A stretch of DNA of 64,000 nucleotides from an uncultured candidatus Brocadiaceae bacterium (lineage in GTDB: Bacteria; Planctomycetota; UBA1135; UBA2386): the NCBI GenBank assembly GCA_964418595.1, contig CAYQMF010000002.1:41723-105722 (forward strand), written 5' to 3'. Positions within the stretch are counted from its first letter, which is position 1. Each line of letters opens with the position of its first letter. Below the pieces are notes generated by a model that made no database searches, had not been told where the DNA came from, and saw only the letters and a list, made by a program, of their open reading frames with translations. The position numbers were made by a program, and so were the translations under genes. Positions 1-64,000 of this stretch are shown piece by piece.

Positions 1-1434
1 CGTCGCGGCCACCTGCACCATGTCTCCGGGCTGACCGTTCGAGACGTTGATCCCGTTGGACGCCGCGGCACCCGCGCCGCCGGTGCCGCCGCCGGGGCCG
101 CCACGCGTTCCGGGCTGACCCGTGGTGAGGAAACCGAGCTGAATCAACTGGGTCACACCGGCCACGTCGATCGTGCCGTCGATGATCGCTTCGCCGCGCA
201 CGCGGATCTTGGGGATCTTCGAGCCGATGAAGCGGAGCGTCTTGCCCGCGCGCAGCTCGAACCGAGTGAACTCGAACGCGCCGTCGGACACGAACTCGTC
301 CCGACCGCTCAGCGTGAGGCGCGCCGGGATCTTGAAGCCGCCGAAGGCATCGGTGTCCCACTCGTACACGCCGCCACCCGCGTCGCGACCGATCTCGACG
401 TCGAAGTCGCCGTGCCGGCCACTGCCGCCGACGATGCCGGGCAACGCCGTCCCGTTCTGCCAGCGGGTCGAGGAGTACGCGGTGTCGAGGCGGCCGACCG
501 AGTCGAACTCCTCGATCGCGACGAGGTCGTCCGTGGTCGATGCCTCGGTGACGAAGCGATAGGTGATCGGCACGGCAGGGCGACCGGACAGGTCGCGCAC
601 CCGGTTGGTCACCTTCACTTCGATGCATGCCTCGCCGGGCAGTTGCACACTCGGCCGGAACGAGACCGTCGCCTTGCCGCGGATGGGATCCAGCACCACC
701 TGCGGTGTGCCGGGAAGCGGGACGCGCAGTGCCCCGTCGTCGCATTGGGGCACGCTGCCGACGCGCGCGGTGCGGCTGATGAAGTACTCCACCGGACCCC
801 CCTCGCCGGTGCCGGCGAACGGCGCCGCGTCGATCAGCTCGCTGAACTCGAGAACGACGCTCGTGCCGAGCGAGACGTTGTCCTTCGCCGTCGGCGAGAG
901 CAGGGTCGGGATCGGCGGCTGGTTGTCGATGTCGACGATGCCGAGGCTCACGGTGAGCTGGCAGGAGACCTGCGAACCCAACGCCTCGCCGGAGATGGCG
1001 CGCAACGTCTGCCCGCTGCCCGCAGGCAGCGCGAGGATGTAGGTCTCGTTGGCGCGGAAGCCGAAGAACGTCGATCCGCCGGAGATCTCGATCTTCGGCC
1101 GGAAGATGATGTTCGCGCCGTCGACGAGGAGGTCGCCGATCGGCGGCTCACCGTTGGCGGTGCGCAACAACACGCTCGCCGAGTTCACGGACGCGGGATC
1201 CACGGGCTGGCTGAAGCTCAGCGTGATGGGCTGGTTCTGCGCGATCTGCGAGACGCTGCAGCCGGTGCTCGAGCAACCGAGGCTGCACGAGACCAGGCAG
1301 AACTTCGACTCGGTCGTCGCACAGCGTCCGGCGCTGAAGGAAGCGCCCCCCGGCGTGCCACCGGTGCAACCGGGGAACACGAGGGCAAGGACGACGGCGA
1401 ACGGCGCAAGGAGACGATCGATTCGTTGCGACAT
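1..1434 (-). CDS. Giant secreted lipoprotein, paralog A (N-terminal 478 codons only; gene runs off the left edge)
   Basis: Not in the ORF track because no stop lies in the window. Reverse-strand translation from ATG (plus-strand cat 1432-1434) reads MSQRIDRLLAPFAVVLALVFPGC / FCLVSCSLGCSSTGCSVSQIAQNQPITLSF / VVLEFSELIDAAPF / IVGGSGRHGDFD / AFEFTRFELRAGKTLRFIGSKIPKIRVRGEAIIDGTIDV. This is colinear with the 1475..4105 protein. No listed - strand ORF occupies this frame. Confidence 0.8.
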   Translation of the reverse strand, partial: MSQRIDRLLAPFAVVLALVFPGCTGGTPGGASFSAGRCATTESKFCLVSCSLGCSSTGCSVSQIAQNQPITLSFSQPVDPASVNSASVLLRTANGEPPIGDLLVDGANIIFRPKIEISGGSTFFGFRANETYILALPAGSGQTLRAISGEALGSQVSCQLTVSLGIVDIDNQPPIPTLLSPTAKDNVSLGTSVVLEFSELIDAAPFAGTGEGGPVEYFISRTARVGSVPQCDDGALRVPLPGTPQVVLDPIRGKATVSFRPSVQLPGEACIEVKVTNRVRDLSGRPAVPITYRFVTEASTTDDLVAIEEFDSVGRLDTAYSSTRWQNGTALPGIVGGSGRHGDFDVEIGRDAGGGVYEWDTDAFGGFKIPARLTLSGRDEFVSDGAFEFTRFELRAGKTLRFIGSKIPKIRVRGEAIIDGTIDVAGVTQLIQLGFLTTGQPGTRGGPGGGTGGAGAAASNGINVSNGQPGDMVQVAAT

Positions 1435-1474
1435 CGGTGGGAGCGGGGCGCAGGCCGGTCAGGTTCTCGTGGAA

Positions 1475-4105
1475 TCAGTTCTCGTAGAAGATCGACACGC
1501 GCTTGATCTCGATGGTCGTCGCGCGGTCGTAGTTCAAGATGAGCTGGAATCGGACGGCGGTCGCCGAGTCCTGGTTCAGGTTGCCGGCGGCACCGCCGAA
1601 TGGGCCGACGAACTCGCGCCACGGAGCGGTCGGCGGCAGCGGCGTGCCGTTGTCGTCGCGGGTGCCCTGCACGACGAATCCCACGGCCTGGACCATCGGA
1701 GTCGCGCGCGTACCGGAGCCGCGAGTCGGATCGTCGCTGTAGACGATGCGCTGGCTGTCGACGATGGCCTCGACCTCGTAGCCGACCCAGCGGGGCGGCA
1801 CGACGTCCTGGAGCTGGTAGAAGAGCGACTGGAGACCGATCTGCTTGTCGCGATCGGTGAGGACACCGACGTTGCGCGGCCCGGCGGGCGGGAGGAGCTG
1901 ACCGATGCGCGCCGGATCGGGCTGCGTCGGTGCCTCGACGCGCACGTACCCGACGGAGCCGTCACCGCCGTACACCCGGATGCGATCGTCGTACTGGCCG
2001 AGCCCGAGCAGGAACTCGAACCGGCCGCCGGTGCCACCCAGCGCGCGCGCGGAGCCCGCGAGCGACATGTCGAGCCCGGTCTGCATCAGGATCGTGCCAC
2101 CCGAGCCGCCGCCGCCGGGGGTCGCGGGGCCCTCGCGGAGCGAACCGCCGGTCGCGCCGTTGCCGCCGCTCACGTCGATCACCGATTCCGAAGTGGTGAT
2201 GAGATCGCGACCCACGCGGAGCGCGATGGCGCCACCGCCGCCGCCGCCCGAGCCGCCCGCGTTCCAGAGGAAGAAGTCCCCCAACACGCGATAGAAGGTG
2301 TGCGCGCCACCGCCACCACCGCCGGCGCCGCCGGCGAGGTAGTGGACCAGCGAACTCACCGCCGGAGCGAGTGCAGTGGCGTCGAACGCGCGGCTCGCGG
2401 CGGTCTCGCCCTGACGCAGCCCCACCGGCTGGCTGTCGTTGCGCCCCGCGCCGCCGGGCGTCGTCATGCCGCCGCCGCCGCCCGGCGACGGGGCCATGAC
2501 CGACATCACGCCGAGGTAGGTGAAACGCACCTGGCTCAGCAGGCCCGAGTCCGGCCACTGCTTCGCGCCCCGTCCACCGGTGCCTTCCGTGTCTCTCCTG
2601 TACCCGTGCGTGCTCGCCACAGTGACGTCGCCGCCGTTGCCGCCGTCGAACAGCGGCTTGTTGGGGTTGCTCGGCAGGCCCATCGTCGCTTCGAGACTGC
2701 CACCGTCGCCGCCGCGCCCACCCCCCGCGCCGCCGGCGCTGCCAGGCTGGCCAGGGTAGTCGCGCGCGACTGCAGGCTTGGCCGGATAGCCAGGTGCGGA
2801 CGAGACGCCCTTGAGATCCAACGTCCCGGCGATCTCGCAACGGCCGCGGACGAACAACTTCACGGGCACGGGACCGGTGAAACGGATCGTGCGACCGGCG
2901 GGAATCACCAGGCGCGAGAAGTGGAACTCGCCGTCGGTGACCAGCTCTTCGACGCCGCTCAGCGTCGCCGACGCGGGGATGACGAAACCGCGGACGCCGT
3001 TGCGCTCATCGCGCTGGAGATCCCACAAGAACACGTCGCCGCCCAGGTCCTGACCGAGCGCCGCGTCGAACTCACCGTGTCGGCCGGAGCCCCCGATCCG
3101 CGCCGGCGTGACCGCCCCGCCCGACCACTCCCCGGCCGAGCGCTCGGCATCGAGCTGCTGCTGGGACGTGAACGACTCGATCAGCTCACGGCGCTCGAGC
3201 ACTGCGTTCTCGACCACGAACTGGAAGAGCTGCGGACGCGCCGCGGTGCCCGCAACGTCGCGCACGCGCGTGGTGATCTCGACCTGCACGCAACCCTCGG
3301 CGGGCAGCTTGCTACCCGGGATGAAGTTGACGATGGTGCGCTGGCGCGCGACATCCTGGACCAGGCGGAACGAGCCGCGTAGGGACAGTGCGGCCACCGT
3401 GGGATCGCACTCGCGCCCGCTCGCCCCGGCCCGGGTCGCCCGCACGCGGAACTGCACCGGCAGGCTTGCCAAGGGCGTCTGGAACGGAGCCGCGTCCAGG
3501 ATCTCGCTGAACTCGACGACGATCGCCGTGTCGCGCGGCGCACCCTGGGTGACCGAAGGCGTCACCAGCGTGGCGCGGGGCGGTTGCTCATCGAGGTCGA
3601 CGATGCCGCGCGAGACGCGCAGGTTGCACACCGTCTCGCGTGCGATGGAGTCGCCGGATGTCGAACGCACCGTCGCGTTGCCCGGTCCCGCCTGGCGCAA
3701 CACCAATCGGTACGAGGCCCCGTTCTTGAACCCGAAGAAGCTGCTGCTGCCCACGACCTGCACCTCGGGGGCGAACGTCACCTGGTTCCCATTCACGAGG
3801 AACTGGCCGACGGGCTCCTCGCCGGTCTCGGTCTTGATCTGGATCGTCGTGAAGTTCGCGGACGCCGGATCGACCGGCTTGTTGAACACGAACGTGATGG
3901 GCTGGTTCTGGGCGATCTCGCTGATGGAGCACCCGGAGGCGCCACAGCCCAGGTTGCACGAAACGACGCAGAACGTCGCGGCCGGCGTCCCGCTGCCGTC
4001 GTCGCAGGACGGTGTGGTCAGCGAACTTGCGCCGCCGCCGGTGGAACAACCCGCCAGACCCAGGAACAAGGCGAGGGCAGAGACAGAGATCGTTCGGAGC
4101 TGCAT
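1475..4105 (-). CDS. Giant secreted lipoprotein, paralog B (876 aa): lipobox, Cys-rich knot, Ig-like (SbsA/Big_5-like) modules, beta-solenoid-like core with poly-Gly runs, conserved C-terminal module
   Basis: ORF 1475..4678 trimmed to the internal ATG at 4105 (MQLRTISVSALALFLGLAGC, signal peptide plus lipobox). The 191 upstream codons are Arg/Pro-rich and look non-coding. Motifs: FCVVSCNLGCGASGCSISEIAQNQPITF, IVVEFSEILDAAPF, IGGSGRHGEFD, EFHFSRLVIPAGRTIRFTGPVPVKLFVRG, GGAGGGGGGAHTF, GGSGGGGGGAIALRVG, GGGGSGGTILMQTG. Confidence 0.85.
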   Translation of the reverse strand: MQLRTISVSALALFLGLAGCSTGGGASSLTTPSCDDGSGTPAATFCVVSCNLGCGASGCSISEIAQNQPITFVFNKPVDPASANFTTIQIKTETGEEPVGQFLVNGNQVTFAPEVQVVGSSSFFGFKNGASYRLVLRQAGPGNATVRSTSGDSIARETVCNLRVSRGIVDLDEQPPRATLVTPSVTQGAPRDTAIVVEFSEILDAAPFQTPLASLPVQFRVRATRAGASGRECDPTVAALSLRGSFRLVQDVARQRTIVNFIPGSKLPAEGCVQVEITTRVRDVAGTAARPQLFQFVVENAVLERRELIESFTSQQQLDAERSAGEWSGGAVTPARIGGSGRHGEFDAALGQDLGGDVFLWDLQRDERNGVRGFVIPASATLSGVEELVTDGEFHFSRLVIPAGRTIRFTGPVPVKLFVRGRCEIAGTLDLKGVSSAPGYPAKPAVARDYPGQPGSAGGAGGGRGGDGGSLEATMGLPSNPNKPLFDGGNGGDVTVASTHGYRRDTEGTGGRGAKQWPDSGLLSQVRFTYLGVMSVMAPSPGGGGGMTTPGGAGRNDSQPVGLRQGETAASRAFDATALAPAVSSLVHYLAGGAGGGGGGAHTFYRVLGDFFLWNAGGSGGGGGGAIALRVGRDLITTSESVIDVSGGNGATGGSLREGPATPGGGGSGGTILMQTGLDMSLAGSARALGGTGGRFEFLLGLGQYDDRIRVYGGDGSVGYVRVEAPTQPDPARIGQLLPPAGPRNVGVLTDRDKQIGLQSLFYQLQDVVPPRWVGYEVEAIVDSQRIVYSDDPTRGSGTRATPMVQAVGFVVQGTRDDNGTPLPPTAPWREFVGPFGGAAGNLNQDSATAVRFQLILNYDRATTIEIKRVSIFYEN

Positions 4106-4382
4106 TTGCTTCTCAGGGACGGCAAAACGGAGGGAACGGCGATACGGAGGGGAGCGGAGGAGGGCCTGTCCGCGCGAGCTCGGAGCACCTTGAAACCATA
4201 CCCGGTGCCCTGGCCGAACGCGGACACTCCTTGGTGTCTGTCGGATGGGAGGAGGGGCCGGCACCATAAACCAAGAACCATGCCGTGGAACCGGGGAGAT
4301 GCGGTTCGCGGTGCGGTCCGGCCGGGCCGGACGCCGGCGGCGAGCAACCGCCCAAGGCAAGGGGCGAGCGCGATTCGCCCGT

Positions 4383-4397
4383 TGGCACGGCACTGGC
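4383..4397 (+). promoter_or_regulatory. Candidate sigma-54 (-24/-12) promoter upstream of 4534..5565
   Basis: TTGGCACGGCACTGGCC compared with consensus YTGGCACGR-N3-TTGCW. The -24 half matches perfectly and the GG-N10-GC spacing is correct. The -12 half reads TGGC instead of TTGC. It lies 137 nt upstream of the ATG, and rpoN is encoded in this window. Confidence 0.3.
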
Positions 4398-4533
4398 CAT
4401 CCCGGGCGCTCGCCACGCGATGCGATGCCGGGCACTCGCCCCGCGTGCGAAAAGCCGCAGGTCGAGTGTTCGAGATCGCACCGCTCTGCGCTCGGGGTCG
4501 CGCCCGCAGGTGCAACCAGAGACCCCCGAGATA

Positions 4534-5565
4534 ATGTCCCTCCCGATGACCGAGACCCGACCCTCCCACCGCAACGGCGCATCCCTCGTCGTTGGCCTCG
4601 CCCTGCTGGCCGGAGGCGGCGGCGCCTGGTGGGACATCCGTTCCCGCTTCGACGACCTCGCCTCCCGCGCTGCCGCACTCGAGGCCTCCCAGGCCCGCGT
4701 CGAGCGGGCCATGCAACTGTTCCGCTTCGAGCGCGGGAGCAAGGGACTCGGCGTCACCGCCCTCCTCGAACACCTCCGGCACTGGGCGCCCCTGCTGTCC
4801 CTGTCGACCACCCCGCAGCGTGAGATCGGGGCGATCCAGGAACGGGTCGACGACCTCACCAAGGCCTTCGAGGCGATCGGCGCAGACGCGTACGAACCCC
4901 TGGTCGCCGCGTTCAAGAACGCCGCCCCCACGGAGGACGATCTCCGCAAGTGGCTGATCACGACCCTGCCCCGTCTGGACCGGGCACGCGGCATCGCACT
5001 GCTCGAGGAGACCGTGCGCGGCGTCGACCGCTCGGTGTCGCCACGCATCCGGGTCCACGCGGCAAACGTCCTGCTCGAGACCGACAAGGAACGCCTCGGC
5101 CGCGTGCTCGGAGAGCTGCTGACGTACGAGTCCGCGGCGGGAATCGACCCCACTCGTCTCCCGGCGGGTCTGCGGGAGGCGTTCGGCGCGGCCCAACTGG
5201 TGCCGGAGCGCATGCCGATGTTCTTCAACTTCATCGACCTGTTCGTCGCCACGGGCGCGAGCGACGTCGAAGAGAAGCTGATCATGGTCGCCGGGCGCCA
5301 GGATCACGACCTCGCGACCGTGCAGGCCTGCGTGAAGCAGCTCGGCGACCTGCGGTCGGTGCGCGGCGTGAAGGTCATCAAGCGACTCTACGACCGACCG
5401 CCGGAGATGATGGTCAACCCGATCTTCCAGGGACACTGCCTGGACGCAATCGGCAGGATCGAGGGGGCCGGCGCCTGCGATTACTTCAAGGAAATGCTCC
5501 GGCGCGGCCCCGACGAACGCGTCCACGCCAAGCTGACGGAGCTCATCAAGACCCACTGCCGGTGA
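4534..5565 (+). CDS. Membrane-anchored protein with coiled-coil and HEAT/ARM-like helical repeats; function unknown
   Basis: ORF 4285..5565 trimmed to ATG 4534 (MSLPMTETRP). There is a TM-like stretch ASLVVGLALLAGGGGAWW, followed by alpha-helical repeat-like sequence (RIRVHAANVLLETDKERLGRVLGELL; VQACVKQLGDLRSVRGVKVIKRL). Amino-acid composition is natural, unlike the antisense shadow ORFs. Confidence 0.7.
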   Translation: MSLPMTETRPSHRNGASLVVGLALLAGGGGAWWDIRSRFDDLASRAAALEASQARVERAMQLFRFERGSKGLGVTALLEHLRHWAPLLSLSTTPQREIGAIQERVDDLTKAFEAIGADAYEPLVAAFKNAAPTEDDLRKWLITTLPRLDRARGIALLEETVRGVDRSVSPRIRVHAANVLLETDKERLGRVLGELLTYESAAGIDPTRLPAGLREAFGAAQLVPERMPMFFNFIDLFVATGASDVEEKLIMVAGRQDHDLATVQACVKQLGDLRSVRGVKVIKRLYDRPPEMMVNPIFQGHCLDAIGRIEGAGACDYFKEMLRRGPDERVHAKLTELIKTHCR

Positions 5566-7392
5566 TCAGCGGGCCGGGCCCGCGGCGCGCGTGCGCAGCA
5601 GTTCGATGATGCGCGGATCGAACGCACTCCCCTGAGCAGCCCGCGCGATGTCGCGCTCTGCCTCCGCATGGCGGCCGAGCTGGCGCAGGTAGCTGGCGCG
5701 ATCGAAGAGCACGGAGCTGTGGTCGAGTCCGCTCGCGACGCTGCGGTCGAGCAGCGCGACGGCGAGATCGAGGCGCCCTTGCCGTGCCCGCGCCGACGCC
5801 GCGGTGCGGAACACGAGTCCCTTCGGCGGCGCGAACTCCAGACACGCCAGTGCCTGCGCCTCCGCTGCATCGAACCAGTGGGCCTCACCCGTCTCGCCGC
5901 CGACCGCGGCGAGGGCACGACTCGACAGCAGACGATCGAACGGATTGTGGGGTTCGGCTGCGACGAGGCGGTCGGTCGCCACGAGCGCCACCATCGCCCG
6001 GCCCGGCTCCGGCGACAGCAGGATGTGCAGCTCGGCGAGGTTGCGCAGCGCGGCGGCGTGATTCGGCCAGATCGCCACCGCGCGTTGGGTGAGCTGCAGC
6101 GCCGGTTGGAGTTCGTCGCACTCCATGTGGCAGAGAGCCAGGCCACACAGCGCTCGCACCGACCACGGCTGCGTCTGCACCATGCGCGTCCAGAGTGCCT
6201 TGGGGTCGCGGTACTCGACACTGCGCTGGGCCGCGAACGCCGCGAGCGTCAGCACCCCCACCGCGGCGACCAGCCGCGATGGCACGCTGACGAATCGGAT
6301 GCCCGGCAGGGCCTGGGCTGCCACCAGCGCGAGCCCGGCGAGCGGCCCATACATCCGATGCTCCAGGTACGGGGAGTTCAGCGGCAGGATCACCCAGGGC
6401 AGCGCCGTGGCCCACGCCAGTGCGGTGCCGAAGGCGCGGGCGGAACCCGCGGCCGGGCGGCGCAGGCCCAGCCATGCCAACGTCGCGACGAACACGGTGC
6501 CCGCCAGCACGCCCGGATGCCAGGGGGTGCGCACGTAGGTCACGTCGGGGTCGAGGGTGAGACCGAAGGGCACGACGCACTGCGCGATGGCCCGCGGCAG
6601 GAGCGTGGCCATCGTGCAAAGCTGCGTGAGGAGATCCCGGCCGTGCCCCGCCGTCACGTCCACGCCACTCACCAGGGCGGGCATCGCGGCGGTGGCCATG
6701 CCGAACAACTCGCGGCGCACGACCAGGTAGGTCAAGGCCACGGCCAGCGGCAGACCCTGTGCGAAAAGCCAGCGCCCGACGCGACCCCGAGCTCGCCACG
6801 GCGGATCCAGCGCCAGTAGCAGCCCGGGCAACACGACGCCCGTCTCCTTGCTCCCGCAGGCGACGGCGACGCAGATCGCGGTCACCGCGGCCCACGCGAG
6901 GCGCTCCCGCGCGCGCAGATGCGCCAGCACGCCGCCGACGATGCCGAGCGTCAGCAGCAGCTCGCTACGACCCGACACCGTGTTGACGGCCTCCGACGCC
7001 AGCGGGTGCACGGCGAACAGGCACGCTGCGACCAGAGCCGCGCGCGAGCGAGCGCCGAGCCGCGTCGCGAGGGCGAACACGCCGCCTGCAACGGCGATGT
7101 GGATCGCGAGGTTCGTGAGCTTGAACATCCACACCCCACCCTGCCCGATCGCGTGGTCGATCGCGTACGACACCAGCAGCACCGGCCGGTACATCCGGTT
7201 GTCGATCGCGCTGAACGCGTCGAGGTCGTGGAAGAAGCGCGGGAGGTTCGCGAGCGAGCGGATGGCCTCGTTGTCGCGCACCGAGTGCAGATCGTCGTAC
7301 ACGAACGCGCCGGTGAGCGCGACGCCGTACGCGATCACGGCGCAGGCCACGATCCACGCCCACGGCCAACGCACCGGCGCGACGTCAGACAC
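5566..7392 (-). CDS. GT-C-fold glycosyltransferase, PMT/TMTC-like: polytopic membrane N-terminal half plus C-terminal TPR repeats
   Basis: ORF 5566..7620. I propose a GTG start at 7392 (VSDVAPVRWPWAWIVAC), overlapping the upstream GT stop by 8 nt; the earlier codons are Arg/Ser-rich. Motifs AFVYDDLHSVRDNEAI, MYRPVLLVSY, NLAIHIAVAG and HPLASEAVNTVSGRSELL match the FVFDD..AI..N / YRP / HP..E.V pattern of TMTC/DUF1736-type enzymes. Many hydrophobic helices are followed by TPR-like repeats (AVAIWPNHAAALRNLAEL, LGRHAEAERDIARAA). Confidence 0.8.
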   Translation of the reverse strand: MSDVAPVRWPWAWIVACAVIAYGVALTGAFVYDDLHSVRDNEAIRSLANLPRFFHDLDAFSAIDNRMYRPVLLVSYAIDHAIGQGGVWMFKLTNLAIHIAVAGGVFALATRLGARSRAALVAACLFAVHPLASEAVNTVSGRSELLLTLGIVGGVLAHLRARERLAWAAVTAICVAVACGSKETGVVLPGLLLALDPPWRARGRVGRWLFAQGLPLAVALTYLVVRRELFGMATAAMPALVSGVDVTAGHGRDLLTQLCTMATLLPRAIAQCVVPFGLTLDPDVTYVRTPWHPGVLAGTVFVATLAWLGLRRPAAGSARAFGTALAWATALPWVILPLNSPYLEHRMYGPLAGLALVAAQALPGIRFVSVPSRLVAAVGVLTLAAFAAQRSVEYRDPKALWTRMVQTQPWSVRALCGLALCHMECDELQPALQLTQRAVAIWPNHAAALRNLAELHILLSPEPGRAMVALVATDRLVAAEPHNPFDRLLSSRALAAVGGETGEAHWFDAAEAQALACLEFAPPKGLVFRTAASARARQGRLDLAVALLDRSVASGLDHSSVLFDRASYLRQLGRHAEAERDIARAAQGSAFDPRIIELLRTRAAGPAR

Positions 7393-8557
7393 GCGCGGGC
7401 TCCCTGCGCAACGACCGGGACTCTGGCTTGAACCCGAGGCTCGCGAGGCTCGCGGCCAACCGACGCGCCAGGGCGACGGCCGAGAACTCGCGCTCGAATG
7501 CGGCACGCGCGTTGGCCGCGACTGCCGCGAGCGCAGCGCGGTTGACCGCGAGGCGCTGCAACTCGACGGCGAGCGCGTCTGCGTCACCCGCCGGCGCGAC
7601 CAGGACTTCTTCCCCCGCACGCAGCATCGATCGGATGGCCGGAGTGTCGGCCGTCAGGACCGGGCGACCGGCGGCGAGCCCGTGCACCACCTTGAAGGGC
7701 ACGACGAGTTGTGCCTTCCGCGAGCGGCCGAAGACGCCGGCAACGAGATCGCACGCGGCCATCCGCTTCTCCAGTTCGATCCGCGGCACGAACTCTTCGA
7801 GGAGGGTCACCTCCCCGCCGGGCGCAGCGGCGATCGTGCGACGATCGCGCTCGCTACCGCCGATCACCTGCAGGCTCACGCTGCCACGGCAGCGACGCAC
7901 CGCGCGCACGAGAACGTCCAGCCCGTGCAGGGGCACGCCGGTGCCGAAGAACAGCACGCGCAACGGTCCCGACGCCGGCAGTTGGTATGGCGCCGCGGTC
8001 TCCAGCGCGTCGGGATCCCCCACCGGCTGCCAGGCAAACCGCGAGACGGGCAGGCCGGTCAGCTCGGCGACCCGGAGCGCGTGATGCCTGGTGTCGAGCA
8101 GCACGAGGTTCGCATCGGTGCACGCACGCCGGTCGAACGCTCGCAGCAGGCGTGCGGCGAGCCCGCGTTGCCGCACCAACCTGCGGTCCTCGACCACGGT
8201 GTCGTGGGCCGAGAGGAAGAGATCGAGGAGGACCGGACCGACGAAGACGGAACGGGCGGTGCGCACCCAGGTGTGTCCGGGGTACGGAACGAACACGAGA
8301 TCGGGGCGCACCCGCTCGATCTCGCGCCGCAGTTCGCGACGGGCCGCGCGCTGTTCGCGAAGCGTGGCCAGCCCGACCAGCGGCCAGCACCAGGGCCGGC
8401 GGGCGAGCGCCGCCTTGCGACGACCCAGCAGAAGGGACGGGCGACGACACTCGGCGACTTCCCAGCCGAGCGACCGGAAGGACGCGAGGATCGAGGGGGT
8501 ACGCGGGTAGCCCGGCCCGTCATCCCAGGCGCCGAACACGAGAACGCGCGGGCTCAT
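7385..8557 (-). CDS. Glycosyltransferase, GT-B fold (group 1 / GT4-like)
   Basis: 390-aa ORF beginning MSPRVLVFGAWDDGPGYPRT. The C-terminal half is typical of GT4 enzymes (LRVLFFGTGVPLHGLDVLV, LVVPFKVVHGLAAGRPVLTADTPAIRSML). Its ATG overlaps the upstream GT2 stop as ATGA. Confidence 0.8.
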   Translation of the reverse strand: MSPRVLVFGAWDDGPGYPRTPSILASFRSLGWEVAECRRPSLLLGRRKAALARRPWCWPLVGLATLREQRAARRELRREIERVRPDLVFVPYPGHTWVRTARSVFVGPVLLDLFLSAHDTVVEDRRLVRQRGLAARLLRAFDRRACTDANLVLLDTRHHALRVAELTGLPVSRFAWQPVGDPDALETAAPYQLPASGPLRVLFFGTGVPLHGLDVLVRAVRRCRGSVSLQVIGGSERDRRTIAAAPGGEVTLLEEFVPRIELEKRMAACDLVAGVFGRSRKAQLVVPFKVVHGLAAGRPVLTADTPAIRSMLRAGEEVLVAPAGDADALAVELQRLAVNRAALAAVAANARAAFEREFSAVALARRLAASLASLGFKPESRSLRREPARV

Positions 8558-9573
8558 CGCGCAGCGTCATGCTCGCCGGAACGATCCAGGCGGAGGGCGG
8601 CGATCTGCTCGGACACCAACCCCAGGCCGAAGATCATGGTCGCCTGGACCATCAGCATCACCGCCATGTTGGTGAATCGGCCGTAGGCGAAGTAGGTGAA
8701 CGCGTACCACGCGACGCCCAACGTGAAGACCAGCGCCGCCACCGGACCGAACACGCGCAGCGGCGCGAAGAACGTCGCGATGCGCAGGATGATCATGACG
8801 AACCGGCTGCCGTCCTGCAGAAGCCGGATGTGGCTCTTGCCGCGCCGCGAACGCACCGCGATCGGGTGGAACGCCACCGAGTAGCCGGCGCGCAGCATCG
8901 CCAGCGTGATCGTCGTCGGATAGCTGAACGTGTTGGGCAGCAAGTACACGAACGACTTGAGCACGTCGGCACGCACCAGCCGGAACCCGCTCGTGAGGTC
9001 CGGGATCCGGCGACCGGTGACGTACGACGCCAGACCGTTGTAGATGCGGTTCGCGAGGTTGCGGTGCCACGCCCCGCCGCGTCCATCACGGGAGCCCACC
9101 ACCATGTCGTAGCGCTCCGCCAGCGCGAGCATCGCCGGGATCGCGGCGGGAGGATGCTGGCCGTCGCCATCCATGAGCAGCACCCAGTCGCGCGTCGCGG
9201 TCCGGATTCCGCGCTTCACCGCCGCGCCGTTGCCGAGCGAGTCGGCATGCGAGAAGACCGTGGCGCCGTGCGCGGCGGCGATCGCAGGCGTGGCGTCGGT
9301 CGAGCCGTCGTCGACGACCACGATCTGCACGTCGAGCCCCTGCGCCTGGATCGGCGCCAGCACGCGGTGCAGTTCGACGAGCAGCGAGCCCAGGTTGGCT
9401 TCCTCGTTCCGGGCCGGCACGGCGATCGTCACCGAAGTCACCCGGCGGACCGGCGGTGTCATCGGCGCCGCGGGCGCGGTGACCGGACCCGAGGCCATGA
9501 GCCCGCCGAGCGTCGGGGTCGCCTGGCTCACGTCCGGACCGGGCGGAGCGACGTCGCGAACGGTGGAGTTCAT
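8554..9573 (-). CDS. GT2 polyprenyl-phosphate sugar synthase-like enzyme (GtrB/DPM1/ArnC type) with two C-terminal TM helices
   Basis: VTIAVPARNEEANL, IVVVDDGSTDAT, LLMDGDGQHPP and DLTSGFRLVR form a GT-A DxD-type catalytic domain. It is followed by two hydrophobic helices (FVMIILRIATFFAPLRVFGPVAALVFTLGVAWY; MAVMLMVQATMIFGLGLVSEQI). The start could also be an internal Met. Confidence 0.85.
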   Translation of the reverse strand: MNSTVRDVAPPGPDVSQATPTLGGLMASGPVTAPAAPMTPPVRRVTSVTIAVPARNEEANLGSLLVELHRVLAPIQAQGLDVQIVVVDDGSTDATPAIAAAHGATVFSHADSLGNGAAVKRGIRTATRDWVLLMDGDGQHPPAAIPAMLALAERYDMVVGSRDGRGGAWHRNLANRIYNGLASYVTGRRIPDLTSGFRLVRADVLKSFVYLLPNTFSYPTTITLAMLRAGYSVAFHPIAVRSRRGKSHIRLLQDGSRFVMIILRIATFFAPLRVFGPVAALVFTLGVAWYAFTYFAYGRFTNMAVMLMVQATMIFGLGLVSEQIAALRLDRSGEHDAAR

Positions 9574-9652
9574 GCCGCCCGTGCTATCGACAAAACCGGG
9601 CAGCGAGTTGAGGCTTCGGGCGGGGGCGACGGCCGCGGTCGCCAGAAACGAA

Positions 9653-9686
9653 GCGAGGGGGCACGGCTCGCGCCGCGCCCCCTCGC
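9653..9686 (-). terminator. Strong GC hairpin just downstream of the pilin gene (terminator/attenuator candidate; no U-tract)
   Basis: gcgagggggc (9653-9662) is perfectly complementary to gccccctcgc (9677-9686), giving a 10-bp stem with a 14-nt loop. It lies 20-53 nt after the pilin stop at 9706. Confidence 0.4.
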
Positions 9687-9705
9687 GAATCGTCTGATCG
9701 GTCGA

Positions 9706-10434
9706 TCAGTTGACCACGGTCCAGCGCTGAGCGTCCTGGCCGGTGGTGTTGGAGGCGACGGTCGACGCCATCGTCGTGCCCGCGAAGGCGGCGTTGGGGT
9801 TCGGCCCGCGCGTCGTGCCCGTGTACAGGGTACCGGCGACGACGTTCGGGGCGGCCAGCACGTCGCCCGACTGGTTGACGAAGAAGGCGCGCTTGCCCGA
9901 GTTGCCGCGCGAGGCCGGCCACGCGTAGCAGCACCACAGCACCTCGGCCTGCGAGGCGTTGGGGTTGTTGGTCGCGCTCGCGCCACCCGTGGTCGCCTCC
10001 GGCATGAAGCCGGACGTGGCCGTGGGCAGGAACATCGCGAAGTAGTAGCCGGAGCGCAGGACGGCGCCACCGGTCGTGGTCGTGCCGCCCGCGAACGTGA
10101 CCGACGAGGTCGTGCCGAACGCGCCCGAGAGCACGGCCGGGGTGACGCGCGCGGTGGTCGACTGCGCACCGGTGCTCAGGCGGATACCGCGGGTGCCCGC
10201 CATCTCGCCGAAGTAGCCGTACTCGCCGGCGCCGTTGCCGTTGACGTCGATGGCGCCCGAGGCCTGCACCTGGGCCTGCGACGACGAGATGTTCTTCATC
10301 GTCGCGATAGCCGCCGACTCGTTCGCGTTGAGGCGAGCGCTCAGCAGATTGGGAATCGCGATGGACGCGATGATGGCGATGATCGCCACGACGATCATCA
10401 ATTCGATGAGGGTGAAGCCCTGTTGCTTCTTCAC
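9706..10434 (-). CDS. pilA: Type IV (pseudo)pilin, major-pilin candidate (242 aa)
   Basis: GTG start preceded by AAGGAG. N-terminus MKKQQG|FTLIELMIVVAIIAIIASIAIPNLLSARLNANESAAI is a class III signal with the G/F cleavage site, Glu5 and a hydrophobic alpha1 helix. The C-terminal half is Ser/Thr/Gly-rich (GTTSSVTFAGGTTTTGG, TTGGASATNNPNAS) and contains a CC pair (LWCCYAWP). Confidence 0.9.
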   Translation of the reverse strand: MKKQQGFTLIELMIVVAIIAIIASIAIPNLLSARLNANESAAIATMKNISSSQAQVQASGAIDVNGNGAGEYGYFGEMAGTRGIRLSTGAQSTTARVTPAVLSGAFGTTSSVTFAGGTTTTGGAVLRSGYYFAMFLPTATSGFMPEATTGGASATNNPNASQAEVLWCCYAWPASRGNSGKRAFFVNQSGDVLAAPNVVAGTLYTGTTRGPNPNAAFAGTTMASTVASNTTGQDAQRWTVVN

Positions 10435-10466
10435 GTTGACTCTCCTTGTCAGCCTAGCGGAACCAG

Positions 10467-10496
10467 ATTAGCGAGGAAACGCACGCCCCAGGTCAA
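10467..10496 (-). promoter_or_regulatory. Candidate sigma-70-type promoter for the pilin gene
   Basis: In - strand sense: TTGACC (plus 10491-10496), an 18-nt spacer, then GCTAAT (plus 10467-10472). This is about 35 nt upstream of the GTG start, with SD AAGGAG at plus 10442-10447. The -35 element overlaps the stop of the upstream TPR gene. Confidence 0.35.
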
Positions 10497-11386
10497 CGAC
10501 CCGGCTCAGCGTGCGCTGCCCCTTCGAACAGATCCATGAAGCGCCCGGTCGTGGCCATGCTCCGCCAAATGTCGGCGTCGCGGTCCACGAGCCGGCGAAC
10601 CTCGGGCCCCATGCCCTCGATCGCTCGCTCCAACATCTCAGTGGCGATATCGAACTCGCCGGCCTTGGCCTTGAGTCGCGCCGCCCGGTAGTTGCCCAAC
10701 GGTTGGGTCGGCCGCACGCGTTCGTACGTCGAAGCTGCGGTGGCATCGTCGCCAAGCTCTTCCAGCAGATCGCCGGCGTCGATCCAGGCGCGATCCGTCG
10801 GTTGCGCGTGGCCGGCGGCTGCGCGCGCGGCAACCAGCGCCTCAGCGGACCGATCGGCGCGGCGCAGGATCCGTGCCGTTTCGACCTCGGCAGCGGCGCG
10901 CGCCGTACCGAGCACGCCGCCCCCGGCCTGCAGGACCGACAGCGCCGCGGCATCATCGCCGGCCAAGGACAGCATCCTGGCCTCGTTCACGCGCAGTTCG
11001 CCCTTCGCGTCCTGCGCGTCGGCGGTGAGGAGGCCCTCTGCCCGGCGATACGACGCCGCGGCCGCCCGGGCGTCGCCGCGCAGGAAGTGGATGTAGCCGC
11101 GGTACTCCACCGCGAGCGGCGAGTCCTTGCGCAACGCCTCGGCCTGGGTGAGGTACGCCTCGGCGTCGCGGATGAGGGCTTCACGTACGGGAACCGGCGC
11201 ACCGTTGGCATCGGTCGGTGCGAGCTGGGTCGCGTAGCGGAGCTTGATCTCCGCCTGCAGGAGGAAGTGGTCCGGGCCAGGGGGGATCGACGCCGTGGCG
11301 CCGACGAAGACGAGTGCCGCAGCGACGCCCGCACCGAGTCCGTACCCGACCACACGCCGAATCGTGTTCCGTTGCATGGTTCGCAC
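10493..11386 (-). CDS. Membrane-anchored TPR-like repeat protein in the pilus operon (possible assembly/pilotin-like factor)
   Basis: 297-aa ORF with N-terminal anchor VVGYGLGAGVAAALVFVGA, followed by Ala/Arg/Glu-rich helical repeats (AEAYLTQAEALRKDSPLAVEYRGYIHFLRGDARAAAASYRRAEGLL). The start is GTG at 11386, with an alternative ATG at 11377. Confidence 0.7.
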   Translation of the reverse strand: MRTMQRNTIRRVVGYGLGAGVAAALVFVGATASIPPGPDHFLLQAEIKLRYATQLAPTDANGAPVPVREALIRDAEAYLTQAEALRKDSPLAVEYRGYIHFLRGDARAAAASYRRAEGLLTADAQDAKGELRVNEARMLSLAGDDAAALSVLQAGGGVLGTARAAAEVETARILRRADRSAEALVAARAAAGHAQPTDRAWIDAGDLLEELGDDATAASTYERVRPTQPLGNYRAARLKAKAGEFDIATEMLERAIEGMGPEVRRLVDRDADIWRSMATTGRFMDLFEGAAHAEPGR

Positions 11387-11395
11387 GCCCAGGCC

Positions 11396-12628
11396 TCAGC
11401 CGCCCGACAGCTTCTCCTGCAGCTTGAAGATCGGCAGGAACACGGCGAGCACGATGCCGCCGACGATCACGCCCATGACCGCGATCATGATCGGTTCGAT
11501 CATGGAGGTGAGACCCTTGACGTCGGCCTCGACTTGCTGGTCGTAGAACTCGGAGATCTTCTCGAGCAACGCGTCCAGTGCGCCGGACCGCTCGCCGATG
11601 CCGATCATCTTCGTCACCATCGGTGGGAAGACGTCGCTCTGACCCAGGGGCTCGGACAGCGATTCGCCGGCGCTGACGTTGGCCTTCGCCGCGTCGATCA
11701 CCTTCGAGATGACGAGGTTGCCGGAGGTCTCCGACACGATCTCCATCGCTGCCAGGATCGGCACACCGCTCTTGATCAGCGTCGAGAAGGTGCGGGCGAA
11801 CCGCGACAGGGCAACCTTCCGGAACAGCGGGCCGAACACCGGAAGCTTGAGGATCATCGCGTCCCACAGGTAGGCGCCCTTCGGCGTCTTCTTCCAGGCC
11901 CGCACCCCGAAGATCATGGCCGGGAACGAGAGCGCCATCAGCCACCACGAGTCGCGCATGAAGAACGCGAGGTCCATGATCGCGACCGTCAGCCCGGGGA
12001 GTTCCACCTCCAGCGAGTCGAAGACCGGCTTGAACGAGGGGACGATGCCCATCATCAGGAACATCGCGATACCGATGACCAGCACGAGCGAGATGACCGG
12101 GTAGGTCATCGCCGACTTGATCTCGGAGCGCAGATGTGCCGCGGCCTCCAGGTACTCGGAGAGCCGCGTCAGGATGACGTCGAGCTGACCCGACACCTCG
12201 CCGGCGCGGATCATGCTCACGTAGATGTCCGAGAAGACCTTGGGATGGACCTCCATCGACCTGGAGAGGTCGGCGCCCCCGCGGATGTCCTCCACCACCC
12301 TGGCCAGGCAGAAGCGGAAACCCGGGCTCTCCGCCTGATCCGCGAGGATGTCCAGGGCCTCCAGCATCGGGATGCCCGCGGACAGCATCGTGGAGAGCTG
12401 GCGGGTGAAGGTCTCGAGTTCGCCCTTCTTGACCGACGCCCTCTTGGCGACAGGGCGGGGCTTCGGTCCCTTGCGGAAGAGGGAACCCTTGGATTCGTCG
12501 ACCTGGAGCGGCGTCAGCCGGCGACGGCGCAGATCCGCCATCGCTTCGCTCTGCGTCGCCGCCTGAATGGTGCCGCTGACGGTGTTGCCAGTGGCGTCTT
12601 TCGCACGGTACTTGAACGTCGTCGTCAT
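11396..12628 (-). CDS. pilC: Type IV pilus / T2SS platform protein (PilC/GspF family)
   Basis: 410 aa with duplicated GspF-type domains (ELETFTRQLSTMLSAGIPMLEAL; LSRFARTFSTLIKSGVPILAAMEIV) and three TM segments. SD GGGGAG lies upstream. Confidence 0.92.
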   Translation of the reverse strand: MTTTFKYRAKDATGNTVSGTIQAATQSEAMADLRRRRLTPLQVDESKGSLFRKGPKPRPVAKRASVKKGELETFTRQLSTMLSAGIPMLEALDILADQAESPGFRFCLARVVEDIRGGADLSRSMEVHPKVFSDIYVSMIRAGEVSGQLDVILTRLSEYLEAAAHLRSEIKSAMTYPVISLVLVIGIAMFLMMGIVPSFKPVFDSLEVELPGLTVAIMDLAFFMRDSWWLMALSFPAMIFGVRAWKKTPKGAYLWDAMILKLPVFGPLFRKVALSRFARTFSTLIKSGVPILAAMEIVSETSGNLVISKVIDAAKANVSAGESLSEPLGQSDVFPPMVTKMIGIGERSGALDALLEKISEFYDQQVEADVKGLTSMIEPIMIAVMGVIVGGIVLAVFLPIFKLQEKLSGG

Positions 12629-12641
12629 CGTGTTCTCCCCT

Positions 12642-14354
12642 TCAGTCCGGCATGGTGACGCGCTCGACCTCTTCGATCGTGGTCACGCCCCGCATCACGT
12701 TTAGCAACCCGCAGCGGCGCAGCGTGAGCATGCCCTCCGCGAGCGCCGCCTGTTTCAACTCCGCCGCCGCACGTCGTTCGACCACCATGCGCTTGATGGT
12801 CTCGGACATGCGCATGGTCTCGAGCACCGCGAACCGGCCCTTGTAGCCGGTGCCACACCGCGGGCAGCCGACGGCCTTGTGCACCTGGAAGTCGGGCTTC
12901 GCCAGATCCTCCTCGGAGAACCCCAGCCGCAGGTACACCTCGCGCGGATAAGTCGTCTCGACCTTGCACGATGCGCACAGCTTGCGCGCCAGTCGCTGCG
13001 CGCAGATCAAGGTCGTGGCGCTCGCGATGTTGAACGGATCCATCCCCATGTCCACCATGCGGACGATGGTGCCCACCGCGTCGTTGGTGTGCAGGGTGCT
13101 CAGCACCAGGTGTCCGGTGAGTGCGGCCTTCACCGCGATCTCGAGCGTCTCCTGGTCGCGGATCTCGCCGAGCAGGATGACGTCGGGATCCTGACGCAGG
13201 ATCGAGCGCAGGGCGCCGGCAAAGGTCAGGCCGCGCTTGGGGTTCACCGGCACCTGATTGATCCCCTCGATCGTGTACTCGACGGGATCCTCGACGGTGA
13301 CCAGGTTGATCTCGGGATCCGCGATGTGCCGCACCGCCGAGTAGAGCGTCGTCGACTTCCCTGACCCCGTCGGTCCGGTGACGAGGATCATCCCGTAGGG
13401 ACGCTCCACCGCCCACTTGTAGTCCTCCATGCTCCGGGCCTCGAACCCGAGCGCGGCGATGTCGACCGCGAGGTTCGACGAGTCGAGGATCCGGAAGACG
13501 GTCTTCTCGCCCCACACCACCGGCAGAATCGACACGCGGAAGTCGATCGCCTTGTTGCCGAGCCGCATCTGGAACTTGCCGTCCTGCGGCCGCTGCTTCT
13601 CGGCGATGTCCAGCTTGGACATGATCTTGATGCGCGACGTGACGGTGTTCTGCATCCGCTTGGGCAGCGTCATCGCCTCGATCAGGCAGCCGTCACGGCG
13701 GTAGCGCACGATCATGCGCTTCTCGAAGGGCTCGAAGTGGATGTCGCTGGCGCCCTGCGAAACGCCGTCGGCGATGATCTTGTTCACCATCTTCACCACC
13801 GGCGACGATTCGTCGCTGATGGCATTGAGGTCCATGGCGTCGTCCTCGGCCGACTCCTCGCGAAGTTCGAGGTCGGAGTCGTCGAAGGCACCGAGGATGT
13901 CGCCTACGGCCTCTTCGTCGGATTTGTAGGCGACGCCCAGGGCCTGATCGATGGCCTCCTCCGTCGTGATCACGAGGCGGAGCTGACAGCCCGTGATGAC
14001 ACGGATGTCATCGAGTTGCAGCACGTCGAACGGATCGACGACCGCCAGCGTGAGCATGTTGCCGATCCGATCGATCGGGAAGATCCGGCGCTCCTTCACC
14101 ACGTCCGCTCCGACGACCTGCAGCACCTCCGGGTTGAACTTCACGCGCTGCAGGTTGATCGGTGGCACGTTCGCGACACGGGCGAGCAGCGCGAGGATCT
14201 CGTCGGCCGAACACAGGCCCTTCTTGGCGACCACGCTCGTGAGCGATGACTTGGACTGCTGCGCCTCCTGCAGGAGGGCTGCGCCCGCGTCCGGCGCGAT
14301 CTTCCCCGACTTCTCGAGGATGACGCGCAGCTTCTTGTCGAGCTGCAGGGTCAT
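12642..14354 (-). CDS. pilB: Type IV pilus assembly ATPase (PilB/GspE family)
   Basis: 570 aa with Walker A GPTGSGKSTT, Asp box, Walker B VILLGEIRD, His box TGHLVLSTLHTN and a tetracysteine motif CASC..CPRCGGTGYKGR-like (CASCKVE, CPRCGTGYKGRFAV). The N-terminus carries a GspE_N-type domain. Confidence 0.95.
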   Translation of the reverse strand: MTLQLDKKLRVILEKSGKIAPDAGAALLQEAQQSKSSLTSVVAKKGLCSADEILALLARVANVPPINLQRVKFNPEVLQVVGADVVKERRIFPIDRIGNMLTLAVVDPFDVLQLDDIRVITGCQLRLVITTEEAIDQALGVAYKSDEEAVGDILGAFDDSDLELREESAEDDAMDLNAISDESSPVVKMVNKIIADGVSQGASDIHFEPFEKRMIVRYRRDGCLIEAMTLPKRMQNTVTSRIKIMSKLDIAEKQRPQDGKFQMRLGNKAIDFRVSILPVVWGEKTVFRILDSSNLAVDIAALGFEARSMEDYKWAVERPYGMILVTGPTGSGKSTTLYSAVRHIADPEINLVTVEDPVEYTIEGINQVPVNPKRGLTFAGALRSILRQDPDVILLGEIRDQETLEIAVKAALTGHLVLSTLHTNDAVGTIVRMVDMGMDPFNIASATTLICAQRLARKLCASCKVETTYPREVYLRLGFSEEDLAKPDFQVHKAVGCPRCGTGYKGRFAVLETMRMSETIKRMVVERRAAAELKQAALAEGMLTLRRCGLLNVMRGVTTIEEVERVTMPD

Positions 14355-15448
14355 CGCTTCTTGCCGACCAGAGCCGATGTCGCGTTCGGACGCTGCGCCA
14401 GCCGCTCGAGATCCGAGAGGTCGGTGGAGTGGTTGATGGCATCCTCCCAGGTGATGTGGCCGCCCCGGAACAGGTCGTAGAGCGACTGGTTCATCGTCCG
14501 CATTCCGAACTGGCCACCGGTCTGCACGATCGATGCGATCTGGTGCGCCTTGTTCTCGCGGACGAGCGCGCGCACGGCCGGCGTACAGATCAGGATCTCC
14601 GATGCCAAAGCCCGGCCGCGACCATGCGCGCGCGGCACGAGTTGCTGGCAGATCACCGCCTGTAGGGCGAACGACATCATCGTGCGGATCTGCTGCTGCT
14701 GATGTGCCGGGAAGACGTCGACGACGCGGTTGACGGTCTGCACGACATCCGAGGTGTGCAGCGTGCCGAACGTCAGGTGACCGGTCTCGGCAAGGGTCAG
14801 CGCCGCCTCGATCGTCTCGAGGTCACGCATCTCGCCCACCAGGACGACGTCGGGGTCCTGGCGGACGACCGAGCGCAGCGCAGCGCCGAACCCGTGTGTA
14901 TCCGAGCCGACCTCGCGCTGGTTGATGAGGCAGCTCTTGTTGCCGTGCAGGAACTCGATCGGGTCCTCGATGGTGACGATGTGGCCCTGCTGCGACTGGT
15001 TGATGTGGTCGACCAGTGCCGCCAGGGTCGTGGACTTGCCGGAGCCCGTCGCGCCGGTGCACAGCACGAGACCGCGGTTCAGGGCGCAGATGTCCTCGCA
15101 GACCTTCCGGGGCAGACCCACCTGCTCGAAGTTGAAGACTTCGACGGGGATGATGCGAAGCACCGCGGCGATCGTGCCGCGCTGGATGAACGCGTTGGTC
15201 CGGAAGCGACCGAGGTTGGCGACGCCGAACGAGAAGTCCAGCTCCCAGTGCTTCTCGAACTTCGCGATCTGGTCGGTCGACATCACCGAGTAGATCAGCT
15301 TCTTGCTGACCTCCGGGGTGAGCGGCGGATAGTCGGTGTCGATCAGCCTGCCATCGACGCGCACCTTGGCAGGGCCGCCGACCGAGAGATGAAGGTCAGA
15401 GCCCCCCTGCTGCACCAGCAGGTTGAGCAGTTCTTCCATCGAAACCAT
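14351..15448 (-). CDS. pilT: Twitching-motility retraction ATPase PilT
   Basis: 365 aa: GGSDLHLSVG, Walker A GATGSGKSTT, VVLVGEMRD, TGHLTFGTLHTS and a PilT-type PAVRALVRENKAHQI motif (AIRNLIRE-like). Its stop overlaps the pilB ATG as ATGA. Confidence 0.93.
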   Translation of the reverse strand: MVSMEELLNLLVQQGGSDLHLSVGGPAKVRVDGRLIDTDYPPLTPEVSKKLIYSVMSTDQIAKFEKHWELDFSFGVANLGRFRTNAFIQRGTIAAVLRIIPVEVFNFEQVGLPRKVCEDICALNRGLVLCTGATGSGKSTTLAALVDHINQSQQGHIVTIEDPIEFLHGNKSCLINQREVGSDTHGFGAALRSVVRQDPDVVLVGEMRDLETIEAALTLAETGHLTFGTLHTSDVVQTVNRVVDVFPAHQQQQIRTMMSFALQAVICQQLVPRAHGRGRALASEILICTPAVRALVRENKAHQIASIVQTGGQFGMRTMNQSLYDLFRGGHITWEDAINHSTDLSDLERLAQRPNATSALVGKKR

Positions 15449-15713
15449 GAGCTGCCTCGCATCTGGGGTCTCGCGCCGGACGGAAGTCGCGCGGCGTCGA
15501 ACCCGATCCGCCTATCGGCAGGCGAGGCTGCTGCAATTGAGGGCCACTGCGGCATTACCGCGGTCGCAAGGGCACGTGCCTGCGGTACGCCCGGCGGGGG
15601 AGGAGCGGACGACAGCCTTGCCGCGGCCGCTGCCTTGGCGGTCGCAGCCGACAACGGCCAAGCACCTGCGCTGGCGGGGCAAGCTCGGCCAGCGCTCCAA
15701 AGGCAGCGCTCGC

Positions 15714-17744
15714 CTAGTGCTTGGCGGCTTCGACCTCGCGGTGGTGCGCCGCGACGATCTCCTGCTGGATGTTGCCCGGTACCATCTCGAGGTGGGACGG
15801 GCGCATGGTGAAGGACCCCTCACCTGCGGTGATCGACCGCAGATGTGTCGCGTAGTCCTGCATCTCCTTGAGCGGCACCTCGGCCCGGATGATCTGGATG
15901 CCCTCCTGCGTCTCCATGCCCGACATGCGGCCACGGCTCGTGGACAGGTTGCCTGCCACCTCGCCCGTGAAGCGCTCGGGGATCGAGATCTCGACCGTCA
16001 TGTACGGCTCGAGCAGGATGGGGCGCGCCTTGGTGAAGGCGTCCGCGATCGCGCGTTCGCCGGCGATCTGGAACGAGATCTGGTCCGAGTCGACGTCGTG
16101 GAACTTGCCGTCGTAGACCTCGACCTGCAGGTCCTGCACGACGCAGCCCGCGAGCGGCCCGTGCGCGAGGAACTTGCGAACGCCCTTCTCGATCTCCGGG
16201 ATGAACTGCTTGGGGATGGAGCCGCCGACGACGGCGTTGACGAACTCGAATCCGGCGCCCCGCTCGAGCGGCGCAATCCGGAGGTAGACCTCGCCGAACT
16301 GGCCGCGCCCGCCACTTTGCTTCTTGTGCCTGTGGTGCCCGTCGGCCTTGGCCGTGATCGTCTCCTTGTAGGCGATCCGCGGCGCGTGCGTGGTGGTGCC
16401 GATGCCATAACGACGTTTGAGCCGAGCCAGATGCACGTCCAGATGCAGCGGGCTCATGCCTGCGATCACCAACTCGCCGGTCAGTTCGTCGCGACGGATG
16501 TGGAGGGTCGGATCCTCGGTGTGGAGCTTCTCGATGCCCTGCCCGATCTTCTGCTCGTCCCCGCGCGACGCCGGTTGCACCGCGAGCGAATACACCGGCG
16601 GCGGGAAGCTCGGCGTCGGAAAGCGGAGGGGAGCTCCGTCCGCGGTGACCGTGTCGCCGTGGTTGAGCGATTCGATCTTCCCCACGCAGAAGAGATCGCC
16701 GACGCTCACCTCGTCCGCCGGCTTGGGTTCGTGGCCCTTCATCACGAGCAGCCCGCCCACCTTCTCGTGCTTCTCGGTGCGGACGTTGAGGAAACCGGCG
16801 TCCGCCTTCACATGCCCGCGCAGACAGCGCAGGTAGCTCATCCGCCCGACGTACGGGTCGACCACGACACGGTAGACGAAGGCCGCGAATGGCCCCTCGT
16901 AGGTGGGCTCGACCAGCTGATCGAAAACGTCGGTGCCCGGCTTCGCCGCGCCGCGCGGACCGAACGACAGGGGCGATGGCAGCACGCCCCCGATCACATC
17001 CAGGAACTCGGCGACGCCGAGGAGCTTGGGCGGTGAGACGACGAACAGGGGCACGATCCGCCCCTTGGCGACCGCACCCGGCAGCTTCGCGCGAACCACC
17101 TGGGGATCGAGTGTGCCCGACTCGAGGAACGCCTCCAGCAGGACGTCGTCCGACTCGGCAACGCGCTCGGTGATCCGCTCCGCGTAGCCCGCTGCCGCCG
17201 GCCCCTGCCCGTCGAGCACCTTGTGCACCGCCGAAAACGATGCGCCGGAGTGGTCGGGGTACGTGAACGGCACGACGATGTCGCCGAACACACCCTGCAG
17301 TTCGGCCAGCGTGGCCTCGAAGTTCGCCGTCTCGGCCTCCATGTGCGTGACCACGATGGCCCGCCCGACGCCTGCGGTCGTCGCCTCCTGCCACAGCCTG
17401 CGCGCGTGAAACGAGAGACCCGCGGCCGCGTTGACGCACAGGATGCCTGTCTCTACGACGCGCAGCGCGGAGATCGCATCGCCCAGGAAGTCCTGGTGTC
17501 CGGGCGTGTCGACCATGTTCAGGTTGATGCCGCCGACCGGGAAGCCAAAGAGGTGGGAGCACAACGTGTGCTTCCGCTCCTTCTCCTCCGCCTCCTGGTT
17601 GCCGAAGCTGGTTCCCGCGGCAGAGTCCCCGTGCCGCGACGCGACCTTCGTCGCGAACGCGATCGCATCGATGAGGGCCGTCTTGCCTGAATACGAGTGT
17701 CCGAAGAGAGCGACGTTACGAAGCGTTTCCGAACGGGCGGTCAT
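15714..17744 (-). CDS. Elongation factor G paralog with degenerate G1 and G4 nucleotide-binding motifs
   Basis: ORF 15714..17759; the ATG at 17744 (MTARSETLRN) is preferred over the GTG at 17759. All EF-G domains are recognisable (DTPGHQDF; HKKQSGGRGQFGEV; VGGSIPKQFIPEIEKG; LEPYMTVEISIPERFTGEVAGNLSTSRGRM; LRSITAGEGSFTM). However, G1 reads GHSYSGKT (canonical AHxDxGKT) and G4 reads THME (canonical NKxD; plus 17337-17348, reverse complement ACG CAC ATG GAG). Confidence 0.85.
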   Translation of the reverse strand: MTARSETLRNVALFGHSYSGKTALIDAIAFATKVASRHGDSAAGTSFGNQEAEEKERKHTLCSHLFGFPVGGINLNMVDTPGHQDFLGDAISALRVVETGILCVNAAAGLSFHARRLWQEATTAGVGRAIVVTHMEAETANFEATLAELQGVFGDIVVPFTYPDHSGASFSAVHKVLDGQGPAAAGYAERITERVAESDDVLLEAFLESGTLDPQVVRAKLPGAVAKGRIVPLFVVSPPKLLGVAEFLDVIGGVLPSPLSFGPRGAAKPGTDVFDQLVEPTYEGPFAAFVYRVVVDPYVGRMSYLRCLRGHVKADAGFLNVRTEKHEKVGGLLVMKGHEPKPADEVSVGDLFCVGKIESLNHGDTVTADGAPLRFPTPSFPPPVYSLAVQPASRGDEQKIGQGIEKLHTEDPTLHIRRDELTGELVIAGMSPLHLDVHLARLKRRYGIGTTTHAPRIAYKETITAKADGHHRHKKQSGGRGQFGEVYLRIAPLERGAGFEFVNAVVGGSIPKQFIPEIEKGVRKFLAHGPLAGCVVQDLQVEVYDGKFHDVDSDQISFQIAGERAIADAFTKARPILLEPYMTVEISIPERFTGEVAGNLSTSRGRMSGMETQEGIQIIRAEVPLKEMQDYATHLRSITAGEGSFTMRPSHLEMVPGNIQQEIVAAHHREVEAAKH

Positions 17745-17843
17745 GCAAGTCCTTTCCACTCAGGTGGGCGGCGCAGCCTACCGTAGAGGTTCAGCCCTCG
17801 CACCCGTTTCCTCTGCCCGCTCGGCAAGTAGAAAGCGGTCCCA

Positions 17844-17895
17844 TCCTGGTGACCCGGCCAGGTGATCCAGCCAGGTGATCCCGCCAGGTGATGGC
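17844..17895. repeat. Four tandem 13-bp repeats in the OmpA-like / EF-G-like intergenic region
   Basis: tcctggtgacccg | gccaggtgatcca | gccaggtgatccc | gccaggtgatggc. In - strand sense the units read (G/T)GGATCACCTGGC, and each carries a CCWGG core. Confidence 0.9.
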
Positions 17896-17927
17896 GATCG
17901 GAGACCCTACGGACGCCCTCGCGCCGA

Positions 17928-18611
17928 TCAGCGCGGCTCGCCGACGACGATTTCGACGCGGCGATTCTTGGACTTGGCCGCGTCGCTGTTGCCGGAGAGC
18001 TTCGGGTCGTAGGGTCCGAAGCCCACGACGATGACCTGGTCCGCGGGCATCCCGCACTTGTCGACCAGGTAGCCCGCGACGACATCGGCGCGCTCCGCCG
18101 AGAGGTGGCGGTTGCTCCGAAATCGCCCCTTCGTCTTGTTGATCGGATCCGTGTCGGTGTGGCCCTCCACGTAGATCCGGCGGTCGGGGTAACGGCGCTT
18201 CAGCACCGCGGCGACGCGCTCGAGGACGGAGCCGGCAGCCGGCTTGAGGTCTATGCTTCCCGAGGCGAAGGTCACCTCGTTCTCGATCCCGATCGAGACG
18301 TTGCCGCGGCGGTAGCCGACGTCGAGATCCTTGAGTTCGTCCTGCACCTGCTGGATCTCGTCCTTCTTGGTGCCGGCGGCCTCCGTGGTCCCCCCGGCGA
18401 GGCGGTCGCGAAGGGCTTGCGCCTCGTCCCGCGCCGCCTTCTCACGACGCTCGGCGTCCTTCGACGCGGCGCGCAGTTGCGCATTGGAGTTCTCGAGCTG
18501 GCTGATCTTGAGATCGCGCTCGTGCAGCATCTGCTGGTAGGTGGTGGTGCAGCCCGCGAACGCGAGCAGGCAGGGAGCCGCGAGGCGGCACAGCGTGGAT
18601 CGAAGCGACAT
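17928..18611 (-). CDS. OmpA/MotB-family peptidoglycan-binding lipoprotein with N-terminal coiled coil
   Basis: Signal peptide plus lipobox (LLAFAGC). A coiled-coil-like segment follows (LKISQLENSNAQLRAASKDAERREKAARDEAQALRDRL). The OmpA_C motifs are present: IYVEGHTDTDPI, SNRHLSAERADVVAGYL, NRRVEIVV. Confidence 0.88.
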   Translation of the reverse strand: MSLRSTLCRLAAPCLLAFAGCTTTYQQMLHERDLKISQLENSNAQLRAASKDAERREKAARDEAQALRDRLAGGTTEAAGTKKDEIQQVQDELKDLDVGYRRGNVSIGIENEVTFASGSIDLKPAAGSVLERVAAVLKRRYPDRRIYVEGHTDTDPINKTKGRFRSNRHLSAERADVVAGYLVDKCGMPADQVIVVGFGPYDPKLSGNSDAAKSKNRRVEIVVGEPR

Positions 18612-18643
18612 GTGTCCTCCCAGGTGTGTGTGTTATGGGCTGG

Positions 18644-19588
18644 CTAGGGGCTGCGCCCCCGCTTCACGATGACGACGAGCAAGAGAACTGCGACGATGGC
18701 CAGCACGAGCAGCAGGAGCGGACTCGCCGGGTTGGCGCGCTGCCAGGTTGGCCAGGTGACGAACAAGAACTCCTGGACGAACTCGCCGACGAACATCGAC
18801 AGGAGTGCGCCGGCGACCAGGAACGGACCGAAACAGATGAACAGATCGCCCGTCACGAGACGGTGAGCGACGCCGACGATCGCGCCGAGCGCGCAGGCGA
18901 GGAAGAACGTCAGCAGGACGTCCTGCCAGCCGACGAATGCGCCGATCGCAGCCATCAGCTTCACATCGCCGAAGCCCATGGCTTCTTGACGGAACAGCCA
19001 CGACGACACGGCTCGCACCGTCCAGGTGAGCGCCGCACCGGCGCTCATCCCAGCCAGACTGAAGAGCAGTGCGCGCGCCTCCGACGAGACACCGCGGATC
19101 CCGAGATCCCCGTAGGCTGCCGGGATCACCAGCGACCCCAGCACGCCGAGGACCATGGCCGGGATCGTCAGGCGATCGGGTAGCAACCGATGATCGATGT
19201 CGATGAACGTGCACGCGATCAGCGCACTGACGAAGATGGCGTGCAGGACGAAGGCTCCGGTCCCCGGCCACGCGGGGGGCCAGGCCGCGAGACCCGATGG
19301 CGAGAAGACCGCGAGCAGCCAGAAGACCAACGCCGTGATCGCCTCGACAAGCGGATAGCGCCAGGCGATGCGACCGCCGCAGCACGCGGCCTTGCCCCGC
19401 AGGACGACCCAACTCACGACGGGGATGTTCCAGCGGGCCGGGATCGGCGCACGGCAGTGCGGGCAATGCGAGCGTCGACCACCGCTCGTGAACGTGCCGT
19501 GCGGCAAGCGCCAGATGACGACGTTCAGGAAGGAGCCGATGCAAGCGCCAAGCGCCGCGGCGATCGCCTGCCCAGCCAAGTCTGTCAT
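18644..19588 (-). CDS. pilD: Prepilin peptidase (A24 family, PilD/GspO)
   Basis: ORF 18644..19636 trimmed to ATG 19588 (MTDLAGQAIAA). It has GSFLNVVIWRLP, the zinc-type CPHCRAP...CCGGRI motif, and catalytic-Asp contexts FIDIDHRLLPD and GFGDVKLMAAIGAFVGW. Confidence 0.92.
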   Translation of the reverse strand: MTDLAGQAIAAALGACIGSFLNVVIWRLPHGTFTSGGRRSHCPHCRAPIPARWNIPVVSWVVLRGKAACCGGRIAWRYPLVEAITALVFWLLAVFSPSGLAAWPPAWPGTGAFVLHAIFVSALIACTFIDIDHRLLPDRLTIPAMVLGVLGSLVIPAAYGDLGIRGVSSEARALLFSLAGMSAGAALTWTVRAVSSWLFRQEAMGFGDVKLMAAIGAFVGWQDVLLTFFLACALGAIVGVAHRLVTGDLFICFGPFLVAGALLSMFVGEFVQEFLFVTWPTWQRANPASPLLLLVLAIVAVLLLVVIVKRGRSP

Positions 19589-19774
19589 ACCCGCCCGCCA
19601 AGATTCCGTACCTCTGCGCCAACGATCGCCCGACACCCGCAGGTCGAGACCCCGCGCGGCCCTGGTCCTGACCGACCATTCGAGCCACCCGTGGTTTGGC
19701 GCGACGCGTGGAAGTTAGCGCGCGGGCGCCGGGTGTAAAGGCCGCGCGCCGGGCGGAGGCTGCTTTCTCGCGCC

Positions 19775-21658
19775 CTACCGCACGACGAGCGCGATCGCCG
19801 CGACCGACGGCAACTCGTCGAGATCCCGCGCGACATCGGCGCGCAGCACGAATCGGACGAACCCGCCCGCGGGGATCTCGGACACGGACTCGGCAGGTTG
19901 CGCCGGGGACCAGGCCTCGCGACGGTCGTCGATCCGGGTCGGATCGATCGGATGCGCAGGTGCGGTCTGGACCAGGACCTGGATCGCTCCGCGCGCCCCC
20001 TTCACTTCGACGCCGAAGGGGCCTCGGTGCCACGGCGGCACGCGCTGCCATTCGGTGACGGCCTCCGCACGGGCCGGCTCCTTGCCCGCCCACCCGGTCG
20101 TCATCCGGACCTGGACCGGGGTCCCGCGCTGGATCGCACCTTTCAGCTCGTGCTCCCCAGCTACGACCGTCCGGGGGGGCACCCGGCCGTCGAGGTGGAT
20201 TCCGCCCCCTGCGACCAAGGCCAGCGCCGGCCCAAGGCTCGGGTCACCCTCATGCACGTGAGCTACTCGACCCCCGATACGGATGTCGCCCCCGGCGATC
20301 AGCGTGCAACCGGCGACGCCGGCCAGTTCGGTCTCCACGAGCCAACTTCCGAGGGTGGGGTCCCACGGCGGCCCCATCGCCGTCTCCAGAAGCAGCTCGC
20401 CGTCGATGCGGATGGCGCCCGAGACCAACAGGCGCAGCGGGCCAGGCACGCCGGCGATCGTCAGCCGGACACCCTCGGGGATCTCGAGCGAGGCAAGGCT
20501 CACTACGGCCCCCTGTGCGTCGAACCGCGCGGGTGGGCTCCACCGGACCGAGGCGGTGGGGCGCAACGGACCGAGTTCTCCTTCGCCGGCCGCAAGCCGA
20601 ACCAGCGGCGTGATGCGGTTTCCGTCGCGAACCTCGAAGCCAGGGCGCGCCGGGTCGACCGGTGTGAGGACCGGCTGGTCCGTGGCCGCGACCTCGAACA
20701 CACGCGCGTGCGAGCCGGGCTGAACGTGGACCTGCAACCGCTGCCCGCCAAAGCGGGCCGCCGATCGGATCGGACGGCCGCGGTAGTCGACCAGGGCGTG
20801 CGGGCCTTCCTGGGCGATCAAGAGGTCGACGTTGTCATCGGCCTGCAGCGGCGGATCGGCGCTCAATTGCAGCGAGACGGTGCTCCCGAAGAACCGATCC
20901 GAAGCGTCCGGCACGATGGTGGCGCTGCGCACCGATACGCGCCGCAACGCCTGCGCCACGCCATCCCACGCATGCACGACGAACGCCGCGGGGGTCACGG
21001 ACGGTGGCGATGGCGGCAGCGTGAAGTGCAACCGGAGTTCGCCGGTCTCCATCAGCGCGTCGAGCCGACGCGCTGGGTCGAGGGTGAATGGCTCGTCCCC
21101 CATGCCCACCGGCAGGAGCGGATGCGCGTAGTCGTCGCGGCCGGAGAGCCCGACGGTCCGGAACGGCCGTCGCACGGCGTGCTCGAGAACCCGCCCGTCT
21201 CGGCTCCGCACCGCGTTCGTCTGGGGGTACCCGGCGATCTCCAGCGTGTAGTCCGAGTCCGGTCGCAGCGTCCCGTCGCTCAGGCTCGGGGTGATCGGAG
21301 GACGGGGACGAACGGACAGGGACTGGGAACCGACGTCGATCCCGGCCGGCGCGACAGCATGACCCTGGGAGTCGACAACGCGTACGGTGTCCGGGGTCAC
21401 CGAAAGAGGCTCGATCGGCTTCGAGAAGTAGACGGTGATCTCCTGGTTCAGGATGACTCGTTCGCCGTCGGGCTTGATCCGCACCGCGGTGAACCCCATG
21501 GCGCCTGACGATCGGCGCTCCTCGCACCCGGCGAAGACGGCCACGGTGACCGCAATGGGGATTCGTAGGTGCCAGGACACGGGCGAGTGGACGGTAACGT
21601 CCAGCAGGAGCCGCCGCTCCCTGGCCTTTCTGGCTGGCACTGGCGGCGGCCAGCTCAT
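19775..21658 (-). CDS. Lipoprotein with Ig-like (SbsA-like) domains and a beta-solenoid-like C-terminal half; member of the giant-lipoprotein family
   Basis: 627-aa ORF with lipobox VAVFAGC. It has an Ig-like module ITVYFSKPIEPLSVTPDTVRVVD and the family segment VVSLASLEIPEGVRLTIAGVPGPLRLLVSGAIRIDGELLL. The C-terminus is FVRFVLRADV..VAAIALVVR. The exact start is uncertain (long n-region). Confidence 0.8.
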   Translation of the reverse strand: MSWPPPVPARKARERRLLLDVTVHSPVSWHLRIPIAVTVAVFAGCEERRSSGAMGFTAVRIKPDGERVILNQEITVYFSKPIEPLSVTPDTVRVVDSQGHAVAPAGIDVGSQSLSVRPRPPITPSLSDGTLRPDSDYTLEIAGYPQTNAVRSRDGRVLEHAVRRPFRTVGLSGRDDYAHPLLPVGMGDEPFTLDPARRLDALMETGELRLHFTLPPSPPSVTPAAFVVHAWDGVAQALRRVSVRSATIVPDASDRFFGSTVSLQLSADPPLQADDNVDLLIAQEGPHALVDYRGRPIRSAARFGGQRLQVHVQPGSHARVFEVAATDQPVLTPVDPARPGFEVRDGNRITPLVRLAAGEGELGPLRPTASVRWSPPARFDAQGAVVSLASLEIPEGVRLTIAGVPGPLRLLVSGAIRIDGELLLETAMGPPWDPTLGSWLVETELAGVAGCTLIAGGDIRIGGRVAHVHEGDPSLGPALALVAGGGIHLDGRVPPRTVVAGEHELKGAIQRGTPVQVRMTTGWAGKEPARAEAVTEWQRVPPWHRGPFGVEVKGARGAIQVLVQTAPAHPIDPTRIDDRREAWSPAQPAESVSEIPAGGFVRFVLRADVARDLDELPSVAAIALVVR

Positions 21659-21706
21659 GAGCCGGAACGCTCTCGCGGGAGCGCTCCGGCCGCGGCGTGC
21701 ACCGGC

Positions 21707-24700
21707 TTACTGCGGCGCGCGGACCCGATACACGAGCGCCAGACTCCGGAGGCTGGGGCGCTTCGGCGAGTTCGCGGCGATGTCGTTCTCCATGATCAAC
21801 CGGAAGTTCAGGAACTGCGGCAGGAGCCCGTTCAACGGGTTGCGCAGCGTGCTGATCTGCTCGAGGTCGACGTACGGAGTCATCCCCTCCACGGGCACCC
21901 GGGGGTCGCTGCTCGCGCCGGGATTCGCCATCGCGTAGCGGAACGCTTCACACGCATAGAACGGGTTCAGCAGGTTCTGCCGGTTCATCGAGCGGTTCTC
22001 GGTCAGACGGTTCCAGACGCCGGGACGGGTGATCGTCTCCACGCCCCGCACCTCGAGGGCGATCGACGTTCCCACCGGCTGGCTCTCGAGCGGCGGATCC
22101 ATGACCGACACGACGTCGACGGCGCGGCGCGTGGACACACCGGAGAAGTCAGGCACGCCGGCCCGGTCGTTGAGGCCCGTCCAGGGTACCGAGATGCTCG
22201 CGGGGTCGAGATCGTGCTGGTTCGGCTTCTGCGTATCGAAGAACCCGAAGGTCACCATGGACACGCGGCGTACGAAGTCGGCCTGCGCCCAGTACAGGTG
22301 GTCGTTGTATCCAGGCACCGTCGTCAAGCCGTAGATGATGTCGGTGGAGCCGGCGTCCAGGATGATCGTCCCGCGCGCCACGGGCTCACGCACCGGATCG
22401 ATGAGAACCTGGCTGCCGACGCTGTTCACGGACCCGGCGCTCATCACGGTGAAGCTCGGGTAGTCGAACCCGGCGCACGACAGCGCGGGCCCGGCCAGGT
22501 TGTACTGGCGCGCCCAGTGTGGCACTGGCGATGCCGGCGGCGGCGGGACCTTGCCCAGGTTGAAGTAACCCCAGTACGGAGACTGGTGCCCGTTGATACC
22601 GACGTAGGCGATGTGCATGCGGTTGACGCCGCGCGCCGCGCCGTTCGCCGGATCGTCCGGCCACAGGTTGAACTCCATCAGGAGCGGCAACGCGATCGGA
22701 TCCATGTCGCGCTGCCGGTCGCCGTTGAAGTCGCCGACGTCAGCGACGTGGATGCCTGACGCGGTGACAAAGGTCTGGCCGTTGACCACCGGGAACACGT
22801 TCTCCTCCCACGGCGATGACACGCTGGTCGTGTTGTCCTTGGGCGGGAACGTACTCTGGGTCGGATCTTGCGCGCCGCCGAGGCCGGTCGCGATCTGCAA
22901 CTGGGTGTCCCAGGACGCCAGCCGTTGGTCGCGCCAGGTGAAGGTGCGCGTGAACTTGGGATACGGCGTGTAGGTGTTCTCGGTCGACGAGCGGAACGCG
23001 TCGCCAGGGTTCACCGTGTACGCCTTGTCCTTCACGACCTCGACCATCACCCCGTTGAGCGGGTTGGCGGTGAACGTCGTGGACAGGCCCGAGAGCAGGC
23101 TCGAGCAGTCGACGCGACAGTTCGGCGCGCCTGGGCCGGCCGGGTAGGTGAGGTTCGCACGGAGATCAGGCCGCTTGGCAGCGTGCCCCATCCGCAGCGT
23201 GTAGCGGTCGAACTGATCGAAGAGGACGGCGCGGTTGTTCCACGGCGCCCAGTACATCTGCTCGACGTCGATCATCATGGTGTCCGCGTCGTGGTACCCG
23301 AGGCCGAAGTCGTCCTCACGGTACGTGACCATCTCGCGCACACCGCGCGGGTTGTGCGGACCACCGATGCCACCGTAGTCCAGGGGCACTGCCGGAGGTT
23401 GGAACGGGTTCGGCGGCGGCGCCGGCGCCGTCGACTGCGTCATGGATGGAGTCGTGTACAGCGGTCCCCAGATGAGGTGGCTCGGCGGGCGAGGCGGCAT
23501 GGCCGCCGCGTCGCCTGGGTCGAAACAATCGCCCTTGTCACCGCGCGTGATGCTGGGCAGCGTCCGCGCATCGGCGATCTTGCTGAACCGGCTGACGGGC
23601 GCACTCCACAGCCGCCCCTCGCGGAGCTCGAACTGCCCGAAGAAGTCCGGCGACCCTGGCTTGGTGCCATCCTCGTCCGTGGCCTCGAATCGGATGACCC
23701 GCTGCCCGACCAGGTTCTCCGGCGAGGCGGGGTCGAGCGTATAGCCGATGGAGAAGCTCTGGCGCTGCTCGGTCCCGACGCGGCGGTCGAAGATGTCGAG
23801 GCCGTTGCCGGAGAGATCACGTGGGCTGAGCGCATCGCCCATCACGTGCAGCCAGTACTGCTCGGTCTGACTCGCGACGTGGTTGTGGCCCATCGGCAGG
23901 TTCAGCCGCAGCGTGGTACCGTCCTGGCTCACGTCCTCGAGGTTGGTAGCGATCATCGACAGCCCTGCAACCTTGGGCTCGCGCAGCATGGTGGTCAGCG
24001 CGGCATCGGGGAGATAGCGGTTGCCGATCAGCACGTTGCCCGACCGGTCGACCGTGCTCATGTCCAGCGGCTCGCTGAACTTCACGGCGACGGAAGCGAT
24101 CGGGTTGATGCGCGTTCCGGGCGCGATCGGCAGCCGGGTCTGTGGATCGATGCGCGGCGTCGCCGGCTCGAACTGCACGAACTCGTACCGACGCGTCGAG
24201 TCCGACACGGCGAAGGAGCCGTTCGTGTAGGGCAGGTTCTCGTAGTAGTGCACGCGAACCGAGCAGTCCGCGCCGAGCGGGAGCGAACTCGCCTGGAACG
24301 CGGCGATCGCGCCGGATGCCCCGACCACCTGCAGGTGCGTGACCCTCACGCGAACCGTGTCCGCGTTGCCGCCGTCGGTGCCGTCCGCGGCCTTGCCGAG
24401 GTTGGGGTTGTTGGCGAGCGTGCCGCTGTTCGACACGTCCATGTTCATCAGGATCTCGGCGCGGATGCGGACCGGACCTGCCGCCGTCTGGACCGTCTGC
24501 GACAGGAAATCACCGGAGCGCAGGCGCGCGACGGTCGGAACTTCGCCGGGTCCGAGCGGCAGACCCTCCGTGACGCCCAGCGGGCCATCCACGAAAGGCA
24601 CGCGGCCGCGGAGGGCGACCTTCGCCCCGCGCTTGTTCAGCGTGACCTCGCGGTTCGCCACGTCGATGCTCTGGATGCCCATCGGCACGTCCGCCACGAT

Positions 24701-25657
24701 GGAGGGAGGATCGATGTCGAGCAGCGAACCCACCCGACCGTCCTGGGCGTTCCCGGTCCGGAAGTCCCGGATGACCGAGGGCAGGCCGGTGCGATCCCGG
24801 CCATTGAGTTGCGGCACGGAGTCGGCCTTGACCCCGAGGCTCTCGCCGCTGATCTGCACCGGAATGGCGACGCGGATGTTCGCCACCACGTTGGTCGCGC
24901 TGATGGGCAGGCCGGAGCTCGGGCGCACGCCGGAAGCCTCGCCGCCGATGATCGTGGGATCGACGACGATCGAGTCGCCCTGCACCACGACGCGGTACGG
25001 CAGTGCCCGGAAGGCCTGCTGTGGGCTCACGGTCGCCGGGTCGTCGACGATCTCGAGGACCTGCAAGGCGGTCGGATTCGCGGCGAAGAAGCTGCGGTCG
25101 ACCGACAGCGTGCGTGTGAACTTGAGTTTCATCGCGGCATTGCGCGGAACCACGGGAATCGGCTGAGCCGTGGTGTTCTGACCGCTGAACGCCGCCGCGA
25201 CCGGCACGAGACTGCCGGTCGCCCGGCTCAGTGCCGCGTCGAAGCGTGCCTTCTCGTCCGCGTTCTGGTCGTCCCACAGGATGACGAGTTCCTCGTGCCC
25301 GACGTTGACGTCGAAGGCGCGGAACAGGAAGTCCGCATTCGGGTTCTCTTCGCCCAGCGCGTCGAACAACGACTGGGACTCGACCCGCGGGTCGATCACG
25401 ACATCCGTCGCAACCCGCACGGGCACGCGATTGGTCACATCACGTCGCTGGCCGTTGCGTGCGTCGACGCGTCGGTACGCGTAGAGGTCGACCAGGCGCC
25501 CGAACTCGACCGACGAGAGCCGAAGTTCCGAAGAGGTCCCGCCGGGCCCATCGTTCCGGGTACGGCCATCGCAGGCCGCGACCAGCGCGGCGGCGGCAAA
25601 GCAGCCCAACAGCGTTCGCGTTGGTTTACGCATAGGATTCATCACGCGTCTTTCCAT
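21707..25657 (-). CDS. Very large secreted lipoprotein (about 1310 aa), no recognisable catalytic motif
   Basis: 1316-aa ORF. Plausible starts are at 25657, 25642 and 25633 (MRKPTRTLLGCFAAAALVAAC, signal plus lipobox). An Ig-like module is present (SVAVKFSEPLDMSTVDRSGNV). The C-terminal module FLNFRLIMEND..LRSLALVYRVRAPQ resembles that of the neighbouring paralogs. Composition is natural along the whole length. Confidence 0.85.
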   Translation of the reverse strand: MERRVMNPMRKPTRTLLGCFAAAALVAACDGRTRNDGPGGTSSELRLSSVEFGRLVDLYAYRRVDARNGQRRDVTNRVPVRVATDVVIDPRVESQSLFDALGEENPNADFLFRAFDVNVGHEELVILWDDQNADEKARFDAALSRATGSLVPVAAAFSGQNTTAQPIPVVPRNAAMKLKFTRTLSVDRSFFAANPTALQVLEIVDDPATVSPQQAFRALPYRVVVQGDSIVVDPTIIGGEASGVRPSSGLPISATNVVANIRVAIPVQISGESLGVKADSVPQLNGRDRTGLPSVIRDFRTGNAQDGRVGSLLDIDPPSIVADVPMGIQSIDVANREVTLNKRGAKVALRGRVPFVDGPLGVTEGLPLGPGEVPTVARLRSGDFLSQTVQTAAGPVRIRAEILMNMDVSNSGTLANNPNLGKAADGTDGGNADTVRVRVTHLQVVGASGAIAAFQASSLPLGADCSVRVHYYENLPYTNGSFAVSDSTRRYEFVQFEPATPRIDPQTRLPIAPGTRINPIASVAVKFSEPLDMSTVDRSGNVLIGNRYLPDAALTTMLREPKVAGLSMIATNLEDVSQDGTTLRLNLPMGHNHVASQTEQYWLHVMGDALSPRDLSGNGLDIFDRRVGTEQRQSFSIGYTLDPASPENLVGQRVIRFEATDEDGTKPGSPDFFGQFELREGRLWSAPVSRFSKIADARTLPSITRGDKGDCFDPGDAAAMPPRPPSHLIWGPLYTTPSMTQSTAPAPPPNPFQPPAVPLDYGGIGGPHNPRGVREMVTYREDDFGLGYHDADTMMIDVEQMYWAPWNNRAVLFDQFDRYTLRMGHAAKRPDLRANLTYPAGPGAPNCRVDCSSLLSGLSTTFTANPLNGVMVEVVKDKAYTVNPGDAFRSSTENTYTPYPKFTRTFTWRDQRLASWDTQLQIATGLGGAQDPTQSTFPPKDNTTSVSSPWEENVFPVVNGQTFVTASGIHVADVGDFNGDRQRDMDPIALPLLMEFNLWPDDPANGAARGVNRMHIAYVGINGHQSPYWGYFNLGKVPPPPASPVPHWARQYNLAGPALSCAGFDYPSFTVMSAGSVNSVGSQVLIDPVREPVARGTIILDAGSTDIIYGLTTVPGYNDHLYWAQADFVRRVSMVTFGFFDTQKPNQHDLDPASISVPWTGLNDRAGVPDFSGVSTRRAVDVVSVMDPPLESQPVGTSIALEVRGVETITRPGVWNRLTENRSMNRQNLLNPFYACEAFRYAMANPGASSDPRVPVEGMTPYVDLEQISTLRNPLNGLLPQFLNFRLIMENDIAANSPKRPSLRSLALVYRVRAPQ

Positions 25658-25673
25658 GAGTGTGGGTCCGGGA

Positions 25674-28600
25674 TCAGAACTGGAACGGCAACGCCAGTTC
25701 GCGGAGCGCCGGGCGTGGGGTGGATGGGGTCAGGGTGCGGGTGGTGTCGATGTTCCCCGTCGAGTTGTCTTCGGTGAACAGCATGTTGAAGACCACGTCG
25801 TACTGCACATAGCGGTAGCGACCGTCGCGGATCTGGCGCAGCAGCTCCGGGCGATCCAGGCTCAGGCCGTACTCGAAGCCGGTCGCGGGGTAACGCGTCG
25901 CCGGGTCACGCGGGTCGCGGTAGAACGCGAAGCCGATCTGGGTGTTGCCACGAGGCACACGCCGACCGTTCCGCGAGATGGTGGGCCCGAGTCCGGGCAC
26001 GCCATCGGTCTCGACCTGGAAGAACTTGGCGGCGAGCCGGATCGTGCTCACGGTCGCGGCAGGCAGTGCCCCGGCCCGCGCGTCGAGATGGATGTTGCGG
26101 TCGTCGTGACCCAGCACCCGGTACTCGGCGACCTGCGTCGTGCCGCTCAGCAGCTGCGCCATGTAGCCCGTGTAGCGCCCAGGGATCTGCCCCAGCAACG
26201 CCGACGCTTGGGCCAACGTCACGCGGAAGGACGGCCGCCCGTTGAAGGTCGCCGCGGTGTCGATCTGCGCGACCGGCGACTCGCTGCCCGCTACCGCAGG
26301 GAAAGTCGCGACGCCGTTGTCGTCGTACGCGACGTAGCCCTTGGTCGGACTCGCATCATCGGACGAGGTCCCGGCGAACAGATAGGTCGGACCGCGCATC
26401 AGGTTCGTGAACGGGTCACCACCCTGGTTGCCCCGCTCCGTGATCGCGCGCACGCCCTGGGGCACGTTCGTGGGCTCGCGGTCCACGCGGCCCATGTCGA
26501 TCAGGCGCGAGCGCACACGGGTCTTCGGGCCGTACGGCAACGGCAACAGGATCGGCGGAGGCTTGATGTCCCCCATCCCGAACCCGTTGTTCGGAACGTT
26601 GATCACCACGCCACGATCGTTGATGCGGGCACCCGCGTCATCGCGGTAGCCGCGCCAACCGAGGTAGCGCACCTTGTCGGCGACCGGCGCGGGGTTGCCC
26701 GCGTCCAGATCCCCGTTCGTGTTGTAGAAGTAGATGTTGTCGTCGAAGAACGAGCCCGTGCTGTCGGCATCGTTGGATGAAGGCGTGAGCAGTTGGACGA
26801 CGCCGTTACCGCCGAAGCCGCCGACCGGCTGGTCGCCGATGTCGTTGTGCCACGAACCCGGCGTCTCCGGCCGGTCCGCGGTCTGGTAGGCCGTCGGGTA
26901 CTTGCCGCGGATGGGCATCAACGCGTACGGGGTCCGCAGGCCGACGTTGCCGTCGGCGGTGATCGCGAAGCTGTAGGCGCCGTTGCTGCGCTGGGAGACG
27001 CTGGCACCGCCGTAGGTTTCGCCGTGCTTCACCACGTCGATGCGCGGCGCCATGATGATGACCGTGCCACCGGAGCCGGCGCCGCCACCGCCGCCCGCCG
27101 GCGAACTCGTGCTCGCGCCGGACGCACCGTTGGGCGCGCCACCGCCGCCTGCGCCACCGTTGGCGCTGATCGAACCCGCGGCGCGAATCCGCACCTTGCC
27201 AAGGCACTTGATGATCAGGATGCCGGCGCCACCGCCACCGCCACCGCCCTTGGCGTCGGTGCGCCACTGGCTGACGCTGCTGCAGTCGGTTGCACCGTCA
27301 CCGCCACCACCGCCGCCGGAACCGCCACGCGCGGCGGCCAGTTCGCCCGAGGTCCGGAAGCCAGGCACGCCGTTCGTGAACCGCAGAGAGGTGCCGACGA
27401 AGTTGTTGTTCTCGTCGGGATCGACGAAGCCGATCGGCCCCGCCGCACCGGGGATGACGCCGGGCTGGTTCGCGTTCTTGTTCTGACAGCCGACGCGACC
27501 GTCGCCGCCGCGCATGGCGACATCGGGCGGGTTGACCGCCAGGAACCGCGTGTAGAAGTCGGGGTCGCCCTTGCTGGCGTACGAGCCGCCGCCACCACCG
27601 CTGCCGATGCGACAGATGTTGCCCGTGGTGCCCTGGCAGGAGTGACGGCCGCCTTCCCCACCGCCGCCGACCGTGTTCCCCGGACCGAAGCCGGACTCGG
27701 CGACCTCTGTCCTTCCGGTCGTGTTGACGCTGCCGCGTCCGCCATTGCCACCGTTGCACTGACCCACGCCACCCGCCGCGGGCGCGTCCGCGTTGGTGGT
27801 CCGCACGACCTCGCCGTCGCCGCCGTTCACGGTCAGCGAGCCCTCGACATCGAGGTTGCCGGTGATCAACCAGACCATCGGCTTCGTGCCTTCGCCGATG
27901 ACCTGGTAGCCCGCCGGGATCGTGACGTTCTTGAACTCGAAGACGCCGCCCGCGACGTTGACGACGCGCCCGGAGCGCATCCGGACCTGGGTGTAGTCCG
28001 TGTTGAGGACCGTGCGCAGGTCGGCGGGATCGAAGTCGAGACTCGTGTCGGACCCTTCGAACGCCAGGCTGGCGCGGACATAGCCTTCGCTCACGTCCGC
28101 GAAGGGCTCGGTGAACGGGGCCGTGAAGTCGACCTCACCAGCCGCCGTGAAGCGTTCGACGAGAGCATCGAACTGGGGCTCGTGACGCGGCTGCACGCGG
28201 AACGAGCCGAACAACGTCGAGTAGGCCTGGTCGGCGACGTTGGACTCGCCCGACATGTCCTCCATCGAGTTCGTGACGATGACGCGGACGAGGGCGTTGT
28301 TCGGCAGCGAGCCGCGCGGACGCAACACCACCATCGCCCCGTCGAGCGAGTTGGACTCGAGGTCGACGTCGGCCGGGATCCACGTCTCTGCACCGCCGAC
28401 GGACGGATCGTCGTATTCCAGATAGACCCGCCCGCGCTTGGCCTTGTCGCGAAGCACCGGGTTGAGCTCGATGCCGCTCGGGACGTTCACGCGCTGCGGG
28501 TTGAGCGGCTGGTCGAAACCGAGGCGCACCTCGAGCGCCGAGTTGTTCACGAAGCTGGGGTCGACGATCAGCTCGCGCGTCACCGGATCGACCGTCGATG

Positions 28601-29177
28601 GCCGCACCTCGAAGCTGGTCCGGCGCGGGCCACCGAGCTTCGTGTTCCGGAACAGCTCCGCGGGCGAGCTGCCGTCCACCGTCGAGAAGTTGAACGAAAC
28701 AGGGACGGTGAGCGACCGGCCGGTCGTGTCGCGCAGGACCGCGCCGTTGCGCGGATCGCCACCCACCAACTGCACGAGGTAGCGCCGGCCGGGCTTGAAC
28801 CCGCCGTTCGTGAACAGATCGTCCGAGGGCAACAGCGGCACGAACTCGAGCCGGCGACCGACCTGCGCATCACCAGGAGTCCGCGTCACGCGGAAGACGC
28901 CGCGCGGTTGCTCCCCGAGGGGGCGCCCGGTCAGGTCGAAGACGGAGAACGAAATCGCGTTGAGGTCCGCGGTCGACGGCTCGACGGCGGTGCTGAAGTC
29001 GAACTGGATCGAGTCGTTCAGGAACAGCTTCGCGTTGTCAGGCGGTGTCACGCGCAGCAGCACGAAGTCGCCGCCAGTCCCGCTCAGGCCCGCCGGGGAC
29101 GAACCCCCGCCACAGCCGACCAGGGACAGGGCGAGCGCGGCCACGGCGAGAGCAATCCGGTTCGTCTTCGGGTTCAT
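25674..29177 (-). CDS. Giant secreted lipoprotein (1167 aa): Ig-like N-terminal modules, IPAG beta-solenoid segment, long poly-Gly run region, conserved C-terminal module
   Basis: ORF 25674..29444 trimmed to ATG 29177 (MNPKTNRIALAVAALALSLVGC). Motifs: VFEFKNVTIPAGYQVIGEGTKPMVWLITGNLDVEGSLTV, GGGGEGGRH, GSGGGGGSYASKG, RGGSGGGGGGDGATDC, KGGGGGGGAGILIIKC, AGGGGGAGSGGTVIIMA. It ends LRELALPFQF. Confidence 0.85.
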   Translation of the reverse strand: MNPKTNRIALAVAALALSLVGCGGGSSPAGLSGTGGDFVLLRVTPPDNAKLFLNDSIQFDFSTAVEPSTADLNAISFSVFDLTGRPLGEQPRGVFRVTRTPGDAQVGRRLEFVPLLPSDDLFTNGGFKPGRRYLVQLVGGDPRNGAVLRDTTGRSLTVPVSFNFSTVDGSSPAELFRNTKLGGPRRTSFEVRPSTVDPVTRELIVDPSFVNNSALEVRLGFDQPLNPQRVNVPSGIELNPVLRDKAKRGRVYLEYDDPSVGGAETWIPADVDLESNSLDGAMVVLRPRGSLPNNALVRVIVTNSMEDMSGESNVADQAYSTLFGSFRVQPRHEPQFDALVERFTAAGEVDFTAPFTEPFADVSEGYVRASLAFEGSDTSLDFDPADLRTVLNTDYTQVRMRSGRVVNVAGGVFEFKNVTIPAGYQVIGEGTKPMVWLITGNLDVEGSLTVNGGDGEVVRTTNADAPAAGGVGQCNGGNGGRGSVNTTGRTEVAESGFGPGNTVGGGGEGGRHSCQGTTGNICRIGSGGGGGSYASKGDPDFYTRFLAVNPPDVAMRGGDGRVGCQNKNANQPGVIPGAAGPIGFVDPDENNNFVGTSLRFTNGVPGFRTSGELAAARGGSGGGGGGDGATDCSSVSQWRTDAKGGGGGGGAGILIIKCLGKVRIRAAGSISANGGAGGGGAPNGASGASTSSPAGGGGGAGSGGTVIIMAPRIDVVKHGETYGGASVSQRSNGAYSFAITADGNVGLRTPYALMPIRGKYPTAYQTADRPETPGSWHNDIGDQPVGGFGGNGVVQLLTPSSNDADSTGSFFDDNIYFYNTNGDLDAGNPAPVADKVRYLGWRGYRDDAGARINDRGVVINVPNNGFGMGDIKPPPILLPLPYGPKTRVRSRLIDMGRVDREPTNVPQGVRAITERGNQGGDPFTNLMRGPTYLFAGTSSDDASPTKGYVAYDDNGVATFPAVAGSESPVAQIDTAATFNGRPSFRVTLAQASALLGQIPGRYTGYMAQLLSGTTQVAEYRVLGHDDRNIHLDARAGALPAATVSTIRLAAKFFQVETDGVPGLGPTISRNGRRVPRGNTQIGFAFYRDPRDPATRYPATGFEYGLSLDRPELLRQIRDGRYRYVQYDVVFNMLFTEDNSTGNIDTTRTLTPSTPRPALRELALPFQF

Positions 29178-29209
29178 CGTCGGAAAGCAGGGTCGTCGGA
29201 AAGCAGGGT
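29178..29209. repeat. Perfect 16-bp tandem duplication abutting the start codon of 25674..29177
   Basis: cgtcggaaagcagggt occurs twice (29178-29193 and 29194-29209). In mRNA sense this reads ACCCUGCUUUCCGACG ACCCUGCUUUCCGACG AUG. No Shine-Dalgarno sequence is visible. Confidence 0.9.
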
Positions 29210-29584
29210 GACGCTGGGCACGGACCCGCGCGGTCAGCTCCGCCTCGGAGCTTGGGGCACGCGTCGGCCGGGCCAAACGCCAGGGTTGGAAGTCAGCTTG
29301 GGGTCGCGAGATAGGCCCCACCGGAGGCTTCTTTCGTCGCACCAGGGGGGAGAGCTTGCTCAGAAGTCTACCGTCCTCCCGAACACGGTCATCGGCGAAG
29401 TTCGGAAGGCACGGCGTTGCGGTCGACCCGGCGGGGGCAACCACGGGTCAGGGCGCTTTCTTCAAGTCGCGTGCCGCGCCGAGACCGCACGCGACCCAGT
29501 CGTAACCGCCTTTCCTAGCTAAGGATACGGCGAGAGATGGGCAGCGGGTCGCGCACCGGACGCACTTGCCCGTGCGATCCCGCA

Positions 29585-29601
29585 CGCCGCGAAGCGCGGC
29601 G
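29585..29601 (-). terminator. Stem-loop immediately after the pyrB stop (terminator candidate; no U-tract)
   Basis: cgccgcg aag cgcggcg gives a 7-bp GC stem with a 3-nt loop, 13 nt downstream of the stop at 29614. Confidence 0.35.
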
Positions 29602-29613
29602 ACGCGCGGGTCG

Positions 29614-30972
29614 TCACCCCGGCTCCGCCGACGCCGAGCGGTACGCGGCGGTCGTCGCCTGCTCCTCCGAGACGAAGTACACCCGCGCTTCCATCTTGAC
29701 GCGCTTCGCGGCGGGCGACCCGACGGCGTGGAAGACGCGGGTCGCGCGATCCCCGAGGACGGCGGCGCGCACCTCCTTGTCGCAGAACCCGCAGGTCAGG
29801 AGCCCGGTCTGCTCGTCCAGGATGCGGAAGTCGCGCACCACGTGCGCGGCGGCCGAGCCGTTGCTGATGCAGCGTTCATTGCGGCAGCGCAAGCCACCTT
29901 CACCATCGAACGTGATCCCCGGCGCGGCGGCAAACTGCGCCGGCGGCGCGGCGTCGAGTTCGATCTTGCCCAGCAGGAAGGCGAGCAACGCCATCCGGAT
30001 CGGCACCCCGAGTTCCGCCTGGCGGAAGTAGACGGCACGGGGATCGTCGTCGAGGTCGTAGCTGATCTCGTCGAGCCGCGGCAGCGGATGCATCACGCGC
30101 ACATCCTTGAACATCGCACCCGCGAGGCTCGCCCCGGAGAGCCGCGGGTACGGGGAGTCGACCTGGGCCATCTCCCCCACTCCGTGTCGTTCGCGCTGCG
30201 CGCGAGTCATGTAGATCGCGTCGATGTGCTGCACCTGCTCGGTGGTCGGCTGCGTGAAGAGTGCCAACTGATGCGGGCGACTCGCGGTCAGGTAGGCCGC
30301 GGAGTTTGCCTTGCCGGCGATGCCCGGCAGGTCACCCATCGACGCCGCCGAGGCGTGCACGCCGAACTGCCGCCGCAGCCGGTCGAGCACGTACTGCGGC
30401 ATCTCGAAGCCGGGGTACGGGATCGTCACGATGTTGGCTCGGAAGCGTGCCAACGCGTAGGCGAACGAGTGGACGGTGCGCGAGTAGCGCAGGTCGCCGC
30501 AAAGGACCACGTCCAGTCCCTCGAGCCGTCCCTTCTCCTTCCACAGCGTGTACAGATCGCAGAGCGTCTGCGTCGGGTGCTCGTGCGACCCATCGCCGCC
30601 ATTGATCACCGGTACGCGCGCGTAGCGGGCGGCCACCCGCGCTGCGCCGTCTTCGGGGTGGCGCACGACGAGGATGTCCGCGTAGGCACCGCCGACGACG
30701 CGCACCGTGTCCGCGAGCGACTCACCCTTGGTGTGGCTGCTGGATGCGGCCTCGGCAACGGAGACGACACCGCCGCCGAGACGCAGCATCGCCGACTCGA
30801 AGCTCAGGCGCGTTCGCGTGCTGGGCTCCAGGAACAGGGTCGCCATGATCACGCCACGACAGAGCGGCGACCACGCGCTCAGGTCGGCGCCGAACTCCTC
30901 GGCGTGCCGGAACAACGCGAGGATCTCGGCGGTTGAGAGATCCTCGATGGAGACCAGACTACGCGGCGGCAT
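29614..30972 (-). CDS. pyrB: Aspartate carbamoyltransferase catalytic chain fused to a PyrI-type zinc domain plus an extra C-terminal tail
   Basis: ATCase motifs STRTRLSFE, HPTQTLCDL and HPLPRLDEI are present. Residues 341-452 extend past the normal PyrB end and contain LRCRNERCISNG..(24 aa)..LTCGFCDKEV, matching the PyrI C-terminal pattern CxNxNCI(S/T)...CxYCEKE. Confidence 0.85.
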   Translation of the reverse strand: MPPRSLVSIEDLSTAEILALFRHAEEFGADLSAWSPLCRGVIMATLFLEPSTRTRLSFESAMLRLGGGVVSVAEAASSSHTKGESLADTVRVVGGAYADILVVRHPEDGAARVAARYARVPVINGGDGSHEHPTQTLCDLYTLWKEKGRLEGLDVVLCGDLRYSRTVHSFAYALARFRANIVTIPYPGFEMPQYVLDRLRRQFGVHASAASMGDLPGIAGKANSAAYLTASRPHQLALFTQPTTEQVQHIDAIYMTRAQRERHGVGEMAQVDSPYPRLSGASLAGAMFKDVRVMHPLPRLDEISYDLDDDPRAVYFRQAELGVPIRMALLAFLLGKIELDAAPPAQFAAAPGITFDGEGGLRCRNERCISNGSAAAHVVRDFRILDEQTGLLTCGFCDKEVRAAVLGDRATRVFHAVGSPAAKRVKMEARVYFVSEEQATTAAYRSASAEPG

Positions 30973-31026
30973 TGCCGGCAGAGGATAGCGCCCACCGCGC
31001 GCGGAGCCATCGACCGGTGGATCTGC

Positions 31027-32094
31027 CTACGCCATTCGCCCCGGTAGGTCGGCCATCACCGCCCGCAGCGCCTCGACCTCGGCAAGGGTCGTCGGCGCAA
31101 CTCCACCAGCCGGCCCGGCCGCGGGAAGTGCGCGGCGCCGGCGCAGCGTGGCCCCGATGCTGGCCCGCACGGCGACGGCGCTGCGAGGATCGAGACACGC
31201 GACCCGCACGTCGGGAAGGGCGACGTCGACCGGCCAGGGCGCGGGTGGCAGGTCCGACTTGCTCCCCACCACGATGCAGCGTTCACCCTCGGCGACGAGC
31301 TGCCGCTCCACGTCGCCCACCTGCTGGGAGAGATCCGCCACGATCAGGCGCCAGGCCACGGCGCGCACGGCGCGTCCGAGTTGCATGGCACGCGCATCGA
31401 GAGCATCCAGCGGCGAGCCCTCTCCCGCCGTGTCCACGAGTTCGTACGGGTAGCCGTCGAGCATGACGACCTCCCCGATCGGATCGCGGGTCAGTCCCGG
31501 CTCCGCCCCGGTGAGGACCCGCTCCTTCAGGAGCAGGCGGTTCATCAGCGTGGACTTCCCTGCGTTCTTGCGGCCACGGATCGCGACGCGACACGGATGC
31601 AGCAGCGCCAGCGCCGGCTCACTGCGCGCCAGCGCTGCCGCCAGCGCCGCGGCATCGCGCGCGTGCGCGGTCAGCCACGACGAAAAGCCACCTGCAAGAC
31701 CCGAGAGCAGCGCCTGTTGTTCCAGCAGGAACGCCAACTGCGCTTCACCGCGTGCTGCGGCCAGCGCGGCCGCCAGGGGTGCGTGCGGAGGCGGCGCGAG
31801 GACTCCGAGTTCCACCTCGAGGCTGCGGAGCACGGCCTCGGACGCGTGCAGGTGCACCTCGATGCTCCCGACCTCGGGTCGCTCGAACGCGACGACCTGA
31901 TCGATGGCCTTCCCGTGGATCCAGATCCACCGCACCCGAGGCACGACGTCGACGTCGCTGCCAGGCCCGCGCGCGTCACCCAGGATCGAACGCGCGAGTT
32001 CCCGCTGGTCGGATCCGGTCAGCGAGAGGACGGCCACTCCACCGGCCGCCCGCGGCGTCAGGAGGCCGACGCGCCAGTCGGTTCGGCGAGCCAT
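31027..32094 (-). CDS. MnmE/TrmE-like GTPase, short form lacking the C-terminal CIGK segment
   Basis: ORF 31027..32157; ATG at 32094 (MARRTDWRVGLLTPRAAGGVAVLSLTG) resembles the MnmE N-terminus IAAIATPxGxGGIxIIRISG. G domain motifs: GRKNAGKSTLMN, GLTRD, DTAG, SKSD. No C(I/L/V)GK is found at the end. Confidence 0.6.
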   Translation of the reverse strand: MARRTDWRVGLLTPRAAGGVAVLSLTGSDQRELARSILGDARGPGSDVDVVPRVRWIWIHGKAIDQVVAFERPEVGSIEVHLHASEAVLRSLEVELGVLAPPPHAPLAAALAAARGEAQLAFLLEQQALLSGLAGGFSSWLTAHARDAAALAAALARSEPALALLHPCRVAIRGRKNAGKSTLMNRLLLKERVLTGAEPGLTRDPIGEVVMLDGYPYELVDTAGEGSPLDALDARAMQLGRAVRAVAWRLIVADLSQQVGDVERQLVAEGERCIVVGSKSDLPPAPWPVDVALPDVRVACLDPRSAVAVRASIGATLRRRRALPAAGPAGGVAPTTLAEVEALRAVMADLPGRMA

Positions 32095-32813
32095 CGCAGC
32101 CCCCGATGCAGGAGATCTGGCACGAGCTTCGCCTGCAGCCGTCCGTGCCGCAGGCACACTTCGGCGTCGCCGCCGGTGATCAACACCGGCGGCGCGCCCC
32201 CCAGAACCGGCGCGATCTCCGCGACGAGGCGCTCGACGGCGCCGGCAAACGCGAGCATCACGCCCGCGTCGACCGCTGCCGACGAACTCGTCGCCGGCAC
32301 GCTGATCTGGCGGCGCCGGTCGAAGGCGGGAAGTGCCGGCGCGGCGGTCGCGAGACCGAGGGCCATCGCGGCGAGGCCCGGCGCAATCGCGCCCCCGAGG
32401 AACGTGCCGTCCGCAGCGACGGCATCGACAGTGACGGCGGTCCCGCAGTCGACGACGACGGCGGCACGCAGCTCACGATGCGCCGCCAGCGCGGTGACCC
32501 AGCGATCGACGCCCAGCGTCCCCGGCTCGGCGTACCGCGTCGGCAACGGGCACGGCAGATCGACACCCGCGAGTTCCAGTCGGACGCCGATTCCTGCCAG
32601 CAGCCGCGCCAGGGGATCGAGCCCGCCCCGCACTACCGTGGCACCTACCGCCCGCCTCGGCCGCGGCATCGCGGCCAGCGCGCCCTCCAGACGAGCTGGT
32701 TCCGTGGCGGGCAAACGGACCCGCACGGGCGGATCGGTATGCAGGAGCAGGTCGAGCGTGGTGTTGCCGCGATCGACGGTGAGCAAGGCTAGCGAGCCAG
32801 CGGTGGCGCCCAC
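32058..32813 (-). CDS. coaX: Type III pantothenate kinase
   Basis: LLTVDRGNTTLDLLL (DxGNT motif), VVVDCGTAVTVDAV, PGLAAMALGL and LITGGDAEV. The start is GTG at 32813, with a possible TTG 12 codons downstream. Confidence 0.85.
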   Translation of the reverse strand: MGATAGSLALLTVDRGNTTLDLLLHTDPPVRVRLPATEPARLEGALAAMPRPRRAVGATVVRGGLDPLARLLAGIGVRLELAGVDLPCPLPTRYAEPGTLGVDRWVTALAAHRELRAAVVVDCGTAVTVDAVAADGTFLGGAIAPGLAAMALGLATAAPALPAFDRRRQISVPATSSSAAVDAGVMLAFAGAVERLVAEIAPVLGGAPPVLITGGDAEVCLRHGRLQAKLVPDLLHRGLRWLAEPTGASAS

Positions 32814-32822
32814 GCCCGCCGC

Positions 32823-34046
32823 CTACTTCTTGTCGGGGAGCGTGATGGTGCGCGTTTCGAGTCCGCTGCGGGCACTGAGGATCTCGGCCACGAAGCGCCG
32901 CGTGCCGGACTCGTACTGTCGCCGCCCGACGCTGTAGGCCTGCGCCTTGCTCTTCACGGCTTCGCCGTTGATCGAGAGGATGACGTCTCCGGGCTGGACA
33001 CCGAACGATGCCAGCTGCCCGGAGACCCGATCGACGCGAAGCCCTTCGTAGTTGCCGACCCGCGCGCGGTACGAACTCACGGCGACGTCCTCGTTGAAGA
33101 TCCGATCGGACTCCGTCCCGAAGCGATCGAAGTCCTTGCGGCTGACGTGCACGTTGCGCGGCGTGACCTCGCGCGTCTCCTCGACGTCCTGCCAGTCCGA
33201 GACCTTCGCCACCGGCTCGTCGACCGGCTTGGTCTCGCCGCCGGCCCGCTCCCGGCGCTGCTCGGTCCGCAGTGCCTTGACGACGTTGGCATCCAGCTCG
33301 AGTTCGTTCTTGAAGACCTCCTCCACCTTCCAGAGAGCGCGCTCCTTCTTGGGATCCTCGCGCGTGAAGAAAGCCGACTGTGCATCCTCGGAGACCCGAT
33401 CGAGGCGCACGTTGTTGTACGGCGGCCAGAGAGTCTCCTCGAGGCGCACGAAGTGACGGAGGTCGGTTTGCGGACCGGAAACCAGCGGCATGGCTCCGAC
33501 GGGAGGCTGAGCCCCACGCGTCCCATCGCCAGGCGCCCAGGCCCGGGTTGTCGGCGCCGTCGCGCTCGCCAAGAACTCCGGGGGCGGCTGGACGTTGGCC
33601 TCGGGCTTGTACCTCAGGACCACGTGCGTGCTCCGGTTGGTCTTGCCGACCTCACACATCAGGGACTCGATGACGAAGATGTCTTCGAGCTTCACGCCGG
33701 TGTCCTCGGGCGCCTTGGTCTCGGGTTCCACCGGGACGTCGTCCACCTTGGGAGCCTCCACCTTGCCGATGATGTTGACCTTGGCGAACTGTTTCCACCA
33801 CTCGGTGTCGTTGGGGCCGTACCGCCACTGCTTCTTCTCCGGCTGCAGCTCCCGGCCGGCCTTGAGCAGCCTCTCCATGTCCTCGACGACCGGCGACTGG
33901 CGCTTGGGGTCCGGTTGCGTGAACCGCGCCGCGGCCTGCTTCTGGCTGTTGGTCGTCTCGTAGAACGTCAAGCCGATGCCGGCGAACAGGGCGGTCGCGC
34001 CGCCATAGAGCGTGTAGAGGAGGAGCTTCACCGGGACCTTGGCCAT
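32823..34046 (-). CDS. Bitopic membrane protein with C-terminal PDZ-like domain (GspC-like architecture)
   Basis: ORF 32823..34196 trimmed to ATG 34046 (MAKVPVKLLLYTLYGGATALFAGIGLTFY, TM anchor). It has a Lys/Glu/Pro-rich linker and a beta-rich middle region (LEDIFVIESLMCEVGKTNRSTHVVLRYKP). The C-terminal PDZ signature is FGVQPGDVILSINGEAVKSKAQA. It lies directly downstream of a PilT-like ATPase. Confidence 0.7.
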   Translation of the reverse strand: MAKVPVKLLLYTLYGGATALFAGIGLTFYETTNSQKQAAARFTQPDPKRQSPVVEDMERLLKAGRELQPEKKQWRYGPNDTEWWKQFAKVNIIGKVEAPKVDDVPVEPETKAPEDTGVKLEDIFVIESLMCEVGKTNRSTHVVLRYKPEANVQPPPEFLASATAPTTRAWAPGDGTRGAQPPVGAMPLVSGPQTDLRHFVRLEETLWPPYNNVRLDRVSEDAQSAFFTREDPKKERALWKVEEVFKNELELDANVVKALRTEQRRERAGGETKPVDEPVAKVSDWQDVEETREVTPRNVHVSRKDFDRFGTESDRIFNEDVAVSSYRARVGNYEGLRVDRVSGQLASFGVQPGDVILSINGEAVKSKAQAYSVGRRQYESGTRRFVAEILSARSGLETRTITLPDKK

Positions 34047-34278
34047 CCGTGCCGTCGAGTGTAGCGCCGAGGATCGGTCGACAGAACGCTGACCTGAAGT
34101 CGACGCCGGGCCGCTTCGACGGAGTTGGCCGAGCGTTCTTCCCGCCGAGGCAACACCGGCACCCCGCGCCTCGGCGACGGGGTATGCCCGCGCCACGAGC
34201 TGCGGGCCGGCATGGCGTTCGCCCCGAACGTCGAAGGAGACGACCGGGACGGGGCGGGCGAGCCCGGCCAGCGCCCGG

Positions 34279-35400
34279 TCAGGTCGAGGCTGGCAGGGGG
34301 CGGTCGGCGCTCGCGCTCTGACCGCCGCGAGTGATCCCGCGCATGTGGAGCTTGAGCTCGTCCGGGCTGTCCGACGCCTCCAGGGCCTCGTCGAAGCTGA
34401 TGTTGCCCGCGTTGTAGAGTCGGATCAGCGACTGGTTGAATGTCATCGTGCCGTAGTAGGCCCCCTCCGCCAGGGCCTTGGGCAGCGACCTGGTCTCTCC
34501 CCGCTCCAGGTGGTCGCGCACCGTTGGGGTGTTGATCAGCAGTTCGACCGCCGGCATCTGGCTCCGCCCTTCCTTGGTGTTGATGAGCCGGAGCGAGATC
34601 ACGCCCTGGAGGTTGAGCGCGAGTTGCAGGCGAATCAGCTCGTGCTGGTGGGGCGGGAAGAAGGAGATGATGCGCTCGACGGTCTGCACCGCGTTCACGG
34701 TGTGCAGCGTCGAGAAGACGAGGTGACCGGTCTCCGCTGCGTTGATCGCGGCTTCCATGGTCTCGCGATCGCGCATTTCGCCGATCAGGATGACGTCGGG
34801 AGACTGCCGGACCGCGTGCCGCAGCGCTTCTGCGAACGTCGGAGCATCCGAGCCGATCTCGCGCTGGTTCACGATGCTCCGCCGATCCTCGAACATGAAC
34901 TCGATCGGATCTTCGATCGTGATGATGTGCTTGGCGTGCGTGCGGTTGACGTGCTCGACCATCGCCGCCAGCGTCGTCGACTTGCCGGAGCCCGCGATCC
35001 CGGTCGCGAGGACGAGTCCGCGCGGCAGCCCCGCGAGCCGGCGGAGCTGATCCACCGGCAGATTGAGGTCCTTGAAGGACGGGATCGACTCCTTGATCGC
35101 GCGGAACACGAAGCCGATCTGCCCGCCGACGACGAACGCGTTGCAGCGGAAGCGGCCGATGCCGGGCTTGTTCACCGCCACGTCCGCCGCGCCGTGCGCA
35201 AGGAAGTGCTGGCGCTCCGCCTGCGGCACGATGTCCCCCAGGAAGCGCTTGAGCTGCTGCGCGTCCATCGGCAGGTCACCCAGGAAGCGGATCTGTCCCG
35301 CGACGCGCATCGCGGGGCAGCCGCCGGTCTTGAGGATGAGGTCGGAGGCCCTCTCCTTCACCATGATCTGCAGCAGGTCGTCCAGGCTGGGCTGACTCAT
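34279..35400 (-). CDS. Second PilT-family hexameric ATPase (PilU/PilT2-like)
   Basis: 373 aa: ASDLILKTG, Walker A GIAGSGKSTT, VILIGEMRD and TGHLVFSTLHTV. The PilT AIRNLIRE motif is degenerate (PTVRDHLERGE). Confidence 0.9.
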   Translation of the reverse strand: MSQPSLDDLLQIMVKERASDLILKTGGCPAMRVAGQIRFLGDLPMDAQQLKRFLGDIVPQAERQHFLAHGAADVAVNKPGIGRFRCNAFVVGGQIGFVFRAIKESIPSFKDLNLPVDQLRRLAGLPRGLVLATGIAGSGKSTTLAAMVEHVNRTHAKHIITIEDPIEFMFEDRRSIVNQREIGSDAPTFAEALRHAVRQSPDVILIGEMRDRETMEAAINAAETGHLVFSTLHTVNAVQTVERIISFFPPHQHELIRLQLALNLQGVISLRLINTKEGRSQMPAVELLINTPTVRDHLERGETRSLPKALAEGAYYGTMTFNQSLIRLYNAGNISFDEALEASDSPDELKLHMRGITRGGQSASADRPLPAST

Positions 35401-35532
35401 CCTCGTAGGCGTCTCCTCGGAATCCCTATCGGCGATCCCGGGATGCCGGGTGTAGGCGGACCCGTACGGGTCGGCCCGGCGCGCGCACGGAGCCCCGGTC
35501 TCACGATGAGACGGACCCGACGCCGGCCCGTG

Positions 35533-36528
35533 CTACGTGGCCTGCGGCCAGATCATGCGCGCGAGCGCCGCCTGGAGATCGGCGACTCCGGCGCGGGTGG
35601 CAGCGGAGATTGCCAGCACCGGTTCCCCCAGTCCCGCTTGCAGCGCTGCGACGCGGGCGCGGGCGGCGTCGTCTTCGACCTTGGTTGCGACGATCAAAGC
35701 CGGCCGCCGCGCCAGTTCGTCCGAGTAGCCCCTCAGCTCGCCACGGATGACCGAGACCGCGGTCGCCGGATCGTCGAGCGCGCTCGACGAGCAGTCGACG
35801 AGGTGCAGCAGCACCCGCGTCCGTTCGACGTGCTTGAGGAAACGGTCGCCGAGACCCTTGCCCAGGTGCGCGCCCTCGATCAAGCCCGGGATGTCCGCCA
35901 TGACGAAGGACCGATCCGCGGCGAGCGGCACGATCCCGAGGTGCGGCTCCAGCGTCGTGAACGGGTAGTCCGCGATCTTCGGCCGCGCTCGCGACAGGGT
36001 GGCGAGCAGCGTCGACTTCCCGGCGTTGGGCAACCCGATCAAGCCAACGTCGGCGATGAGCTTGAGGCTGAGCCGGATCTGGCGCTCCTCGCCCGGGCGT
36101 CCCCGCTCGAACTGCCGCGGCGCGCGGTTCGTCGCCGTCGCGAAGCGGGCGTTGCCGCGCCCGCCCTTGCCGCCGAGAGCGACCGTGAACGGTTCGTCCG
36201 CGACGCTGAGATCCTTGATGACGTTGCCGCGGTCGGCGTCGAGCACGACCGTGCCGAGCGGCACGCGCAGCACCGTGTCCTCCGCCTTCTTGCCGGAGCA
36301 ATCGCGCGCACCGCCGGGCTGGCCGTCCCGCGCGTCGTACGACGCACGCCCGACCAGGTGGTACAGCGTGTTCTCGTGCACGCTGGGGAGAAGCACGACC
36401 GCACCACCGTCGCCACCATCCCCGCCGTCGGGTCCCCCACGTTGCACGAACTTCTCGCGGAGGAAGGACAGCGCGCCGTCGCCTCCGCGCCCGCCTCGCA
36501 CCGTGAACGCGATCTCATCGACGAACAT
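35533..36528 (-). CDS. obg: GTPase Obg/CgtA
   Basis: MFVDEIAFTVRGGRGGDGALSF..GGPDGGDGGDGG forms the Obg fold. G motifs GLPNAGKSTLL, DIPGLIEGA and TKVED are present. It follows rplU-rpmA, as in most bacteria. Confidence 0.95.
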   Translation of the reverse strand: MFVDEIAFTVRGGRGGDGALSFLREKFVQRGGPDGGDGGDGGAVVLLPSVHENTLYHLVGRASYDARDGQPGGARDCSGKKAEDTVLRVPLGTVVLDADRGNVIKDLSVADEPFTVALGGKGGRGNARFATATNRAPRQFERGRPGEERQIRLSLKLIADVGLIGLPNAGKSTLLATLSRARPKIADYPFTTLEPHLGIVPLAADRSFVMADIPGLIEGAHLGKGLGDRFLKHVERTRVLLHLVDCSSSALDDPATAVSVIRGELRGYSDELARRPALIVATKVEDDAARARVAALQAGLGEPVLAISAATRAGVADLQAALARMIWPQAT

Positions 36529-36585
36529 CGTGTTCCAGCTCGCGGCGCCGGGGTCTGGCCGCGGGATCGCGGCCGCGGATTGCCG

Positions 36586-36846
36586 TCAGTTGGTGGACGG
36601 CGCGGCCAGCGGATCCACGTGCACCTTGCGGTTGCTCTGGAACCGCACCGTGCCCGGGATGAGGGCGAACAGCGTGTCGTCGCAGGCGCGCTTCACGTTG
36701 TGGCCAGGCAGCCACTTCGTGCCGCACTGGCGGATGATGATCGTGCCGGCGGTGACGAGCTCGCCACCGTGACGCTTGACGCCGCGGTGCTTGGGGTTGC
36801 TGTCGCGACCGTTCGACGTCGACCCTTGACCCTTCTTGTGTGCCAT
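36586..36846 (-). CDS. rpmA: 50S ribosomal protein L27
   Basis: [42 protein letters not shown] is the canonical L27 sequence. Confidence 0.97.
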
Positions 36847-36890
36847 GTCGGTATGCCTCGCTCTGCTGGGACGTCAGACTGGTCCGGGGG

Positions 36891-37211
36891 TCAGCCCTGG
36901 ATCGCCTGGATCTCGACTTCGGTGAACCTGGCCCGGAAACCCGTCCGCCGCCGACTGTTCTTGCGCCGGCGGAACTTCTGCACGACGAGCTTGTCACCCT
37001 TGACCTCGCCGACGACTTTGGCCGTGACGGTCGCACCCGCGACGTAGGGCGCGCCGACGCGCGGGGTCTCGCCGCCGACGACGCAGACGTTCGCGAACGT
37101 CACGGTCGACTCGGGCTGCCAGTCGCGATGGAAGGCGAGGCAGACACGGTCGCCGGGGGCGGCCCGGTACTGCAGCGTGCGATCCTCGAAGATGGCGTAG
37201 GTGGAGGCCAT
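36891..37211 (-). CDS. rplU: 50S ribosomal protein L21
   Basis: MASTYAIFEDRTLQYRA..KVVGEVKGDKLVVQKFRRRKNSRRRTGFRARFTEVEI is the canonical L21 sequence. Confidence 0.95.
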   Translation of the reverse strand: MASTYAIFEDRTLQYRAAPGDRVCLAFHRDWQPESTVTFANVCVVGGETPRVGAPYVAGATVTAKVVGEVKGDKLVVQKFRRRKNSRRRTGFRARFTEVEIQAIQG

Positions 37212-37241
37212 GGCTCTCGTGCGTGGGAAAAGGGGCGTGGC

Positions 37242-37269
37242 AGGGTAGCGAGCACGGAAACGGTTTCAA
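37242..37269 (-). promoter_or_regulatory. Candidate sigma-70-type promoter for rplU-rpmA-obg
   Basis: In - strand sense: TTGAAA (plus 37264-37269), a 16-nt spacer, then TACCCT (plus 37242-37247), about 30 nt upstream of the rplU ATG. Confidence 0.3.
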
Positions 37270-37357
37270 GGGCGTCGAGCGGACACAGGCCCGCCCCGCG
37301 GGTCCGCGCGGCCGGCCCGCGCGGCAGGCGCGAGCGACCGGGGCCGGGTCGGCCTGG

Positions 37358-39397
37358 CTACAGGCGCACGCCCAAGCCCGGGGGCACCGCGACCTTGGCC
37401 TCCTGGCGGTCGCCGGTCAGGAACCGGTAGTGGACGGCGTCGACCGGGTAGCTGGGCTCGGCGCGGAACACGACGTGCTTCCCCACCACCTCCTCCATGT
37501 CCAGGATCGAGCGGCGCTTGTAGTTCACCAGGAAGTCGTTCACCGGCGGCGCCACGTACACGTGCAGGATGGAGAACCCCTTGAGGGACATGAGGGCGCG
37601 CACGTCGCGGAGCACGGCCAGCGCCTTGCTCTGCACGGTACGGACGAGGCCGGTGCTGCTGCAGTGCGTACAGGTCGTGAACACGGTCCGCTTCAGGCCC
37701 GGACCGACCCGCTGGCGGGTCATCTCCATCAGGCCGAAGCGCGAGATCCGCCCCACCTTGATCCGCGCGCGGTCGCCGCGGAGCGACTCGATCAGCTTGC
37801 GCTCGACGCCGCGCCGGTGCTTCTCGGCGTCCATGTCGATGAAGTCGATGATGATGAGGCCACCCAGATCGCGCAGCCGGAGCTGACGCACGACCTCCGG
37901 GATCGCCTGGATGTTCGTGCGATAGGCGGTCTCACCGAGGTCGCTGCCGGGCTTGAACTTCCCCGAGTTGACGTCGATCGACACCAGCGCCTCCGTCTGC
38001 TCGACGACGATGTAGGCACCGTTGCCGATGTCGACGCGAGGCTGGTACAGCTTCTCGACTTCGGATTCGACGCCGAACGAGTGGAAGAGCGGCGTGTGCC
38101 CCTCGTGCAGCCGGATGCGGCCGGAGAGGTAGGGCATCAGCTTGTCGGCGAACTCCTTGATCCGCATGTGCACGTCGCGGGAGTCGACGACCACCTCCTC
38201 GACGTCGGGGGTGAACAGGTCCCGCATCGCCTTCAAGACCAGGTCCGACTCCTGGTAGAGCAACGACGGGGCGCGTGTCAGGCGCGCGCGCTGCCCGACG
38301 ATGTCCCAGATCCGCTGCAGGTAGTCGCGATCCCGCTCGAGGTCGTCCTTGGTCTTCTCCGTACCGGCAGTGCGCACGATGAAGCCGATGCCGCCCTTGC
38401 CGGTCATGTCGAGTTCATCGACGATTCGCTTGAGGCGACGACGCTCCTTCTGCCCTTCGATCTTCCGCGACACCCCGCACTTCGGCAGGCTGGGCATGAG
38501 GACGAGGCAGCGGCCGGGCAAGGACACGTACGTGGTGAGCGTGGGGCCCTTGTTGCCGATCCCTTCCTTCGTGATCTGGACGATCACCTCCTGCCCCTTG
38601 CGCAGCAGCTGGTCGATGGGAACCCGCGGGCGCCGCTCCCGCCGGGGAGCCTGCCGGCGGCGGCCACTGCGGGCCTGGGTCTTGGCTGCGGTTGCCGCGA
38701 CGGGGGCTTGATCCGATGCGGACGCGACGGCTTCGACGGCAGAACCTCCGTCCGGATGCGCGCCCTCGGCATCGCGATCGGAGAGGGTCTCGTCGCCCGC
38801 CGCGTCTTCGCCGCCGGCTTCGTCCGGCTCCAGGCCATCGTCCGCGCCGGAGTCGGCACGGTCGTCGTCCTCGGCGTCATCCGCAGCCAGGATCGCGGCC
38901 TCACCGAGTGCCTCGCCGTCCGGGTCGCCCGTTTCGTCGAGATCGCTGAGGCAACCCCCCTCGTCGTCGTCCTCGACGCCATCGCCGTTCGGGTCCTCTG
39001 CGTCCCGCTCCGCATCGGCCTCGGCCTGCGGTGGTCCGGGATCGCGAGGCTCGCCCTCGCCGTCATCGGTGTCCTCGAGCACCGCGCGCACGACATCGGG
39101 CCCGTCGTCACCCGTCGCATGGGCGCGACCCTCGAGCACCTCCGTGAGCGAGAAGTCGTCGCGGGCGTAGTCGGGCAGGACGTCGGACGCGTGCAGGAAC
39201 CCGTTGGTGGTCCCCCCGAAGTTCACGAACGCCGCGCCGATGCTCGGCTCGACGTTGACGACGCGGCCCTTGTAGATGTTGCCGAGGTAGGCCTCGCGGT
39301 TAGCAAGTTCGACGTGCAGTTCCTGCAGGACGCCATCGCGAACCGTCGCGATCCGACTCTCCTCCGAGTCGATGGCGTTGATGAGCATGCGCTTCAA
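37358..39397 (-). CDS. rne: Ribonuclease E/G with a large acidic insertion in the S1 domain
   Basis: A TTG start gives MKRMLINAI, identical to the E. coli RNase E/G N-terminus MKRMLINA. It has S1 motif NIYKGRVVNVEPSIGAAFVNFGG and catalytic-core motifs (GLIIIDFIDM, CTHCSSTGLV). About 175 aa of Asp/Glu/Gly/Ala-rich sequence is inserted between GFLHASDV and LRKGQEVIVQITKEGIGNKGP. Confidence 0.92.
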   Translation of the reverse strand: MKRMLINAIDSEESRIATVRDGVLQELHVELANREAYLGNIYKGRVVNVEPSIGAAFVNFGGTTNGFLHASDVLPDYARDDFSLTEVLEGRAHATGDDGPDVVRAVLEDTDDGEGEPRDPGPPQAEADAERDAEDPNGDGVEDDDEGGCLSDLDETGDPDGEALGEAAILAADDAEDDDRADSGADDGLEPDEAGGEDAAGDETLSDRDAEGAHPDGGSAVEAVASASDQAPVAATAAKTQARSGRRRQAPRRERRPRVPIDQLLRKGQEVIVQITKEGIGNKGPTLTTYVSLPGRCLVLMPSLPKCGVSRKIEGQKERRRLKRIVDELDMTGKGGIGFIVRTAGTEKTKDDLERDRDYLQRIWDIVGQRARLTRAPSLLYQESDLVLKAMRDLFTPDVEEVVVDSRDVHMRIKEFADKLMPYLSGRIRLHEGHTPLFHSFGVESEVEKLYQPRVDIGNGAYIVVEQTEALVSIDVNSGKFKPGSDLGETAYRTNIQAIPEVVRQLRLRDLGGLIIIDFIDMDAEKHRRGVERKLIESLRGDRARIKVGRISRFGLMEMTRQRVGPGLKRTVFTTCTHCSSTGLVRTVQSKALAVLRDVRALMSLKGFSILHVYVAPPVNDFLVNYKRRSILDMEEVVGKHVVFRAEPSYPVDAVHYRFLTGDRQEAKVAVPPGLGVRL

Positions 39398-39821
39398 GAC
39401 TGGAATCCTCGCTGGGGATGCGCATGGCCGAGCCGGCGTGGGGTTGCGGCGCGCGAACGGAGTTCCGGTTCGGGCCTGCCATGCTGGCGCCGGAGACGAA
39501 GCTGGCGGCCGTCACGGCCACCGCGGTCTCGGTCCAACAGGCCGGTCGCCCGACCGATCGCGTTCGCGCACGAACGGGGCGCGGACCATGCGACGACCGG
39601 GGCGCCGGACTACGGCCCACGCAGCGAGCGAGTCTCTCCGTTCGCCTGGGGTGGGTCATCGCTCGCAACGCCGCGGCCGCTGAATAGGGGCTGACGCTTC
39701 ACCGTGAAGCGTGATCTGGGCGGGGACCATACGGGCGACCCCGCGGGGTCTCAAGCGTGCCCGCGCCGAGATCCTCGATCCGGCGCTGGCGGACCCGATC
39801 CGCCGGACGACGGCGGCCTCG

Positions 39822-39842
39822 GGCGGTGCCGAAGGCACCGCC
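39822..39842 (-). terminator. Perfect 9-bp stem / 3-nt loop hairpin right after the secretin gene
   Basis: ggcggtgcc gaa ggcaccgcc; in RNA sense GGCGGUGCC-UUC-GGCACCGCC. It lies 12 nt downstream of the stop at 39854 and has no U-tract. Confidence 0.4.
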
Positions 39843-39853
39843 AGGGTCACCTC

Positions 39854-41686
39854 CTACTTCTTGGCGCCCTCGCGCCCGAAGATCGCGTCGTGGAGCGACT
39901 GCATCCGCATCCGCTTCTCCTCCAGGACCTGGCGGAGGTGGACGTCCTGATCCTCGGGCGTGCGGACGATGGTGGGCGTCACGAAGACGATCAGGCTGCT
40001 CTTCGTCTTGTTGGTGCTGCGGTGCTTGAACAGCCAGCCGAGCACCGGGATGTCGCCGAGCAGCGGCAGCGCCGTCTCGGTCTCCGAGTTGGCCTCCGTG
40101 GTGAGCCCACCGAGGACCGCGGTCTGCTCCGAGCGGAGCAGGACCTTCGTCCCGATCGTGCTCGACGCGATGCGCGGCAGTGCGATCGAGCCCTCGCCCT
40201 CGCCCGAGCCGACCGTGAACACGTCGAACCCGGGGGGCGCGAACGCCGTGCTACCGGTGCCGGACAGCGCCGTCGACTGCGGGATGATGTCCATGATCAC
40301 CTTGTCGCTGCCCGGCACGATGTGCGGGATGACGAGGAGCTGGAAGCCGGTCTGGACCGGCGAGTTGGGCGCTTCCTCCACGACCAGACGCAGACCGCCG
40401 GCCTGGCCTTGCTCGGCGCGAGCCTGCGCGTAGCGCACCGTCTCGCCGACGAAGATGGTGGCCTCCTGGTGATCGAGGACGATCAGCTTCGGCGCCTGCA
40501 CGATCTCCGAGTTCACGTCGCGGCGCAGGAGCTTGAGGGCCGCCTGGACCTGGGTGAAGTTGAGCGCGCCGAAGATCACGTCCGGCACGACGGTGCGGCC
40601 GGTCGGGTTGATGTTGCTGTCCGCGAACGGGCCGGTCCCGGTGTCGTTGGCGATGAGGTTGTCGTCCCAGCCGCCGGGGCCCAGGTCGAAGGGCAGCCGC
40701 GTCGGGATCTGGCCGAGCCCGATGGCCGCCGACCAGCCCTCACCGCCGACGTCGACCCCGTAGCTCAGGAGGTCCTGGTTCGACGTGGTCACGAACTTCA
40801 CGTCGACGAACACCTGGCTCGGCTCGACGTCGATCTTCTCGATGATCCGCTCGATCTGGTCGACGACCGGCTTGGTGTCCCGGACGACGATCACGTTGTT
40901 GCCGTCGAAGTACTCGAGGCTGCCCGTGTCCGGCGTCAGCGCGCGACGCAGTGCGTCGAGCAACGTGAAGTTGATCCCGGCGCCCGTCGCCGCCGCCGGC
41001 GCGGTGTAGTTGACATAGGGCGTGTTGATGAAGGGCACGTACGCCGACCGGGGCCGCACGTAGCGGAGCTGGAACTCCTTGGTGACGAGGTCCTGCTTCA
41101 TGTTCGCCGGAGTCACCACGCGCAGGATGCCGCGCTCTTCCTCGACGACCACGTAGCCCAGTGTCTTCACCGCCGCGTCGAGCGCATCCCGCCACGGGAT
41201 GTTCTTGAGACGCAGCGTGATCGGCCCCTGCACGTCGGGCGACATCACGATGTTCGCGCCGGAGATCTTGGCGATCGTGTCCACCACCTTCTGGATGTCC
41301 GCGTTCTCGAACGCGAAGTACACCCGCGGCGGCTTCTCGATGCGCAGGACGTTGCCCGCCACTTCGACGACCACGCAGTTGGCCGCTTCGGCGACGAGGT
41401 CGAGGGCCTGACGCCACTCGACGTTCTCGAGGTCGATCGTGACGCTCTCCTCGATCGCCTGGTCCATGACGATGTTGACGTTCGCCTTCCGCCGGATGCT
41501 CTGCACCACTTCGCGAAGGAGACGGTCCTTGAGCTTCAGCGTGAGGCGGACCGAACGGTCGCCCCCCGTGCTCTCCATCGTGGACTGGGTGTCATCTTGC
41601 GGCTTGCCGCCCTGGGCAGTGCTGGTACCGGCCAGGGAGCAAAGCACCGCGATCGCGGTGAACGATGTCCAGATATGTGCCTGCAT
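39854..41686 (-). CDS. pilQ: Type IV pilus / T2SS secretin (PilQ/GspD family)
   Basis: ORF 39854..41911 trimmed to ATG 41686 (MQAHIWTSFTAIAVLCSLAGTSTAQ, signal peptide). It has repeated N-domains (VTIDLENVEWRQALDLV; ITLRLKNIPWRDALDAAV). The secretin core ends ALPLLGDIPVLGWLFKHRSTNKTKSSLIVFVTPTIV. Confidence 0.93.
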   Translation of the reverse strand: MQAHIWTSFTAIAVLCSLAGTSTAQGGKPQDDTQSTMESTGGDRSVRLTLKLKDRLLREVVQSIRRKANVNIVMDQAIEESVTIDLENVEWRQALDLVAEAANCVVVEVAGNVLRIEKPPRVYFAFENADIQKVVDTIAKISGANIVMSPDVQGPITLRLKNIPWRDALDAAVKTLGYVVVEEERGILRVVTPANMKQDLVTKEFQLRYVRPRSAYVPFINTPYVNYTAPAAATGAGINFTLLDALRRALTPDTGSLEYFDGNNVIVVRDTKPVVDQIERIIEKIDVEPSQVFVDVKFVTTSNQDLLSYGVDVGGEGWSAAIGLGQIPTRLPFDLGPGGWDDNLIANDTGTGPFADSNINPTGRTVVPDVIFGALNFTQVQAALKLLRRDVNSEIVQAPKLIVLDHQEATIFVGETVRYAQARAEQGQAGGLRLVVEEAPNSPVQTGFQLLVIPHIVPGSDKVIMDIIPQSTALSGTGSTAFAPPGFDVFTVGSGEGEGSIALPRIASSTIGTKVLLRSEQTAVLGGLTTEANSETETALPLLGDIPVLGWLFKHRSTNKTKSSLIVFVTPTIVRTPEDQDVHLRQVLEEKRMRMQSLHDAIFGREGAKK

Positions 41687-41938
41687 GTGGTTGTTTCCGT
41701 GGGTCGCCGACTTCGCGCCGCGGCGTGCACCACCCGAGGGTAGAGCACGCGGCACCGCGCCTTCCCTTGTCGGCAGCCGGCGCCCAGAACTTGACCCTGG
41801 CAGCGCAGGATCCGCGCCAGGCTGGGAGATGTGGTCGGCGGAGAGCGGCAACACCGGCTGCGGCCGGGCCGCGCGGCGCCACAAGGGGCGAACGAACGCC
41901 CCGTCGGGCATGCACGCGAACAGGCGCCGCGGCGCCGT

Positions 41939-43372
41939 TCAGCGGGTCTTGATCAGCGTGAAGCCGCGGTAGACGAACTCGATCTGCTCCCGCCCGACCG
42001 CCTTGACCAGGAGATCCTCGTTGACCTGGTCTCCCTCCTGGTAGACGACACCGTTGAGCACGAGGCCCGAGCGCCCCTGCTCGTTGACGACCACGCCCGA
42101 GATGTCGAGTCGTTGGCCGCTGAACTCGACAGCGACCGTCGTCCGCAGGTAGCGGTCCTGGACCTTCAGCACCGCGGCGTATCGCTCGTCGGTCTCCGGA
42201 ACGGCCAGCTTGTCCTTCACCGCCTCGTAGCGATCCTTGGCGAGCTGCAGGTCACCGGCGGCCATGTCCTTCTCCATGGCGACGAGCAGGGCCTCGATGT
42301 CCTGTGCCGTGAGGAACCGATCGGCCGCCGCCGCGCCGGCGCTCGCCAGACCGCGTTGGATCTTGTCCGCGACCTGGACGACGTTCTTGATCCACTGGTA
42401 CTTGAGCGGCTGGTACGAGATCAGCTTCTGCTGCTCGATGTCACCGATCTTCCTGGTGACCTCGGCGAGTCCGAGCTTCAGGTCGTGCTCGAGGCCGTAG
42501 CGCTCGAAGATCGTGATGCCTTCCTCACGGCTCTTCGTGTGGATTGCCTGGATGCGAGCGAGCTCGGACACGAACTCGTCGATGATCTTCTTCTGCTGCT
42601 GATGTGGCAGGCCACCGTTCTCCCGGTCGCCGTAGTTGAACTCCCGCGGATCGACGAAGATGTCGCGTCGACCGCGCGAGTCGCGGAAGTCGTAGCGATG
42701 CAGCCGGATCGCCTGCACGTTGCGGGTGATCTCCTCGGCCAGTGCCTGACGCTTGGCCTCGTAGTTCGGGATCATCACCGGCGTGCTCGTCGCGGCACCG
42801 GTGTAGACGTAGGTCTCGACGACCATGGTCACCTTGTGCTTGACGTCACCGCCGACATCCGTCTCGGTGCCTTGCGCCGTGTCCGTCGAACCAGCGGTCA
42901 GCGACAGGCTCTTGATCTTGACGAACCGCTCGTAGTTCTCGAAGAAGTTCGTGAACTTGAGGGTCTGCCAGAGCGAAGCGCTGAAGTCGAAGCCGTAGCT
43001 CCAGTCCTCGAAATCCCCGGGGCGTTTGGCGCTGCGGCCCGGCACCGGCGCGATCCGATCCATGCGGACGCCCGACTGGGCGCTGAACTGGTGGACCGCG
43101 CGCACGAACGTGATGAGGTCCTCCCGCTCCGGCAGGATCTTCACGTACTCCTTCACCGTTTCGCGCAACGTGATCACCTGGCTCTCGAGATCGGGCACGC
43201 GCCGGATCTTGCCCTCGGCCTCGGCGATCTGCTGGCGGGCCTGCTGCATCTGGTCACGAAGCACTTCGGCCTCGCCCTTGGCCCAGTAGATGCCGCCGCC
43301 GGCGCCACCGCACAACACGACGGTGGCCACGGCGATCAACAGGAGGCGCTGCTTGTCGTTGGCTCGTTTCAC
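41939..43372 (-). CDS. pilO: PilO-like inner-membrane protein fused to a long helical linker and a PilP/HR-like C-terminal beta domain
   Basis: 477 aa with a GTG start and SD GGGAGG 7 nt upstream. The N-terminus has a TM segment (LLLIAVATVVLCGGAGGGIYW) plus coiled coil, then a PilO-like fold (ILPEREDLITFVRAVHQFSAQSGVRMDRIAPV). The C-terminal roughly 70 aa (LDISGVVVNEQGRSGLVLNGVVYQEGDQVNEDLLVKAVGREQIEFVYRG) resemble PilP / GspC-HR domains. No separate pilP gene is present. Confidence 0.7.
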   Translation of the reverse strand: MKRANDKQRLLLIAVATVVLCGGAGGGIYWAKGEAEVLRDQMQQARQQIAEAEGKIRRVPDLESQVITLRETVKEYVKILPEREDLITFVRAVHQFSAQSGVRMDRIAPVPGRSAKRPGDFEDWSYGFDFSASLWQTLKFTNFFENYERFVKIKSLSLTAGSTDTAQGTETDVGGDVKHKVTMVVETYVYTGAATSTPVMIPNYEAKRQALAEEITRNVQAIRLHRYDFRDSRGRRDIFVDPREFNYGDRENGGLPHQQQKKIIDEFVSELARIQAIHTKSREEGITIFERYGLEHDLKLGLAEVTRKIGDIEQQKLISYQPLKYQWIKNVVQVADKIQRGLASAGAAAADRFLTAQDIEALLVAMEKDMAAGDLQLAKDRYEAVKDKLAVPETDERYAAVLKVQDRYLRTTVAVEFSGQRLDISGVVVNEQGRSGLVLNGVVYQEGDQVNEDLLVKAVGREQIEFVYRGFTLIKTR

Positions 43373-43388
43373 GTTCGTCCTCCCTCTC

Positions 43389-44033
43389 TCACTTCACCGG
43401 GCTCGGGTTGGTGTTCCGCTGCCACTCCTGGGCCGGCTTGAAGCCGAGCTGCAGGGTGAACGCGAAGGACTCGACAGGCTCACGCTTGGGGGTCATCTTG
43501 AGCTCGCCCCCGGGCGCGCTCTTCGACACCAGGTCGCGCGCGAACGCCGAGTTCTCGATGTCTTCGTAGAAGTCGGCCACGCGCTTGATCGCGTCGCCCT
43601 GGACCTGCGCGGGCAGGCTGACGGTGGGTCCGGCGCGCTCCGTGCCGTCCGCGACCTGGATCCCGCTGAACCAGGCCAGGTGGCGCTGCGAGTTGCCGTC
43701 GTTGTTCACGACGTCGAGCAGCTGATCCATGAACTCGGTCCAGAGCATGCGCGACGCGCCGATCTGGCGGATCGTCTTGGCGCGCTGCTCGTACGCCTCG
43801 CGTTCGACGGCCAGGGCATCGTGGTAGCTCGCGAACTCGAGCTTGGCGGCCAGCGTGTCGCTGAGGCCCTTCGATTCCACTTCGAGCCTGCCCAGCTCGC
43901 CGAAGTAGATGGTGGCGAACCAGCCGAGGCTGCAGCACACGAGCAGGATGCCGCCGAGCGCCGCAGCGAAGACCTTGGGCGACGTGCGCTCGGCGCGACG
44001 CAGCTCATGGGGGAGGAGGTTGATGTGAATCAT
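43389..44033 (-). CDS. pilN: PilN-like inner-membrane pilus alignment protein
   Basis: MIHINLLPHELRRAERTSPK (INLLP motif), followed by a TM segment and coiled coil. It sits between pilM and the pilO-like gene. Confidence 0.8.
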   Translation of the reverse strand: MIHINLLPHELRRAERTSPKVFAAALGGILLVCCSLGWFATIYFGELGRLEVESKGLSDTLAAKLEFASYHDALAVEREAYEQRAKTIRQIGASRMLWTEFMDQLLDVVNNDGNSQRHLAWFSGIQVADGTERAGPTVSLPAQVQGDAIKRVADFYEDIENSAFARDLVSKSAPGGELKMTPKREPVESFAFTLQLGFKPAQEWQRNTNPSPVK

Positions 44034-44045
44034 GCTGGTTCCACC

Positions 44046-45068
44046 TCAGATGCCGGATGCGAGTCCGACGGCAACGGCGAGTTGTGGCGCGGCGGCGTTC
44101 AGCGCGATCACGTCCACGTTGTCCGCCTTCACCTTGAGCCCGTCGATGGGGTTCCACACGCGGGTCTTCTTCTCGAACGCCTTCTCCATCGTCTCTTCGA
44201 GGAACGGCAGGAACACCGAGCCGCCGGACAGGAAGACTTCCTGCACCTGGCCATCGAACTGGTTCTCGAAGAAGTCGAACGACAGGTTGATCTCGTTGCC
44301 GAGGTCATCGATCACCTGCGTCAGCGCGTCCTGCACGTCCCCGACACGATCCTGGGGGTCACGCTTGAGCGCCTCCGCCTCGAACTGCTCGAGGCCGAAG
44401 CGGCGGGTGATCGCGGTCGTCAGATCCTGACCGCCGACCGGGACCTCACGCGCGAACTGCGTCACGTTGTCGCGCAGGATGTTGATGCAGGTCTTGCAGG
44501 CGCCGATGTCGACCAGCGCCACGACCCGGCCGGGCTGCTGCAGGCCCGGGTTCACGGAGTCGTTCAGCTCGAAGGCGTTGCCCACCGCGAAGCTGTCCAC
44601 GCCGATCGACGATGGCTGGAGGCCGAGGTTGATCAGCATCTGCGCCTGGTCCATGACCACCATCTTCTTGGCGGCCACGAGGAGCACCTTGAGCATGCCG
44701 TTCTCCCCCCCGGCGCCCGGCTCGGAGAGCCGCTGCATGTCGATCTGCACGTTGTCGACCTCGAAGGGGATGTACTTCTCGGCCTCGAGGCGGACGGCGT
44801 CGTGCATCTGCTCGTCGCTCATCTCCGCCATGTCGATGTAGCGGAACACGACCGACTTGCCGCTCACCGCGGTGGCGACCCGCTTGGTGCGGAAGCCGCC
44901 GGCCTTGAACAGGTCGGCGATGGCGTCCTCACGCGCCGCCTCGTTGGGCACGTCCACTTTCGCGAACGCCGTGATGATGTGGTCGTACTTGTCCTGGGTG
45001 AGTTCGATCGCCTTGATCGAATGGCTCCCGATGTCCAGGCCCACGACGCTTCTGCGTTGTTTCAGCAT
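44046..45068 (-). CDS. pilM: PilM, actin-like ATPase-fold pilus assembly protein
   Basis: VGLDIGSHSIKAIEL, EAEKYIPFEV, ALVDIGACKTCINIL and VFLSGGSVFLPFL are typical PilM/FtsA-fold motifs. Confidence 0.9.
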   Translation of the reverse strand: MLKQRRSVVGLDIGSHSIKAIELTQDKYDHIITAFAKVDVPNEAAREDAIADLFKAGGFRTKRVATAVSGKSVVFRYIDMAEMSDEQMHDAVRLEAEKYIPFEVDNVQIDMQRLSEPGAGGENGMLKVLLVAAKKMVVMDQAQMLINLGLQPSSIGVDSFAVGNAFELNDSVNPGLQQPGRVVALVDIGACKTCINILRDNVTQFAREVPVGGQDLTTAITRRFGLEQFEAEALKRDPQDRVGDVQDALTQVIDDLGNEINLSFDFFENQFDGQVQEVFLSGGSVFLPFLEETMEKAFEKKTRVWNPIDGLKVKADNVDVIALNAAAPQLAVAVGLASGI

Positions 45069-45128
45069 TGCATTCCTCGGCTGTCCGCGTGCTGGACAAC
45101 TATCGGAATGCCGGATGCCACGGGTTTA

Positions 45129-45155
45129 GCCGACCCGCGCATCGGGGCGGTCGGC
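45129..45155 (-). terminator. Hairpin between ptsH and pilM (terminator candidate)
   Basis: gccgacc(c) pairs with (g)ggtcggc, a 7-8 bp stem with an 11-13 nt loop. In - strand sense it lies directly downstream of a G9 run. Confidence 0.25.
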
Positions 45156-45163
45156 CCCCCCCC
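45155..45163. repeat. C9/G9 homopolymer tract upstream of pilM
   Basis: ccccccccc at 45155-45163, 87-95 nt upstream of the pilM ATG (45068). It is the longest homopolymer I noticed in an intergenic region. Confidence 0.9.
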
Positions 45164-45358
45164 TACGCTGCAAGGGCCGCAAGTGCTCGCGCGGTGCGCA
45201 AGCTTCACCACGAAGCTCCCTTGCCGTGGGCTCTTCCACTGCGAGGTCCGAGCGGCCCTGGAAGCCCCAGACGATGCCATCGCCGGCGGCCCCATCCGGT
45301 CGTCGCGCCAGCGACGACATCAACCCCTTGGGTTGCGGCCGCCGGCAGCGATGCGCGG

Positions 45359-45643
45359 TCACTGGTCCTCGCCGAAACGGGCTTCGATCAGGCCGCACAC
45401 GGCGCGGATCTGCTCCTCGCAGTCGGGACCCTCCGACTCGAGTTCCAGGATGGCGCCGGCCTCCGCTGCGAGCATCATCACCGACATGATCGACTTGCCG
45501 TCGACGACGACACCGTCGCGTCCGACCTTGAGACTGGACACGTAGGCGTTGGCGGTCTGCACCAGCATGTGCGCGGGCCGCGCGTGCAGTCCGTTCTGGT
45601 TGAGGAGGGTGACGGTCGCCCGACAGACGTCGGATCCGCTCAT
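45359..45643 (-). CDS. ptsH: Phosphocarrier protein HPr (NPr-like)
   Basis: ORF 45359..45748 trimmed to ATG 45643 (MSGSDVCRATVTLLNQNGLHARPAHMLV, His15 context). The Ser46 context is DGKSIMSVMML. Its ATG overlaps the ptsN stop as ATGA. Confidence 0.9.
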   Translation of the reverse strand: MSGSDVCRATVTLLNQNGLHARPAHMLVQTANAYVSSLKVGRDGVVVDGKSIMSVMMLAAEAGAILELESEGPDCEEQIRAVCGLIEARFGEDQ

Positions 45644-46104
45644 CGCGACGGCGACATCTCGATCAGGAGTTCCCTGATCTCGCCCGCGGTCTTCGCCGCC
45701 CGGAAGAAGCGCCGGAAGTCGCCGTTGCGGGCGAGGCCGGAGATCCAACGCAGCGCGGCGAGGTGCTGCTGGGCCTGGGCCGTGGGCGCCAGCAGCAGGA
45801 AGACCGTGTGCACCGGCTTGCCGTCGATCGCCTGGTAGTCGATGCCGTCGACCGACCGCGCCACGACCATGCCGAGAGTCTTGATCTCGTCGCTCTTGAC
45901 GTGCGGGATCGCCACGCCGTTGCCGATGCCCGTGCTACCGATCGCCTCGCGGGCCTTCAGTCGCTCCCCCAGGTCGGCGACCTGCTTCTTGGTCACGAAC
46001 TTCTCGCGCACCGCGATGCCGAGGACCTCCTCCAGGGCGGCGGGCTTCTCGATGGCGGAGAGGGCTTCGACGATGGCAGCGCGGGCGATGAGATCGGCGT
46101 TCAT
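45640..46104 (-). CDS. ptsN: PTS EIIA-Ntr (nitrogen regulatory IIA)
   Basis: ORF trimmed to ATG 46104 (MNADLIARAAIVE). It has active-site context GIGNGVAIPHVK and the typical position downstream of rpoN-hpf. Confidence 0.88.
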   Translation of the reverse strand: MNADLIARAAIVEALSAIEKPAALEEVLGIAVREKFVTKKQVADLGERLKAREAIGSTGIGNGVAIPHVKSDEIKTLGMVVARSVDGIDYQAIDGKPVHTVFLLLAPTAQAQQHLAALRWISGLARNGDFRRFFRAAKTAGEIRELLIEMSPSR

Positions 46105-46305
46105 GGCGGCGGGCAGGGAGCGTGGAAGCCGAGGAAGGCTAGCGCGCGCATCCGCGCAGAGGAAGGCCGCCGCGGACGCGGCCGGGTGGACACGGGCTGC
46201 GGCGGCGTCGGCGCCGGAAGGCCGGCACCGTGGGAGGTTCTGACACACTCGGCCCGTCGGCCCACGGCGACCGATCGGGGAAGGCGCGAGGGTTGCTGGC
46301 CTCCT

Positions 46306-46731
46306 CTACGTTCCCAGGTCCCGACGCACGACATCGTCGTACGTCTCCTCCGGCTCGTCGCGGCGTTCCCCCGCCGGGCCAACCCCGCGTCCGCCGTCGA
46401 CCTTGTGGTCCTTGAGACGCTCCTTGTCCTTCTTGATCTGCCGCTCCATCTTCTCGACGAGGAGATCGACGGCCTCGTGCAGCCCCGACGTCCGCTCCTT
46501 GGCGACGAAGGTCGCCCCGCCGTCGACGTGGACGATCATCTCGACCTCGCGGTCACCCTTGGGATCGTCGGTCAACACCTGGATGCGCGTGATCCGGTCG
46601 TTGAACCGGAGCAGCTTGCTCGCCTTCTTGGTCACGTAGTCGCGGCTGTGGTCGGAGAGATGGCCGTGGCGCGCGGTGACATCGACACGGAACTCGTTCG
46701 GCTGGTGGTGCTTCGCCATCGTGTTGGTCAA
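46306..46731 (-). CDS. hpf: Ribosome hibernation promoting factor / sigma-54 modulation protein family
   Basis: VDVTARHGHLSDHSRDYVTKKASKLLRF..LHEAVDLLVEKMERQIKKDKERLKDH is the typical HPF/RaiA fold sequence. An alternative start exists at Met5. Confidence 0.88.
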   Translation of the reverse strand: MTNTMAKHHQPNEFRVDVTARHGHLSDHSRDYVTKKASKLLRFNDRITRIQVLTDDPKGDREVEMIVHVDGGATFVAKERTSGLHEAVDLLVEKMERQIKKDKERLKDHKVDGGRGVGPAGERRDEPEETYDDVVRRDLGT

Positions 46732-46764
46732 GTGTGCCGCCGCCGTCGGCGGCAGCGGTGGAGT

Positions 46765-47550
46765 CTATCCATCGGCCGTGCCCGCCTCCGTGCTTTCTGC
46801 ACCGCGGACGAGAAGGTCTCGCGGGTAGATCACGCGCAGCAGGTAGAGTCCGCCGGCCTCCAGCGTCGCCGGCGCGTGCCGCCGGTCCCGCGCCGCCAGC
46901 ACGCGTGCGACGTGGTCCGGCGGATGCCTGCCGAGGCCGACCTCCCGGAGCGTGCCCGCGATCGTGCGGACCATGTTGTAGAGGAAGCCGTTCCCCTGCA
47001 CGACCAGGTCGATGCCGTGGCGGCGGCGGAACAGGTGGATCCTGTCGATGCGCCGGACACAGCCCCGGCGCCGGACGTACCCGGGGTTCGTGGCGAACGA
47101 CGAGAAGTCGTGTTCGCCGACCAGGTGCGCCGCACCGGCACGCATCAGGCCGACATCGAGCGGCCGACGCACCCAGTGGTAGTAGCCGTGCGCGACGGCC
47201 GGGCGCTGCGCGCCCAGCAGGAACCGGTAGCCGTATCGCTTGCCGATCGCGTGGAACCGGGCGTGCACGCCGGGATCGATCTCGCGGGCCCCCCGGATCG
47301 CGATCGCGCGCGGGAGCCTGCCGTTCAGCGCCCGGACCAGGGCGTCGAGGGGAAAGCGCCGCGGCAGGTCGGCATGCGCCATCTGCGCGAACGCGTGCAC
47401 GCCAGCGTCGGTGCGGCCCGCACCCTCGACGTGCACCGCCTGCCCGAAGATCACGTGCAGCGTGGCCTCGATGTGTTCCTGCACGCTGGGCAGGCCGGGT
47501 CGCTGGCGTTGCCAGCCGTGCAGGCCGGTGCCGTCGTAGGCCACGGTCAT
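46765..47550 (-). CDS. truA: tRNA pseudouridine(38-40) synthase TruA
   Basis: ORF trimmed to ATG 47550 (MTVAYDGTGLHGWQRQ). The catalytic motif is GAGRTDAGVHA, and FLYNMVRTIAGTL is also present. Confidence 0.92.
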   Translation of the reverse strand: MTVAYDGTGLHGWQRQRPGLPSVQEHIEATLHVIFGQAVHVEGAGRTDAGVHAFAQMAHADLPRRFPLDALVRALNGRLPRAIAIRGAREIDPGVHARFHAIGKRYGYRFLLGAQRPAVAHGYYHWVRRPLDVGLMRAGAAHLVGEHDFSSFATNPGYVRRRGCVRRIDRIHLFRRRHGIDLVVQGNGFLYNMVRTIAGTLREVGLGRHPPDHVARVLAARDRRHAPATLEAGGLYLLRVIYPRDLLVRGAESTEAGTADG

Positions 47551-47641
47551 GAGGACACGCACGGGGTCGCTGTATAGCCGCGGCCACCTCGCCGGCAACC
47601 GTCCGTCCCGGATGCGGAGGCGATCCCGACGGCCGGTCCGA

Positions 47642-48922
47642 TCAGTGGGCGCGCCGGCGCGATCGCGATGGCAGCCCCGACTCGGCGCGTTGCTTCGCGA
47701 CGGTGCGCCGAGCGATCGCGATGCCCTCGCTGGCGAGCAGGGTCGCGAGCTCGTCGTCGGACAGCGGGCGGCGCGGGTCTTCCCCTGCGATCAACGCGGC
47801 GATGCGCGCCCGCACGGCGCGCTGGCCCATCACCGCCGCGTCGTCCGTGCTCGCGCCACCCGTGTCGAAGAACCCGCGCAGCGCGCACGTTCCCTGCGGC
47901 GTGATCACCCATTTGCCGGCAACCGCGCGGCTCACCGTCGATGCGTGCACGCCGATGGCCTCGCCGACATCCTGCATCCGCAGGGGCAGCAGGCGACGTG
48001 CTCCCTCCAGGAGGAACCCGGTCTGCCTGCGCATGACCGCGGTCGTCACCGCAAGCAGCGTGTGGCGCCGGAGGTCCACGGCGCGGATCAGGTCACGGGC
48101 CGCGGCGAGCTTGGGTCGCAGGTACGCGCGCAACTCGGCGTCGCCGTCCTCGGCGAGCGCAGCGCAGCGCGAACTGACCCGCAGCGCCGGCAGGTGCGCA
48201 TCCAGGAGCCGGACGACCACGTCGCCATCCACGAGTTCGACGCTCAGCTCTGGGCGGACCCACAACGGGGTCTCGCGCGCGAAGGTCTCGGCCGGCCGCG
48301 GGTTGAGCTCGCGGATGCGGGCGACGAGACGGTGCAGTTCCGGCAGGTCGACGCCGATGGCGCGCGCCACCTGCGGCAGGCGGTTGCGCGCCAGGTCGTC
48401 GAGGTGTCCGCGCAGCAGCGCCTCGATCGCACCGCGGTCCGCGTCGCCGCGATCGAGCTGCATCAGCATGGCCTCGGCGCCGCACGTCGCGCCGATCCCT
48501 CTCGGTTCGAGAGTGCGCAGGAGCGCCAGGGCCGCAGCAACATCGGCGTCCACGAGCTCCTCCGCCAGGTCACGCTCGTCCATGGTCAGCAGGCCGCGCT
48601 CGTCCAGGTGGCCGGCGACGGCCAGCACGGCTTCGACCATGGCCGGTGTGCATTCGAGCCAGGCGAGCTGCGCGCGCAGATGCTCGTCCAGGCCCGGGCC
48701 TTGGGCTGGGGCGAGATCGACGGCCGAGACCTCGCCGCCGTGGGCGTCGACTCTTGCGGATCGCGGCGGGCGGTCCAACTCCAGCGCCTCGTTGCGTTCG
48801 AACTCCTCGACGATCAGGGCCTCGAGATCGGCAGCAGCGAGTTGCAGGATCTGCAACGACTGCAGCATCTCCGGCATCAGCGCGAGTCGTTGTTCCTGAC
48901 GTTGGTCGAGACGGGCTTGCAC
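47642..48922 (-). CDS. rpoN: RNA polymerase sigma-54 factor
   Basis: ORF 47642..49021; a GTG at 48922 gives (M)QARLDQRQEQRLALMPEMLQSLQILQL, the region I Gln/Leu pattern. The RpoN box is ARRTVAKQR, with an HTH segment (GVHASTVSRAVAGKW). The start is uncertain by 33 codons. Confidence 0.9.
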   Translation of the reverse strand: MQARLDQRQEQRLALMPEMLQSLQILQLAAADLEALIVEEFERNEALELDRPPRSARVDAHGGEVSAVDLAPAQGPGLDEHLRAQLAWLECTPAMVEAVLAVAGHLDERGLLTMDERDLAEELVDADVAAALALLRTLEPRGIGATCGAEAMLMQLDRGDADRGAIEALLRGHLDDLARNRLPQVARAIGVDLPELHRLVARIRELNPRPAETFARETPLWVRPELSVELVDGDVVVRLLDAHLPALRVSSRCAALAEDGDAELRAYLRPKLAAARDLIRAVDLRRHTLLAVTTAVMRRQTGFLLEGARRLLPLRMQDVGEAIGVHASTVSRAVAGKWVITPQGTCALRGFFDTGGASTDDAAVMGQRAVRARIAALIAGEDPRRPLSDDELATLLASEGIAIARRTVAKQRAESGLPSRSRRRAH

Positions 48923-49024
48923 GGCGACAGGGGCTCCGCTCCCCCATCGACATCGCCGCGCGTGCCACCGGCCCGCAACGGATCGATCCGTCCCGCCGTG
49001 AGACCCCGCGGAACGCGTCACCCG

Positions 49025-51499
49025 TCATCCGTGCAGCGGATCCTCCGGCCAGGCATGGCGAGGGTAACGACGACGCAGTTCGCTGCGGACCTTGGGGTAG
49101 ATGTTGGCCCAGAAGCTCGCCAGGTCGCGGGTCACCTGCACCGGCCGGTGGTTCGGCGCCAACAGTTGCAGGCAGACCGGCACGCGACCCTGCGCGATGC
49201 GCGGCGTGTCGGCCAGACCGAAGAAGTCCTGCAGGCGCGACGCAACCGTCGGCCCCTGTTCCCGGTCGTACTGCACGCTCGCCGTCCGACCCGACGGCAG
49301 GCGCAGCCGCGCCGGCGCGAGTTCGTTCACACGTCCTCGCAGACCACCGGGCAATCCGGCCACCAACACGGCCAGCACGTCAGCCTCCTTCAGGTCCCGA
49401 ACCGCGCGCAGCCCGGCGCACAAGCTTGCCGCCGCATCCGCCACCACCCTGTCGTCCAGTTCGGGTACGCCGAGGTCGGGCACGGCCTCGCGCAGCCAAC
49501 GCATGCGCGCCAGGAAGCCCCGCAGCTCCTTGGCTTCGCCCAGGTGCGCCCACACGTCGGAACGTACGCGCTCCGCGAGCAGGTCGGAGAGCTGTCCGCG
49601 ATCCGGCTCGATGCGAACCTCCGCGAGGACCAGGTCGAGATAGCGCGTCTGCCGCGTGGCCTGCGCACGGCCCTGCGCGTCGAGCGCGACGGTCTCCACC
49701 TCGTCGACGCCGAGCGCGTCGAGCCACGCACGGTCCACGGCACAGAACGCGGTGACGTGGGCGCGCGCGCCCCGCTTCTCGAGCACCCGCAGCGCGACGA
49801 ACAACTCCGCCTCGGATGCCTGCGCGGATGCCGGCAACGACAGCCCTCGTCCGCCCACCATCACCGCCTCCGTGCTCACGTCACTCGCGCGTCGCGCCAC
49901 GCGATCGGGAAAGCCGGCGAGCACGGCCTGGCGGAGGCGGGTCTCCTCGGCATCGTCGGGCTCACGACGCGCTCGGCGACCGACCTGATCGGCGGCGCGG
50001 GCGATCGCGCGCGCCGCCTCGGCATCGACGCCGAGTGCCCGGCACAGGTCCGGCCGGAAGCGGGCCGTTTCGACCTCCGCGAACAACGCGCGCTGGGCCA
50101 GTACGTCGCTCGGTGGTTCCTGCAGCCCATCGCCGGCACGCCGGCGCAGCAGCTCGCGCTCCGCGAGCAAGGCGACGACCTCTGCCGCCACATCGACACA
50201 CCCCGCCGCACGCGCGGCAACCATGACCCTCGCCAGGCGCGGGTGCAGTGGCAGCAGGAGCATCGCCCGCCCCGTGGGCGTGATCCGTCCGCCACGATCG
50301 ACCGCACCGAGCAAGGCCAGCAGCTCCTCGGCGCGCGCCAACGCCGGCGCGTCCGGCGCCTCGAGCCAGTCGAACTCGCCAGCGCTCCGACCGGCGAACG
50401 CCCGGATCTCGAGGGCAGGCCCCGCCAGATCCACGCGCCGCACCTCCGGCGCCGTGAACGGGGCCATCGCCTGCTCCTCGGCGCGACTCCACAGCCGGTA
50501 GCAGCGCCCCGGCGCCGTGCGTCCGGCGCGTCCGCGCCGCTGGTCTGCGGAGGCGAGGCTGATGCGCTCGACGAACAACGTGTCGAGGCCGCGCCCCACG
50601 TCGTGCCTCAGCACGCGCGCGAACCCGCTGTCGACCACGGCGGTCACGCCGTCGATGGTGAGCGAGGTCTCGGCGACGTTGGTCGCCAGCACGATCTTGC
50701 GCCGGGTCGTGCGCGCCAGGGCCCGGTCCTGCGCATCGCCCTCCAACTGGCCGTGCAGGGGAATCAGTTCGCACCGCCGTCCCGCTCCATCGGCCAGAAG
50801 GTCCATCGCCGCCTCGATCTCGCCGACGCCCGGAAGGAACACGAGCACGTCCCCCGCCGTGTCCTCGAGCGCAGCACGGACGCCCTCGCGAACGCGGTCG
50901 GCGAGATCGCGCGCACCCGCAAACGCGCCGCCGCCGAGCCACGCCGTCTCGACCGGGTGCACGATCGCATCGACCGCGTGCTCCGCGCACGGCGCCAGGT
51001 ACCCGCGCAACGGGCCGACCTCGAGCGTCGCCGACATCACGACCAGCCGCAGGTCGGGTCGCACCGTCGCCCGCACTTCCTTCAACATCGCGAGCGCGAG
51101 GTCGCCTTCGACGTGGCGCTCGTGGAACTCGTCCAGCACGACGCAGCCGACCCCCGGCAGGGTCGGGTCGTCGACCAGTTGGCGCACGAGGATCCCCTCG
51201 GTGACGAACCGGATCCGCGTGCGTGCAGACAGCCGGCGTTCGTGGCGCACCTGGTAGCCGACCTCGTCGCCGACCGTCCCGCCGCGCAGGAAGGCCACCC
51301 GTCGCGCTGCCTCCCGCGCCGCGAGACGGCGCGGCTCGAGCACCACGACCTCGCCGTCCAGGCCCGCGTCGAGGAGCGCGCCCGGCACGAGCGTGGTCTT
51401 GCCGGTGCCCGGCGGTGCGGCCAGCAACAAGACGGAGGCGTCCTGCACCTTGCGCGCGATCGCGGCCAGATGCGCGGCAACGGGAAGCGCCGCGGTCAT
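49025..51499 (-). CDS. hrpB: ATP-dependent RNA helicase HrpB (DEAH-box)
   Basis: ORF trimmed to ATG 51499 (MTAALPVAAHL). Motifs: APPGTGKTT, VVLDEFHERH, MSATLE, VATNVAETSLTIDGV, QRRGRAGR. An HrpB-type C-terminal domain is present. Confidence 0.92.
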   Translation of the reverse strand: MTAALPVAAHLAAIARKVQDASVLLLAAPPGTGKTTLVPGALLDAGLDGEVVVLEPRRLAAREAARRVAFLRGGTVGDEVGYQVRHERRLSARTRIRFVTEGILVRQLVDDPTLPGVGCVVLDEFHERHVEGDLALAMLKEVRATVRPDLRLVVMSATLEVGPLRGYLAPCAEHAVDAIVHPVETAWLGGGAFAGARDLADRVREGVRAALEDTAGDVLVFLPGVGEIEAAMDLLADGAGRRCELIPLHGQLEGDAQDRALARTTRRKIVLATNVAETSLTIDGVTAVVDSGFARVLRHDVGRGLDTLFVERISLASADQRRGRAGRTAPGRCYRLWSRAEEQAMAPFTAPEVRRVDLAGPALEIRAFAGRSAGEFDWLEAPDAPALARAEELLALLGAVDRGGRITPTGRAMLLLPLHPRLARVMVAARAAGCVDVAAEVVALLAERELLRRRAGDGLQEPPSDVLAQRALFAEVETARFRPDLCRALGVDAEAARAIARAADQVGRRARREPDDAEETRLRQAVLAGFPDRVARRASDVSTEAVMVGGRGLSLPASAQASEAELFVALRVLEKRGARAHVTAFCAVDRAWLDALGVDEVETVALDAQGRAQATRQTRYLDLVLAEVRIEPDRGQLSDLLAERVRSDVWAHLGEAKELRGFLARMRWLREAVPDLGVPELDDRVVADAAASLCAGLRAVRDLKEADVLAVLVAGLPGGLRGRVNELAPARLRLPSGRTASVQYDREQGPTVASRLQDFFGLADTPRIAQGRVPVCLQLLAPNHRPVQVTRDLASFWANIYPKVRSELRRRYPRHAWPEDPLHG

Positions 51500-51521
51500 C
51501 GCCGGGCCGCCCTGCGGCGGC

Positions 51522-52115
51522 TCACAAGCGCCGCCGCCCCTCCACGGCATCCATCAGCACGCTCTTCGCGACGTGCTGGATCGTCGCCCCCGCCGGCAGC
51601 CCACGCGCCAACCGGGTCACGGCCACGTCGAGCGGAGCCAGCCGCTCCGCGAGCAAGCGCGCGGTCGCCTCACCCTCGAGATCGGGGTTGGTCGCGAGGC
51701 ACACTTCCGTCGGCCGGGTCTCGCGCACGCGCGCGAGCAGTGGGCCGAGCGTGAGGTCCTCGACATCGATCCCTTCCGTGCCCGACACGCGTCCCTGCAG
51801 CACGTGGAACAGGCCGCGATAGCCGGCGAGGTCGAACGCGGCGATGTCGCGCGGATCCTCGACCACCATCACGATGCTGCGGTCGCGACCCGGATCGGAG
51901 CAGATCGAACACGGGTCGGCCTCGTCGAGGTTGAAGCACGCGCGGCAGACCCGGGTCGCCGCGCGGGCATCGGTGATCGCTCGCGCCAGCATCGCCGCCT
52001 CCTCCGCCGGCGCACCGAGCAGGTGGTAGGTCAGCCGCTCGGAGGTCTTGACGCCGATCCCCGGCAGGCGCGCGAGGCACTGCATCAGATGCTCCACCGT
52101 GCGCGGGCGGTTCAT
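51522..52115 (-). CDS. recR: Recombination protein RecR
   Basis: LARLPGIGVKTSERLTYHLL (HhH), a C4 zinc finger CRACFNL..CSICSD, and a Toprim-like region IVMVVEDPRD. Confidence 0.95.
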   Translation of the reverse strand: MNRPRTVEHLMQCLARLPGIGVKTSERLTYHLLGAPAEEAAMLARAITDARAATRVCRACFNLDEADPCSICSDPGRDRSIVMVVEDPRDIAAFDLAGYRGLFHVLQGRVSGTEGIDVEDLTLGPLLARVRETRPTEVCLATNPDLEGEATARLLAERLAPLDVAVTRLARGLPAGATIQHVAKSVLMDAVEGRRRL

Positions 52116-52147
52116 CGATGGCTGGCGGCGCTGCGCACGCGCCTCCG

Positions 52148-52477
52148 TCAGAAGCCCATGCCGGGCAGGCTCATGCCGCCGGTGATCTTGGCCATCTCCT
52201 TCTCCTTGAGCTGCCGCGCCGCGGTCAGTGCCTGGCGCACGGCTCCCTCCACCAGCGCCTCGAGGCCTTCGACATCGTCGGGATCCACCGCTTCCCTGGC
52301 GATCGAGATGCCCTTCACCTCCAGCTTGCCGCTGATGAAGACCTTGACGGCACCGCCACCGGCCGTGCCTTCGACGACCCGCTCCCCGAGCTCGCGCTCG
52401 ACGTCGGCCATCCGCTTCTGCATCAACTGCGCCTGCTTCAGCAGGCTGCCCATGTCGCCCATTCCGCCGCCAGCCAT
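52148..52477 (-). CDS. ybaB: Nucleoid-associated protein YbaB/EbfC
   Basis: MGSLLKQAQLMQKRMADVERELGERVVEGTAGGGAVKV is canonical YbaB. It lies between dnaX and recR. Confidence 0.95.
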   Translation of the reverse strand: MAGGGMGDMGSLLKQAQLMQKRMADVERELGERVVEGTAGGGAVKVFISGKLEVKGISIAREAVDPDDVEGLEALVEGAVRQALTAARQLKEKEMAKITGGMSLPGMGF

Positions 52478-52513
52478 CGTGGTGTTCCTGTGGATCGAGT
52501 CGTTGCCGGGTTG

Positions 52514-54163
52514 CTAGGGGTTGGCAGGATCCTCGGAGTCGAGGATCCGACCGTCAAACCTTTTGGCCACGCGACGCACGGACTCAGGGACCTCCGCGGC
52601 AGGCGCGGTCGGACTCGGGGGCGCCACGGTCGACGTCGGCGCCGCGGACGAGGCAAGTGCCGCGGCGTCGACCACCGCCACGCGAACGTCCCGGCCGAGG
52701 ATCTCCGCGAGGCCTTGCCGGAACACTTGCTGCACAGCGTCGCTCATCAGCCGATCGCGGTGGAGTTTCTTGTCGGTGACGAATCGGATGCGCACCACCT
52801 TGCCGCCATCGAGTTCCTCGAGCTGGCAGAAGGCGAGCGTCATGACGAGCTTGGGGTCGCGTCGCTCCATCCACGCCCGCAGCCGGGAGAGCAGGTCACC
52901 ACCACCCGTCGGCGGCAGCCCCGCTCCGACCGCGACCGGCGCGCCGGCACCGATCCCCGACCCCTGCGGCACTCCCGCCGGCGCCAGCCGCATGGCCGGC
53001 AGCGGCGTCCCCGCGGCGATGGCGTTGGCGAGGTCGGCCAGCAGCGGCAGCCGCCCGGCCTGCGCCATCCGCACCAGCGACACTTCGAGGACGAGGCGGC
53101 GATCCTCGAGGTCGCGCATGCGCTCACGGCCGATCAGACCGGCCTGGATCATCGCGTCGAGGCGCTCGAGGCCGGCGTCCTTCGCCGCTGCGAGCAGACC
53201 GGCACGATCGCCGTCGTACGAGACCAGGACGGAGTCGACGCCGTCGACGAGGAGCAGGAGTTGCGCACGCAGGACGTCGAGCACCTCGCCCAACACCTCG
53301 CGCTCGTCTCCGCCCTGGGCGGCGACGTCCGCGGCAAACGCCAGCGCCGGTCCCGCTTCGCCGACGCAGAGCCGCAGGACGACTTCCCGCGCGCGTTCGA
53401 ATCCCACCCGGTGGAAGAGCTGCCGGAAGGCGTCGATCCCGAACGCCTCCGTCTGATCGCGCGCCACGGCGAGCACGCGCTCGAGCGCGGTCTCGGCATC
53501 ACGCATGCCGCCGCGACTCGCGCGCGCGATCTCGGCGAGTACGTCGGCGTCGACTCGCACGCCGTCGGCAGCGCAGATGCGCGCGAGGCGTTCGACCATG
53601 TCCGGTTCCCCCACCTGCGCGAAGCGCAGGACCTGGCAACGCGAACGGATCGTGTCGGGGACCTTGTTCAGCTCCGTCGTGGCCATCACGAACACGACGT
53701 TCGGCGGCGGCTCCTCCAGCGTCTTCAGGAACGCGTTGAACGCGCCCCTGGAGAGCATGTGCACCTCGTCGAAGAGGAACACCTTGTAGCGGGAGCCCAT
53801 GGTCGCGATGCCCACGTGCTCGCGCAACTCGCGGATGTTGTCGACGCCGTTGTGCGACGCGGCGTCGATCTCGACGAAATCGGCGTTGCGATCCTCGAGG
53901 ATGCTGCGGCACGGATCGCAGGTCCCGCAGGGATCGGCGGTGGGCCCCTTGGCGCAGTTGAGGCAGCGCGCGAGGATGCGCGCGAGCGTGGTCTTGCCCA
54001 CGCCGCGGCCGCCGGCGAAGAGGAACGCGTGCGGGATGCGGCCCGACGTCAGCGCCTTGCGGAGCGAACCGAGGATCTCGCCCTGGCCGACGACCTCGGC
54101 GAAGGACTTCGGCCGGAAACGCCGGGCGATCACCTGGTACGGCGTGCGGCTCGGCTCAGCCAT
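52514..54163 (-). CDS. dnaX: DNA polymerase III subunit gamma/tau
   Basis: ORF 52514..54262 trimmed to ATG 54163 (MAEPSRTPYQVIARRFRPKSFAEVVGQ). Motifs: GGRGVGKTTLARILA, a zinc module CGTCDPC, FLFDEVHMLS, SRCQVLRF. The upstream extension would overlap the SRP RNA. Confidence 0.93.
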   Translation of the reverse strand: MAEPSRTPYQVIARRFRPKSFAEVVGQGEILGSLRKALTSGRIPHAFLFAGGRGVGKTTLARILARCLNCAKGPTADPCGTCDPCRSILEDRNADFVEIDAASHNGVDNIRELREHVGIATMGSRYKVFLFDEVHMLSRGAFNAFLKTLEEPPPNVVFVMATTELNKVPDTIRSRCQVLRFAQVGEPDMVERLARICAADGVRVDADVLAEIARASRGGMRDAETALERVLAVARDQTEAFGIDAFRQLFHRVGFERAREVVLRLCVGEAGPALAFAADVAAQGGDEREVLGEVLDVLRAQLLLLVDGVDSVLVSYDGDRAGLLAAAKDAGLERLDAMIQAGLIGRERMRDLEDRRLVLEVSLVRMAQAGRLPLLADLANAIAAGTPLPAMRLAPAGVPQGSGIGAGAPVAVGAGLPPTGGGDLLSRLRAWMERRDPKLVMTLAFCQLEELDGGKVVRIRFVTDKKLHRDRLMSDAVQQVFRQGLAEILGRDVRVAVVDAAALASSAAPTSTVAPPSPTAPAAEVPESVRRVAKRFDGRILDSEDPANP

Positions 54164-54232
54164 GGCGGCCTCGCAGAAGGCGCGACGGTGCTGCTGGCGC
54201 GCGGCGTCGGGACGACGCGCGCGACGGTGAAA

Positions 54233-54345
54233 GGTGAGGGCCTGCAGGCACCCCGCGCACAAGAGGCTGCATGCTTATGGCTGCTCCGTTCCCGGCCTGA
54301 CCAGGTTCACATCGCCCCCTTGCACGGGACCCGCAGGCCCCCACC
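54233..54345 (-). ncRNA. ffs: Signal recognition particle RNA (small bacterial 4.5S type)
   Basis: The - strand reads ..CCUGGUCAGGCCGGGAACGGAGCAGCCAUAAG.., matching E. coli 4.5S domain IV CCAGGUCAGGUCCGGAAGGAAGCAGCCAAGG, including the GGAA tetraloop closed by CCG/CGG and the AGCAGCC loop. The 5' GGUGGGGGCCUGC pairs with the 3' GCAGGCCCUCACC. Synteny tadA-ffs-dnaX-ybaB-recR is the same as in Bacillus subtilis. The ends are approximate. Confidence 0.8.
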
Positions 54346-54420
54346 TTCCACCGCCGCGACGCCGGCCTCGGGGACCACGCCGTCCTCGTCGGAGCGGACG
54401 CGGGCCGAGGCGATCTCGAG

Positions 54421-54513
<93 letters not shown>

Positions 54514-54571
54514 ACGGGGATGATCACGGCAAAGAGCAAAGTAGGGCCGCCGTCGGACGGCGGCAACAAGA

Positions 54572-54661
54572 TGGCGGAGAGGGGGGGATTCGAACCCCCG
54601 ATCAGGTTGCCCTGATACTGGTTTTCGAAACCAGGCCATTCAGCCGCTCTGGCACCTCTCC
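54572..54661 (-). tRNA. tRNA-Ser (anticodon CGA), CCA encoded
   Basis: - strand GGAGAGGTGCCAGAGCGGCTGAATGGCCTGGTTTCGAAAACCAGTATCAGGGCAACCTGATCGGGGGTTCGAATCCCCCCCTCTCCGCCA. The anticodon stem is CTGGT/ACCAG with loop TTCGAAA, and there is a long variable arm. The acceptor and T arms are identical to the neighbouring tRNA-Ser. Confidence 0.9.
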
Positions 54662-54712
54662 GCGCAGAGGGGAACTTGGGAGGGCGGCATTCTGCAAAGC
54701 TCCGTCGGGTTG

Positions 54713-55174
54713 TCAACGCAGTCGCTTGAAGAACGTGACGAGCAGCCCCGAGCACGCAGCCGCGAACAAGCCCTCGTCGACGTCGCAGCGGTGGTTGAGC
54801 CGACGGTCGGTCGGCAGGTGGTAGAGCGAGCCGCAGGCACCGAACTTGGGGTCGCGGGCGCCGAACACGATCCGCCGCACGCGCGCGTGCAGCGCCGCGC
54901 CGGTGCACATGAGACAGGGCTCGAGCGTGCAGAACAGCTCCGCGTCGGGCAGCCGCCCGGCGCCGACCCGATCGAACGCCGCGGCCAGGGCCTCCATCTC
55001 GGCATGCGCCAGGGGGGAACCCCGCTCTTCGCACCGGTTGCCCGATGCCCCCACGATCTCGTCGCCCAGCACGACGACCGCGCCGACCGGGACCTCGCCG
55101 CGCGCGGCGGCGGCGCTCGCCAGGTCGAGGCACGCGCGCATGAAGCGTTCATCCTGTTGCCTTTTTTCGGCCAT
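54713..55174 (-). CDS. tadA: tRNA-specific adenosine deaminase TadA
   Basis: Zinc-binding deaminase motifs HAEMEAL and LEPCLMCTGAL are present, in a 153-aa protein. Confidence 0.93.
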   Translation of the reverse strand: MAEKRQQDERFMRACLDLASAAAARGEVPVGAVVVLGDEIVGASGNRCEERGSPLAHAEMEALAAAFDRVGAGRLPDAELFCTLEPCLMCTGAALHARVRRIVFGARDPKFGACGSLYHLPTDRRLNHRCDVDEGLFAAACSGLLVTFFKRLR

Positions 55175-55213
55175 GCCGTTCTTCTAGCCGCTTTCCGCAG
55201 CGGCGGTGAGCGG

Positions 55214-56218
55214 ATGAGCAAGCGAGACCTACTGTCAGCCCACGACCTCGGGCCGCACGAACTGGAGGACCTCCTCGAACTGGCGGGCCGGATGAAGCGG
55301 CGCGGCCCGGGCCAGCTCCTGGCCGGCCGCACCCTCGGCCTCCTCTTCTTCGACCGTAGCCTGCGCACGCGGGTGTCCTTCGACGTCGCGATGACGCAGC
55401 TCGGCGGCCACTGCATCAACATCTACGCGGACCGGGACATCTACGACCTGGAAGCGCAGGATGCGGCGGTCATGTCCGGGCTCGCCGAGGAGCACGTCAA
55501 GGACGCCGCGCGCACTCTCTCGCGCTACGTCTCGGCCCTGGGTGTGCGGCACCTGCCACGCGCGAGTACCTGGGAGGAGGCGCGCAAGGATGCGCTCCTG
55601 CGTGCGTACGCCCGGCACGCGTCGGTGCCCGTCATCAACCTGGAGAGCGGGCGCTCGCATCCGTGCCAGGCCATCGCCGACATGCTCACGATCCGTGAGC
55701 ACCTGGTGACCACGCGCAACCGCAAGCTCACGCTCACCTGGTCGTACGACCCCGAGCCGAAGAGCCTGGGAGCGAGCCACTCCGTGCTCACCTGCGCCGC
55801 CGCGATGGGACTCGACGTCACCCTCGCGCATCCGCTCGGGTTCGACCTCGATCCCGAGGTGGTCGACGTCGCGCGGCGCTCCGCGAGCGAGAGCGGCGGC
55901 AGCGTCCGCATCGTCAACGACATGGAGGAAGGCGTGCGCGGCGCGCACGTGCTCTACGCCCGCTCCTGGGGCTCCCTCAAGTACTGGGGCGACGAGGAGC
56001 GCGAGGCGATGGTGAAGCGATCGCTGGAGTCCTGGCGCGTCGATGCGCGCCTGATGAGCCTCACCAGCGACGCGATCTTCATGCACCCGCTGCCCGTGCG
56101 CCGCAATGTGGTCGCGACCGACGACGTCCTCGACGGCCGTCGCTCGGTGATCTACGACCAGGCCGAGAATCGCCTGCACGTGGCGAAGGCCCTGCTGGTA
56201 CACCTGCTCGGCGGCTGA
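55214..56218 (+). CDS. argF: Ornithine-type carbamoyltransferase, probably N-acetyl/N-succinyl-ornithine class (ArgF')
   Basis: ORF 54710..56218 trimmed to ATG 55214 (MSKRDLLSAHDLGPHELEDLLELA). Motifs are SLRTRVSF, HPCQAIADM and FMHPLPVRRNVVATDDV; the LPVRRN signature is, from memory, typical of the acyl-ornithine transcarbamylases. Confidence 0.75.
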   Translation: MSKRDLLSAHDLGPHELEDLLELAGRMKRRGPGQLLAGRTLGLLFFDRSLRTRVSFDVAMTQLGGHCINIYADRDIYDLEAQDAAVMSGLAEEHVKDAARTLSRYVSALGVRHLPRASTWEEARKDALLRAYARHASVPVINLESGRSHPCQAIADMLTIREHLVTTRNRKLTLTWSYDPEPKSLGASHSVLTCAAAMGLDVTLAHPLGFDLDPEVVDVARRSASESGGSVRIVNDMEEGVRGAHVLYARSWGSLKYWGDEEREAMVKRSLESWRVDARLMSLTSDAIFMHPLPVRRNVVATDDVLDGRRSVIYDQAENRLHVAKALLVHLLGG

Positions 56219-56238
56219 CGGTCATCCATCCCGATCCG

Positions 56239-57204
56239 TCACGCCTGATCGCCGCGGGCGAGGCCGGCCATCCCGGTCTGCAGATCGATTCGCGCGCGAA
56301 ACCCCAGCGCCCGCGCGGCAGGCTCGGGATCGCCCACCCACCCCGGGGCGGCGATCTCCCTGACCTTGTCCGGGTTGAAGAACGTGGGGCGTCGCGTGAG
56401 CCGAGCCCACGCCTGCATCAGCACCGCCGCGGCGCGGGCGAGGCCGATCGGCACCGGCATCAGACGCGCTCGACGCCCGTGCGCAGCGGCGATGGCTCGC
56501 AGGAGCGTGTGCGTATCCGTCGGCTCGGGCCCCACCACCGGCAGGCACAAGGCGTTCTCCGTCGGATTGCGCACGGCGGCGATGATCGCGGCGCAGACGT
56601 CGTCGACGTGCACGGCGGAAAGCGGGCGCGGCGCGCTGGGAGCCGCCGTCAGCCAGGCGCACGCCTGCGCGGTCAGAACCCGGGTCGCGGCGTCGCCCGG
56701 CCCGTAGACGACCCCTGGACGCAGCACGATCCATGCACGGCTGGTCCTCGCCGCGTCGGCGAGCACCGCGAGTTCCGCCTGCCGCTTGGACTCGCCATAC
56801 CGCGAGACGGGGCGGCACTGCGCCGGCAGGAGGTCGGTCCCCTCTCCGTCGCAACTCGGCCCCGCCGCAGCGAGCGAGGACACCATGACGATGCGCGCAG
56901 CCGGATCCGTGGATGCGAGCAGGAGCCGGGTGCCGCCGGCATTGGCCTCGAACAGGTCTGCATCGCATAGGGCGCGCGTCAGCGCGGCCAGGTGCACGAT
57001 GACGTCGGCACCCGCCGCCGCGCGTCCGAGCGCCTCGCCGTCGGCGAGGTCGCCGCTCACCAGCGTGTGTTCCGGCAGCCCCGTGGCCAGGGCGCGGCTC
57101 CGATCGCGGACGAGACACGCGAGATCACCGATGCCGGCCGCCAGGCACGCCTGCACGAGGCGGCGGCCGATGAATCCGGTGGCGCCCGTGATCATCACCC
57201 GCAA
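56239..57204 (-). CDS. NAD(P)-dependent epimerase/dehydratase-family SDR
   Basis: Rossmann motif MRVMITGATGFIGRRLV in a 321-aa protein. The start is TTG at 57204 or ATG at 57195. It is divergent from the SPT-like gene. Confidence 0.85.
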   Translation of the reverse strand: MRVMITGATGFIGRRLVQACLAAGIGDLACLVRDRSRALATGLPEHTLVSGDLADGEALGRAAAGADVIVHLAALTRALCDADLFEANAGGTRLLLASTDPAARIVMVSSLAAAGPSCDGEGTDLLPAQCRPVSRYGESKRQAELAVLADAARTSRAWIVLRPGVVYGPGDAATRVLTAQACAWLTAAPSAPRPLSAVHVDDVCAAIIAAVRNPTENALCLPVVGPEPTDTHTLLRAIAAAHGRRARLMPVPIGLARAAAVLMQAWARLTRRPTFFNPDKVREIAAPGWVGDPEPAARALGFRARIDLQTGMAGLARGDQA

Positions 57205-57327
57205 TGGGCAGCCACCTCCTCCACCTGCCTGGCCTCGTGCTTGTCCCGTGCGAGCCCCTTCCTAGAATCCGTGGCGCGAGCGCCACTCCACCGACGGACT
57301 GGACAACCTGCCGTACTCGATCGTTCC

Positions 57328-58563
57328 GTGGACCTGTTCCAGAAGTGCACTGGCTTCACGCGAGCTCGTGAGGTCGAAGCCAAGGGCTTCTACCCCTACT
57401 TCATCCCCATCGGCAAGAACCTGGGGACCGAAGTCGAGGTCGACGGCCGACGGCTGATCATGGCGGGGAGCAACAACTACCTCGGCCTCACCCACCACCC
57501 CCACGTCCTCGCGGCGGCGCACGACGCCATCGACCGGTTCGGGTCGTCGTGCAGCGGTTCGCGGTTCCTCAACGGCACCCTGGAGCTGCACGTCGAGCTG
57601 GAACGGCGGCTGGCGCGCTTCCTCGGCCGCGACGCCGCGCTCTGCTTCTCGACCGGCTTCCAGACCAACCTGGGGGTCCTGTCCTGCGTCGCGGGCAAGG
57701 GCGACGTGGTGTTCACCGATCGGGAGAACCACGCGTCGATCCTCGACGGCTGCCGGCTCGGCTTCGCCGACGTGCGTAAGTTCCGGCACAACGACCTCGA
57801 GGATCTCGAACAGCAGCTGCAGGCGGCGGCGCGCGACGCCACCCGCGGCCTCCTGGTCGCCGTCGACGGCGTGTACTCGATGATGGGCGACGTGGCCGAC
57901 CTGCGGGCGATCTGCGCCCTCGCCCGACGCTACGGCGCGCGAGTCCTGGTCGACGAGGCCCACGCCGTGGGTGTGCTCGGCGCCAACGGGCGCGGCACGG
58001 CCGAGGAGCTCGGCGTGGAAGGCGACGTCGATCTGATCGTGGGAACGTTCAGCAAGAGCTTCGCGAGCCTCGGTGGCTTCGTCGCCGGCGACGAACACGT
58101 GATCCACTTCATCAAGCACCACGCGCGCCCGCTGATCTTCTCGGCAGCGATCCACCCGGCCGCGGCGGCCGCCGCGCTCGCCGCGCTGGACGTGATGGAG
58201 CGCGAACCCGCCCTGCGCCGGAAGGTCCACGAGAACGCCGACCACGTGCGCGTCGCCCTGCAGCGCCTCGGCTTCGAGGTCGGCAGCGCGCGCACGCCGA
58301 TCGTGCCGATCCTGGTGCGGAATCAGGATCGGATGTTCCAGTTCTGGAAGGAGCTGTTCGACGCCGGCATCTTCACGAATCCGGTCACGACCCCAGGGGT
58401 GCCCCCGGGGATGGAGCTGATCCGGACGTCGTACATGGCGACCCACACGCGCGCCCACCTCGACACCGCGATCGAGGTGTTCCGTACCTGCGGCCGGAAC
58501 GTCGGCCTGATCCCCGCGGCGTCCCGCGCGGAGATGGCACGCGGCGAGGCCGGTCTCGGCTAG
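57328..58563 (+). CDS. PLP-dependent alpha-oxoamine synthase, serine palmitoyltransferase-like
   Basis: ORF 56992..58563; I propose a GTG start at 57328 (VDLFQKCTGFTRAREVEAKGFYPYF), with an alternative GTG at 57271. Motifs GSNNYLGLT, GSRFLNGT, DRENHASILDG, DEAHAVG and PLP-lysine context GTFSKSFASLGGFVAG are closer to SPT (GTFSKS..GGF) than to BioF or Kbl. Confidence 0.8.
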   Translation: MDLFQKCTGFTRAREVEAKGFYPYFIPIGKNLGTEVEVDGRRLIMAGSNNYLGLTHHPHVLAAAHDAIDRFGSSCSGSRFLNGTLELHVELERRLARFLGRDAALCFSTGFQTNLGVLSCVAGKGDVVFTDRENHASILDGCRLGFADVRKFRHNDLEDLEQQLQAAARDATRGLLVAVDGVYSMMGDVADLRAICALARRYGARVLVDEAHAVGVLGANGRGTAEELGVEGDVDLIVGTFSKSFASLGGFVAGDEHVIHFIKHHARPLIFSAAIHPAAAAAALAALDVMEREPALRRKVHENADHVRVALQRLGFEVGSARTPIVPILVRNQDRMFQFWKELFDAGIFTNPVTTPGVPPGMELIRTSYMATHTRAHLDTAIEVFRTCGRNVGLIPAASRAEMARGEAGLG

Positions 58564-58576
58564 CGGCGACACGCGC

Positions 58577-61500
58577 GTGTCGACCCCTCCGCAAGACGTC
58601 GCGGCCGCCGAGTCCAAACGAGCGGATGATCCGGCGACCGACGACACGCGCATCGACTTTGCACACCTCCGCCTGCACACGCAGTACAGCCTGCTGACCG
58701 CGCCGCTGACGATCGACGCCGCCGTCGGGGCGGCGGCCGCCGACGGCCAGCGCGCGCTGGCGATCACCGACGACGGCAATCTGTACGGGGCCATCGAGTT
58801 CTACAAGGCGTGCAAGAAGGCCAAGATCAAACCGATCCTCGGCATGAGCGCGTTCGTCGCCGGGCGCAGCCACCGCGAACCGACCAGCGCCGAGAACCAG
58901 ACCTTCCAGCTCACGCTGCTCGCGGAGAACGCCACCGGATGGGCCAATCTGCGCCGGCTGTCGTCGCGCGCGTTCGTGGACGGCTTCCACTACCGGCCAC
59001 GCATCGACCAGGAGCTGCTCGCGGCCCATCGCGAGGGCCTGATCGTCCTGTCCGGTGGACTCACCGGGGTCATCGCCCAGCACCTCCTCGCGATGCGCAA
59101 CGCCGAGGCACTGCGGGTGGCGGGTGAGCTGCGCGAGATCTGCGGCCCCGACCACTTCTTCCTCGAGGTGATGCACACGGGGTACGAACCGCAGGAGCGG
59201 GTCAACGCGGGCACGGCGCAGATCGGTGCGCGCCTGGGTGTCGGCCTGGTCGCCACCCACGACATCCACTACCTCACGCGCGACGACTGGGTGACCCAGG
59301 ACGTCGTCCTCTGCATCCGCAACGGCAGCGTGCTCGCGAATCCCGAGCGGTTCCGCATGGGGTCGCGCGAGCTCTACCTCAAGACGCGCGCCGAGATGAC
59401 CGCGGCCTTCGCCGGCCAGTCCGACGCGCTCCGCGCCGCGGCGACGATCGCGACCCGTTGCGATGTGCCGATCGACTTCAACGTCTACCACCTGCCGGTG
59501 TTCGACGCCGGACCGGACACGACGCCGAGCGAGCTCTTCCGCCGCGAATGCCATGCGGGCGCGCGGCGCCGCTACGGCGAGCTGACTCCCCAGGTCACGG
59601 AGCGTCTCGAGTACGAGATCGGCGTCATCGAGAAGCTGGGGTTCGTCAGCTACTTCCTCGTCGTGCAGGATTTCATCCGGCACGCGCGTGCCCAGGGCAT
59701 CGCCGTCGGTCCCGGTCGCGGATCGGCCGCGGGCTCGATCGTCGCGTACTGCCTGTCGATCACGGAGCTGGACCCGCTTCGCTACAACCTGCTCTTCGAG
59801 CGGTTCCTCAACGCGGCACGCGTGAGCATGCCGGACATCGACATCGACTTCTGCGGCGAACGCCGCGACGAGGTCATCGACTACGTGCGCCGTCGCTACG
59901 GCGACGCCAACGTCTCGCAGATCATCACGTTCGGCACGATGGCGAGCCGCGGCGTGCTGCGCGACGTGGGACGCGTGCTCGACGTGCCGTTGGCCGACAT
60001 CGACAAGATCGCCAAGAAGGTCCCGCAGGGACCGGGCGCGTCCCTGGAGACCGCACTGACCACGGACAAGGAACTGGTCGAGCTGCGCGGCGCGAGCGAG
60101 GCCAACCGACGTCTCTTCGACCTGGGTCTCAAGCTGGAGGGGATGGTGCGGCACTCCTCGATCCACGCGGCAGGCGTGGTGATCGCCGACCGGCCGCTGA
60201 TCGAGTACGTGCCGCTGTCGCGCAACGGCGACGACATCACCACGCAGTGGCAGATGGGGGAACTGGAGGAGTGCGGGCTCCTCAAGATGGACTTCCTCGG
60301 ACTCAAGACCCTGACCATCCTGCAGGAGGCCGCACGCCTCATCCAGGAGACGCACGGGACGACCGTCGATCTCGACGCCCTCCCCCTCGACGACCGTCCC
60401 ACCTACGAGCTGATGACGGCCGGCGACACCCTGGGCGTGTTCCAGCTCGAATCCGAGGGCATGCGCGAGCTGCTGGCGAAACTCCGCCCCGACACCTTTG
60501 GTGACGTGATCGCCGTGCTCGCCCTGTACCGGCCGGGGCCACTGGGTTCGGGCATGGTCGACATGTTCGTACGCCGCAAGCACGGCGAGGAACCGGTCGC
60601 GTACCCGCACGCGAGCCTGCAGCCGATCCTCGAGGAGAGCTACGGAGTCATCGTCTACCAGGAGCAGGTCATGCGCATCGCCAACGTCCTGGCGGGCTTC
60701 TCGCTGAACGACGCCGACAACCTGCGCAAGGCGATGGGCAAGAAGAAGCCCGAGGTGATGGCGAAGTTCAAGGAGCAGTTCATCGACGGGGCTGCGGCCA
60801 ACGGCCACGGCCGGGCCTTCGCCAAGGAGCTGTTCGAGACCATCGAGTACTTCGCCGGGTACGGCTTCAACAAGTCGCACTCCGCCGCCTACGCGCTGCT
60901 CACCTACCAGACCGCGTGGCTGAAGGCCCACTACCCGGTCGAGTTCTACGCGGCCAACCTCACGGTCGAGTCTGGCAACTCGGACAAGGTCAAGGAGTTC
61001 GTCGAGGCGGCGCGCCGACAGGGACTCGAAGTGCGGCCCCCGGACGCCAACAAGAGCCGGCGCCGCTTCAGCGTCGAGGAGGGCACGGTCCGCTTCGGAC
61101 TCGGTGCGATCAAGGGCATGGGCACCCGCGCTGCCGACCAGATCGCCGCCGAGCGGGAGGCGTCGGGTCCGTATCGCTCCTTCGACGACCTCTGCGAGCG
61201 GCACGACTCGACGATCCTCAACAAGACGGGACTCGAAGCGATGGCGCGCGCTGGGGCGTTCGACGCGTTCGGCGTGCCACGGCGCGCGCTGTGCGAGGGC
61301 GCCGATGCCGCGATCCGCTCGGCTGCCCGCGCCCGCGACGACAAGCGCCGCGGCCAGAAGCTCCTGTTCGGCATCGGCCAGCCGACGATGGCGGTGCCAT
61401 CCGGGCCCGACGCCGCGACCCAGGGCGGCGTGACCCAGCCGACCGAGTGGTCCGAGCACGAGCGGCTCGCCCAGGAGAAGGAAGCCCTGGGGTTCTACTT

Positions 61501-62110
61501 CTCCGGACACCCTTTCGAGCGGCGCGGCCGCTTCCTGCAGCGCCTCGCCGGGGCGACATCCGCCGACCTCGCGACGCTGCGCAGCGCGGGGCGGGACTCC
61601 GTGCGCCTCGCCGGGATGATCAGCTCGGTCCGCGTGCTGCAGATCCGCTCCGGCCGCAATGCCGGCCAGAAGATGGCGCGCTTCGTGCTCGAGGATCTGG
61701 AGGGCCGCGTGCCGGTGACCTGCTTCGCGCGGGCCTACCAGGAGCAGAAGGACGCCATCGTCGAGGACGCCATCGTGTTCGTCACCGGACGCCTGGACGG
61801 CCAGAGCGAGGACGTCGCGCTGCTGGCGGAGTCGATCGCGCCGAGCCAGGAGATCGTCGACAGCGAGGTGGACGCGGTGGTGCTGCGACTCACGGAGGCA
61901 TGGCAGACCTCTGCCCGCTGCCTGGATCGGATCGCGGCCACGGTGGCCCGACATCCGGGCCGGCAGCGGATGCAGCTCGAGGTCACGCAGGGCGACGCGG
62001 TCTACCGCGTGCGCGCCGACCAGATGTTCTCGGTGCGCGTCACGGAGGAACTGCTCGACGACCTCGCGGAGGTCGTCGGCCCGGCCAACCTGTCGTTCAC
62101 GCGCCGCTGA
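58577..62110 (+). CDS. dnaE: DNA polymerase III alpha subunit
   Basis: 1177 aa with a PHP domain (FAHLRLHTQYSLL), polymerase core motifs (GPGRGSAAGSIVAYCL, PDIDIDF, GLLKMDFLGLKTL, GYGFNKSHSAAYA) and an OB-fold C-terminus. The start is GTG. Confidence 0.96.
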   Translation: MSTPPQDVAAAESKRADDPATDDTRIDFAHLRLHTQYSLLTAPLTIDAAVGAAAADGQRALAITDDGNLYGAIEFYKACKKAKIKPILGMSAFVAGRSHREPTSAENQTFQLTLLAENATGWANLRRLSSRAFVDGFHYRPRIDQELLAAHREGLIVLSGGLTGVIAQHLLAMRNAEALRVAGELREICGPDHFFLEVMHTGYEPQERVNAGTAQIGARLGVGLVATHDIHYLTRDDWVTQDVVLCIRNGSVLANPERFRMGSRELYLKTRAEMTAAFAGQSDALRAAATIATRCDVPIDFNVYHLPVFDAGPDTTPSELFRRECHAGARRRYGELTPQVTERLEYEIGVIEKLGFVSYFLVVQDFIRHARAQGIAVGPGRGSAAGSIVAYCLSITELDPLRYNLLFERFLNAARVSMPDIDIDFCGERRDEVIDYVRRRYGDANVSQIITFGTMASRGVLRDVGRVLDVPLADIDKIAKKVPQGPGASLETALTTDKELVELRGASEANRRLFDLGLKLEGMVRHSSIHAAGVVIADRPLIEYVPLSRNGDDITTQWQMGELEECGLLKMDFLGLKTLTILQEAARLIQETHGTTVDLDALPLDDRPTYELMTAGDTLGVFQLESEGMRELLAKLRPDTFGDVIAVLALYRPGPLGSGMVDMFVRRKHGEEPVAYPHASLQPILEESYGVIVYQEQVMRIANVLAGFSLNDADNLRKAMGKKKPEVMAKFKEQFIDGAAANGHGRAFAKELFETIEYFAGYGFNKSHSAAYALLTYQTAWLKAHYPVEFYAANLTVESGNSDKVKEFVEAARRQGLEVRPPDANKSRRRFSVEEGTVRFGLGAIKGMGTRAADQIAAEREASGPYRSFDDLCERHDSTILNKTGLEAMARAGAFDAFGVPRRALCEGADAAIRSAARARDDKRRGQKLLFGIGQPTMAVPSGPDAATQGGVTQPTEWSEHERLAQEKEALGFYFSGHPFERRGRFLQRLAGATSADLATLRSAGRDSVRLAGMISSVRVLQIRSGRNAGQKMARFVLEDLEGRVPVTCFARAYQEQKDAIVEDAIVFVTGRLDGQSEDVALLAESIAPSQEIVDSEVDAVVLRLTEAWQTSARCLDRIAATVARHPGRQRMQLEVTQGDAVYRVRADQMFSVRVTEELLDDLAEVVGPANLSFTRR

Positions 62111-62288
62111 CGACGGGGCGACGACGTGCGCGCCATGGCGCCCTCGCTTCCGGCGCCCCAGCGGTCGGCCTTTCCGCCAGGCCGTGATCTCCGCCTGAGA
62201 CCTCGTGGCGCCGCCGGAACAGGCGCCGGCGCGGCGATGACGAAACCCTCCCCGAGCCAGAGCGGCTCGATCCACCGAGCGAGGCAAC

Positions 62289-64000
62289 ATGGGGACCGGT
62301 CTTCGTCATTCTTCTCTCCCGCCCACCACGCTCGCGCACGATGCGCGCGAGCGTCTCGGCCATCGTCTGGGGCAACGGCTCGTCAGCCTGGGCATCACGG
62401 TGCTCCTCGCGGCGTGCGGAGCATCGGGCGGAGTGACGGGTGGCTCCGGCGGTGACGGGGGCGGCGGCGGCGGGAGTGGCGGACCTGGCGGCGGCGGCGG
62501 TGGTGGAGGCGGTGGAGGTGGCGGTGGAGGTGGTGGTGGCAACGGCGGCGGCGGCGGGTTGACCGCACCGAACGCGACCTCGCCGCTCGGGATCAACCTC
62601 GCGGTGATGGAGTACTGGTCGCGTGAGGTCGCGTTCGTCGACCTGTTCAAGCAGTCGGGCGCGTGGATCTCCCAGGACGTGCCGCACAACCGCTGGGACA
62701 ACGGTCAGGCGCTCGACGTCGACGCCGAGGGCTGGATCCGACGCCTTCTTCCTGGTCAGGCCGCCGCGACCCTCCTCTGCTGGAACGCCGGTGGCCAGTA
62801 TCCGGGCGGTGACTACACCTGCTTGTTCGATGGCGACGGCGATCTCGAGTTCCAGCTCGACGCGCAGGTGATCGAGCGCGACGTCGGCCGGCTGGTCGTA
62901 CGCGTGACTCCCGGCCGCAGCGACGGCATCTGGATGCGGCTGACGCGGACCGCGGTCCAGAACCCGCTGCGCAACATCCGCCTGATCATGCCCGGCTTCG
63001 AGAGCACCTATCAGGAGCAGCCCTTCCATCCGGACTTCCTCGCGCGCTGGTCGAAGTTCAAGGTCCTCCGCTTCATGGACTGGCAGCGCACCAACAACTC
63101 GACGATCGTCCGGTGGTCCGAGCGCACCACGCCCAACAGCGTCAACCAGACGGGCCGGGGTGGCGTGGCGCTGGAGCACATCATCCAGCTCTGCAACACG
63201 CTCGACGCGGATCCTTGGCTGTGCATTCCGCTCCATGCCGACACCGGGTACGTCCAGCAGTTCGCGGCGCTGCTGCAGCGTGACCTGGAGCCCGAGCGCA
63301 AGGTCTACCTCGAGCACAGCAACGAGGTCTGGAACGGTGTCTTCCGGCAGAACCGCGATGCAGCCGCGCTGGGGCGGGCGCGCAACCTCGCGTCGACCGA
63401 CCATGAGGCGGCGATGTACTACCACGGGCTGCGCACCGTCGAGGTCGGCGCCGCGGTCGAGGCCACGCTCGGCGGCGACCGCGTCGTCCGTACCCTGGGA
63501 ATGCAGGCCGCCACGCCGTGGTGGGTCAACAACCTGCTGACCTACAACAACGTCTGGCAGGGTGTCGACGCGGTCGCGGTCGCTCCTTATGTGGGCAACG
63601 ATCTCGGGGATCCCTCCACGCAGGCCACCGTCGCGCAGATGTCGGTCGAGGCGGTGATCGGGTTCCTGCTGCAGGACACGCAGCGCATGATGAACAACGT
63701 CCGTCAGTCGGTGGGGTACTGCACGAACTTCAGCCTCGAGCTGATCGCGTACGAGGGCGGCCAACATCTGGTCGGATATGCGGGCGCCGAGAACAACCAG
63801 GCGCTGACCAACCTCTTCGTGCGCGTGAACGGCGACCCTGCGATGGAGACCGTCTATCAGGCCTACCTCGACGCGTGGAAGCAGACCGGCGCGCACATGT
63901 GCGTGCTCTACAGCTCGCTCGAGGGCTGGAGCAAGTGGGGCTCCTGGGGCATGGTCCGCAGCCATGGCGCCGACCTCACCCGCGAGTGGAAGTACAAGGC
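62289..64000 (+). CDS. Secreted lipoprotein with a 40-residue poly-Gly linker and a clan GH-A-like (TIM-barrel glycosidase-like) domain; 3' end beyond the window
   Basis: Not in the ORF track (no stop in the window). My translation from ATG 62289 reads MGTGLRHSS..LGITVLLAACGASGG (lipobox), then the G-rich linker. After that come LGINLAVMEYWSREVAFVDLFKQSGAW, KVLRFMDWQRTNN, VYLEHSNEVWN (NE acid/base-like) and LELIAYEGGQH (nucleophile-like Glu). Confidence 0.75.
   Translation, partial: MGTGLRHSSLPPTTLAHDARERLGHRLGQRLVSLGITVLLAACGASGGVTGGSGGDGGGGGGSGGPGGGGGGGGGGGGGGGGGGNGGGGGLTAPNATSPLGINLAVMEYWSREVAFVDLFKQSGAWISQDVPHNRWDNGQALDVDAEGWIRRLLPGQAAATLLCWNAGGQYPGGDYTCLFDGDGDLEFQLDAQVIERDVGRLVVRVTPGRSDGIWMRLTRTAVQNPLRNIRLIMPGFESTYQEQPFHPDFLARWSKFKVLRFMDWQRTNNSTIVRWSERTTPNSVNQTGRGGVALEHIIQLCNTLDADPWLCIPLHADTGYVQQFAALLQRDLEPERKVYLEHSNEVWNGVFRQNRDAAALGRARNLASTDHEAAMYYHGLRTVEVGAAVEATLGGDRVVRTLGMQAATPWWVNNLLTYNNVWQGVDAVAVAPYVGNDLGDPSTQATVAQMSVEAVIGFLLQDTQRMMNNVRQSVGYCTNFSLELIAYEGGQHLVGYAGAENNQALTNLFVRVNGDPAMETVYQAYLDAWKQTGAHMCVLYSSLEGWSKWGSWGMVRSHGADLTREWKYK
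62439..62558 (+). repeat. (GGN)40 glycine-codon microsatellite-like tract inside the lipoprotein gene
   Basis: GGSGGDGGGGGGSGGPGGGGGGGGGGGGGGGGGGNGGGGG, encoded by mixed ggc/ggt/gga/ggg codons with short 9-bp sub-repeats (ggtggaggc ggtggaggt ggcggtgga). Confidence 0.9.

Follow-up and report, generated by a model that had tools for sequence, protein, structure and literature searches.

What do three glycosyltransferase genes do directly downstream of a type IV pilin gene? On the minus strand of the 64,000-nucleotide stretch of DNA that we analysed (the window), from an uncultured Planctomycetota lineage, the order is pilin, GC-rich hairpin, GT2, GT4 and a 608-aa GT-C/TPR protein. Our preferred reading, which we hold with somewhat better than even confidence, is that the three glycosyltransferase genes are a pilin-accessory glycosylation cassette at a type IVa pilus locus; its acceptor, O-linkage, sugar, GT4 step and flippase are what we infer. 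Organisms with this block are known only as MAGs. The features of the locus are:

14351-15448, minus strand: PilT
12642-14354, minus strand: PilB, upstream part of the conserved block
11396-12628, minus strand: PilC, upstream part of the conserved block
10493-11386, minus strand: signal-anchored TPR-like protein of 297 aa, between PilC and the pilin
10493..15448, minus strand: upstream part of the block as a whole (PilT, PilB, PilC, TPR-like protein)
9706..10434, minus strand: major type IV pilin (prepilin), 242 aa (Pfam N_methyl, 5e-11)
9653..9686, minus strand: GC-rich hairpin of 15 bp with 13 G-C pairs and the tail TTCGTTTCTG (terminator scan)
8554..9573, minus strand: GT2 of the polyprenyl-phosphate sugar synthase type, 339 aa (Glycos_transf_2, 2.8e-27)
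7385..8557, minus strand: GT4 (GT-B fold), 390 aa (Glyco_trans_1_4, 1.7e-11; also Glyco_trans_1_2 and Glycos_transf_1)
5566-7392, minus strand: GT-C/TPR enzyme, 608 aa, GTG start, identical to the NCBI-called protein P0001
6223..7392, minus strand: GT-C membrane domain, residues 1-390, with 11 predicted TM helices (AlphaFold, Foldseek, HMM)
5566..6222, minus strand: C-terminal TPR domain, residues 391-608, about six repeats (Pfam TPR_1, TPR_16, TPR_12, TPR_2, TPR_14)
1-1458, 1475-4678, 19775-21658 and 25674-29444: proteins with a Big_5 (Ig-like) match, in the flanking regions

All four genes are where the first-pass annotation had placed them. The GT4 gene overlaps both of its neighbours, sharing ATGA with the GT2 stop (8554-8557) and GTGTCTGA with the GT-C start (7385-7392); both overlaps were read directly from the sequence, and a GT4/GT-C overlap of 4 or 8 nt is present in 5/5 called orthologous loci. 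Because the pilin and GT2 genes are separated by a 132-nt gap containing a strong hairpin, only the three glycosyltransferase genes are translationally coupled, in agreement with the original claim, which did not include the pilin. Third-position GC is 0.88-0.95 in three of the four ORFs (the GT4 ORF lies outside the thresholds of this screen), and this, together with hundreds of GT-C and GT4 homologues, shows that they are genuine genes rather than ORFs arising by chance. The upstream pil genes were assigned by the Pfam T2SSE/MshEN/T2SSF and NCBIfam GspF/PilC set. PilM, PilO, PilQ and a second PilT-like ATPase are encoded elsewhere in the window, so the pilus system is complete; the pilin considered here is the one adjoining PilBTC. 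It has the prepilin leader MKKQQG, followed by the mature N-terminus FTLIELM, a partial match to NCBIfam typeIV_PilA_Myxo (1.6e-14), and 54-76% identity across 54 orthologues.

The hairpin begins 20 nt past the pilin stop, and the pilin-GT2 intergenic region has a predicted fold of -78.4 kcal/mol (z = -5.5). Of 55 orthologous intergenic regions, 42 have an uninterrupted hairpin of at least 7 bp 3' of the pilin gene, and a T-tract is rare. The structure is terminator- or attenuator-like, dividing a highly expressed pilin gene from its accessory genes, and pilin-accessory cassettes are known in which a terminator 3' of pilA attenuates the accessory genes (PMC11841053).

The GT2 carries the motifs VPARNEE, VVDDGS, MDGDGQH and TSGFR in its GT-A catalytic domain and ends in two hydrophobic helices. 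Its best NCBIfam matches are AglJ (3e-31), Dol-P-hexose transferase, ArnC and PgfS, none of them reaching its cut-off, and its PDB matches are ArnC (residues 44-330, 3e-18), Pyrococcus furiosus DPMS (1e-13) and GtrB (5e-11). The enzyme described at first as GtrB-like belongs to the ArnC/DPMS/GtrB class, the ArnC alignment being full length and including the C-terminal membrane part. The GT4 has no membrane segment and gives generic matches only to PDB and NCBIfam; all 120 of its listed homologues are 367-409 aa long and 47-77% identical to it, and come from Planctomycetota wherever the source names the organism.

The third enzyme, whose stop codon is at 5566-5568, was expected to be a polytopic GT-C protein. 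Its AlphaFold models have pLDDT values of 92 and 87, and its Foldseek matches are all of the GT-C_A fold, with STT3, Pmt4, AglB, AftB and ArnT at the top. The motifs FVYDD, RDNEAI, YRP and HPLASEAV are present; D33, D34, H36, N41, R69, P70, H129, P130 and E134 are invariant in 40 homologues; and further TMTC-type motifs are RMYRP66-70, HPLASEAV129-136, R142-S-E, K182-E-T, D281-P and E344-H-R-x-Y. The invariant D33-D34 pair (coordinates 7291-7296) is in predicted periplasmic loop 1. Loop charges agree with this orientation, which the first-pass annotation had wanted confirmed: the density of K+R is 0.22-0.30 in the predicted cytoplasmic loops versus 0.06 in EL1, EL2 and EL4, a positive-inside pattern for a predicted 11-TM, N-in topology that would expose both the DD motif and the TPR array to the periplasm, the compartment in which the pilin globular domain is also found. 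The TPR domain, whose helices span 397-603 in the AlphaFold model, has the OGT TPR domain and designed TPR proteins as its best sequence and fold matches, and is presumed to be the acceptor-binding module.

By sequence comparison, the GT-C domain is a genuine homologue of animal TMTC1-4 across the whole predicted 11-TM domain. An HMM of the GT-C family scores human and fly TMTC1-4 at 73-101 bits, versus 4.9 bits for ArnT and 2.1 for Pmt1, and hhalign gives 99.7% for TMTC (E = 2.9e-26, 358 columns) versus 1.0% for ArnT and 0.2% for Pmt1. The TMTC-like architecture proposed at first is therefore a specific homology, and with ArnT and Pmt1 at noise level the enzyme does not group with the ArnT type.

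This relationship bears on another possible use of the three enzymes, namely to build or decorate a non-protein glycan (exopolysaccharide, LPS/lipid A decoration or lipoglycan). The GT4 would then make a cytoplasmic glycolipid or lipid-linked primer and the GT2 a polyprenyl-P-sugar donor, and the GT-C enzyme would extend the glycan in the periplasm, its TPR domain providing a scaffold in the manner of BcsC- or PgaA-type systems; proximity to the pil genes would mean that pili and surface glycans are functionally tied, or be simple inertia. ArnC/ArnT and GtrB/GtrV, whose targets are lipid A and O-antigen, work by the same logic of a GT2 combined with a GT-C enzyme. A GT4 is typical for glycan assembly, the strong hairpin divides the pilin gene from the glycosyltransferase genes, and a GT-C/TPR paralogue of 32% identity belongs to a polysaccharide-type cluster that has Wzx and several GT4s but no pilin. 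However, the GT4 beside that paralogue is unrelated to the cassette GT4, the block has no polymerase, exporter or chain-length gene, the cassette's link to the pilin survives insertions and pilin duplications, and the enzyme is far nearer in sequence to TMTC1-4, which are protein O-mannosyltransferases, than to ArnT. We consider a non-protein product improbable.

The first-pass annotation had suggested surveying genomes for TMTC-like genes beside pilins, and in Planctomycetota the link to the pilin is clade-wide. The order PilT-PilB-PilC-TPR protein-pilin-GT2-GT4-GT-C is found in 43 of 44 species-level genomes (those with at least 9 kb of DNA upstream), although GT-C identity falls to 38% among loci with the full PilT..GT4 order. 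GT2, GT4 and GT-C are together in 56/56 loci, and the pilin is upstream of GT2 in 45/46. At least six loci have extra tandem pilin copies, placed 5' of GT2 so that the adjacency of pilin and glycosyltransferase genes is preserved. More distant orthologues (281-341 bits) retain the block; still more distant GT-C homologues have no prepilin gene within 10 kb.

Could the adjacency be meaningless, with an independent glycosyltransferase transcription unit, whose substrate is unrelated to its neighbourhood, caught in a slowly rearranging lineage? The block genes follow one tree, their distances correlating with those of PilT/B/C at r = 0.82-0.92, so the whole block is vertically inherited and part of the synteny may be inertia; moreover, transcription could stop completely at the hairpin after the pilin, and in one locus (L035) the 7.8 kb 5' of GT2 contain no pil gene. 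But the L035 insertion starts with the same CarboxypepD_reg/Big_1 gene that lies between pilin and GT2 in two other loci (L006 and L030), so its pilin may sit just past the fetched stretch. Insertions at the junction are pilin copies or a single secreted protein, with no break-up seen, and the junction is kept in 45/46 loci whereas the other flank is rearranged in about half of the genomes. We therefore regard a chance association as very doubtful.

That other flank carries the second set of candidate acceptors. Ig-like giant lipoproteins had been described on both sides of the cassette; Big_5 proteins do flank it, and lipobox-like motifs occur in some of the large flanking ORFs. All five orthologous loci checked first have a HEAT / Big_5 / Big_5 set downstream of GT-C, and many of the remaining loci have a Big_5 homologue. 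The enzyme could thus serve general periplasmic O-glycosylation of several envelope proteins, notably these Big_5 lipoproteins, by analogy with TMTC, which acts on cadherin beta-sandwich domains, and the pilin would be one substrate of many, or none. The TMTC homology is real, TPR domains can have many clients, and a mirror-tree test of the pilin globular domain against the TPR domain found no specific co-variation (r = 0.10, p = 0.12). Yet the HEAT gene directly neighbours the GT-C gene in just 23 of 48 loci (it is farther away in 13, absent within the fetched stretch in 12), a decay not seen in the pilin link, and since it is convergent and lies between the Big_5 genes and the GT-C gene, these are not co-transcribed. 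TfpO and TfpW, encoded directly past the pilin gene, are pilin-specific. The Big_5 proteins are possible acceptors with a weaker linkage than the pilin's, and we judge the general reading unlikely.

Under the pilin-accessory reading, strong transcription would start with the pilin, and the hairpin past its stop would pass part of it into the three coupled genes. The GT2, held by its two C-terminal helices, would use a nucleotide sugar to glycosylate polyprenyl phosphate on the cytoplasmic side of the membrane, and a second sugar is probably added to this lipid-linked one by the cytoplasmic GT4, unless the GT4 makes another cytoplasmic intermediate. After flipping by a putative flippase without a gene in the cassette, the TPR array of the TMTC-family enzyme would hold the periplasmic globular domain of the membrane-anchored pilin while the DD active site transfers the glycan to pilin Ser/Thr before pilus entry. 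The pilin is the predicted acceptor. It had been called Ser/Thr-rich, and GTTSSVTFAGGTTTTGG and TTGGASATNNPNAS are indeed found in it, but GTTSSVTFAGGTTTTGG is a lineage-specific insertion that is not conserved among pilin orthologues, which counts against this reading. So do the mirror-tree result, the vertical inheritance of the block, the paralogue in the pilin-less cluster, the distant homologues with no prepilin gene nearby, the missing flippase gene, the GT4, which the scheme places only tentatively, and an unmatched TfpW signature (below).

How does the cassette compare with known systems? With animal TMTC1-4 (CAZy GT105) the enzyme has in common FVxDD, YRP, LFAVHP..EAV..GR.(D/E)LL, KE(T/Q)G, P(F/W)..P..N...E.R.Y and the DW-motif Asp; M1, M3, M4 and M7 and the Asp of M5 are among the motifs shared. 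Both also carry C-terminal TPRs on the side facing away from the cytoplasm and follow the logic of a polyprenyl/dolichyl-P-sugar donor. The cassette enzyme differs in being bacterial, in having its own GT2 and GT4, in having about six TPRs rather than 8-10, in not conserving the SHKS part of M2 or the Trp of DW, and in its predicted acceptor, a type IV pilin instead of cadherin EC domains; Pfam DUF1736 has no match in the GT-C family (0/18 members).

The cassette also resembles three-component systems such as GtrA/GtrB/GtrV, ArnC/ArnEF/ArnT, GacI/GacK/GacL, Streptococcus mutans Pgf and actinobacterial Ppm1/Pmt, in which the polyprenyl-P-monosaccharide made by a membrane-anchored GT2 serves a GT-C enzyme as donor at the outer face of the cytoplasmic membrane. 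Its GT2 matches ArnC, GtrB and PgfS, and its predicted acceptor is a protein, as in Pgf and Pmt and not Gtr or Arn. Unlike these systems, it has an extra cytoplasmic GT4 coupled translationally to the GT-C gene, a TPR domain is appended to its GT-C enzyme, and neither in the cassette nor elsewhere among the annotated ORFs of the window is there a flippase gene of the GtrA or ArnE/F type. AglJ, the top NCBIfam hit for the GT2, recalls archaeal assembly: in Haloferax, soluble glycosyltransferases extend the Dol-P-hexose that AglJ makes, and the oligosaccharide is then moved to protein by a GT-C enzyme; such extension would give the GT4 a role here. This resemblance is one of analogy alone, AglB being an STT3-type N-oligosaccharyltransferase and not TMTC-type, and a lipid-linked oligosaccharide, part of that route, is hypothetical for the cassette.

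The closest parallel is TfpW, the group IV pilin arabinosyltransferase of Pseudomonas aeruginosa Pa5196/PA7 (Kus 2008, Harvey 2011, Villela 2020 preprint), a 646-aa, 11-TM GT-C protein with periplasmic TPRs whose gene follows pilA and whose activity as a pilin glycosyltransferase is proven (bioRxiv 10.1101/2020.04.19.049825). The first-pass annotation held that no bacterial enzyme of this type was known to have a defined protein substrate; TfpW, which shares the architecture, glycosylates pilin, and full-length prokaryotic TMTC homologues were already in print (PMC7801869), so that novelty was overstated. The tfpW gene is the first past pilA, whereas here GT2 and GT4 precede the GT-C gene; the TfpW donor, decaprenyl-P-D-arabinofuranose, is made via DprE1/DprE2 encoded elsewhere, whereas the DPMS/ArnC/GtrB-class GT2 is within this cassette; and the TfpW signature YX6PFX7P is unmatched, with PF-x5-P only (read directly from the sequence). 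In both (by prediction here), a DD pair lies in periplasmic loop 1 (the essential DDX motif of TfpW), a C-terminal periplasmic TPR domain resembles that of OGT, and the sugar donor is, or would be, polyprenyl-phosphate-linked. TfpW glycosylates pilin Ser/Thr in the periplasm and, likened to it by architecture and position and not by sequence, the cassette most likely glycosylates its pilin in the periplasm in much the same way.

Three minus-strand genes 3' of the type IV pilin gene make up what we predict from sequence to be a periplasmic glycosylation cassette, consisting of a polyprenyl-phosphate sugar synthase (GT2), a GT4 glycosyltransferase and a GT-C/TPR transferase related to the TMTCs, the animal protein O-mannosyltransferases (GT105). 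Across a whole planctomycete lineage this cassette is locked to the major pilin gene.

Features of the pil/GT block, its flanks and the remote pilus cluster (window coordinates)
14351-15448, minus strand: PilT, first gene of the block
12642-14354, minus strand: PilB, after PilT
11396-12628, minus strand: PilC, after PilB
10493-11386, minus strand: signal-anchored TPR-like protein of 297 aa, between PilC and the pilin; weak, sub-threshold matches to TPR_16, PilW and TPR_END_plus
9706-10434, minus strand: type IV prepilin, adjoining PilBTC
8554-9573, minus strand: GT2, predicted polyprenyl-phosphate sugar synthase class
7385-8557, minus strand: GT4, GT-B enzyme
5566-7392, minus strand: GT-C/TPR polytopic protein, 608 aa, GTG start; equals NCBI-called protein P0001
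4285-5565, plus strand: HEAT-repeat gene, convergent to the GT-C/TPR gene
44046-45068, minus strand: PilM, type IVa pilus machine, about 25 kb from the pil/GT block
43389-44033, minus strand: unannotated ORF of 214 aa, possibly PilN, between PilM and the PilO-domain gene
41939-43372, minus strand: PilO-domain (PilO-like) protein of 477 aa, remote pilus cluster
39854-41911, minus strand: PilQ secretin, remote pilus cluster
34279-35400, minus strand: second PilT-like ATPase, remote pilus cluster
1-4678 and 19775-29444, minus strand: very large ORFs (600-1300 aa) on both flanks of the pil/GT block, most with weak matches to the Ig-like domain Big_5 and some with lipobox-like motifs

The pilus system is complete, because the window carries PilM, a PilO-like protein, PilQ and a second PilT-like ATPase. 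G+C content of the window is about 70%, and third-position GC is 0.88-0.95 for the minus-strand pil/GT ORFs, the GT4 ORF lying outside the thresholds of this screen. The cassette genes overlap or abut, and their sole gap (132 nt, between pilin and GT2) is occupied by a hairpin. When read from the sequence, the overlaps reported in the first-pass annotation, ATGA at 8554-8557 and GTGTCTGA at 7385-7392, are exactly as it described them, and the protein motifs and Ser/Thr-rich strings that it listed are also present. At the other end of the cassette the HEAT and GT-C/TPR genes converge back to back, with 0 nt separating their stops (5563-5568).

The membrane domain of the GT-C/TPR protein has no match in Pfam, and PDB sequence searches with this domain, either as a single sequence or as a profile, returned only TPR matches or noise. 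DUF1736, the TMTC signature in the TM7-TM8 loop, was found in none of 18 family members at E <= 1; other Pfam matches among these homologs were PMT_2 in three (best 1.7e-6), PMT in two and DUF2079 in four. AlphaFold models had pLDDT values of 92 for the full-length protein and 87 for the N-domain alone. Foldseek searches with the full-length model were swamped by TPR proteins, and the N-domain model matched GT-C_A enzymes only (STT3, Pmt4, AglB, AftB, ArnT with a TM-score of 0.59, PglB, EmbB and Pmt1/2), at E-values of about 1e-3 and TM-scores of 0.5-0.6 that do not separate TMTC-like from ArnT-like folds, there being no TMTC structure among the matches.

Sequence profiles were much more discriminating. 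We built an HMM from 18 planctomycete members and compared it to the N-domains of human and Drosophila TMTC1-4, ArnT (5EZM) and Pmt1 (6P25), taken from Additional file 1 of PMC7801869. All eight TMTCs scored 73-101 bits over the whole domain (HMM positions 9-379), as against 4.9 bits for ArnT and 2.1 bits for Pmt1, and the DUF1736 region of TMTC was nevertheless aligned by the family HMM. Similarly, hhalign gave 99.7% for TMTC (E = 2.9e-26, 358 columns), 1.0% for ArnT and 0.2% for Pmt1, and in BLASTP the window protein matched human TMTC3 with 27% identity over 187 aa (1.9e-20). Because both profile methods favor TMTC over ArnT and Pmt1, the original "TMTC-type" call is correct at the level of sequence homology, and the placement with ArnT-type enzymes that had been named as its refutation was not seen. 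The family shares with TMTC the motifs FVxDD, YRP, LFAVHP..EAV..GR.(D/E)LL, KE(T/Q)G, the Asp of DW, and P(F/W)..P..N...E.R.Y, and the TMTC reference motifs of the luminal loops are retained to different degrees.

TMTC reference motifs and their counterparts in the window enzyme
M1, DD: D33-D34, invariant
M2, SHKSYRP: RMYRP, with the YRP part alone kept
M3, RxD: R142-S-E144, Arg invariant and acidic residue variable
M4, KE(T/Q)xxT: K182-E183-T184, Lys and Glu invariant
M5, DW: D281 kept, with an invariant Pro in place of Trp
M7, ERxxY: E344-H-R346-x-Y348, Arg displaced by one position

Judged by these comparisons, the GT-C/TPR protein is predicted to be a true TMTC-family transferase. In JGI annotation some family members are named "protein O-mannosyl-transferase". 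When the membrane domain alone was used as a profile, it matched 91,773 clusters (50% identity) at E <= 1e-3 and 57,094 at E <= 1e-10, animal TMTCs included, so TMTC-like GT-C enzymes are a very large family.

We assessed topology by combining the helices of the model with loop charge counts over 40 homologs. The N-terminus and five short loops have 0.22-0.30 Lys+Arg per residue and almost no acidic residues; in loops EL1, EL2 and EL4 the Lys+Arg density falls to 0.06 per residue, and acidic residues are in excess. The predicted topology has 11 transmembrane (TM) segments with the N-terminus inside, and it places the TPR array, D33-D34 and the remaining conserved motifs in the periplasm, so that the loop charges bear out, as a prediction, the earlier proposal that the DD motif faces this compartment. 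The TPR array is visible both as Pfam TPR matches and as helical repeats in the model (residues 397-603).

Residues 44-330 of the GT2 protein align to residues 6-301 (of 322) of ArnC with an E-value of 3e-18 in a PDB sequence search, which also matched the Pyrococcus furiosus Dol-P-Man synthase DPMS (1e-13) and GtrB (5e-11). Its sequence contains DDGS, DGD and SGFR motifs and, at the C-terminal end, two hydrophobic segments, so it has the GT-A domain with DxD, the interface and C-terminal TM helices and the full-length homology that characterize the GtrB/ArnC/DPMS class. These alignments, motifs and helices point to GT2 being a polyprenyl-phosphate sugar synthase. Its sugar cannot be named, because scores against all the relevant NCBIfam equivalogs (AglJ, Dol-P-hexose transferase, ArnC and PgfS) are far under their cut-offs.

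GT4 is a generic GT-B enzyme without a membrane segment, according to its Pfam, NCBIfam and PDB matches. It has at least 120 homologs of similar length with 47-77% identity, from Planctomycetota wherever the source names the organism, and the matches listed in this search gave no hint of function. In Haloferax, soluble glycosyltransferases act after AglJ, and by analogy we would guess that GT4 extends the lipid-linked sugar; as an alternative guess, it might make a different intermediate.

The Ser/Thr-rich stretch that the first-pass annotation saw in the pilin does exist, but it is an insertion that the window shares with its closest relative alone, and we rejected it as a marker of a glycosylation site. 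In sampled orthologs the Ser+Thr share of the pilin's globular part is 14-23%, a level compatible with O-glycosylation and not diagnostic of it. The only two cysteines of the window pilin are adjacent (LWCCYAWP, residues about 167-169) and the first is Ala in many orthologs, so to judge from the sequence the disulfide-bonded loop usual at the C-terminus of type IVa pilins seems to be absent. The window pilin also matches DUF2950 weakly and the Myxococcus PilA model in part.

The hairpin between pilin and GT2 (9653-9686) begins 20 nt past the pilin stop and has 15 bp, including 13 G-C pairs, and the tail TTCGTTTCTG; the fold z-score of the intergenic region is -5.5. Of 55 orthologous intergenic regions, 42 have a similar hairpin 3' of the pilin gene, with T-tracts rare, a count that 70% G+C makes merely suggestive. 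Terminators that follow pilA and attenuate accessory genes are recognized in pilin-accessory cassettes of P. aeruginosa and other bacteria (PMC11841053), so the hairpin fits the proposed reading of a pilin-accessory cassette and does not contradict it.

To examine gene order we used loci from species-level genomes. GT-C/TPR homologs with 38-78% identity come from Planctomycetota MAGs wherever the source names the organism. The order GT2-GT4-GT-C is present in all 56 of 56 loci with enough upstream DNA, a pilin gene lies upstream of GT2 in 45 of 46 (in the window it is 2.3 kb from the GT-C gene, on the same strand), and the full order PilT-PilB-PilC-TPR protein-pilin-GT2-GT4-GT-C is found in 43 of 44. 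In contrast, the HEAT gene, the usual neighbor downstream, adjoins the GT-C gene in just 23 of 48 loci, and a TatD gene sometimes stands between them. The sole exception at the pilin junction is locus L035, where an insert of 7.8 kb or more opens with the same CarboxypepD_reg/Big_1 gene as lies between pilin and GT2 in L006/L030. This gene codes for a secreted protein of 600-760 aa (3514-5796 in L006/L030, 2075-3895 in L035), and in L035 it is followed by genes for a Uma2 endonuclease and a beta-lactamase/BTRD1 protein, with any pil genes more than 7.8 kb away. Where an additional stretch of about 1-2 kb separates pilin from GT2, it consists of one or two extra pilin paralogs, so the pilin-GT adjacency is preserved; tandem extra pilins with the same N-terminus, GFTLIELMIVVAIIAIIA, lie between the first pilin and GT2 in loci L027, L044, L054, L058, L060 and L072. 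The block is also kept in more divergent orthologs (281-341 bits), some of which have an additional GT4 on the opposite strand. This second GT4 lies between GT4 and GT-C (L081 6768-7937, L082 5912-7057, L083 6640-7908) and breaks the translational coupling found in the window. Two Big_5 genes lie downstream of the GT-C gene in five of the five orthologous loci that were checked first. The 297-aa TPR-like protein is kept in every orthologous locus (28-45% identity) and may be a PilF/Tgl-like assembly factor.

The tree is the same for every gene of the block (r = 0.82-0.92 against PilT/B/C distances), as would be expected if pilin and cassette were neighbors without any functional link, and in mirror-tree and partial Mantel analysis the pilin is not singled out: its globular domain and the GT-C TPR domain have r = 0.10 (p = 0.12), to which saturation of fast-evolving genes may contribute. 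The GT genes co-vary mutually (0.30-0.52), and the residual distances of the 297-aa TPR protein co-vary with the GT genes (0.30-0.51) just as strongly. Against an adjacency without function, the pil-GT junction is stable while the HEAT flank is not. By these counts the neighborhood has no feature more stable than this junction, which argues for selection and not inertia alone. We consider the lack of any functional link very unlikely, and think it somewhat more likely than not that the pilin is the acceptor.

No prepilin motif was found within 10 kb of distant GT-C/TPR homologs from a Deltaproteobacteria MAG, Acidobacteriota and Ca. Uabimicrobium, so the pilin link is specific to the planctomycete clade and not general for bacterial TMTC-like enzymes, which as a whole clearly also serve other acceptors. 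That the cassette itself acts on a broader range of proteins including the Big_5 lipoproteins is, in our estimation, unlikely. Its product could instead be a non-protein glycan, as might be supposed from a 646-aa GT-C/TPR paralog with 32% identity to the window protein (L078, positions 1-7941, from GCA_040219065.1). This paralog overlaps a GT4 gene by 4 nt, and its cluster contains a Wzx-type flippase (Polysacc_synt), further GT4 genes and no pilin gene, which suggests that TMTC-like enzymes also work in polysaccharide-type pathways; but the GT4 adjoining it is unrelated to the cassette GT4, and for the cassette we regard a non-protein glycan as quite improbable.

Taking the pilin as the acceptor, we tentatively suggest, as a possibility that we would not yet bet on, that the GT-C/TPR enzyme is an orthologue-grade bacterial relative of TMTC whose natural substrate is a type IV pilin, and that it performs the final step of a self-contained cassette in which the DPMS-like GT2 and the coupled GT4 would build a mono- or disaccharide linked to polyprenyl monophosphate, so that an archaeal AglJ-like logic would operate in bacterial O-glycosylation. 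If true, a pilin-modifying TMTC would be the first prokaryotic one with a defined substrate, and would point to bacterial surface-filament glycosylation as the origin of the TMTC-type modification of folded adhesion domains. TMTC enzymes are medically relevant, as mutations in TMTC3 cause cobblestone lissencephaly. The PDB matches obtained here include no solved TMTC structure, and the case for transferase activity of these enzymes has been made largely from sequence analysis (PMC7801869). Cassette and pilin form a compact four-gene system that can be tested heterologously, with a specific predicted substrate. The locus also suggests that pilin glycosylation occurs in widespread environmental Planctomycetota; in Pseudomonas, it protects against pilus-specific phages.

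The closest functional precedent for the cassette, likened to it by description and not by sequence, is TfpW (AAM52060.1), the pilin arabinosyltransferase of P. aeruginosa Pa5196/PA7. In TfpW a DDX motif in periplasmic loop 1 is essential and the C-terminal TPR domain is periplasmic and OGT-like; its best structural template is ArnT, its gene is directly downstream of pilA, and the enzyme is both required and sufficient for transfer of D-arabinofuranose from a polyprenyl-phosphate donor to Ser/Thr of the pilin (bioRxiv 10.1101/2020.04.19.049825). The first-pass annotation cited it merely as "a GT-C enzyme" and held that the architecture was uncharacterized in bacteria; TfpW has exactly this architecture, so that part of its interpretation falls, although the rest mostly survives. 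Full-length prokaryotic homologs of TMTC had also been noted by Eisenhaber and colleagues, as "typically not yet well characterized" (PMC7801869). Both TMTCs and TfpW are described with the same 11-TM, N-in topology as the window enzyme, whose DDX motif is likewise predicted to lie in periplasmic loop 1 and whose C-terminal TPR domain is predicted to be periplasmic. We rejected the PilA-modifying Ogt of cyanobacteria as a comparator, since it is a cytoplasmic GT41 enzyme.

There are also differences from TfpW. The window enzyme is demonstrably TMTC-like by sequence, and it is encoded downstream of the pilin but not as its immediate neighbor, since GT2 and GT4 intervene. The TfpW motif YX6PFX7P of periplasmic loop 4 is unmatched, because RAIAQCVVPFGLTLDPDV in the window enzyme reads P275-F276-x5-P282, with no Tyr six residues before. 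The TfpW donor, polyprenyl-P-D-Araf, is made via a DprE1/DprE2 pathway encoded elsewhere, whereas the cassette carries its own DPMS/ArnC/GtrB-class GT2 and, unlike the TfpW system, a translationally coupled GT4; no DprE-like genes were found among the window ORFs scanned. Three-component Gtr and Arn systems carry a small flippase (GtrA, ArnE/F) together with their GT2 and GT-C enzymes, but no flippase gene turned up in the cassette or in the scanned ORFs of the window. The cassette is not a new principle, because TfpW already shows a GT-C/TPR enzyme encoded after pilA that glycosylates the pilin; what it adds is a testable substrate, named for a bacterial TMTC homolog.

Follow-up and report, generated by a model that had tools for sequence, protein, structure and literature searches.

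A proposed lineage-specific surface-lipoprotein module beside type IV pilus genes in Planctomycetota, with possible but unproven coupling to the pilus

The large lipoproteins LP1, LP2 and LP3, encoded upstream of the prepilin peptidase gene pilD in a Planctomycetota genome, belong to previously undescribed families. Together with LP4 and LP5 of the same window (the whole stretch of 64,000 nucleotides that was analysed) and with a protein X found in relatives, they are tentatively read here as lineage-specific, lipid-anchored envelope proteins of an adhesive or coat-like kind that are not demonstrably parts of the pilus. Their genes form a new module locked beside type IV pilus genes, and the proteins may, but need not, be coupled to the pilus.

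ORFs, strands and coordinates were as given in an earlier sequence-only reading of this DNA:

25674..29177, minus strand: LP1, predicted lipoprotein of 1167 aa, lipobox LVGC
21707..25657, minus strand: LP2, predicted lipoprotein of 1316 aa, lipobox VAAC, Asp at +2
19775..21658, minus strand: LP3, predicted lipoprotein of 627 aa, lipobox FAGC
1475-4105, minus strand: LP4, 876 aa, LP1-type predicted lipoprotein paralog, lipobox LAGC
1-1434, minus strand: LP5, LP1-type predicted lipoprotein paralog truncated by the window edge, lipobox FPGC

By the lipobox criterion, all five (5/5) are predicted bacterial lipoproteins (Lgt/LspA substrates), and a lipobox was also present in the OmpA-like protein encoded after pilD. 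The lipobox was retained in 113/120 homologs of LP1, 105/120 of LP2 and 18/24 of LP3, and more than half of the lipobox-bearing LP2 homologs contain Asp at +2. The LP3 gene call in the source record (574 aa) begins past the lipobox, but orthologs favour the longer 627-aa form. LP4 and LP5 lie downstream of the pilin and glycosyltransferase genes. LP1 was shown to run from N-terminal Ig-like (Big_5) domains through an 'IPAG' beta-solenoid start and a glycine-rich, cysteine-containing middle to a C-terminal beta region; its 288 homologs are all unnamed proteins from Planctomycetota MAGs. LP2 is large and mostly beta and has no match in Pfam or NCBIfam; 1.84 billion representative proteins include only 220 relatives of it. 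LP3 is a short, fast-evolving LP1-type paralog with Ig-like domains and the solenoid start. Identity is about 41-42% for LP1 and LP2, with many invariant residues: cysteines are nearly invariant, and Gly and Asp are invariant at many positions. This conservation is consistent with folding outside the cytoplasm, as is suggested by the proteins being large, compact and cysteine-containing.

The five proteins had been taken for a single family, four members of which share the 'IPAG' segment. Profile comparison showed the shared segment to reflect true homology and not chance: Ig-like domains and the start of the glycine-rich beta-solenoid are common to LP1, LP3, LP4 and LP5 (hhalign E about 1e-19), the LP1 family aligning with the LP3 family across the segment (probability 99.2%, E 1.7e-19) and with LP4 over 686 columns (E 1.8e-18). 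LP2, however, fell outside this family (hhalign probability only 43%) and constitutes a second one with the paralog X (25% identity, full length), which lies upstream of LP1 in most relatives and is absent from the window. The proposed common C-terminal two-strand module was left without statistical support (probability <10%, E 0.005-0.3), the best local profile match always pairing last strand with last strand. Matches to Big_5 (PF13205) above the gathering score cut-off of 23.6 bits were obtained for LP1 (25.5 bits), LP4 (36.0 bits) and LP5 (47.2 bits), while LP3 scored slightly below it (22.1) and the Pfam search gave no Big_5 match for LP2.

The AF2 models of LP1 (pLDDT 86.4, pTM 0.79) and of LP2 residues 117-1316 (pLDDT 86.9, pTM 0.80) are mostly beta. 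Despite the confidence of these predictions their fold matches are uninformative: the only ones in Foldseek were Ig-like arrays (S-layer proteins, L,D-transpeptidases) and phage fibre or collagen-like proteins rich in glycine, with no catalytic fold. No catalytic family was matched by the LPs in Pfam, NCBIfam and PDB sequence searches; this includes the M60-like zinc metalloprotease domain (Pfam, NCBIfam, PDB), and a glycoside hydrolase signature was not found either. The PilY1 beta-propeller domain gave no LP match in Pfam at E up to 1, and a PilY1 structure was not among the Foldseek matches listed for the LP1 and LP2 models. LP1-3 contain no TPR domain of the pilotin type (PilF/PilW/Tgl) or PilP domain according to Pfam and NCBIfam, their folds being Ig-like or beta; a TsaP-like domain, a pilin-like N-terminus and, in Pfam, an SLH domain were not found in the LPs.

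Codon-position GC placed all likely genes from 29177 down to 5566 on the minus strand, and the gaps of 16 nt (25658-25673) and 48 nt (21659-21706) were as claimed. LP3 is separated by 186 nt (19589-19774) from pilD, whose ATG is at 19588-19586. The neighbours named in the sequence-only reading, from pilD to a single prepilin gene, were borne out, but it had overlooked further pilus genes at 34-45 kb of the window. Both sets are listed here, the overlooked genes first:

44046-45068, minus strand: pilM
43389-44045, minus strand: ORF in pilN position, no Pfam match
41939-43372, minus strand: PilO-like gene
39854-41911, minus strand: secretin gene pilQ
34279-35400, minus strand: second PilT-like ATPase gene
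18644..19588, minus strand: pilD, prepilin peptidase (A24_N_bact 1.7e-28, Peptidase_A24 8.4e-23)
17928..18611, minus strand: OmpA-domain lipoprotein, tightly coupled to pilD (median gap 48 nt)
15714..17759, minus strand: EF-G homolog, within the block
14351-15448, minus strand: pilT
12642-14354, minus strand: pilB
11396-12628, minus strand: pilC
10493-11386, minus strand: TPR protein gene
9706-10434, minus strand: single prepilin gene

The pilus genes at 34279..45068 are interleaved with housekeeping genes. With PilB, PilT, PilC, PilD, PilM, PilO, the secretin PilQ and a GFxxxE prepilin, the encoded machine is predicted to be a type IVa pilus system. As had been stated, the window holds no minor pilins, since only one prepilin motif occurs in all six frames, and no PilY1 domain was found with Pfam. 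That the whole machine is gathered in the region without minor pilins or a tip adhesin is an observation which does not favour a self-standing lipoprotein module.

Gene order was surveyed in GTDB species genomes, counting only loci that reach past LP3. In 63/63 related species loci pilD comes directly after LP3, and this adjacency persists where identity has fallen to 33-35% for LP2 and to 56% for PyrB; the position of the LP genes beside pilD is therefore not a chance feature of a single genome. It is unbroken although some nearby order has changed, S12-S7 replacing pilT2 in one relative (L001) and coaX being missing in another (L003), which also speaks against a module of its own. However, pyrB and EF-G are held in the block as firmly as the LP genes (six relatives lack EF-G at this place, and two have only short fragments of it). 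Because these genes are equally immovable, adjacency is weak evidence of a common function; housekeeping genes unrelated to pili keep their position too, and conserved position thus does not demonstrate that the LPs work with the pilus.

The LP genes themselves vary in number. LP1-type and LP2-type genes duplicate and relocate jointly, as in L081 (LP1'-X-LP1-LP2-LP3), in L072 with two LP1 and two LP2 genes, and in L014 with a second LP1'-LP2' cassette, and X was lost in the subclade of the window. No pilus neighbours were found around the secondary cassettes of L009, L012, L014 and L079 or around the distant LP2 relatives L086-L089; one distant LP2 relative sits amid sulfatase, SASA esterase, peptidase and sugar-transporter genes.

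The lipoprotein genes had been described as joined to the pilus operon, a claim that the spacers of the lineage do not uphold. Around the LP genes these measure about 150-200 nt (medians 149-216 nt; LP3-pilD median 197 nt), compared with 2-61 nt within pilD-ompA and pilT-pilB-pilC-TPR, and LP1, LP2 and pilD each have separate conserved upstream elements with none in common. Very short spacers do separate LP1, LP2 and LP3 in the window and in the relatives nearest to it, and no intrinsic terminator was predicted on the minus strand from LP1 to pilT, thus none between LP3 and pilD; both observations count against an independent module. The elements located in the window were:

29365..29372, minus strand: candidate LP1 promoter box GGTAGACT (-10-like TAGACT), lying 188 nt before the start codon of LP1
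19663..19717, minus strand: conserved pilD leader element in the LP3-pilD spacer, with a -10-like box at 19712-19717 (TAACTT in the window, CCGTATGCT in most relatives) and a predicted hairpin tggtc-GGTCAG-gacca at 19663-19678

The box GGTAGACT was present with at most one mismatch in 28/55 species loci, compared with 2.4 in shuffles, and showed no enrichment upstream of other genes; it is likely an LP1 promoter element. In the pilD hairpin the loop GGGUCAGC is invariant in 26 species, and two pairs of the stem covary, both partners being altered in 16/26 and 19/26 sequences. The OmpA-domain lipoprotein gene has a conserved Shine-Dalgarno sequence, GGGAGG, ahead of its ATG.

We infer from these results that the LPs may use the Sec route for export and become acylated on the cysteine of the lipobox, the lipid holding them at the membrane while tandem Ig-like domains would bear the glycine-rich beta-solenoid and beta-sandwich regions outwards. 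Joint duplication and relocation suggest that LP1-type and LP2-type proteins act as a pair, possibly in an adhesive or coat-like structure at the cell surface. The LP genes would have stood beside pilD since the ancestor of the lineage, within a larger frozen gene block, and would be driven by their own promoters in most species. Independence from the pilus is argued for by the separate upstream elements, the wide spacers, the equal fixity of pyrB and EF-G, the pilus-free cassettes and the changes in tandem copy number, the last being typical of surface proteins and not of core machine parts.

A dependence on the machine as secreted cargo, comparable to SslE or PulA, appears doubtful. The LPs would fold in the periplasm, cross the outer membrane through the prepilin-peptidase-dependent machine and its secretin, and remain lipid-anchored surface adhesins. 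Being large, compact and cysteine-containing they would suit such a route, the Asp at +2 of many LP2 homologs resembles PulA, and the invariant LP3-pilD adjacency fits as well; the pilus-free cassettes are compatible with this model because cargo families commonly have paralogs elsewhere. The gene order, too, matches that of E. coli (giant lipoprotein gene, spacer of about 190 nt, prepilin peptidase, small lipoprotein, machine genes), where SslE secretion depends on PppA and T2SS-beta (PMC3707838). Yet the machine, which has two PilT-like ATPases, PilM and a PilO-like protein and lacks both GspC/L/M and a set of pseudopilins, is of the type IV pilus type and not a T2SS; the LPs lack homology to SslE, PulA or known cargo, their promoters are separate with no regulatory motif in common, and pyrB and EF-G are equally conserved in the block. 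If the LPs were instead parts of the pilus, X-LP1-LP2-LP3 would be a new accessory module, namely an outer-membrane lipid-anchored complex that replaces the tip of minor pilins and PilY1, surrounds the secretin as a collar, or docks pilus and secretin to the cell surface, and the genes would therefore never have parted from pilD in the lineage. Such a role is quite unlikely: it would account for that invariant position and for a region holding a whole machine with no minor pilins or PilY1-like gene, and LP1 and LP2 are better conserved than many surface proteins, but copy number shifts by tandem duplication and loss, additional cassettes occur away from pil genes, the minor pilins may be encoded elsewhere in the genome, and the LPs have no pilin-like N-terminus and no PilY1, TsaP, PilF or PilP-like domain.

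It is very unlikely that LP2 or LP1 acts outside the cell as an enzyme of a kind not recognised so far, for instance one that hydrolyses polysaccharides or proteins, and is placed here without relation to pili. His, Asp, Glu and Arg stand at many invariant positions of LP2, and these, like the sulfatase, esterase, peptidase and transporter genes around one distant relative, could point to such an activity, but the sequence and structure searches (Pfam, NCBIfam, PDB sequences, Foldseek) gave no catalytic family or fold, and the invariant acidic residues would suit calcium sites of a surface protein equally well.

Should the LPs depend on the pilus machine, the lipoprotein-cargo theme of SslE and PulA would have a counterpart among type IV pili, in a phylum with a little-understood cell envelope, and there would be a hint of how these bacteria attach to surfaces. 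Even without a link to the pilus, the analysis points to two new lineage-restricted surface-protein families with confidently predicted folds and to a putative conserved regulatory hairpin in the pilD leader. The equally strict adjacency of housekeeping genes calls for caution on inferring function from neighbourhood alone.

Among known systems, PilY1/PilC are likewise large non-pilin proteins of type IV pilus loci and mediate adhesion, but they have an ordinary signal peptide where the LPs have that of a lipoprotein, and the LPs lack the PilY1 beta-propeller and adjacent minor pilins. For the Ig-like regions in LP1 and LP2 the best structural matches were S-layer proteins (SbsC, Sap, Nitrosopumilus S-layer), which are also large, non-enzymatic, mostly beta surface proteins; however, each match spans no more than a single domain (TM-score about 0.07-0.1 over the query), and the predicted LP anchor is a lipid and not an SLH or other wall-binding module. 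The glycine-rich middle of LP1 aligns with fibre proteins rich in glycine and collagen-like proteins from phages and giant viruses, with target TM-scores of up to 0.42 and E values as low as 5e-8, these matches being predicted structures without known mechanism and without a sequence family in common with LP1. Pullulanase (PulA) of Klebsiella is a large lipoprotein secreted by the Pul type II system; its gene lies next to those for secretion, and its lipid-modified cysteine is followed by Asp at +2, as in more than half of the lipobox-bearing LP2 homologs. It is a GH13 enzyme transcribed divergently from the pul operon, whereas the LPs have no glycoside hydrolase signature.

The sequence-only reading knew of no such arrangement from described loci, but the sslE/yghJ-pppA-yghG-gsp locus of E. 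coli is a described analogue. There, all on one strand, the very large lipoprotein gene sslE/yghJ is followed after a 197-nt gap by pppA, the pilotin lipoprotein gene yghG and the gsp genes; E. coli K-12 and the lineage median agree in the spacer before the prepilin peptidase gene (197 nt each), and in the window it measures 186 nt. The systems differ in that SslE is an M60-like metalloprotease, whereas LP1-3 lack a peptidase domain and resemble SslE neither in sequence nor in fold. The machine is of the type II secretion kind in E. coli, whereas that of the window is a type IV pilus system with retraction ATPases. Furthermore, there are three to five lipoprotein genes here compared with one in the SslE locus, and the small lipoprotein is an OmpA-type peptidoglycan binder in the window and the pilotin YghG (AspS) in E. 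coli. This nearest described arrangement, sslE-pppA-yghG, is functionally coupled, SslE export requiring PppA and T2SS-beta (PMC3707838), an observation at odds with a wholly separate lipoprotein module.

The window (G+C ~69%) was found to contain one long minus-strand gene run, picked out by codon-position GC. Gene order was obtained from translation and Pfam/NCBIfam searches and is listed in the direction of transcription.

Genes of the window (LP1-LP5, large predicted lipoproteins)
44046-45068, minus: pilM (Pfam/NCBIfam)
between pilM and the PilO-like gene, minus: ORF in the pilN position
between that ORF and pilQ, minus: PilO-like gene, long protein
39854-41911, minus: secretin gene pilQ
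between pilQ and the second PilT-like ATPase gene, minus: RNase E/G and Obg genes
34279-35400, minus: second PilT-like ATPase gene
between that gene and pyrB/pyrI, minus: PDZ protein gene, coaX, GTPase gene
29614-30972, minus: pyrB/pyrI fusion
25674-29177, minus: LP1
21707-25657, minus: LP2
19775-21658, minus: LP3
18644-19588, minus: pilD
17928-18611, minus: OmpA-domain lipoprotein gene
15714-17759, minus: EF-G gene
between EF-G and the prepilin gene, minus: pilT, pilB, pilC, TPR protein gene, in that order
9706-10434, minus: single prepilin gene
between a membrane-plus-TPR gene and LP4, plus: HEAT protein gene
1475-4105, minus: LP4
1-1434, minus: LP5, truncated by the window edge

The coordinates, gaps (16, 48, and 186 nt) and lipoboxes given in the sequence-only reading were correct, as was the absence of minor pilins from the window, since the six frames contain one prepilin motif only. 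The remaining type IV pilus machine genes (34279-45068) are interspersed with housekeeping genes (RNase E/G, Obg, coaX, the GTPase gene, and pyrB). The pilin gene is immediately followed (5566-9573) by two glycosyltransferase genes, GT2 and GT1, and by one encoding a multi-pass membrane protein whose C-terminal part carries TPR repeats; this order is also kept in a close relative (L090), and the three genes may serve to glycosylate the pilin. An rpoN (sigma-54), hpf and ptsN cluster was located just upstream of pilM (45640-49021). Further away, the SRP RNA and two tRNA genes (54239-54661, minus) adjoin a second carbamoyltransferase gene (54710-56218, plus).

When one genome for each GTDB species was searched with the LP2 profile, relatives turned up in 209 stretches. 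The best 80 loci, all from Planctomycetota MAGs, were fetched, and the window proteins were mapped onto them. CL500-15, the name attached to one of them (L032), is presumably a member of OM190. OM190/UBA1135 is a possible assignment for the lineage, OM190 corresponding to GTDB UBA1135, UBA8108 and GCA-002687715 (preprint 10.1101/817700).

The synteny of the block formed by the lipoprotein and pilus genes is striking. The order pyrB-X-LP1-LP2-LP3-pilD-ompA-EF-G-pilT-pilB-pilC(-TPR-pilin), in which X is an LP2 paralog of ~1300 aa, was found in every sufficiently long locus and persists where identity has fallen to 33-35% for LP2 and 56% for PyrB. The position of the lipoprotein genes beside the pilus genes, pointed out in the sequence-only reading, thus recurs in related species: LP3 is followed by pilD in 63 of 63 loci, and the remaining seven LP3 loci, without pilD, all stop at a contig edge. 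X was present between pyrB and LP1 in most relatives (e.g., L001, 5728-9672, and most of L007-L084) and neither the window nor its three closest relatives (L005, L006, L067) carry it; no remnant was detected in the 436-nt pyrB-LP1 spacer of the window, and X has been lost in this subclade. Six species have lost the EF-G gene that separates the OmpA-like gene from pilT, and two keep only short fragments of it (together L021, L032, L042, L052, L055, L059, L036, and L043). Deep branches showed tandem duplications (LP1'-X-LP1-LP2-LP3 in L081; X-LP1a-LP1b-LP2a-LP2b-LP3 in L072), and order varied upstream of the block, with S12-S7 in place of pilT2 in L001 and no coaX in L003. No EF-G gene follows S12-S7 in L001.

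By spacer length the block divides into tight units and loose junctions; the lengths listed are estimates.

Median spacers over related loci
pilT-pilB: 2 nt
pilD-ompA: 48 nt
pilB-pilC: 52 nt
pilC-TPR: 61 nt
LP1-LP2: 149 nt
LP2-LP3: 156 nt
LP3-pilD: 197 nt
EF-G-pilT: 206 nt
X-LP1: 216 nt
ompA-EF-G: 233 nt

The 16- and 48-nt spacers of the window are peculiar to its subclade. Besides, pyrB-X (or pyrB-LP1) and ompA-EF-G-pilT were conserved as well as LP3-pilD, and adjacency is weaker evidence here because the pyrB and EF-G junctions, which have no plausible pilus tie, are equally conserved.

Footprinting across species, in which the upstream region of each gene was compared with shuffled sequences, showed GGTAGACT upstream of LP1 in 28 of 55 loci (2.4 in shuffles) and TCCGATACC upstream of LP2 in 22 of 63 (1.6 in shuffles). 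Two elements were placed on the window.

29365-29372, minus: GGTAGACT box, 50-220 nt before LP1 (regions of L005-L084)
19663-19717, minus: pilD leader element, ~95 nt upstream of pilD (LP3-pilD spacers of L023-L084)

The LP1 box is followed by a C-rich CCCTCTCCC stretch. The box is present even in loci with X directly upstream, which makes a separate LP1 promoter with a long 5' leader probable. In the pilD element, a CCGTATGCT box (TAACTT in the window) precedes a hairpin whose GGGUCAGC loop is invariant and whose 8-bp stem covaries, two pairs being changed on both sides in 16/26 and 19/26 sequences; a second GC-rich hairpin comes next. As no T-run follows this element and no Rfam match was obtained, it is probably a regulatory leader and not a terminator. 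Rfam gave no riboswitch or known RNA near the lipoprotein or pil genes, this element included. The GGGUCAGC motif was not repeated at other intergenic sites of the window, and a sigma-54 promoter scan of the window gave neither enrichment nor an outstanding consensus. A motif common to the lipoprotein and pil upstream regions was searched for and not found, the LP1, LP2, and pilD elements each being distinct.

No intrinsic terminator was predicted on the minus strand from LP1 to pilT, and read-through across this region is therefore possible. In the LP3-pilD spacer (19589-19774), where a terminator with an independent promoter was to count against the proposed coupling, no terminator was predicted, while the promoter-like pilD element was found within it. 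The spacers and the separate upstream elements point away from a single operon of the lipoprotein and pil genes.

The lipoproteins, previously taken as one family, are assigned by profile comparison to two. Homology linked the LP1 family with the LP3 family across some 430 N-terminal residues (probability 99.2%, E 1.7e-19), in an alignment passing through the 'IPAG' segment already quoted as common to family members, and with LP4 across 686 columns that take in the glycine-rich part (E 1.8e-18); LP4 and LP5 showed 43% identity. No relationship of LP2 to LP1 was detectable (probability 43%), which does not sustain its inclusion in the LP1-type family; its relative is X, with 25% identity over the full length. 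The proposed common C-terminal two-strand module was not significant either (probability <10%), although last strand matched last strand. Its interpretation as the last two strands of a discoidin-type jelly roll had no Pfam support. A word-based search gave 288 homologs of LP1, 191 of LP2, and 27 of LP3, all unnamed Planctomycetota MAG proteins; exhaustive phmmer found only 220 LP2 relatives among 1.84 billion representatives, and a metagenome scan with LP4/LP5 only one close relative. Literature searches found no mention of these proteins, which are new families with good models.

The AlphaFold models were of high confidence and mostly beta (LP1, pLDDT 86.4, pTM 0.79; LP2 residues 117-1316, pLDDT 86.9, pTM 0.80). 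Foldseek matched LP1, at domain level only, to Ig-like domains of L,D-transpeptidases and of the S-layer proteins SbsC and Sap, and its middle part to glycine-rich phage fibre/collagen-like proteins among viral models; LP2 gave weak domain-level matches to a phage baseplate protein and S-layer proteins. All matches against PDB (LP1, LP2) and viral models (LP1) were generic Ig-like or glycine-rich ones. Big_5 was the only match in Pfam, NCBIfam, and PDB sequence searches with whole proteins, family profiles, and isolated C-terminal or glycine-rich parts, and no catalytic family was found in any Pfam, NCBIfam, PDB, or Foldseek search. A match of LP4 to the N-terminal part of the gliding protein AgmC (21 bits; cut-off 275) was discounted, as it falls in a glycine-rich stretch (residues 616-680). 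The lipobox was retained in 113/120 LP1, 105/120 LP2, and 18/24 LP3 homologs, and several cysteines were near-invariant in the LP1 and LP2 families. For LP3, called as 574 aa with a start downstream of the lipobox in the public gene call of the source assembly, orthologs with conserved lipoboxes support the predicted 627-aa form or a similar start. Taken together, the models, fold matches, lack of a catalytic match, kept lipoboxes, and near-invariant cysteines lead us to describe these proteins as lipid-anchored, non-enzymatic envelope or surface proteins, for which we infer an outer-surface location. In over half of the LP2 homologs (P0121-P0240), the residue directly after the lipid-modified cysteine is Asp; in enterobacteria, an Asp there lets lipoproteins like PulA avoid the Lol pathway.

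Copies away from the pilus genes also weaken adjacency as evidence. Lone LP2-like genes (L009, L012, L079) and an LP1'-LP2' pair (L014) were found as second copies without pilus genes nearby, and distant LP2 relatives (~1000 aa) likewise occur away from pilus genes. In L014 (MAG HK-STAS-PLAN-33, 1898-5703), three paralogous secreted-protein genes precede the LP1'-LP2' cassette; their products (~340-360 aa, ending TFQ or LFQ) had no Pfam match. We tentatively favor, at somewhat less than even chances, a stand-alone surface-lipoprotein module whose tie to the pilus genes is positional only. The second copies argue against a structural pilus accessory, which is improbable. A dependence of lipoprotein display on the filament machine, as would be expected by analogy with SslE, is rather unlikely; the second copies and distant relatives fit it too, since cargo families commonly have paralogs encoded elsewhere. 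A hidden enzyme would fit the sulfatase, esterase, and peptidase genes that, with FG-GAP and FKBP genes, are the visible neighbors of the distant LP2 relatives; the searches, which gave no catalytic family, make it very doubtful.

The sequence-only reading knew no such arrangement from described loci, yet one exists in E. coli K-12, where yghJ (sslE), encoding a 1520-aa lipoprotein, lies upstream of pppA (prepilin peptidase), yghG (pilotin lipoprotein) and then gsp genes, all in one orientation, with a spacer of 197 nt between yghJ and pppA. Secretion of SslE requires PppA and T2SS-beta genes (PMC3707838). The lipoproteins of the window are not homologous to SslE, and their neighboring machine is a type IV pilus with two PilT-like ATPases, whereas that of sslE is a type II secretion system, which counts against an SslE-like dependence. 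Given the sslE-pppA-yghG-gsp order and the need of SslE for PppA, the layout of lipoprotein genes beside pilD nevertheless has a known and functionally coupled analogue.

Follow-up and report, generated by a model that had tools for sequence, protein, structure and literature searches.

The window (the whole 64-kb stretch of DNA analysed) contains a gene encoding an EF-G paralog that lies between pilT on one side and the genes for an OmpA-like protein and PilD on the other, as the earlier note had described. The surrounding genes form a genuine type IVa pilus array (Table 1). The end of pilT and the start of the pilB ORF share 4 nt. Beyond pilD lie three large genes, the first two of which (627 and 1316 aa) encode proteins with lipobox-like N-termini and are kept upstream of PilD in relatives, whereas the 1256-aa gene is not.

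Table 1. The EF-G paralog, its sequence motifs and the neighbouring pilus genes (positions are those of the window)
Feature	Residues (aa)	Position	Strand	Remarks
Type IVa pilin		9706..10434	-	N-terminus KKQQGFTLIELMIVVAII; N_methyl; Myxococcus-type PilA model
PilC platform protein		11396..12628	-	T2SSF x2; GspF/PilC models
PilB extension ATPase		12642..14354	-	Pfam T2SSE + MshEN; TIGR02538 666.7, just below cutoff 675.65
PilT retraction ATPase (PilT/PilU family)		14351..15448	-	TIGR01420 476 against cutoff 319
EF-G paralog gene		15714..17744	-	676 aa, five domains; EFG II / EF-G2 class
Domain IV loop II, translocation tip, YDGKFHDVDSD	544-554	16083..16115	-	Aligns to S. aureus EF-G YDGSYHDVDSS
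Domain IV loop I, HHRHKKQSGGRGQF	470-483	16296..16337	-	Basic EFG II-type decoding-centre loop, invariant block
G5 position, SPPK, not S/T-A-x-K	237-240 (S237-P238-P239-K240)	17025..17036	-	From alignment to S. aureus EF-G
Acidic helix of G' subdomain, AESDDVLLEAFLE	196-208	17121..17159	-	L7/L12-stalk contact region of EF-G (PMC3150367)
G4 position, THME, not NKxD	133-136	17337..17348	-	DNA is ACG CAC ATG GAG
G3 / switch II, DTPGHQDF	79-86	17487..17510	-	Catalytic His83 kept
Switch I / G2, ERKHTL	56-61	17562..17579	-	RGITI lost, Mg-coordinating Thr60 retained
G1 / P-loop, GHSYSGKT	15-22	17679..17702	-	Gly-first P-loop and L24 are EFG II signature (PMC3150367)
13-bp tandem repeat x3.5		17848..17892		In 183-bp OmpA-EFG spacer, upstream of EF-G gene
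OmpA/MotB-like peptidoglycan-binding lipoprotein		17928..18611	-	Pfam OmpA; NCBIfam YiaD/MotB-like models all sub-cutoff; lipobox AFAGC
Prepilin peptidase PilD		18644..19636	-	Pfam A24_N_bact + Peptidase_A24; of all neighbours the one most constantly found beside the EF-G gene
Three large genes		19775..29444	-	627, 1316 and 1256 aa; weak Big_5 matches in two

The EF-G paralog gene gave a stop-free translation of 676 aa. The mechanical ORF begins at a GTG located 15 nt upstream of 17744, and alignment with homologs favoured the ATG at 17744 as the start. The GC3 of 0.89 and the presence of homologs reaching down to 39% identity indicate that the ORF is no chance feature. All five EF-G parts were matched by Pfam models (GTP_EFTU, EF-G_D2, EFG_III, EFG_IV and EFG_C), confirming the five-domain layout proposed previously. 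Among NCBIfam models, the EF-G-like NF009381 (PRK12740.1-5 derived) and NF009891, which come from PRK12740/PRK13351, were both passed (712.6 against a cutoff of 583 and 620.6 against 597, respectively). The canonical EF-G equivalog TIGR00484 (481.3 against 659.4) and the equivalog named EF-G2, NF009377 (505.6 against 890), scored below cutoff. Identification as a Tet(M)/Tet(O) ribosomal protection protein (tet_protect, 230 against 775), as RF3 (prfC models, 91 against 473 and 84 against 467) or as BipA or LepA (model scores far under the cutoffs) was rejected. The same applies to spdEFG1, which is defined by a three-residue KDG insertion in switch I (PMC3150367); this insertion is missing from the paralog, residues 37-61 of which align gap-free to switch I of S. 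aureus EF-G.

The paralog carries the signature residues listed for EFG II in Tables 1/2 of Margus et al. (2011; PMC3150367), a class that includes T. thermophilus EF-G-2 (1WDT), M. smegmatis EF-G2 (9K0Z) and B. thetaiotaomicron EF-G2 (8DMF). Like the other members it has five domains folded as in EF-G, with a short G', and has lost RGITI; the P-loop starts with G15 and ends with L24, K356 occupies the domain II position that is Lys or Arg in EFG II and Gly in EFG I (it aligns with the VGLK Gly of S. aureus EF-G), and two conserved Lys residues lie in loop I of domain IV, which is basic (xRHKKQSGG). Together with the failure of TIGR00484, these residues classify the protein, as judged from its sequence, as an accessory EF-G of the EFG II (EF-G2) class and not as canonical fusA. 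It shares with canonical EF-G, spdEFG1 and spdEFG2 the overall architecture, DTPGH with its catalytic His, the Mg-binding Thr of switch I and the domain IV tip HDVDS, and its best PDB sequence matches were the S. aureus and T. thermophilus EF-G proteins (approximately 400–410 bits). Unlike canonical EF-G, it lacks AHxDxGKT, RGITI, NKxD and SAx. That it should be the sole, housekeeping EF-G of the organism, with lineage-typical motif drift, is scarcely credible. The G4 sequence THx[DE] is lineage-typical and no further EF-G was found within the 64-kb window, as such an explanation would predict, but the TIGR00484 score and the EFG II signature residues speak against it, the gene context is ompA-like and pilT rather than the str operon (rpsL-rpsG-tuf), and the protein diverges faster than its neighbours (39–72% identity among relatives compared with 59–81% for PilT at the same loci), consistent with accessory status. 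In addition, among 305 genomes EFG II was always accompanied by another EF-G and a lone EF-G was always EFG I, with Planctomycetes using spdEFG1 plus spdEFG2 (PMC3150367).

The diverged G1, switch I and G4 sequences and the retained DTPGHQDF motif of the earlier note were all found at their places. GKT, T60 and DTPGH are conserved among the 120 closest homologs, with Thr60 invariant and a family switch I consensus of ERK(Q/H)TL. Presence of Thr in switch I is a soft difference from usual EFG II, in which Ser replaces Thr at the Mg-binding G2 position in 76% of cases, a delta-proteobacterial T/S variant also being listed (PMC3150367). Retention of the DxPGH catalytic His likewise sets the paralog apart from most EFG II, as this residue was present in only 6 of 150 EFG II cluster representatives and missing from 144; M. 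smegmatis EF-G2 has a Tyr at this position and is without ribosome-dependent GTPase activity. Since the phosphate-binding and catalytic set is complete (GKT, Thr60 and DTPGH with its His), the paralog is probably a working NTPase switch.

TH-x-D/E is lineage-typical at G4, with T in 117, H in 119, D in 111 and E in nine of the 120 closest homologs (D/E in 120/120). The previously described loss of the Asn, Lys and Asp of NKxD is too strong a reading, as Asp is kept in most homologs and its replacement by Glu in the window protein is conservative. This retention of the Asp in most of the clade counts against altered base specificity. NKxD at G4 and SAx at G5 have been reported as conserved in EFG II (PMC3150367), and the THME and SPPK sequences of the paralog differ from both. 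However, erosion of G motifs is common across EFG II, with NK, NR, TK, TR, TH, NH, SK, NQ and NG all found before xD in the 150 cluster representatives. Obg, a housekeeping GTPase also encoded in the window, reads TKVE at G4, indicating that N-to-T and D-to-E changes are tolerated in this lineage, and in view of both observations THME alone is no proof of lost GTP binding. At G5, a position whose replacement was absent from the earlier description, SAx has become S/C/N-P in the clade. A conserved Pro (P238, at least 90% conserved) takes the place of the Ala that recognises guanine O6 through its backbone NH. As both base-reading motifs are rebuilt, guanine recognition is probably weakened or altered.

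GTPase families other than EF-G are generally known in which G4 departs from NKxD and the P-loop and switch regions are intact, as in the paralog. YchF/Ola1, with NxxE at G4, prefers ATP, whereas dynamin (TKxD) and AIG1/GIMAP proteins (T-[H/R/K]-x-[D/E]) are genuine GTPases that have kept GTP specificity. The T-H-x-E of the window subclade is similar to motifs of the YchF type (Glu) as well as to those of the GIMAP type. Because YchF changed specificity and dynamin and GIMAP kept GTP, the G4 motif alone cannot decide which nucleotide is used.

Conservation was also assessed for the elements predicted to contact the ribosome. In the acidic G' helix A196 and D200 are invariant, and conservation is 90% or higher at E197, D199 and L207. 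Domain IV loop I was found in every full-length sequence among the 150 EFG II representatives, with HHRHKKQSGG invariant and K474/K475 corresponding to the signature Lys pair (K471/K472 in PMC3150367). In loop II, residues G546, K547, H549, V551, D552, S553 and D554 are invariant, and within the pil-linked clade domain IV is the most conserved region (0.67 identity compared with 0.33 for the G5 region). An AF2 model of the paralog (pLDDT 88.5) was matched by Foldseek to B. thetaiotaomicron EF-G2 (8dmf, TM 0.91), to M. smegmatis EF-G2 (9k0z, TM 0.88) and to ribosome-bound EF-G (TM 0.88–0.90), with a range of 0.86–0.91 over EF-G and EF-G2 structures. With the phosphate-binding and catalytic elements, the acidic G' helix and both tip loops intact, docking of the paralog in the factor-binding site of the ribosome, and activity there, are most likely preserved.

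These data bear on a second proposal of the earlier note, that a translation-factor fold had been recruited to the filament system. In such a reading the protein would have left translation and would act directly in the type IV pilus machine by switching or NTP hydrolysis, for example together with PilD, the OmpA-like anchor or the motor ATPases. Its conserved central place in the T4aP core block, the loss of both guanine-reading motifs and the linkage to PilD and OmpA, which is the tightest of the block, would fit such a role. However, residues of use only on the ribosome (loops I and II and the acidic L7/L12-contact helix) are the most conserved of the protein, which argues against a fold recruited off the ribosome, the AF2 model fits onto EF-G in its ribosome-bound form (TM 0.88–0.91), and EF-G2 length and domain order are kept with no membrane or pilus-interaction domain added. 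We regard recruitment of this kind as highly unlikely.

The gene order PilD-OmpA-EFG-PilT-PilB-PilC was found again in at least 20 other Planctomycetota genomes (MAGs), indicating that the position within the pilus array, previously noted as unusual, is not accidental and that this is not an EF-G2 that merely happens to sit here. The order extends to the pilin at loci L001–L006, L008–L010, L024, L031, L034, L037 and L040, with pilT not detected in L037, and the pil-linked arrangement is also present in L084 (P0208), L085 (P0121) and L086 (P0033). This plainly refutes the possibility that orthologs are never associated with pil genes, and the suspicion that the THME type is lineage-typical was borne out. 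Linkage to pil genes was observed for 20 of the 22 assessable loci of the clade with a T/S-first G4 (L084–L086 come on top of these) and for 0 of 55 loci with NKxD (Fisher p = 1.6e-16, phylogeny not corrected for). The pil-linked proteins cluster together in one NJ tree, which suggests that the adjacency of the EF-G and pil genes arose once and means that fewer observations are independent than the linkage statistics imply. THxD does not strictly mark pil linkage and was rejected as an indicator of it, since P0172 has THVD and is without any pil linkage and L008–L010 are linked with TK/TRxD at G4. As a lead only, Saltatorellus-like strains, candidate cultured relatives, encode PilB and PilT.

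In L007, L014 and P0158 the PilD-EFG adjacency is kept and the adjacent pilTBC genes are lost, with OmpA remaining in between in L007 and L014. In L019 the EF-G gene alone is inverted, in place, indicating that it can be transcribed as a unit separate from its neighbours. This separability, together with the flanking spacers of 183 and 265 bp that are the largest of the block, the grouping of the linked proteins in one tree and the variability of G4 and frequent absence of the catalytic His across EFG II (144/150), would be expected if the paralog were a syntenic passenger, namely a stress or slow-translation factor of the usual EF-G2 type that came to its place by historical accident and stayed there because the block rarely rearranges, with neutral erosion of G4 and G5 and no functional tie to the pilus. 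We nevertheless consider this explanation rather unlikely. The gene holds its place across EF-G identities that fall from 83% to 39%, even though it outpaces its neighbours in divergence, the rebuilt pocket tracks linkage almost perfectly (20/22 compared with 0/55), and the PilD-EFG adjacency outlasts loss of pilTBC. Furthermore, the clade keeps or restores T60 and DTPGH, the full catalytic set, and has an invariant TH, a pattern of purifying selection rather than decay.

The explanation we favour, and consider reasonably probable, is that the paralog is an accessory ribosome-docking EFG II factor with a rebuilt base pocket, whose gene is inherited, and probably also regulated, together with those of the type IVa pilus machinery. 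Such a factor would not be the housekeeping translocase; it would dock by means of the L7/L12-contacting G' helix, the basic loop I and the tip loop II, and would switch as an NTPase with rebuilt G4 (TH-x-D/E) and G5 (S/C/N-P) motifs. The lineage with the rebuilt pocket would have held the gene between pilD/ompA and pilT-pilB-pilC over deep divergence, and the protein may act as an alternative or regulatory translocation factor. The analysis establishes the identity of the protein, its fold, the state of its motifs, its distribution over the clade and its synteny; we infer ribosome binding, NTPase competence and altered base specificity, and likewise any functional coupling to pili. It is improbable, although conceivable, that the paralog is a dedicated part of the filament system which uses a non-GTP NTP or has much altered GTP affinity and couples a subset of ribosomes to T4P biogenesis, for example by driving or pacing translation of the very abundant pilin and the giant lipoproteins encoded alongside, or by reporting the energy state of the cell between ribosome and PilB/PilT motors. 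Hfq provides a precedent for a functional tie between the T4P motor and a protein associated with RNA or translation: in cyanobacteria, interaction and localisation experiments showed that it docks on PilB1, at the pilus base. The EF-G paralog differs in being an unrelated protein whose tie to the pilus comes solely through conserved gene order.

Although EF-G2 paralogs occur widely, a role has been assigned to only a few, for example in mycobacteria, where EF-G2 functions under stress, and in Bacteroides, where it translocates slowly and independently of GTP during starvation. The pil-linked subgroup is distinct in that the catalytic machinery is kept, both guanine-reading motifs are rewritten and the gene has a fixed address in a pilus cluster, and it offers a concrete case in which to address both the role of an accessory EF-G and the nucleotide that it uses. 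Literature searches found no link between EF-G and pili and no paper describing association with a pil cluster, and the EFG II literature found described neither a Planctomycete EFG II subgroup nor pilus linkage. The EFG II class itself is known; what is new is a subgroup of it with synteny to the pil cluster. Should the pilus link prove functional, translation would be coupled to a surface machine in a novel manner, and if it does not, conservation of the EFG II G motifs is still much looser than stated in the 2011 report.

The sequences flanking the gene were analysed for regulatory elements. A promoter and terminator scan of positions 11000–20000 was uninformative, as it detected neither sigma-70-like sites nor a gene-strand terminator, and an Rfam scan of the window gave no match near the EF-G paralog gene. 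The 13-bp tandem repeat is a possible regulatory array for the EF-G gene, and showed no conservation in relatives when the flanking spacers were aligned. Alignment of the two spacers across relatives likewise revealed no conserved RNA or leader, the only item to emerge being a short CCGATAG motif upstream of pilT.

The gene encoding the EF-G paralog lies within a real type IVa pilus cluster. Its ORF translates to a 676-aa protein without internal stop, and its GC content by codon position (GC1 0.68, GC2 0.44, GC3 0.89, in a window of ~69% GC) follows the pattern of a real gene. Pfam domains occur in the order GTP_EFTU, EF-G_D2, EFG_III, EFG_IV and EFG_C. An AlphaFold2 model with 31 homologs as input was confident (pLDDT 88.5, pTM 0.82) and superposed on ribosome-bound EF-G structures with TM 0.88–0.90; values for B. 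thetaiotaomicron EF-G2 (8dmf), M. smegmatis EF-G2 (9k0z) and T. thermophilus EF-G-2 (1wdt) were 0.91, 0.88 and 0.86, respectively. An earlier note had correctly described an EF-G paralog with diverged motifs in a pilus cluster, and the four motifs it quoted are all where it placed them.

Features of the window (minus strand) and motifs of the EF-G paralog
Feature	Position	Remarks
pilM, pilN-like, pilO, secretin pilQ	39854-45068
RNase E/G	37358-39397
rplU	36891-37211
obg	35533-36528
Second PilT/PilU paralog	34279-35400	ATPase family, adjoins obg
PDZ-domain protein	32823-34196
coaX	32058-32813
pyrB	29614-30972
Two giant proteins	21707-29444	1316 aa (lipobox) and 1256 aa (weak Big_5)
627-aa lipoprotein	19775-21658	weak Big_5 match
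PilD	18644-19636
OmpA/MotB-like lipoprotein	17928-18611
EF-G paralog	15714-17744
PilT	14351-15448
PilB	12642-14354
PilC	11396-12628
TPR protein	10493-11386
Classical type IVa pilin	9706-10434
GT2	8554-9573
GT1	7385-8557
GHSYSGKT	aa 15-22	G1 (P-loop)
ERKHTL	aa 56-61	switch I
DTPGHQDF	aa 79-86	switch II
THME	aa 133-136	G4; DNA 17348-17337, ACG CAC ATG GAG

The pilT and pilB ORFs share 4 nt, gaps of 13 and 32 nt separate pilB from pilC and pilD from ompA, and the block's longest spacers are the two that flank the EF-G gene (183 and 265 nt). Immediately upstream of this gene, the 183-bp spacer carries 3.5 copies (90% match) of a 13-bp tandem repeat, GGTGATCCAGCCA, at 17848-17892, which was not seen in the relatives' aligned spacers. 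A minus-strand CCGATAG motif (15512-15518) precedes the pilT start by about 70 nt, and does so at a similar distance in the related loci L001, L002, L003, L004, L006 and L010, where the spacers are otherwise unalignable; a promoter or operator element is one possibility, which would give pilT its own control region. In L003 the EFG-pilT spacer (12026-12866) is enlarged to about 840 bp, with recurring GC-rich units and a stretch of N that is masked or gapped. Of the three large genes upstream of pilD (19775-29444), two have lipobox-like N-termini; Pfam matches hardly anything in them beyond weak Big_5 in two of the three. Relatives keep the genes of 627 and 1316 aa upstream of pilD too, at identities as low as about 23–43%.

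Scanning of one genome per GTDB species gave 80 loci, which were searched by tblastn with the window's neighbours. A collinear PilD-OmpA-EFG-PilT-PilB-PilC-(TPR)-pilin(s)-GT2-GT1 block, often preceded by giant proteins, was present in L001-L006, L008 and L010, and the available parts of L009, L011 and L012, on shorter contigs, match it. The core PilD-OmpA-EFG-PilT-PilB-PilC-pilin was found in L024, L031, L034, L037 and L040 (the last on a truncated contig), with EF-G identity of only 39–41%; in L037 pilT was not detected in this block by tblastn. In L019 an intact collinear block on one strand (PilD, OmpA, PilT, PilB, PilC, two pilins) contains the EF-G gene alone inverted at the same position (10001-11986), whilst L007 and L014 keep PilD-OmpA-EFG, with pilTBC absent within 10 kb. 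Independent look-ups revealed a full pil cluster around a 47%-identical TKTD protein (L085) and another on an 8.07-Mb contig (L086). Among THVD proteins, the one in L084 lies in an EFG-PilT-PilB arrangement, that in L083 has PilD immediately upstream but no pilTBC, and that in L081 has no pil neighbours. The other 55 assessable loci, mostly labelled Phycisphaerae and Gammaproteobacteria, have an NKxD-type G4 (mostly NK/NR, some NH/NQ/NG/ND) and a SAK-type G5, all without a pil neighbour. The neighbourhood that the earlier note thought unusual is thus conserved in relatives, with pil linkage at 20 of 22 assessable loci with a T/S-first G4 versus 0 of these 55, although the Fisher p of 1.6e-16 overstates independence because the linked proteins form one group in a neighbour-joining tree and the adjacency probably arose once.

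The paralog missed the canonical EF-G equivalog TIGR00484 (481 vs cutoff 659) and passed two EF-G-like models derived from PRK12740/PRK13351, NF009381 (712.6 vs 583) and NF009891 (620.6 vs 597). Tet-type, RF3, BipA and LepA identities were rejected on model scores far under cutoffs, and spdEFG1 on absence of its marker, a three-residue switch I insertion. EFG II is defined by RGITI loss and a few signature residues (Margus et al. 2011, PMC3150367). The paralog has Gly first (G15) and Leu last (L24) in the P-loop, Lys (K356) in domain II where EFG I has Gly, and the two Lys of basic domain IV loop I in an invariant HHRHKKQSGG block; the sole missing mark is the soft Ser-for-Thr feature, Thr60 being found instead. 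The same marks make every one of the 150 best cluster representatives of an exhaustive HMMER search EFG II-like, and these data together place the paralog, by sequence, in the EFG II/EF-G2 class. According to the same paper (PMC3150367), a lone EF-G is always EFG I, EFG II never occurs without another EF-G in the genome, and Planctomycetes depend on spdEFG1 and spdEFG2. Among relatives at the same loci the EF-G gene evolves faster than its neighbours (39–72% identity vs 59–81% for PilT), which fits an accessory gene. That the paralog serves as the sole housekeeping EF-G is very improbable, being opposed by its model scores, its signature residues, its context and its rate of evolution.

Among the 120 closest homologs (55–100% identity; every one with a source name from Planctomycetota), G4 begins with T in 117 and has H second in 119, then any residue, then D (111) or E (9). 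The TH pair is hence typical of the lineage, and Glu occurs in a minority that belongs to the window's own subclade (among individually inspected sequences, the window and L001). Practically no variation is seen in GKT, the Mg-binding Thr60 or DTPGH. G5 is also replaced, a change the earlier note had missed: canonical S/T-A-x-K is S-P-P-K in the paralog and C/N/S-P across its clade, with a conserved Pro in place of the Ala whose backbone NH normally reads guanine O6. As both base-reading motifs are rebuilt whilst phosphate and catalytic elements are retained, the pocket suggests a change in base recognition and not an inactive switch. This bears out part of the earlier proposal of altered or lost guanine recognition, which is tempered because residues before xD in G4 are very heterogeneous in EFG II representatives (NK, NR, TK, TR, TH, NH, SK, NQ, NG), because the window's Obg has TKVE rather than NKxD (about 35674-35685) with canonical-looking G1, G2, G3 and G5 and that of L013 has TKID, and because T-[H/R/K]-x-[D/E] is found in bona fide GTPases, e.g. 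dynamin and GIMAP. NxxE in YchF accompanies ATP preference. In L013 (955-3122) Obg adjoins a second PilT (PilT2), as in the window. The main alternative reading, rather unlikely, is that the paralog is carried along as a syntenic passenger and that its motifs show the drift typical of EFG II. New here is the deep conservation of its place in the pilus cluster, together with the clade-specific rewriting of G4 and G5.

The 2011 description of EFG II (PMC3150367) is tighter on G motifs than the 150 representatives (P0121-P0269), of which only six keep the catalytic His of DxPGH, replaced elsewhere by Tyr, Phe, Ala, Ser, Gly, Asp or Leu. M. smegmatis EF-G2 has Tyr for this His and lacks ribosome-dependent GTPase, and H88Y in EF-G1 abolishes GTPase. 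Within EFG II it is the retention of the catalytic set that makes the paralog unusual, rather than its odd G4.

Among the domains, conservation is highest in domain IV (mean identity 0.67 among pil-linked proteins and 0.59 against other EFG II; G5 region 0.33 and 0.25). Its loops I (HHRHKKQSGGRGQF) and II (YDGKFHDVDSD) are invariant, their aligned counterparts in S. aureus EF-G being KQSGGRGQYG and YDGSYHDVDSS, and the G' acidic helix (AESDDVLLEAFLE), a region that contacts L7/L12 in EF-G (PMC3150367), is conserved. These elements are of importance on the ribosome alone, so the simplest inference is that the paralog binds ribosomes, and the pattern disfavours a direct, non-ribosomal role in the pilus machine, akin to the recruitment to the filament system raised previously, which we regard as improbable. 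With moderate confidence we favour an accessory, ribosome-binding NTPase of the EF-G2 class whose base pocket has been remodelled, kept by one Planctomycetota lineage as a fixed and probably co-regulated part of its type IVa pilus cluster. A literature search found no report of any EF-G paralog linked to pilus genes. According to a Saltatorellota preprint, classical Planctomycetes appear without PilT, while Saltatorellota encode PilB and PilT; this gives no more than a lead to the lineage concerned.

Elsewhere in the window, the aspartate carbamoyltransferase catalytic chain encoded by pyrB has OTCace_N and OTCace domains and a C-terminal PyrI_C metal-binding domain (aa 359-402), suggesting a fused catalytic and regulatory chain. 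A bacterial small SRP RNA (69.5 bits) followed by two tRNA genes lies at 54239-54661 on the minus strand.
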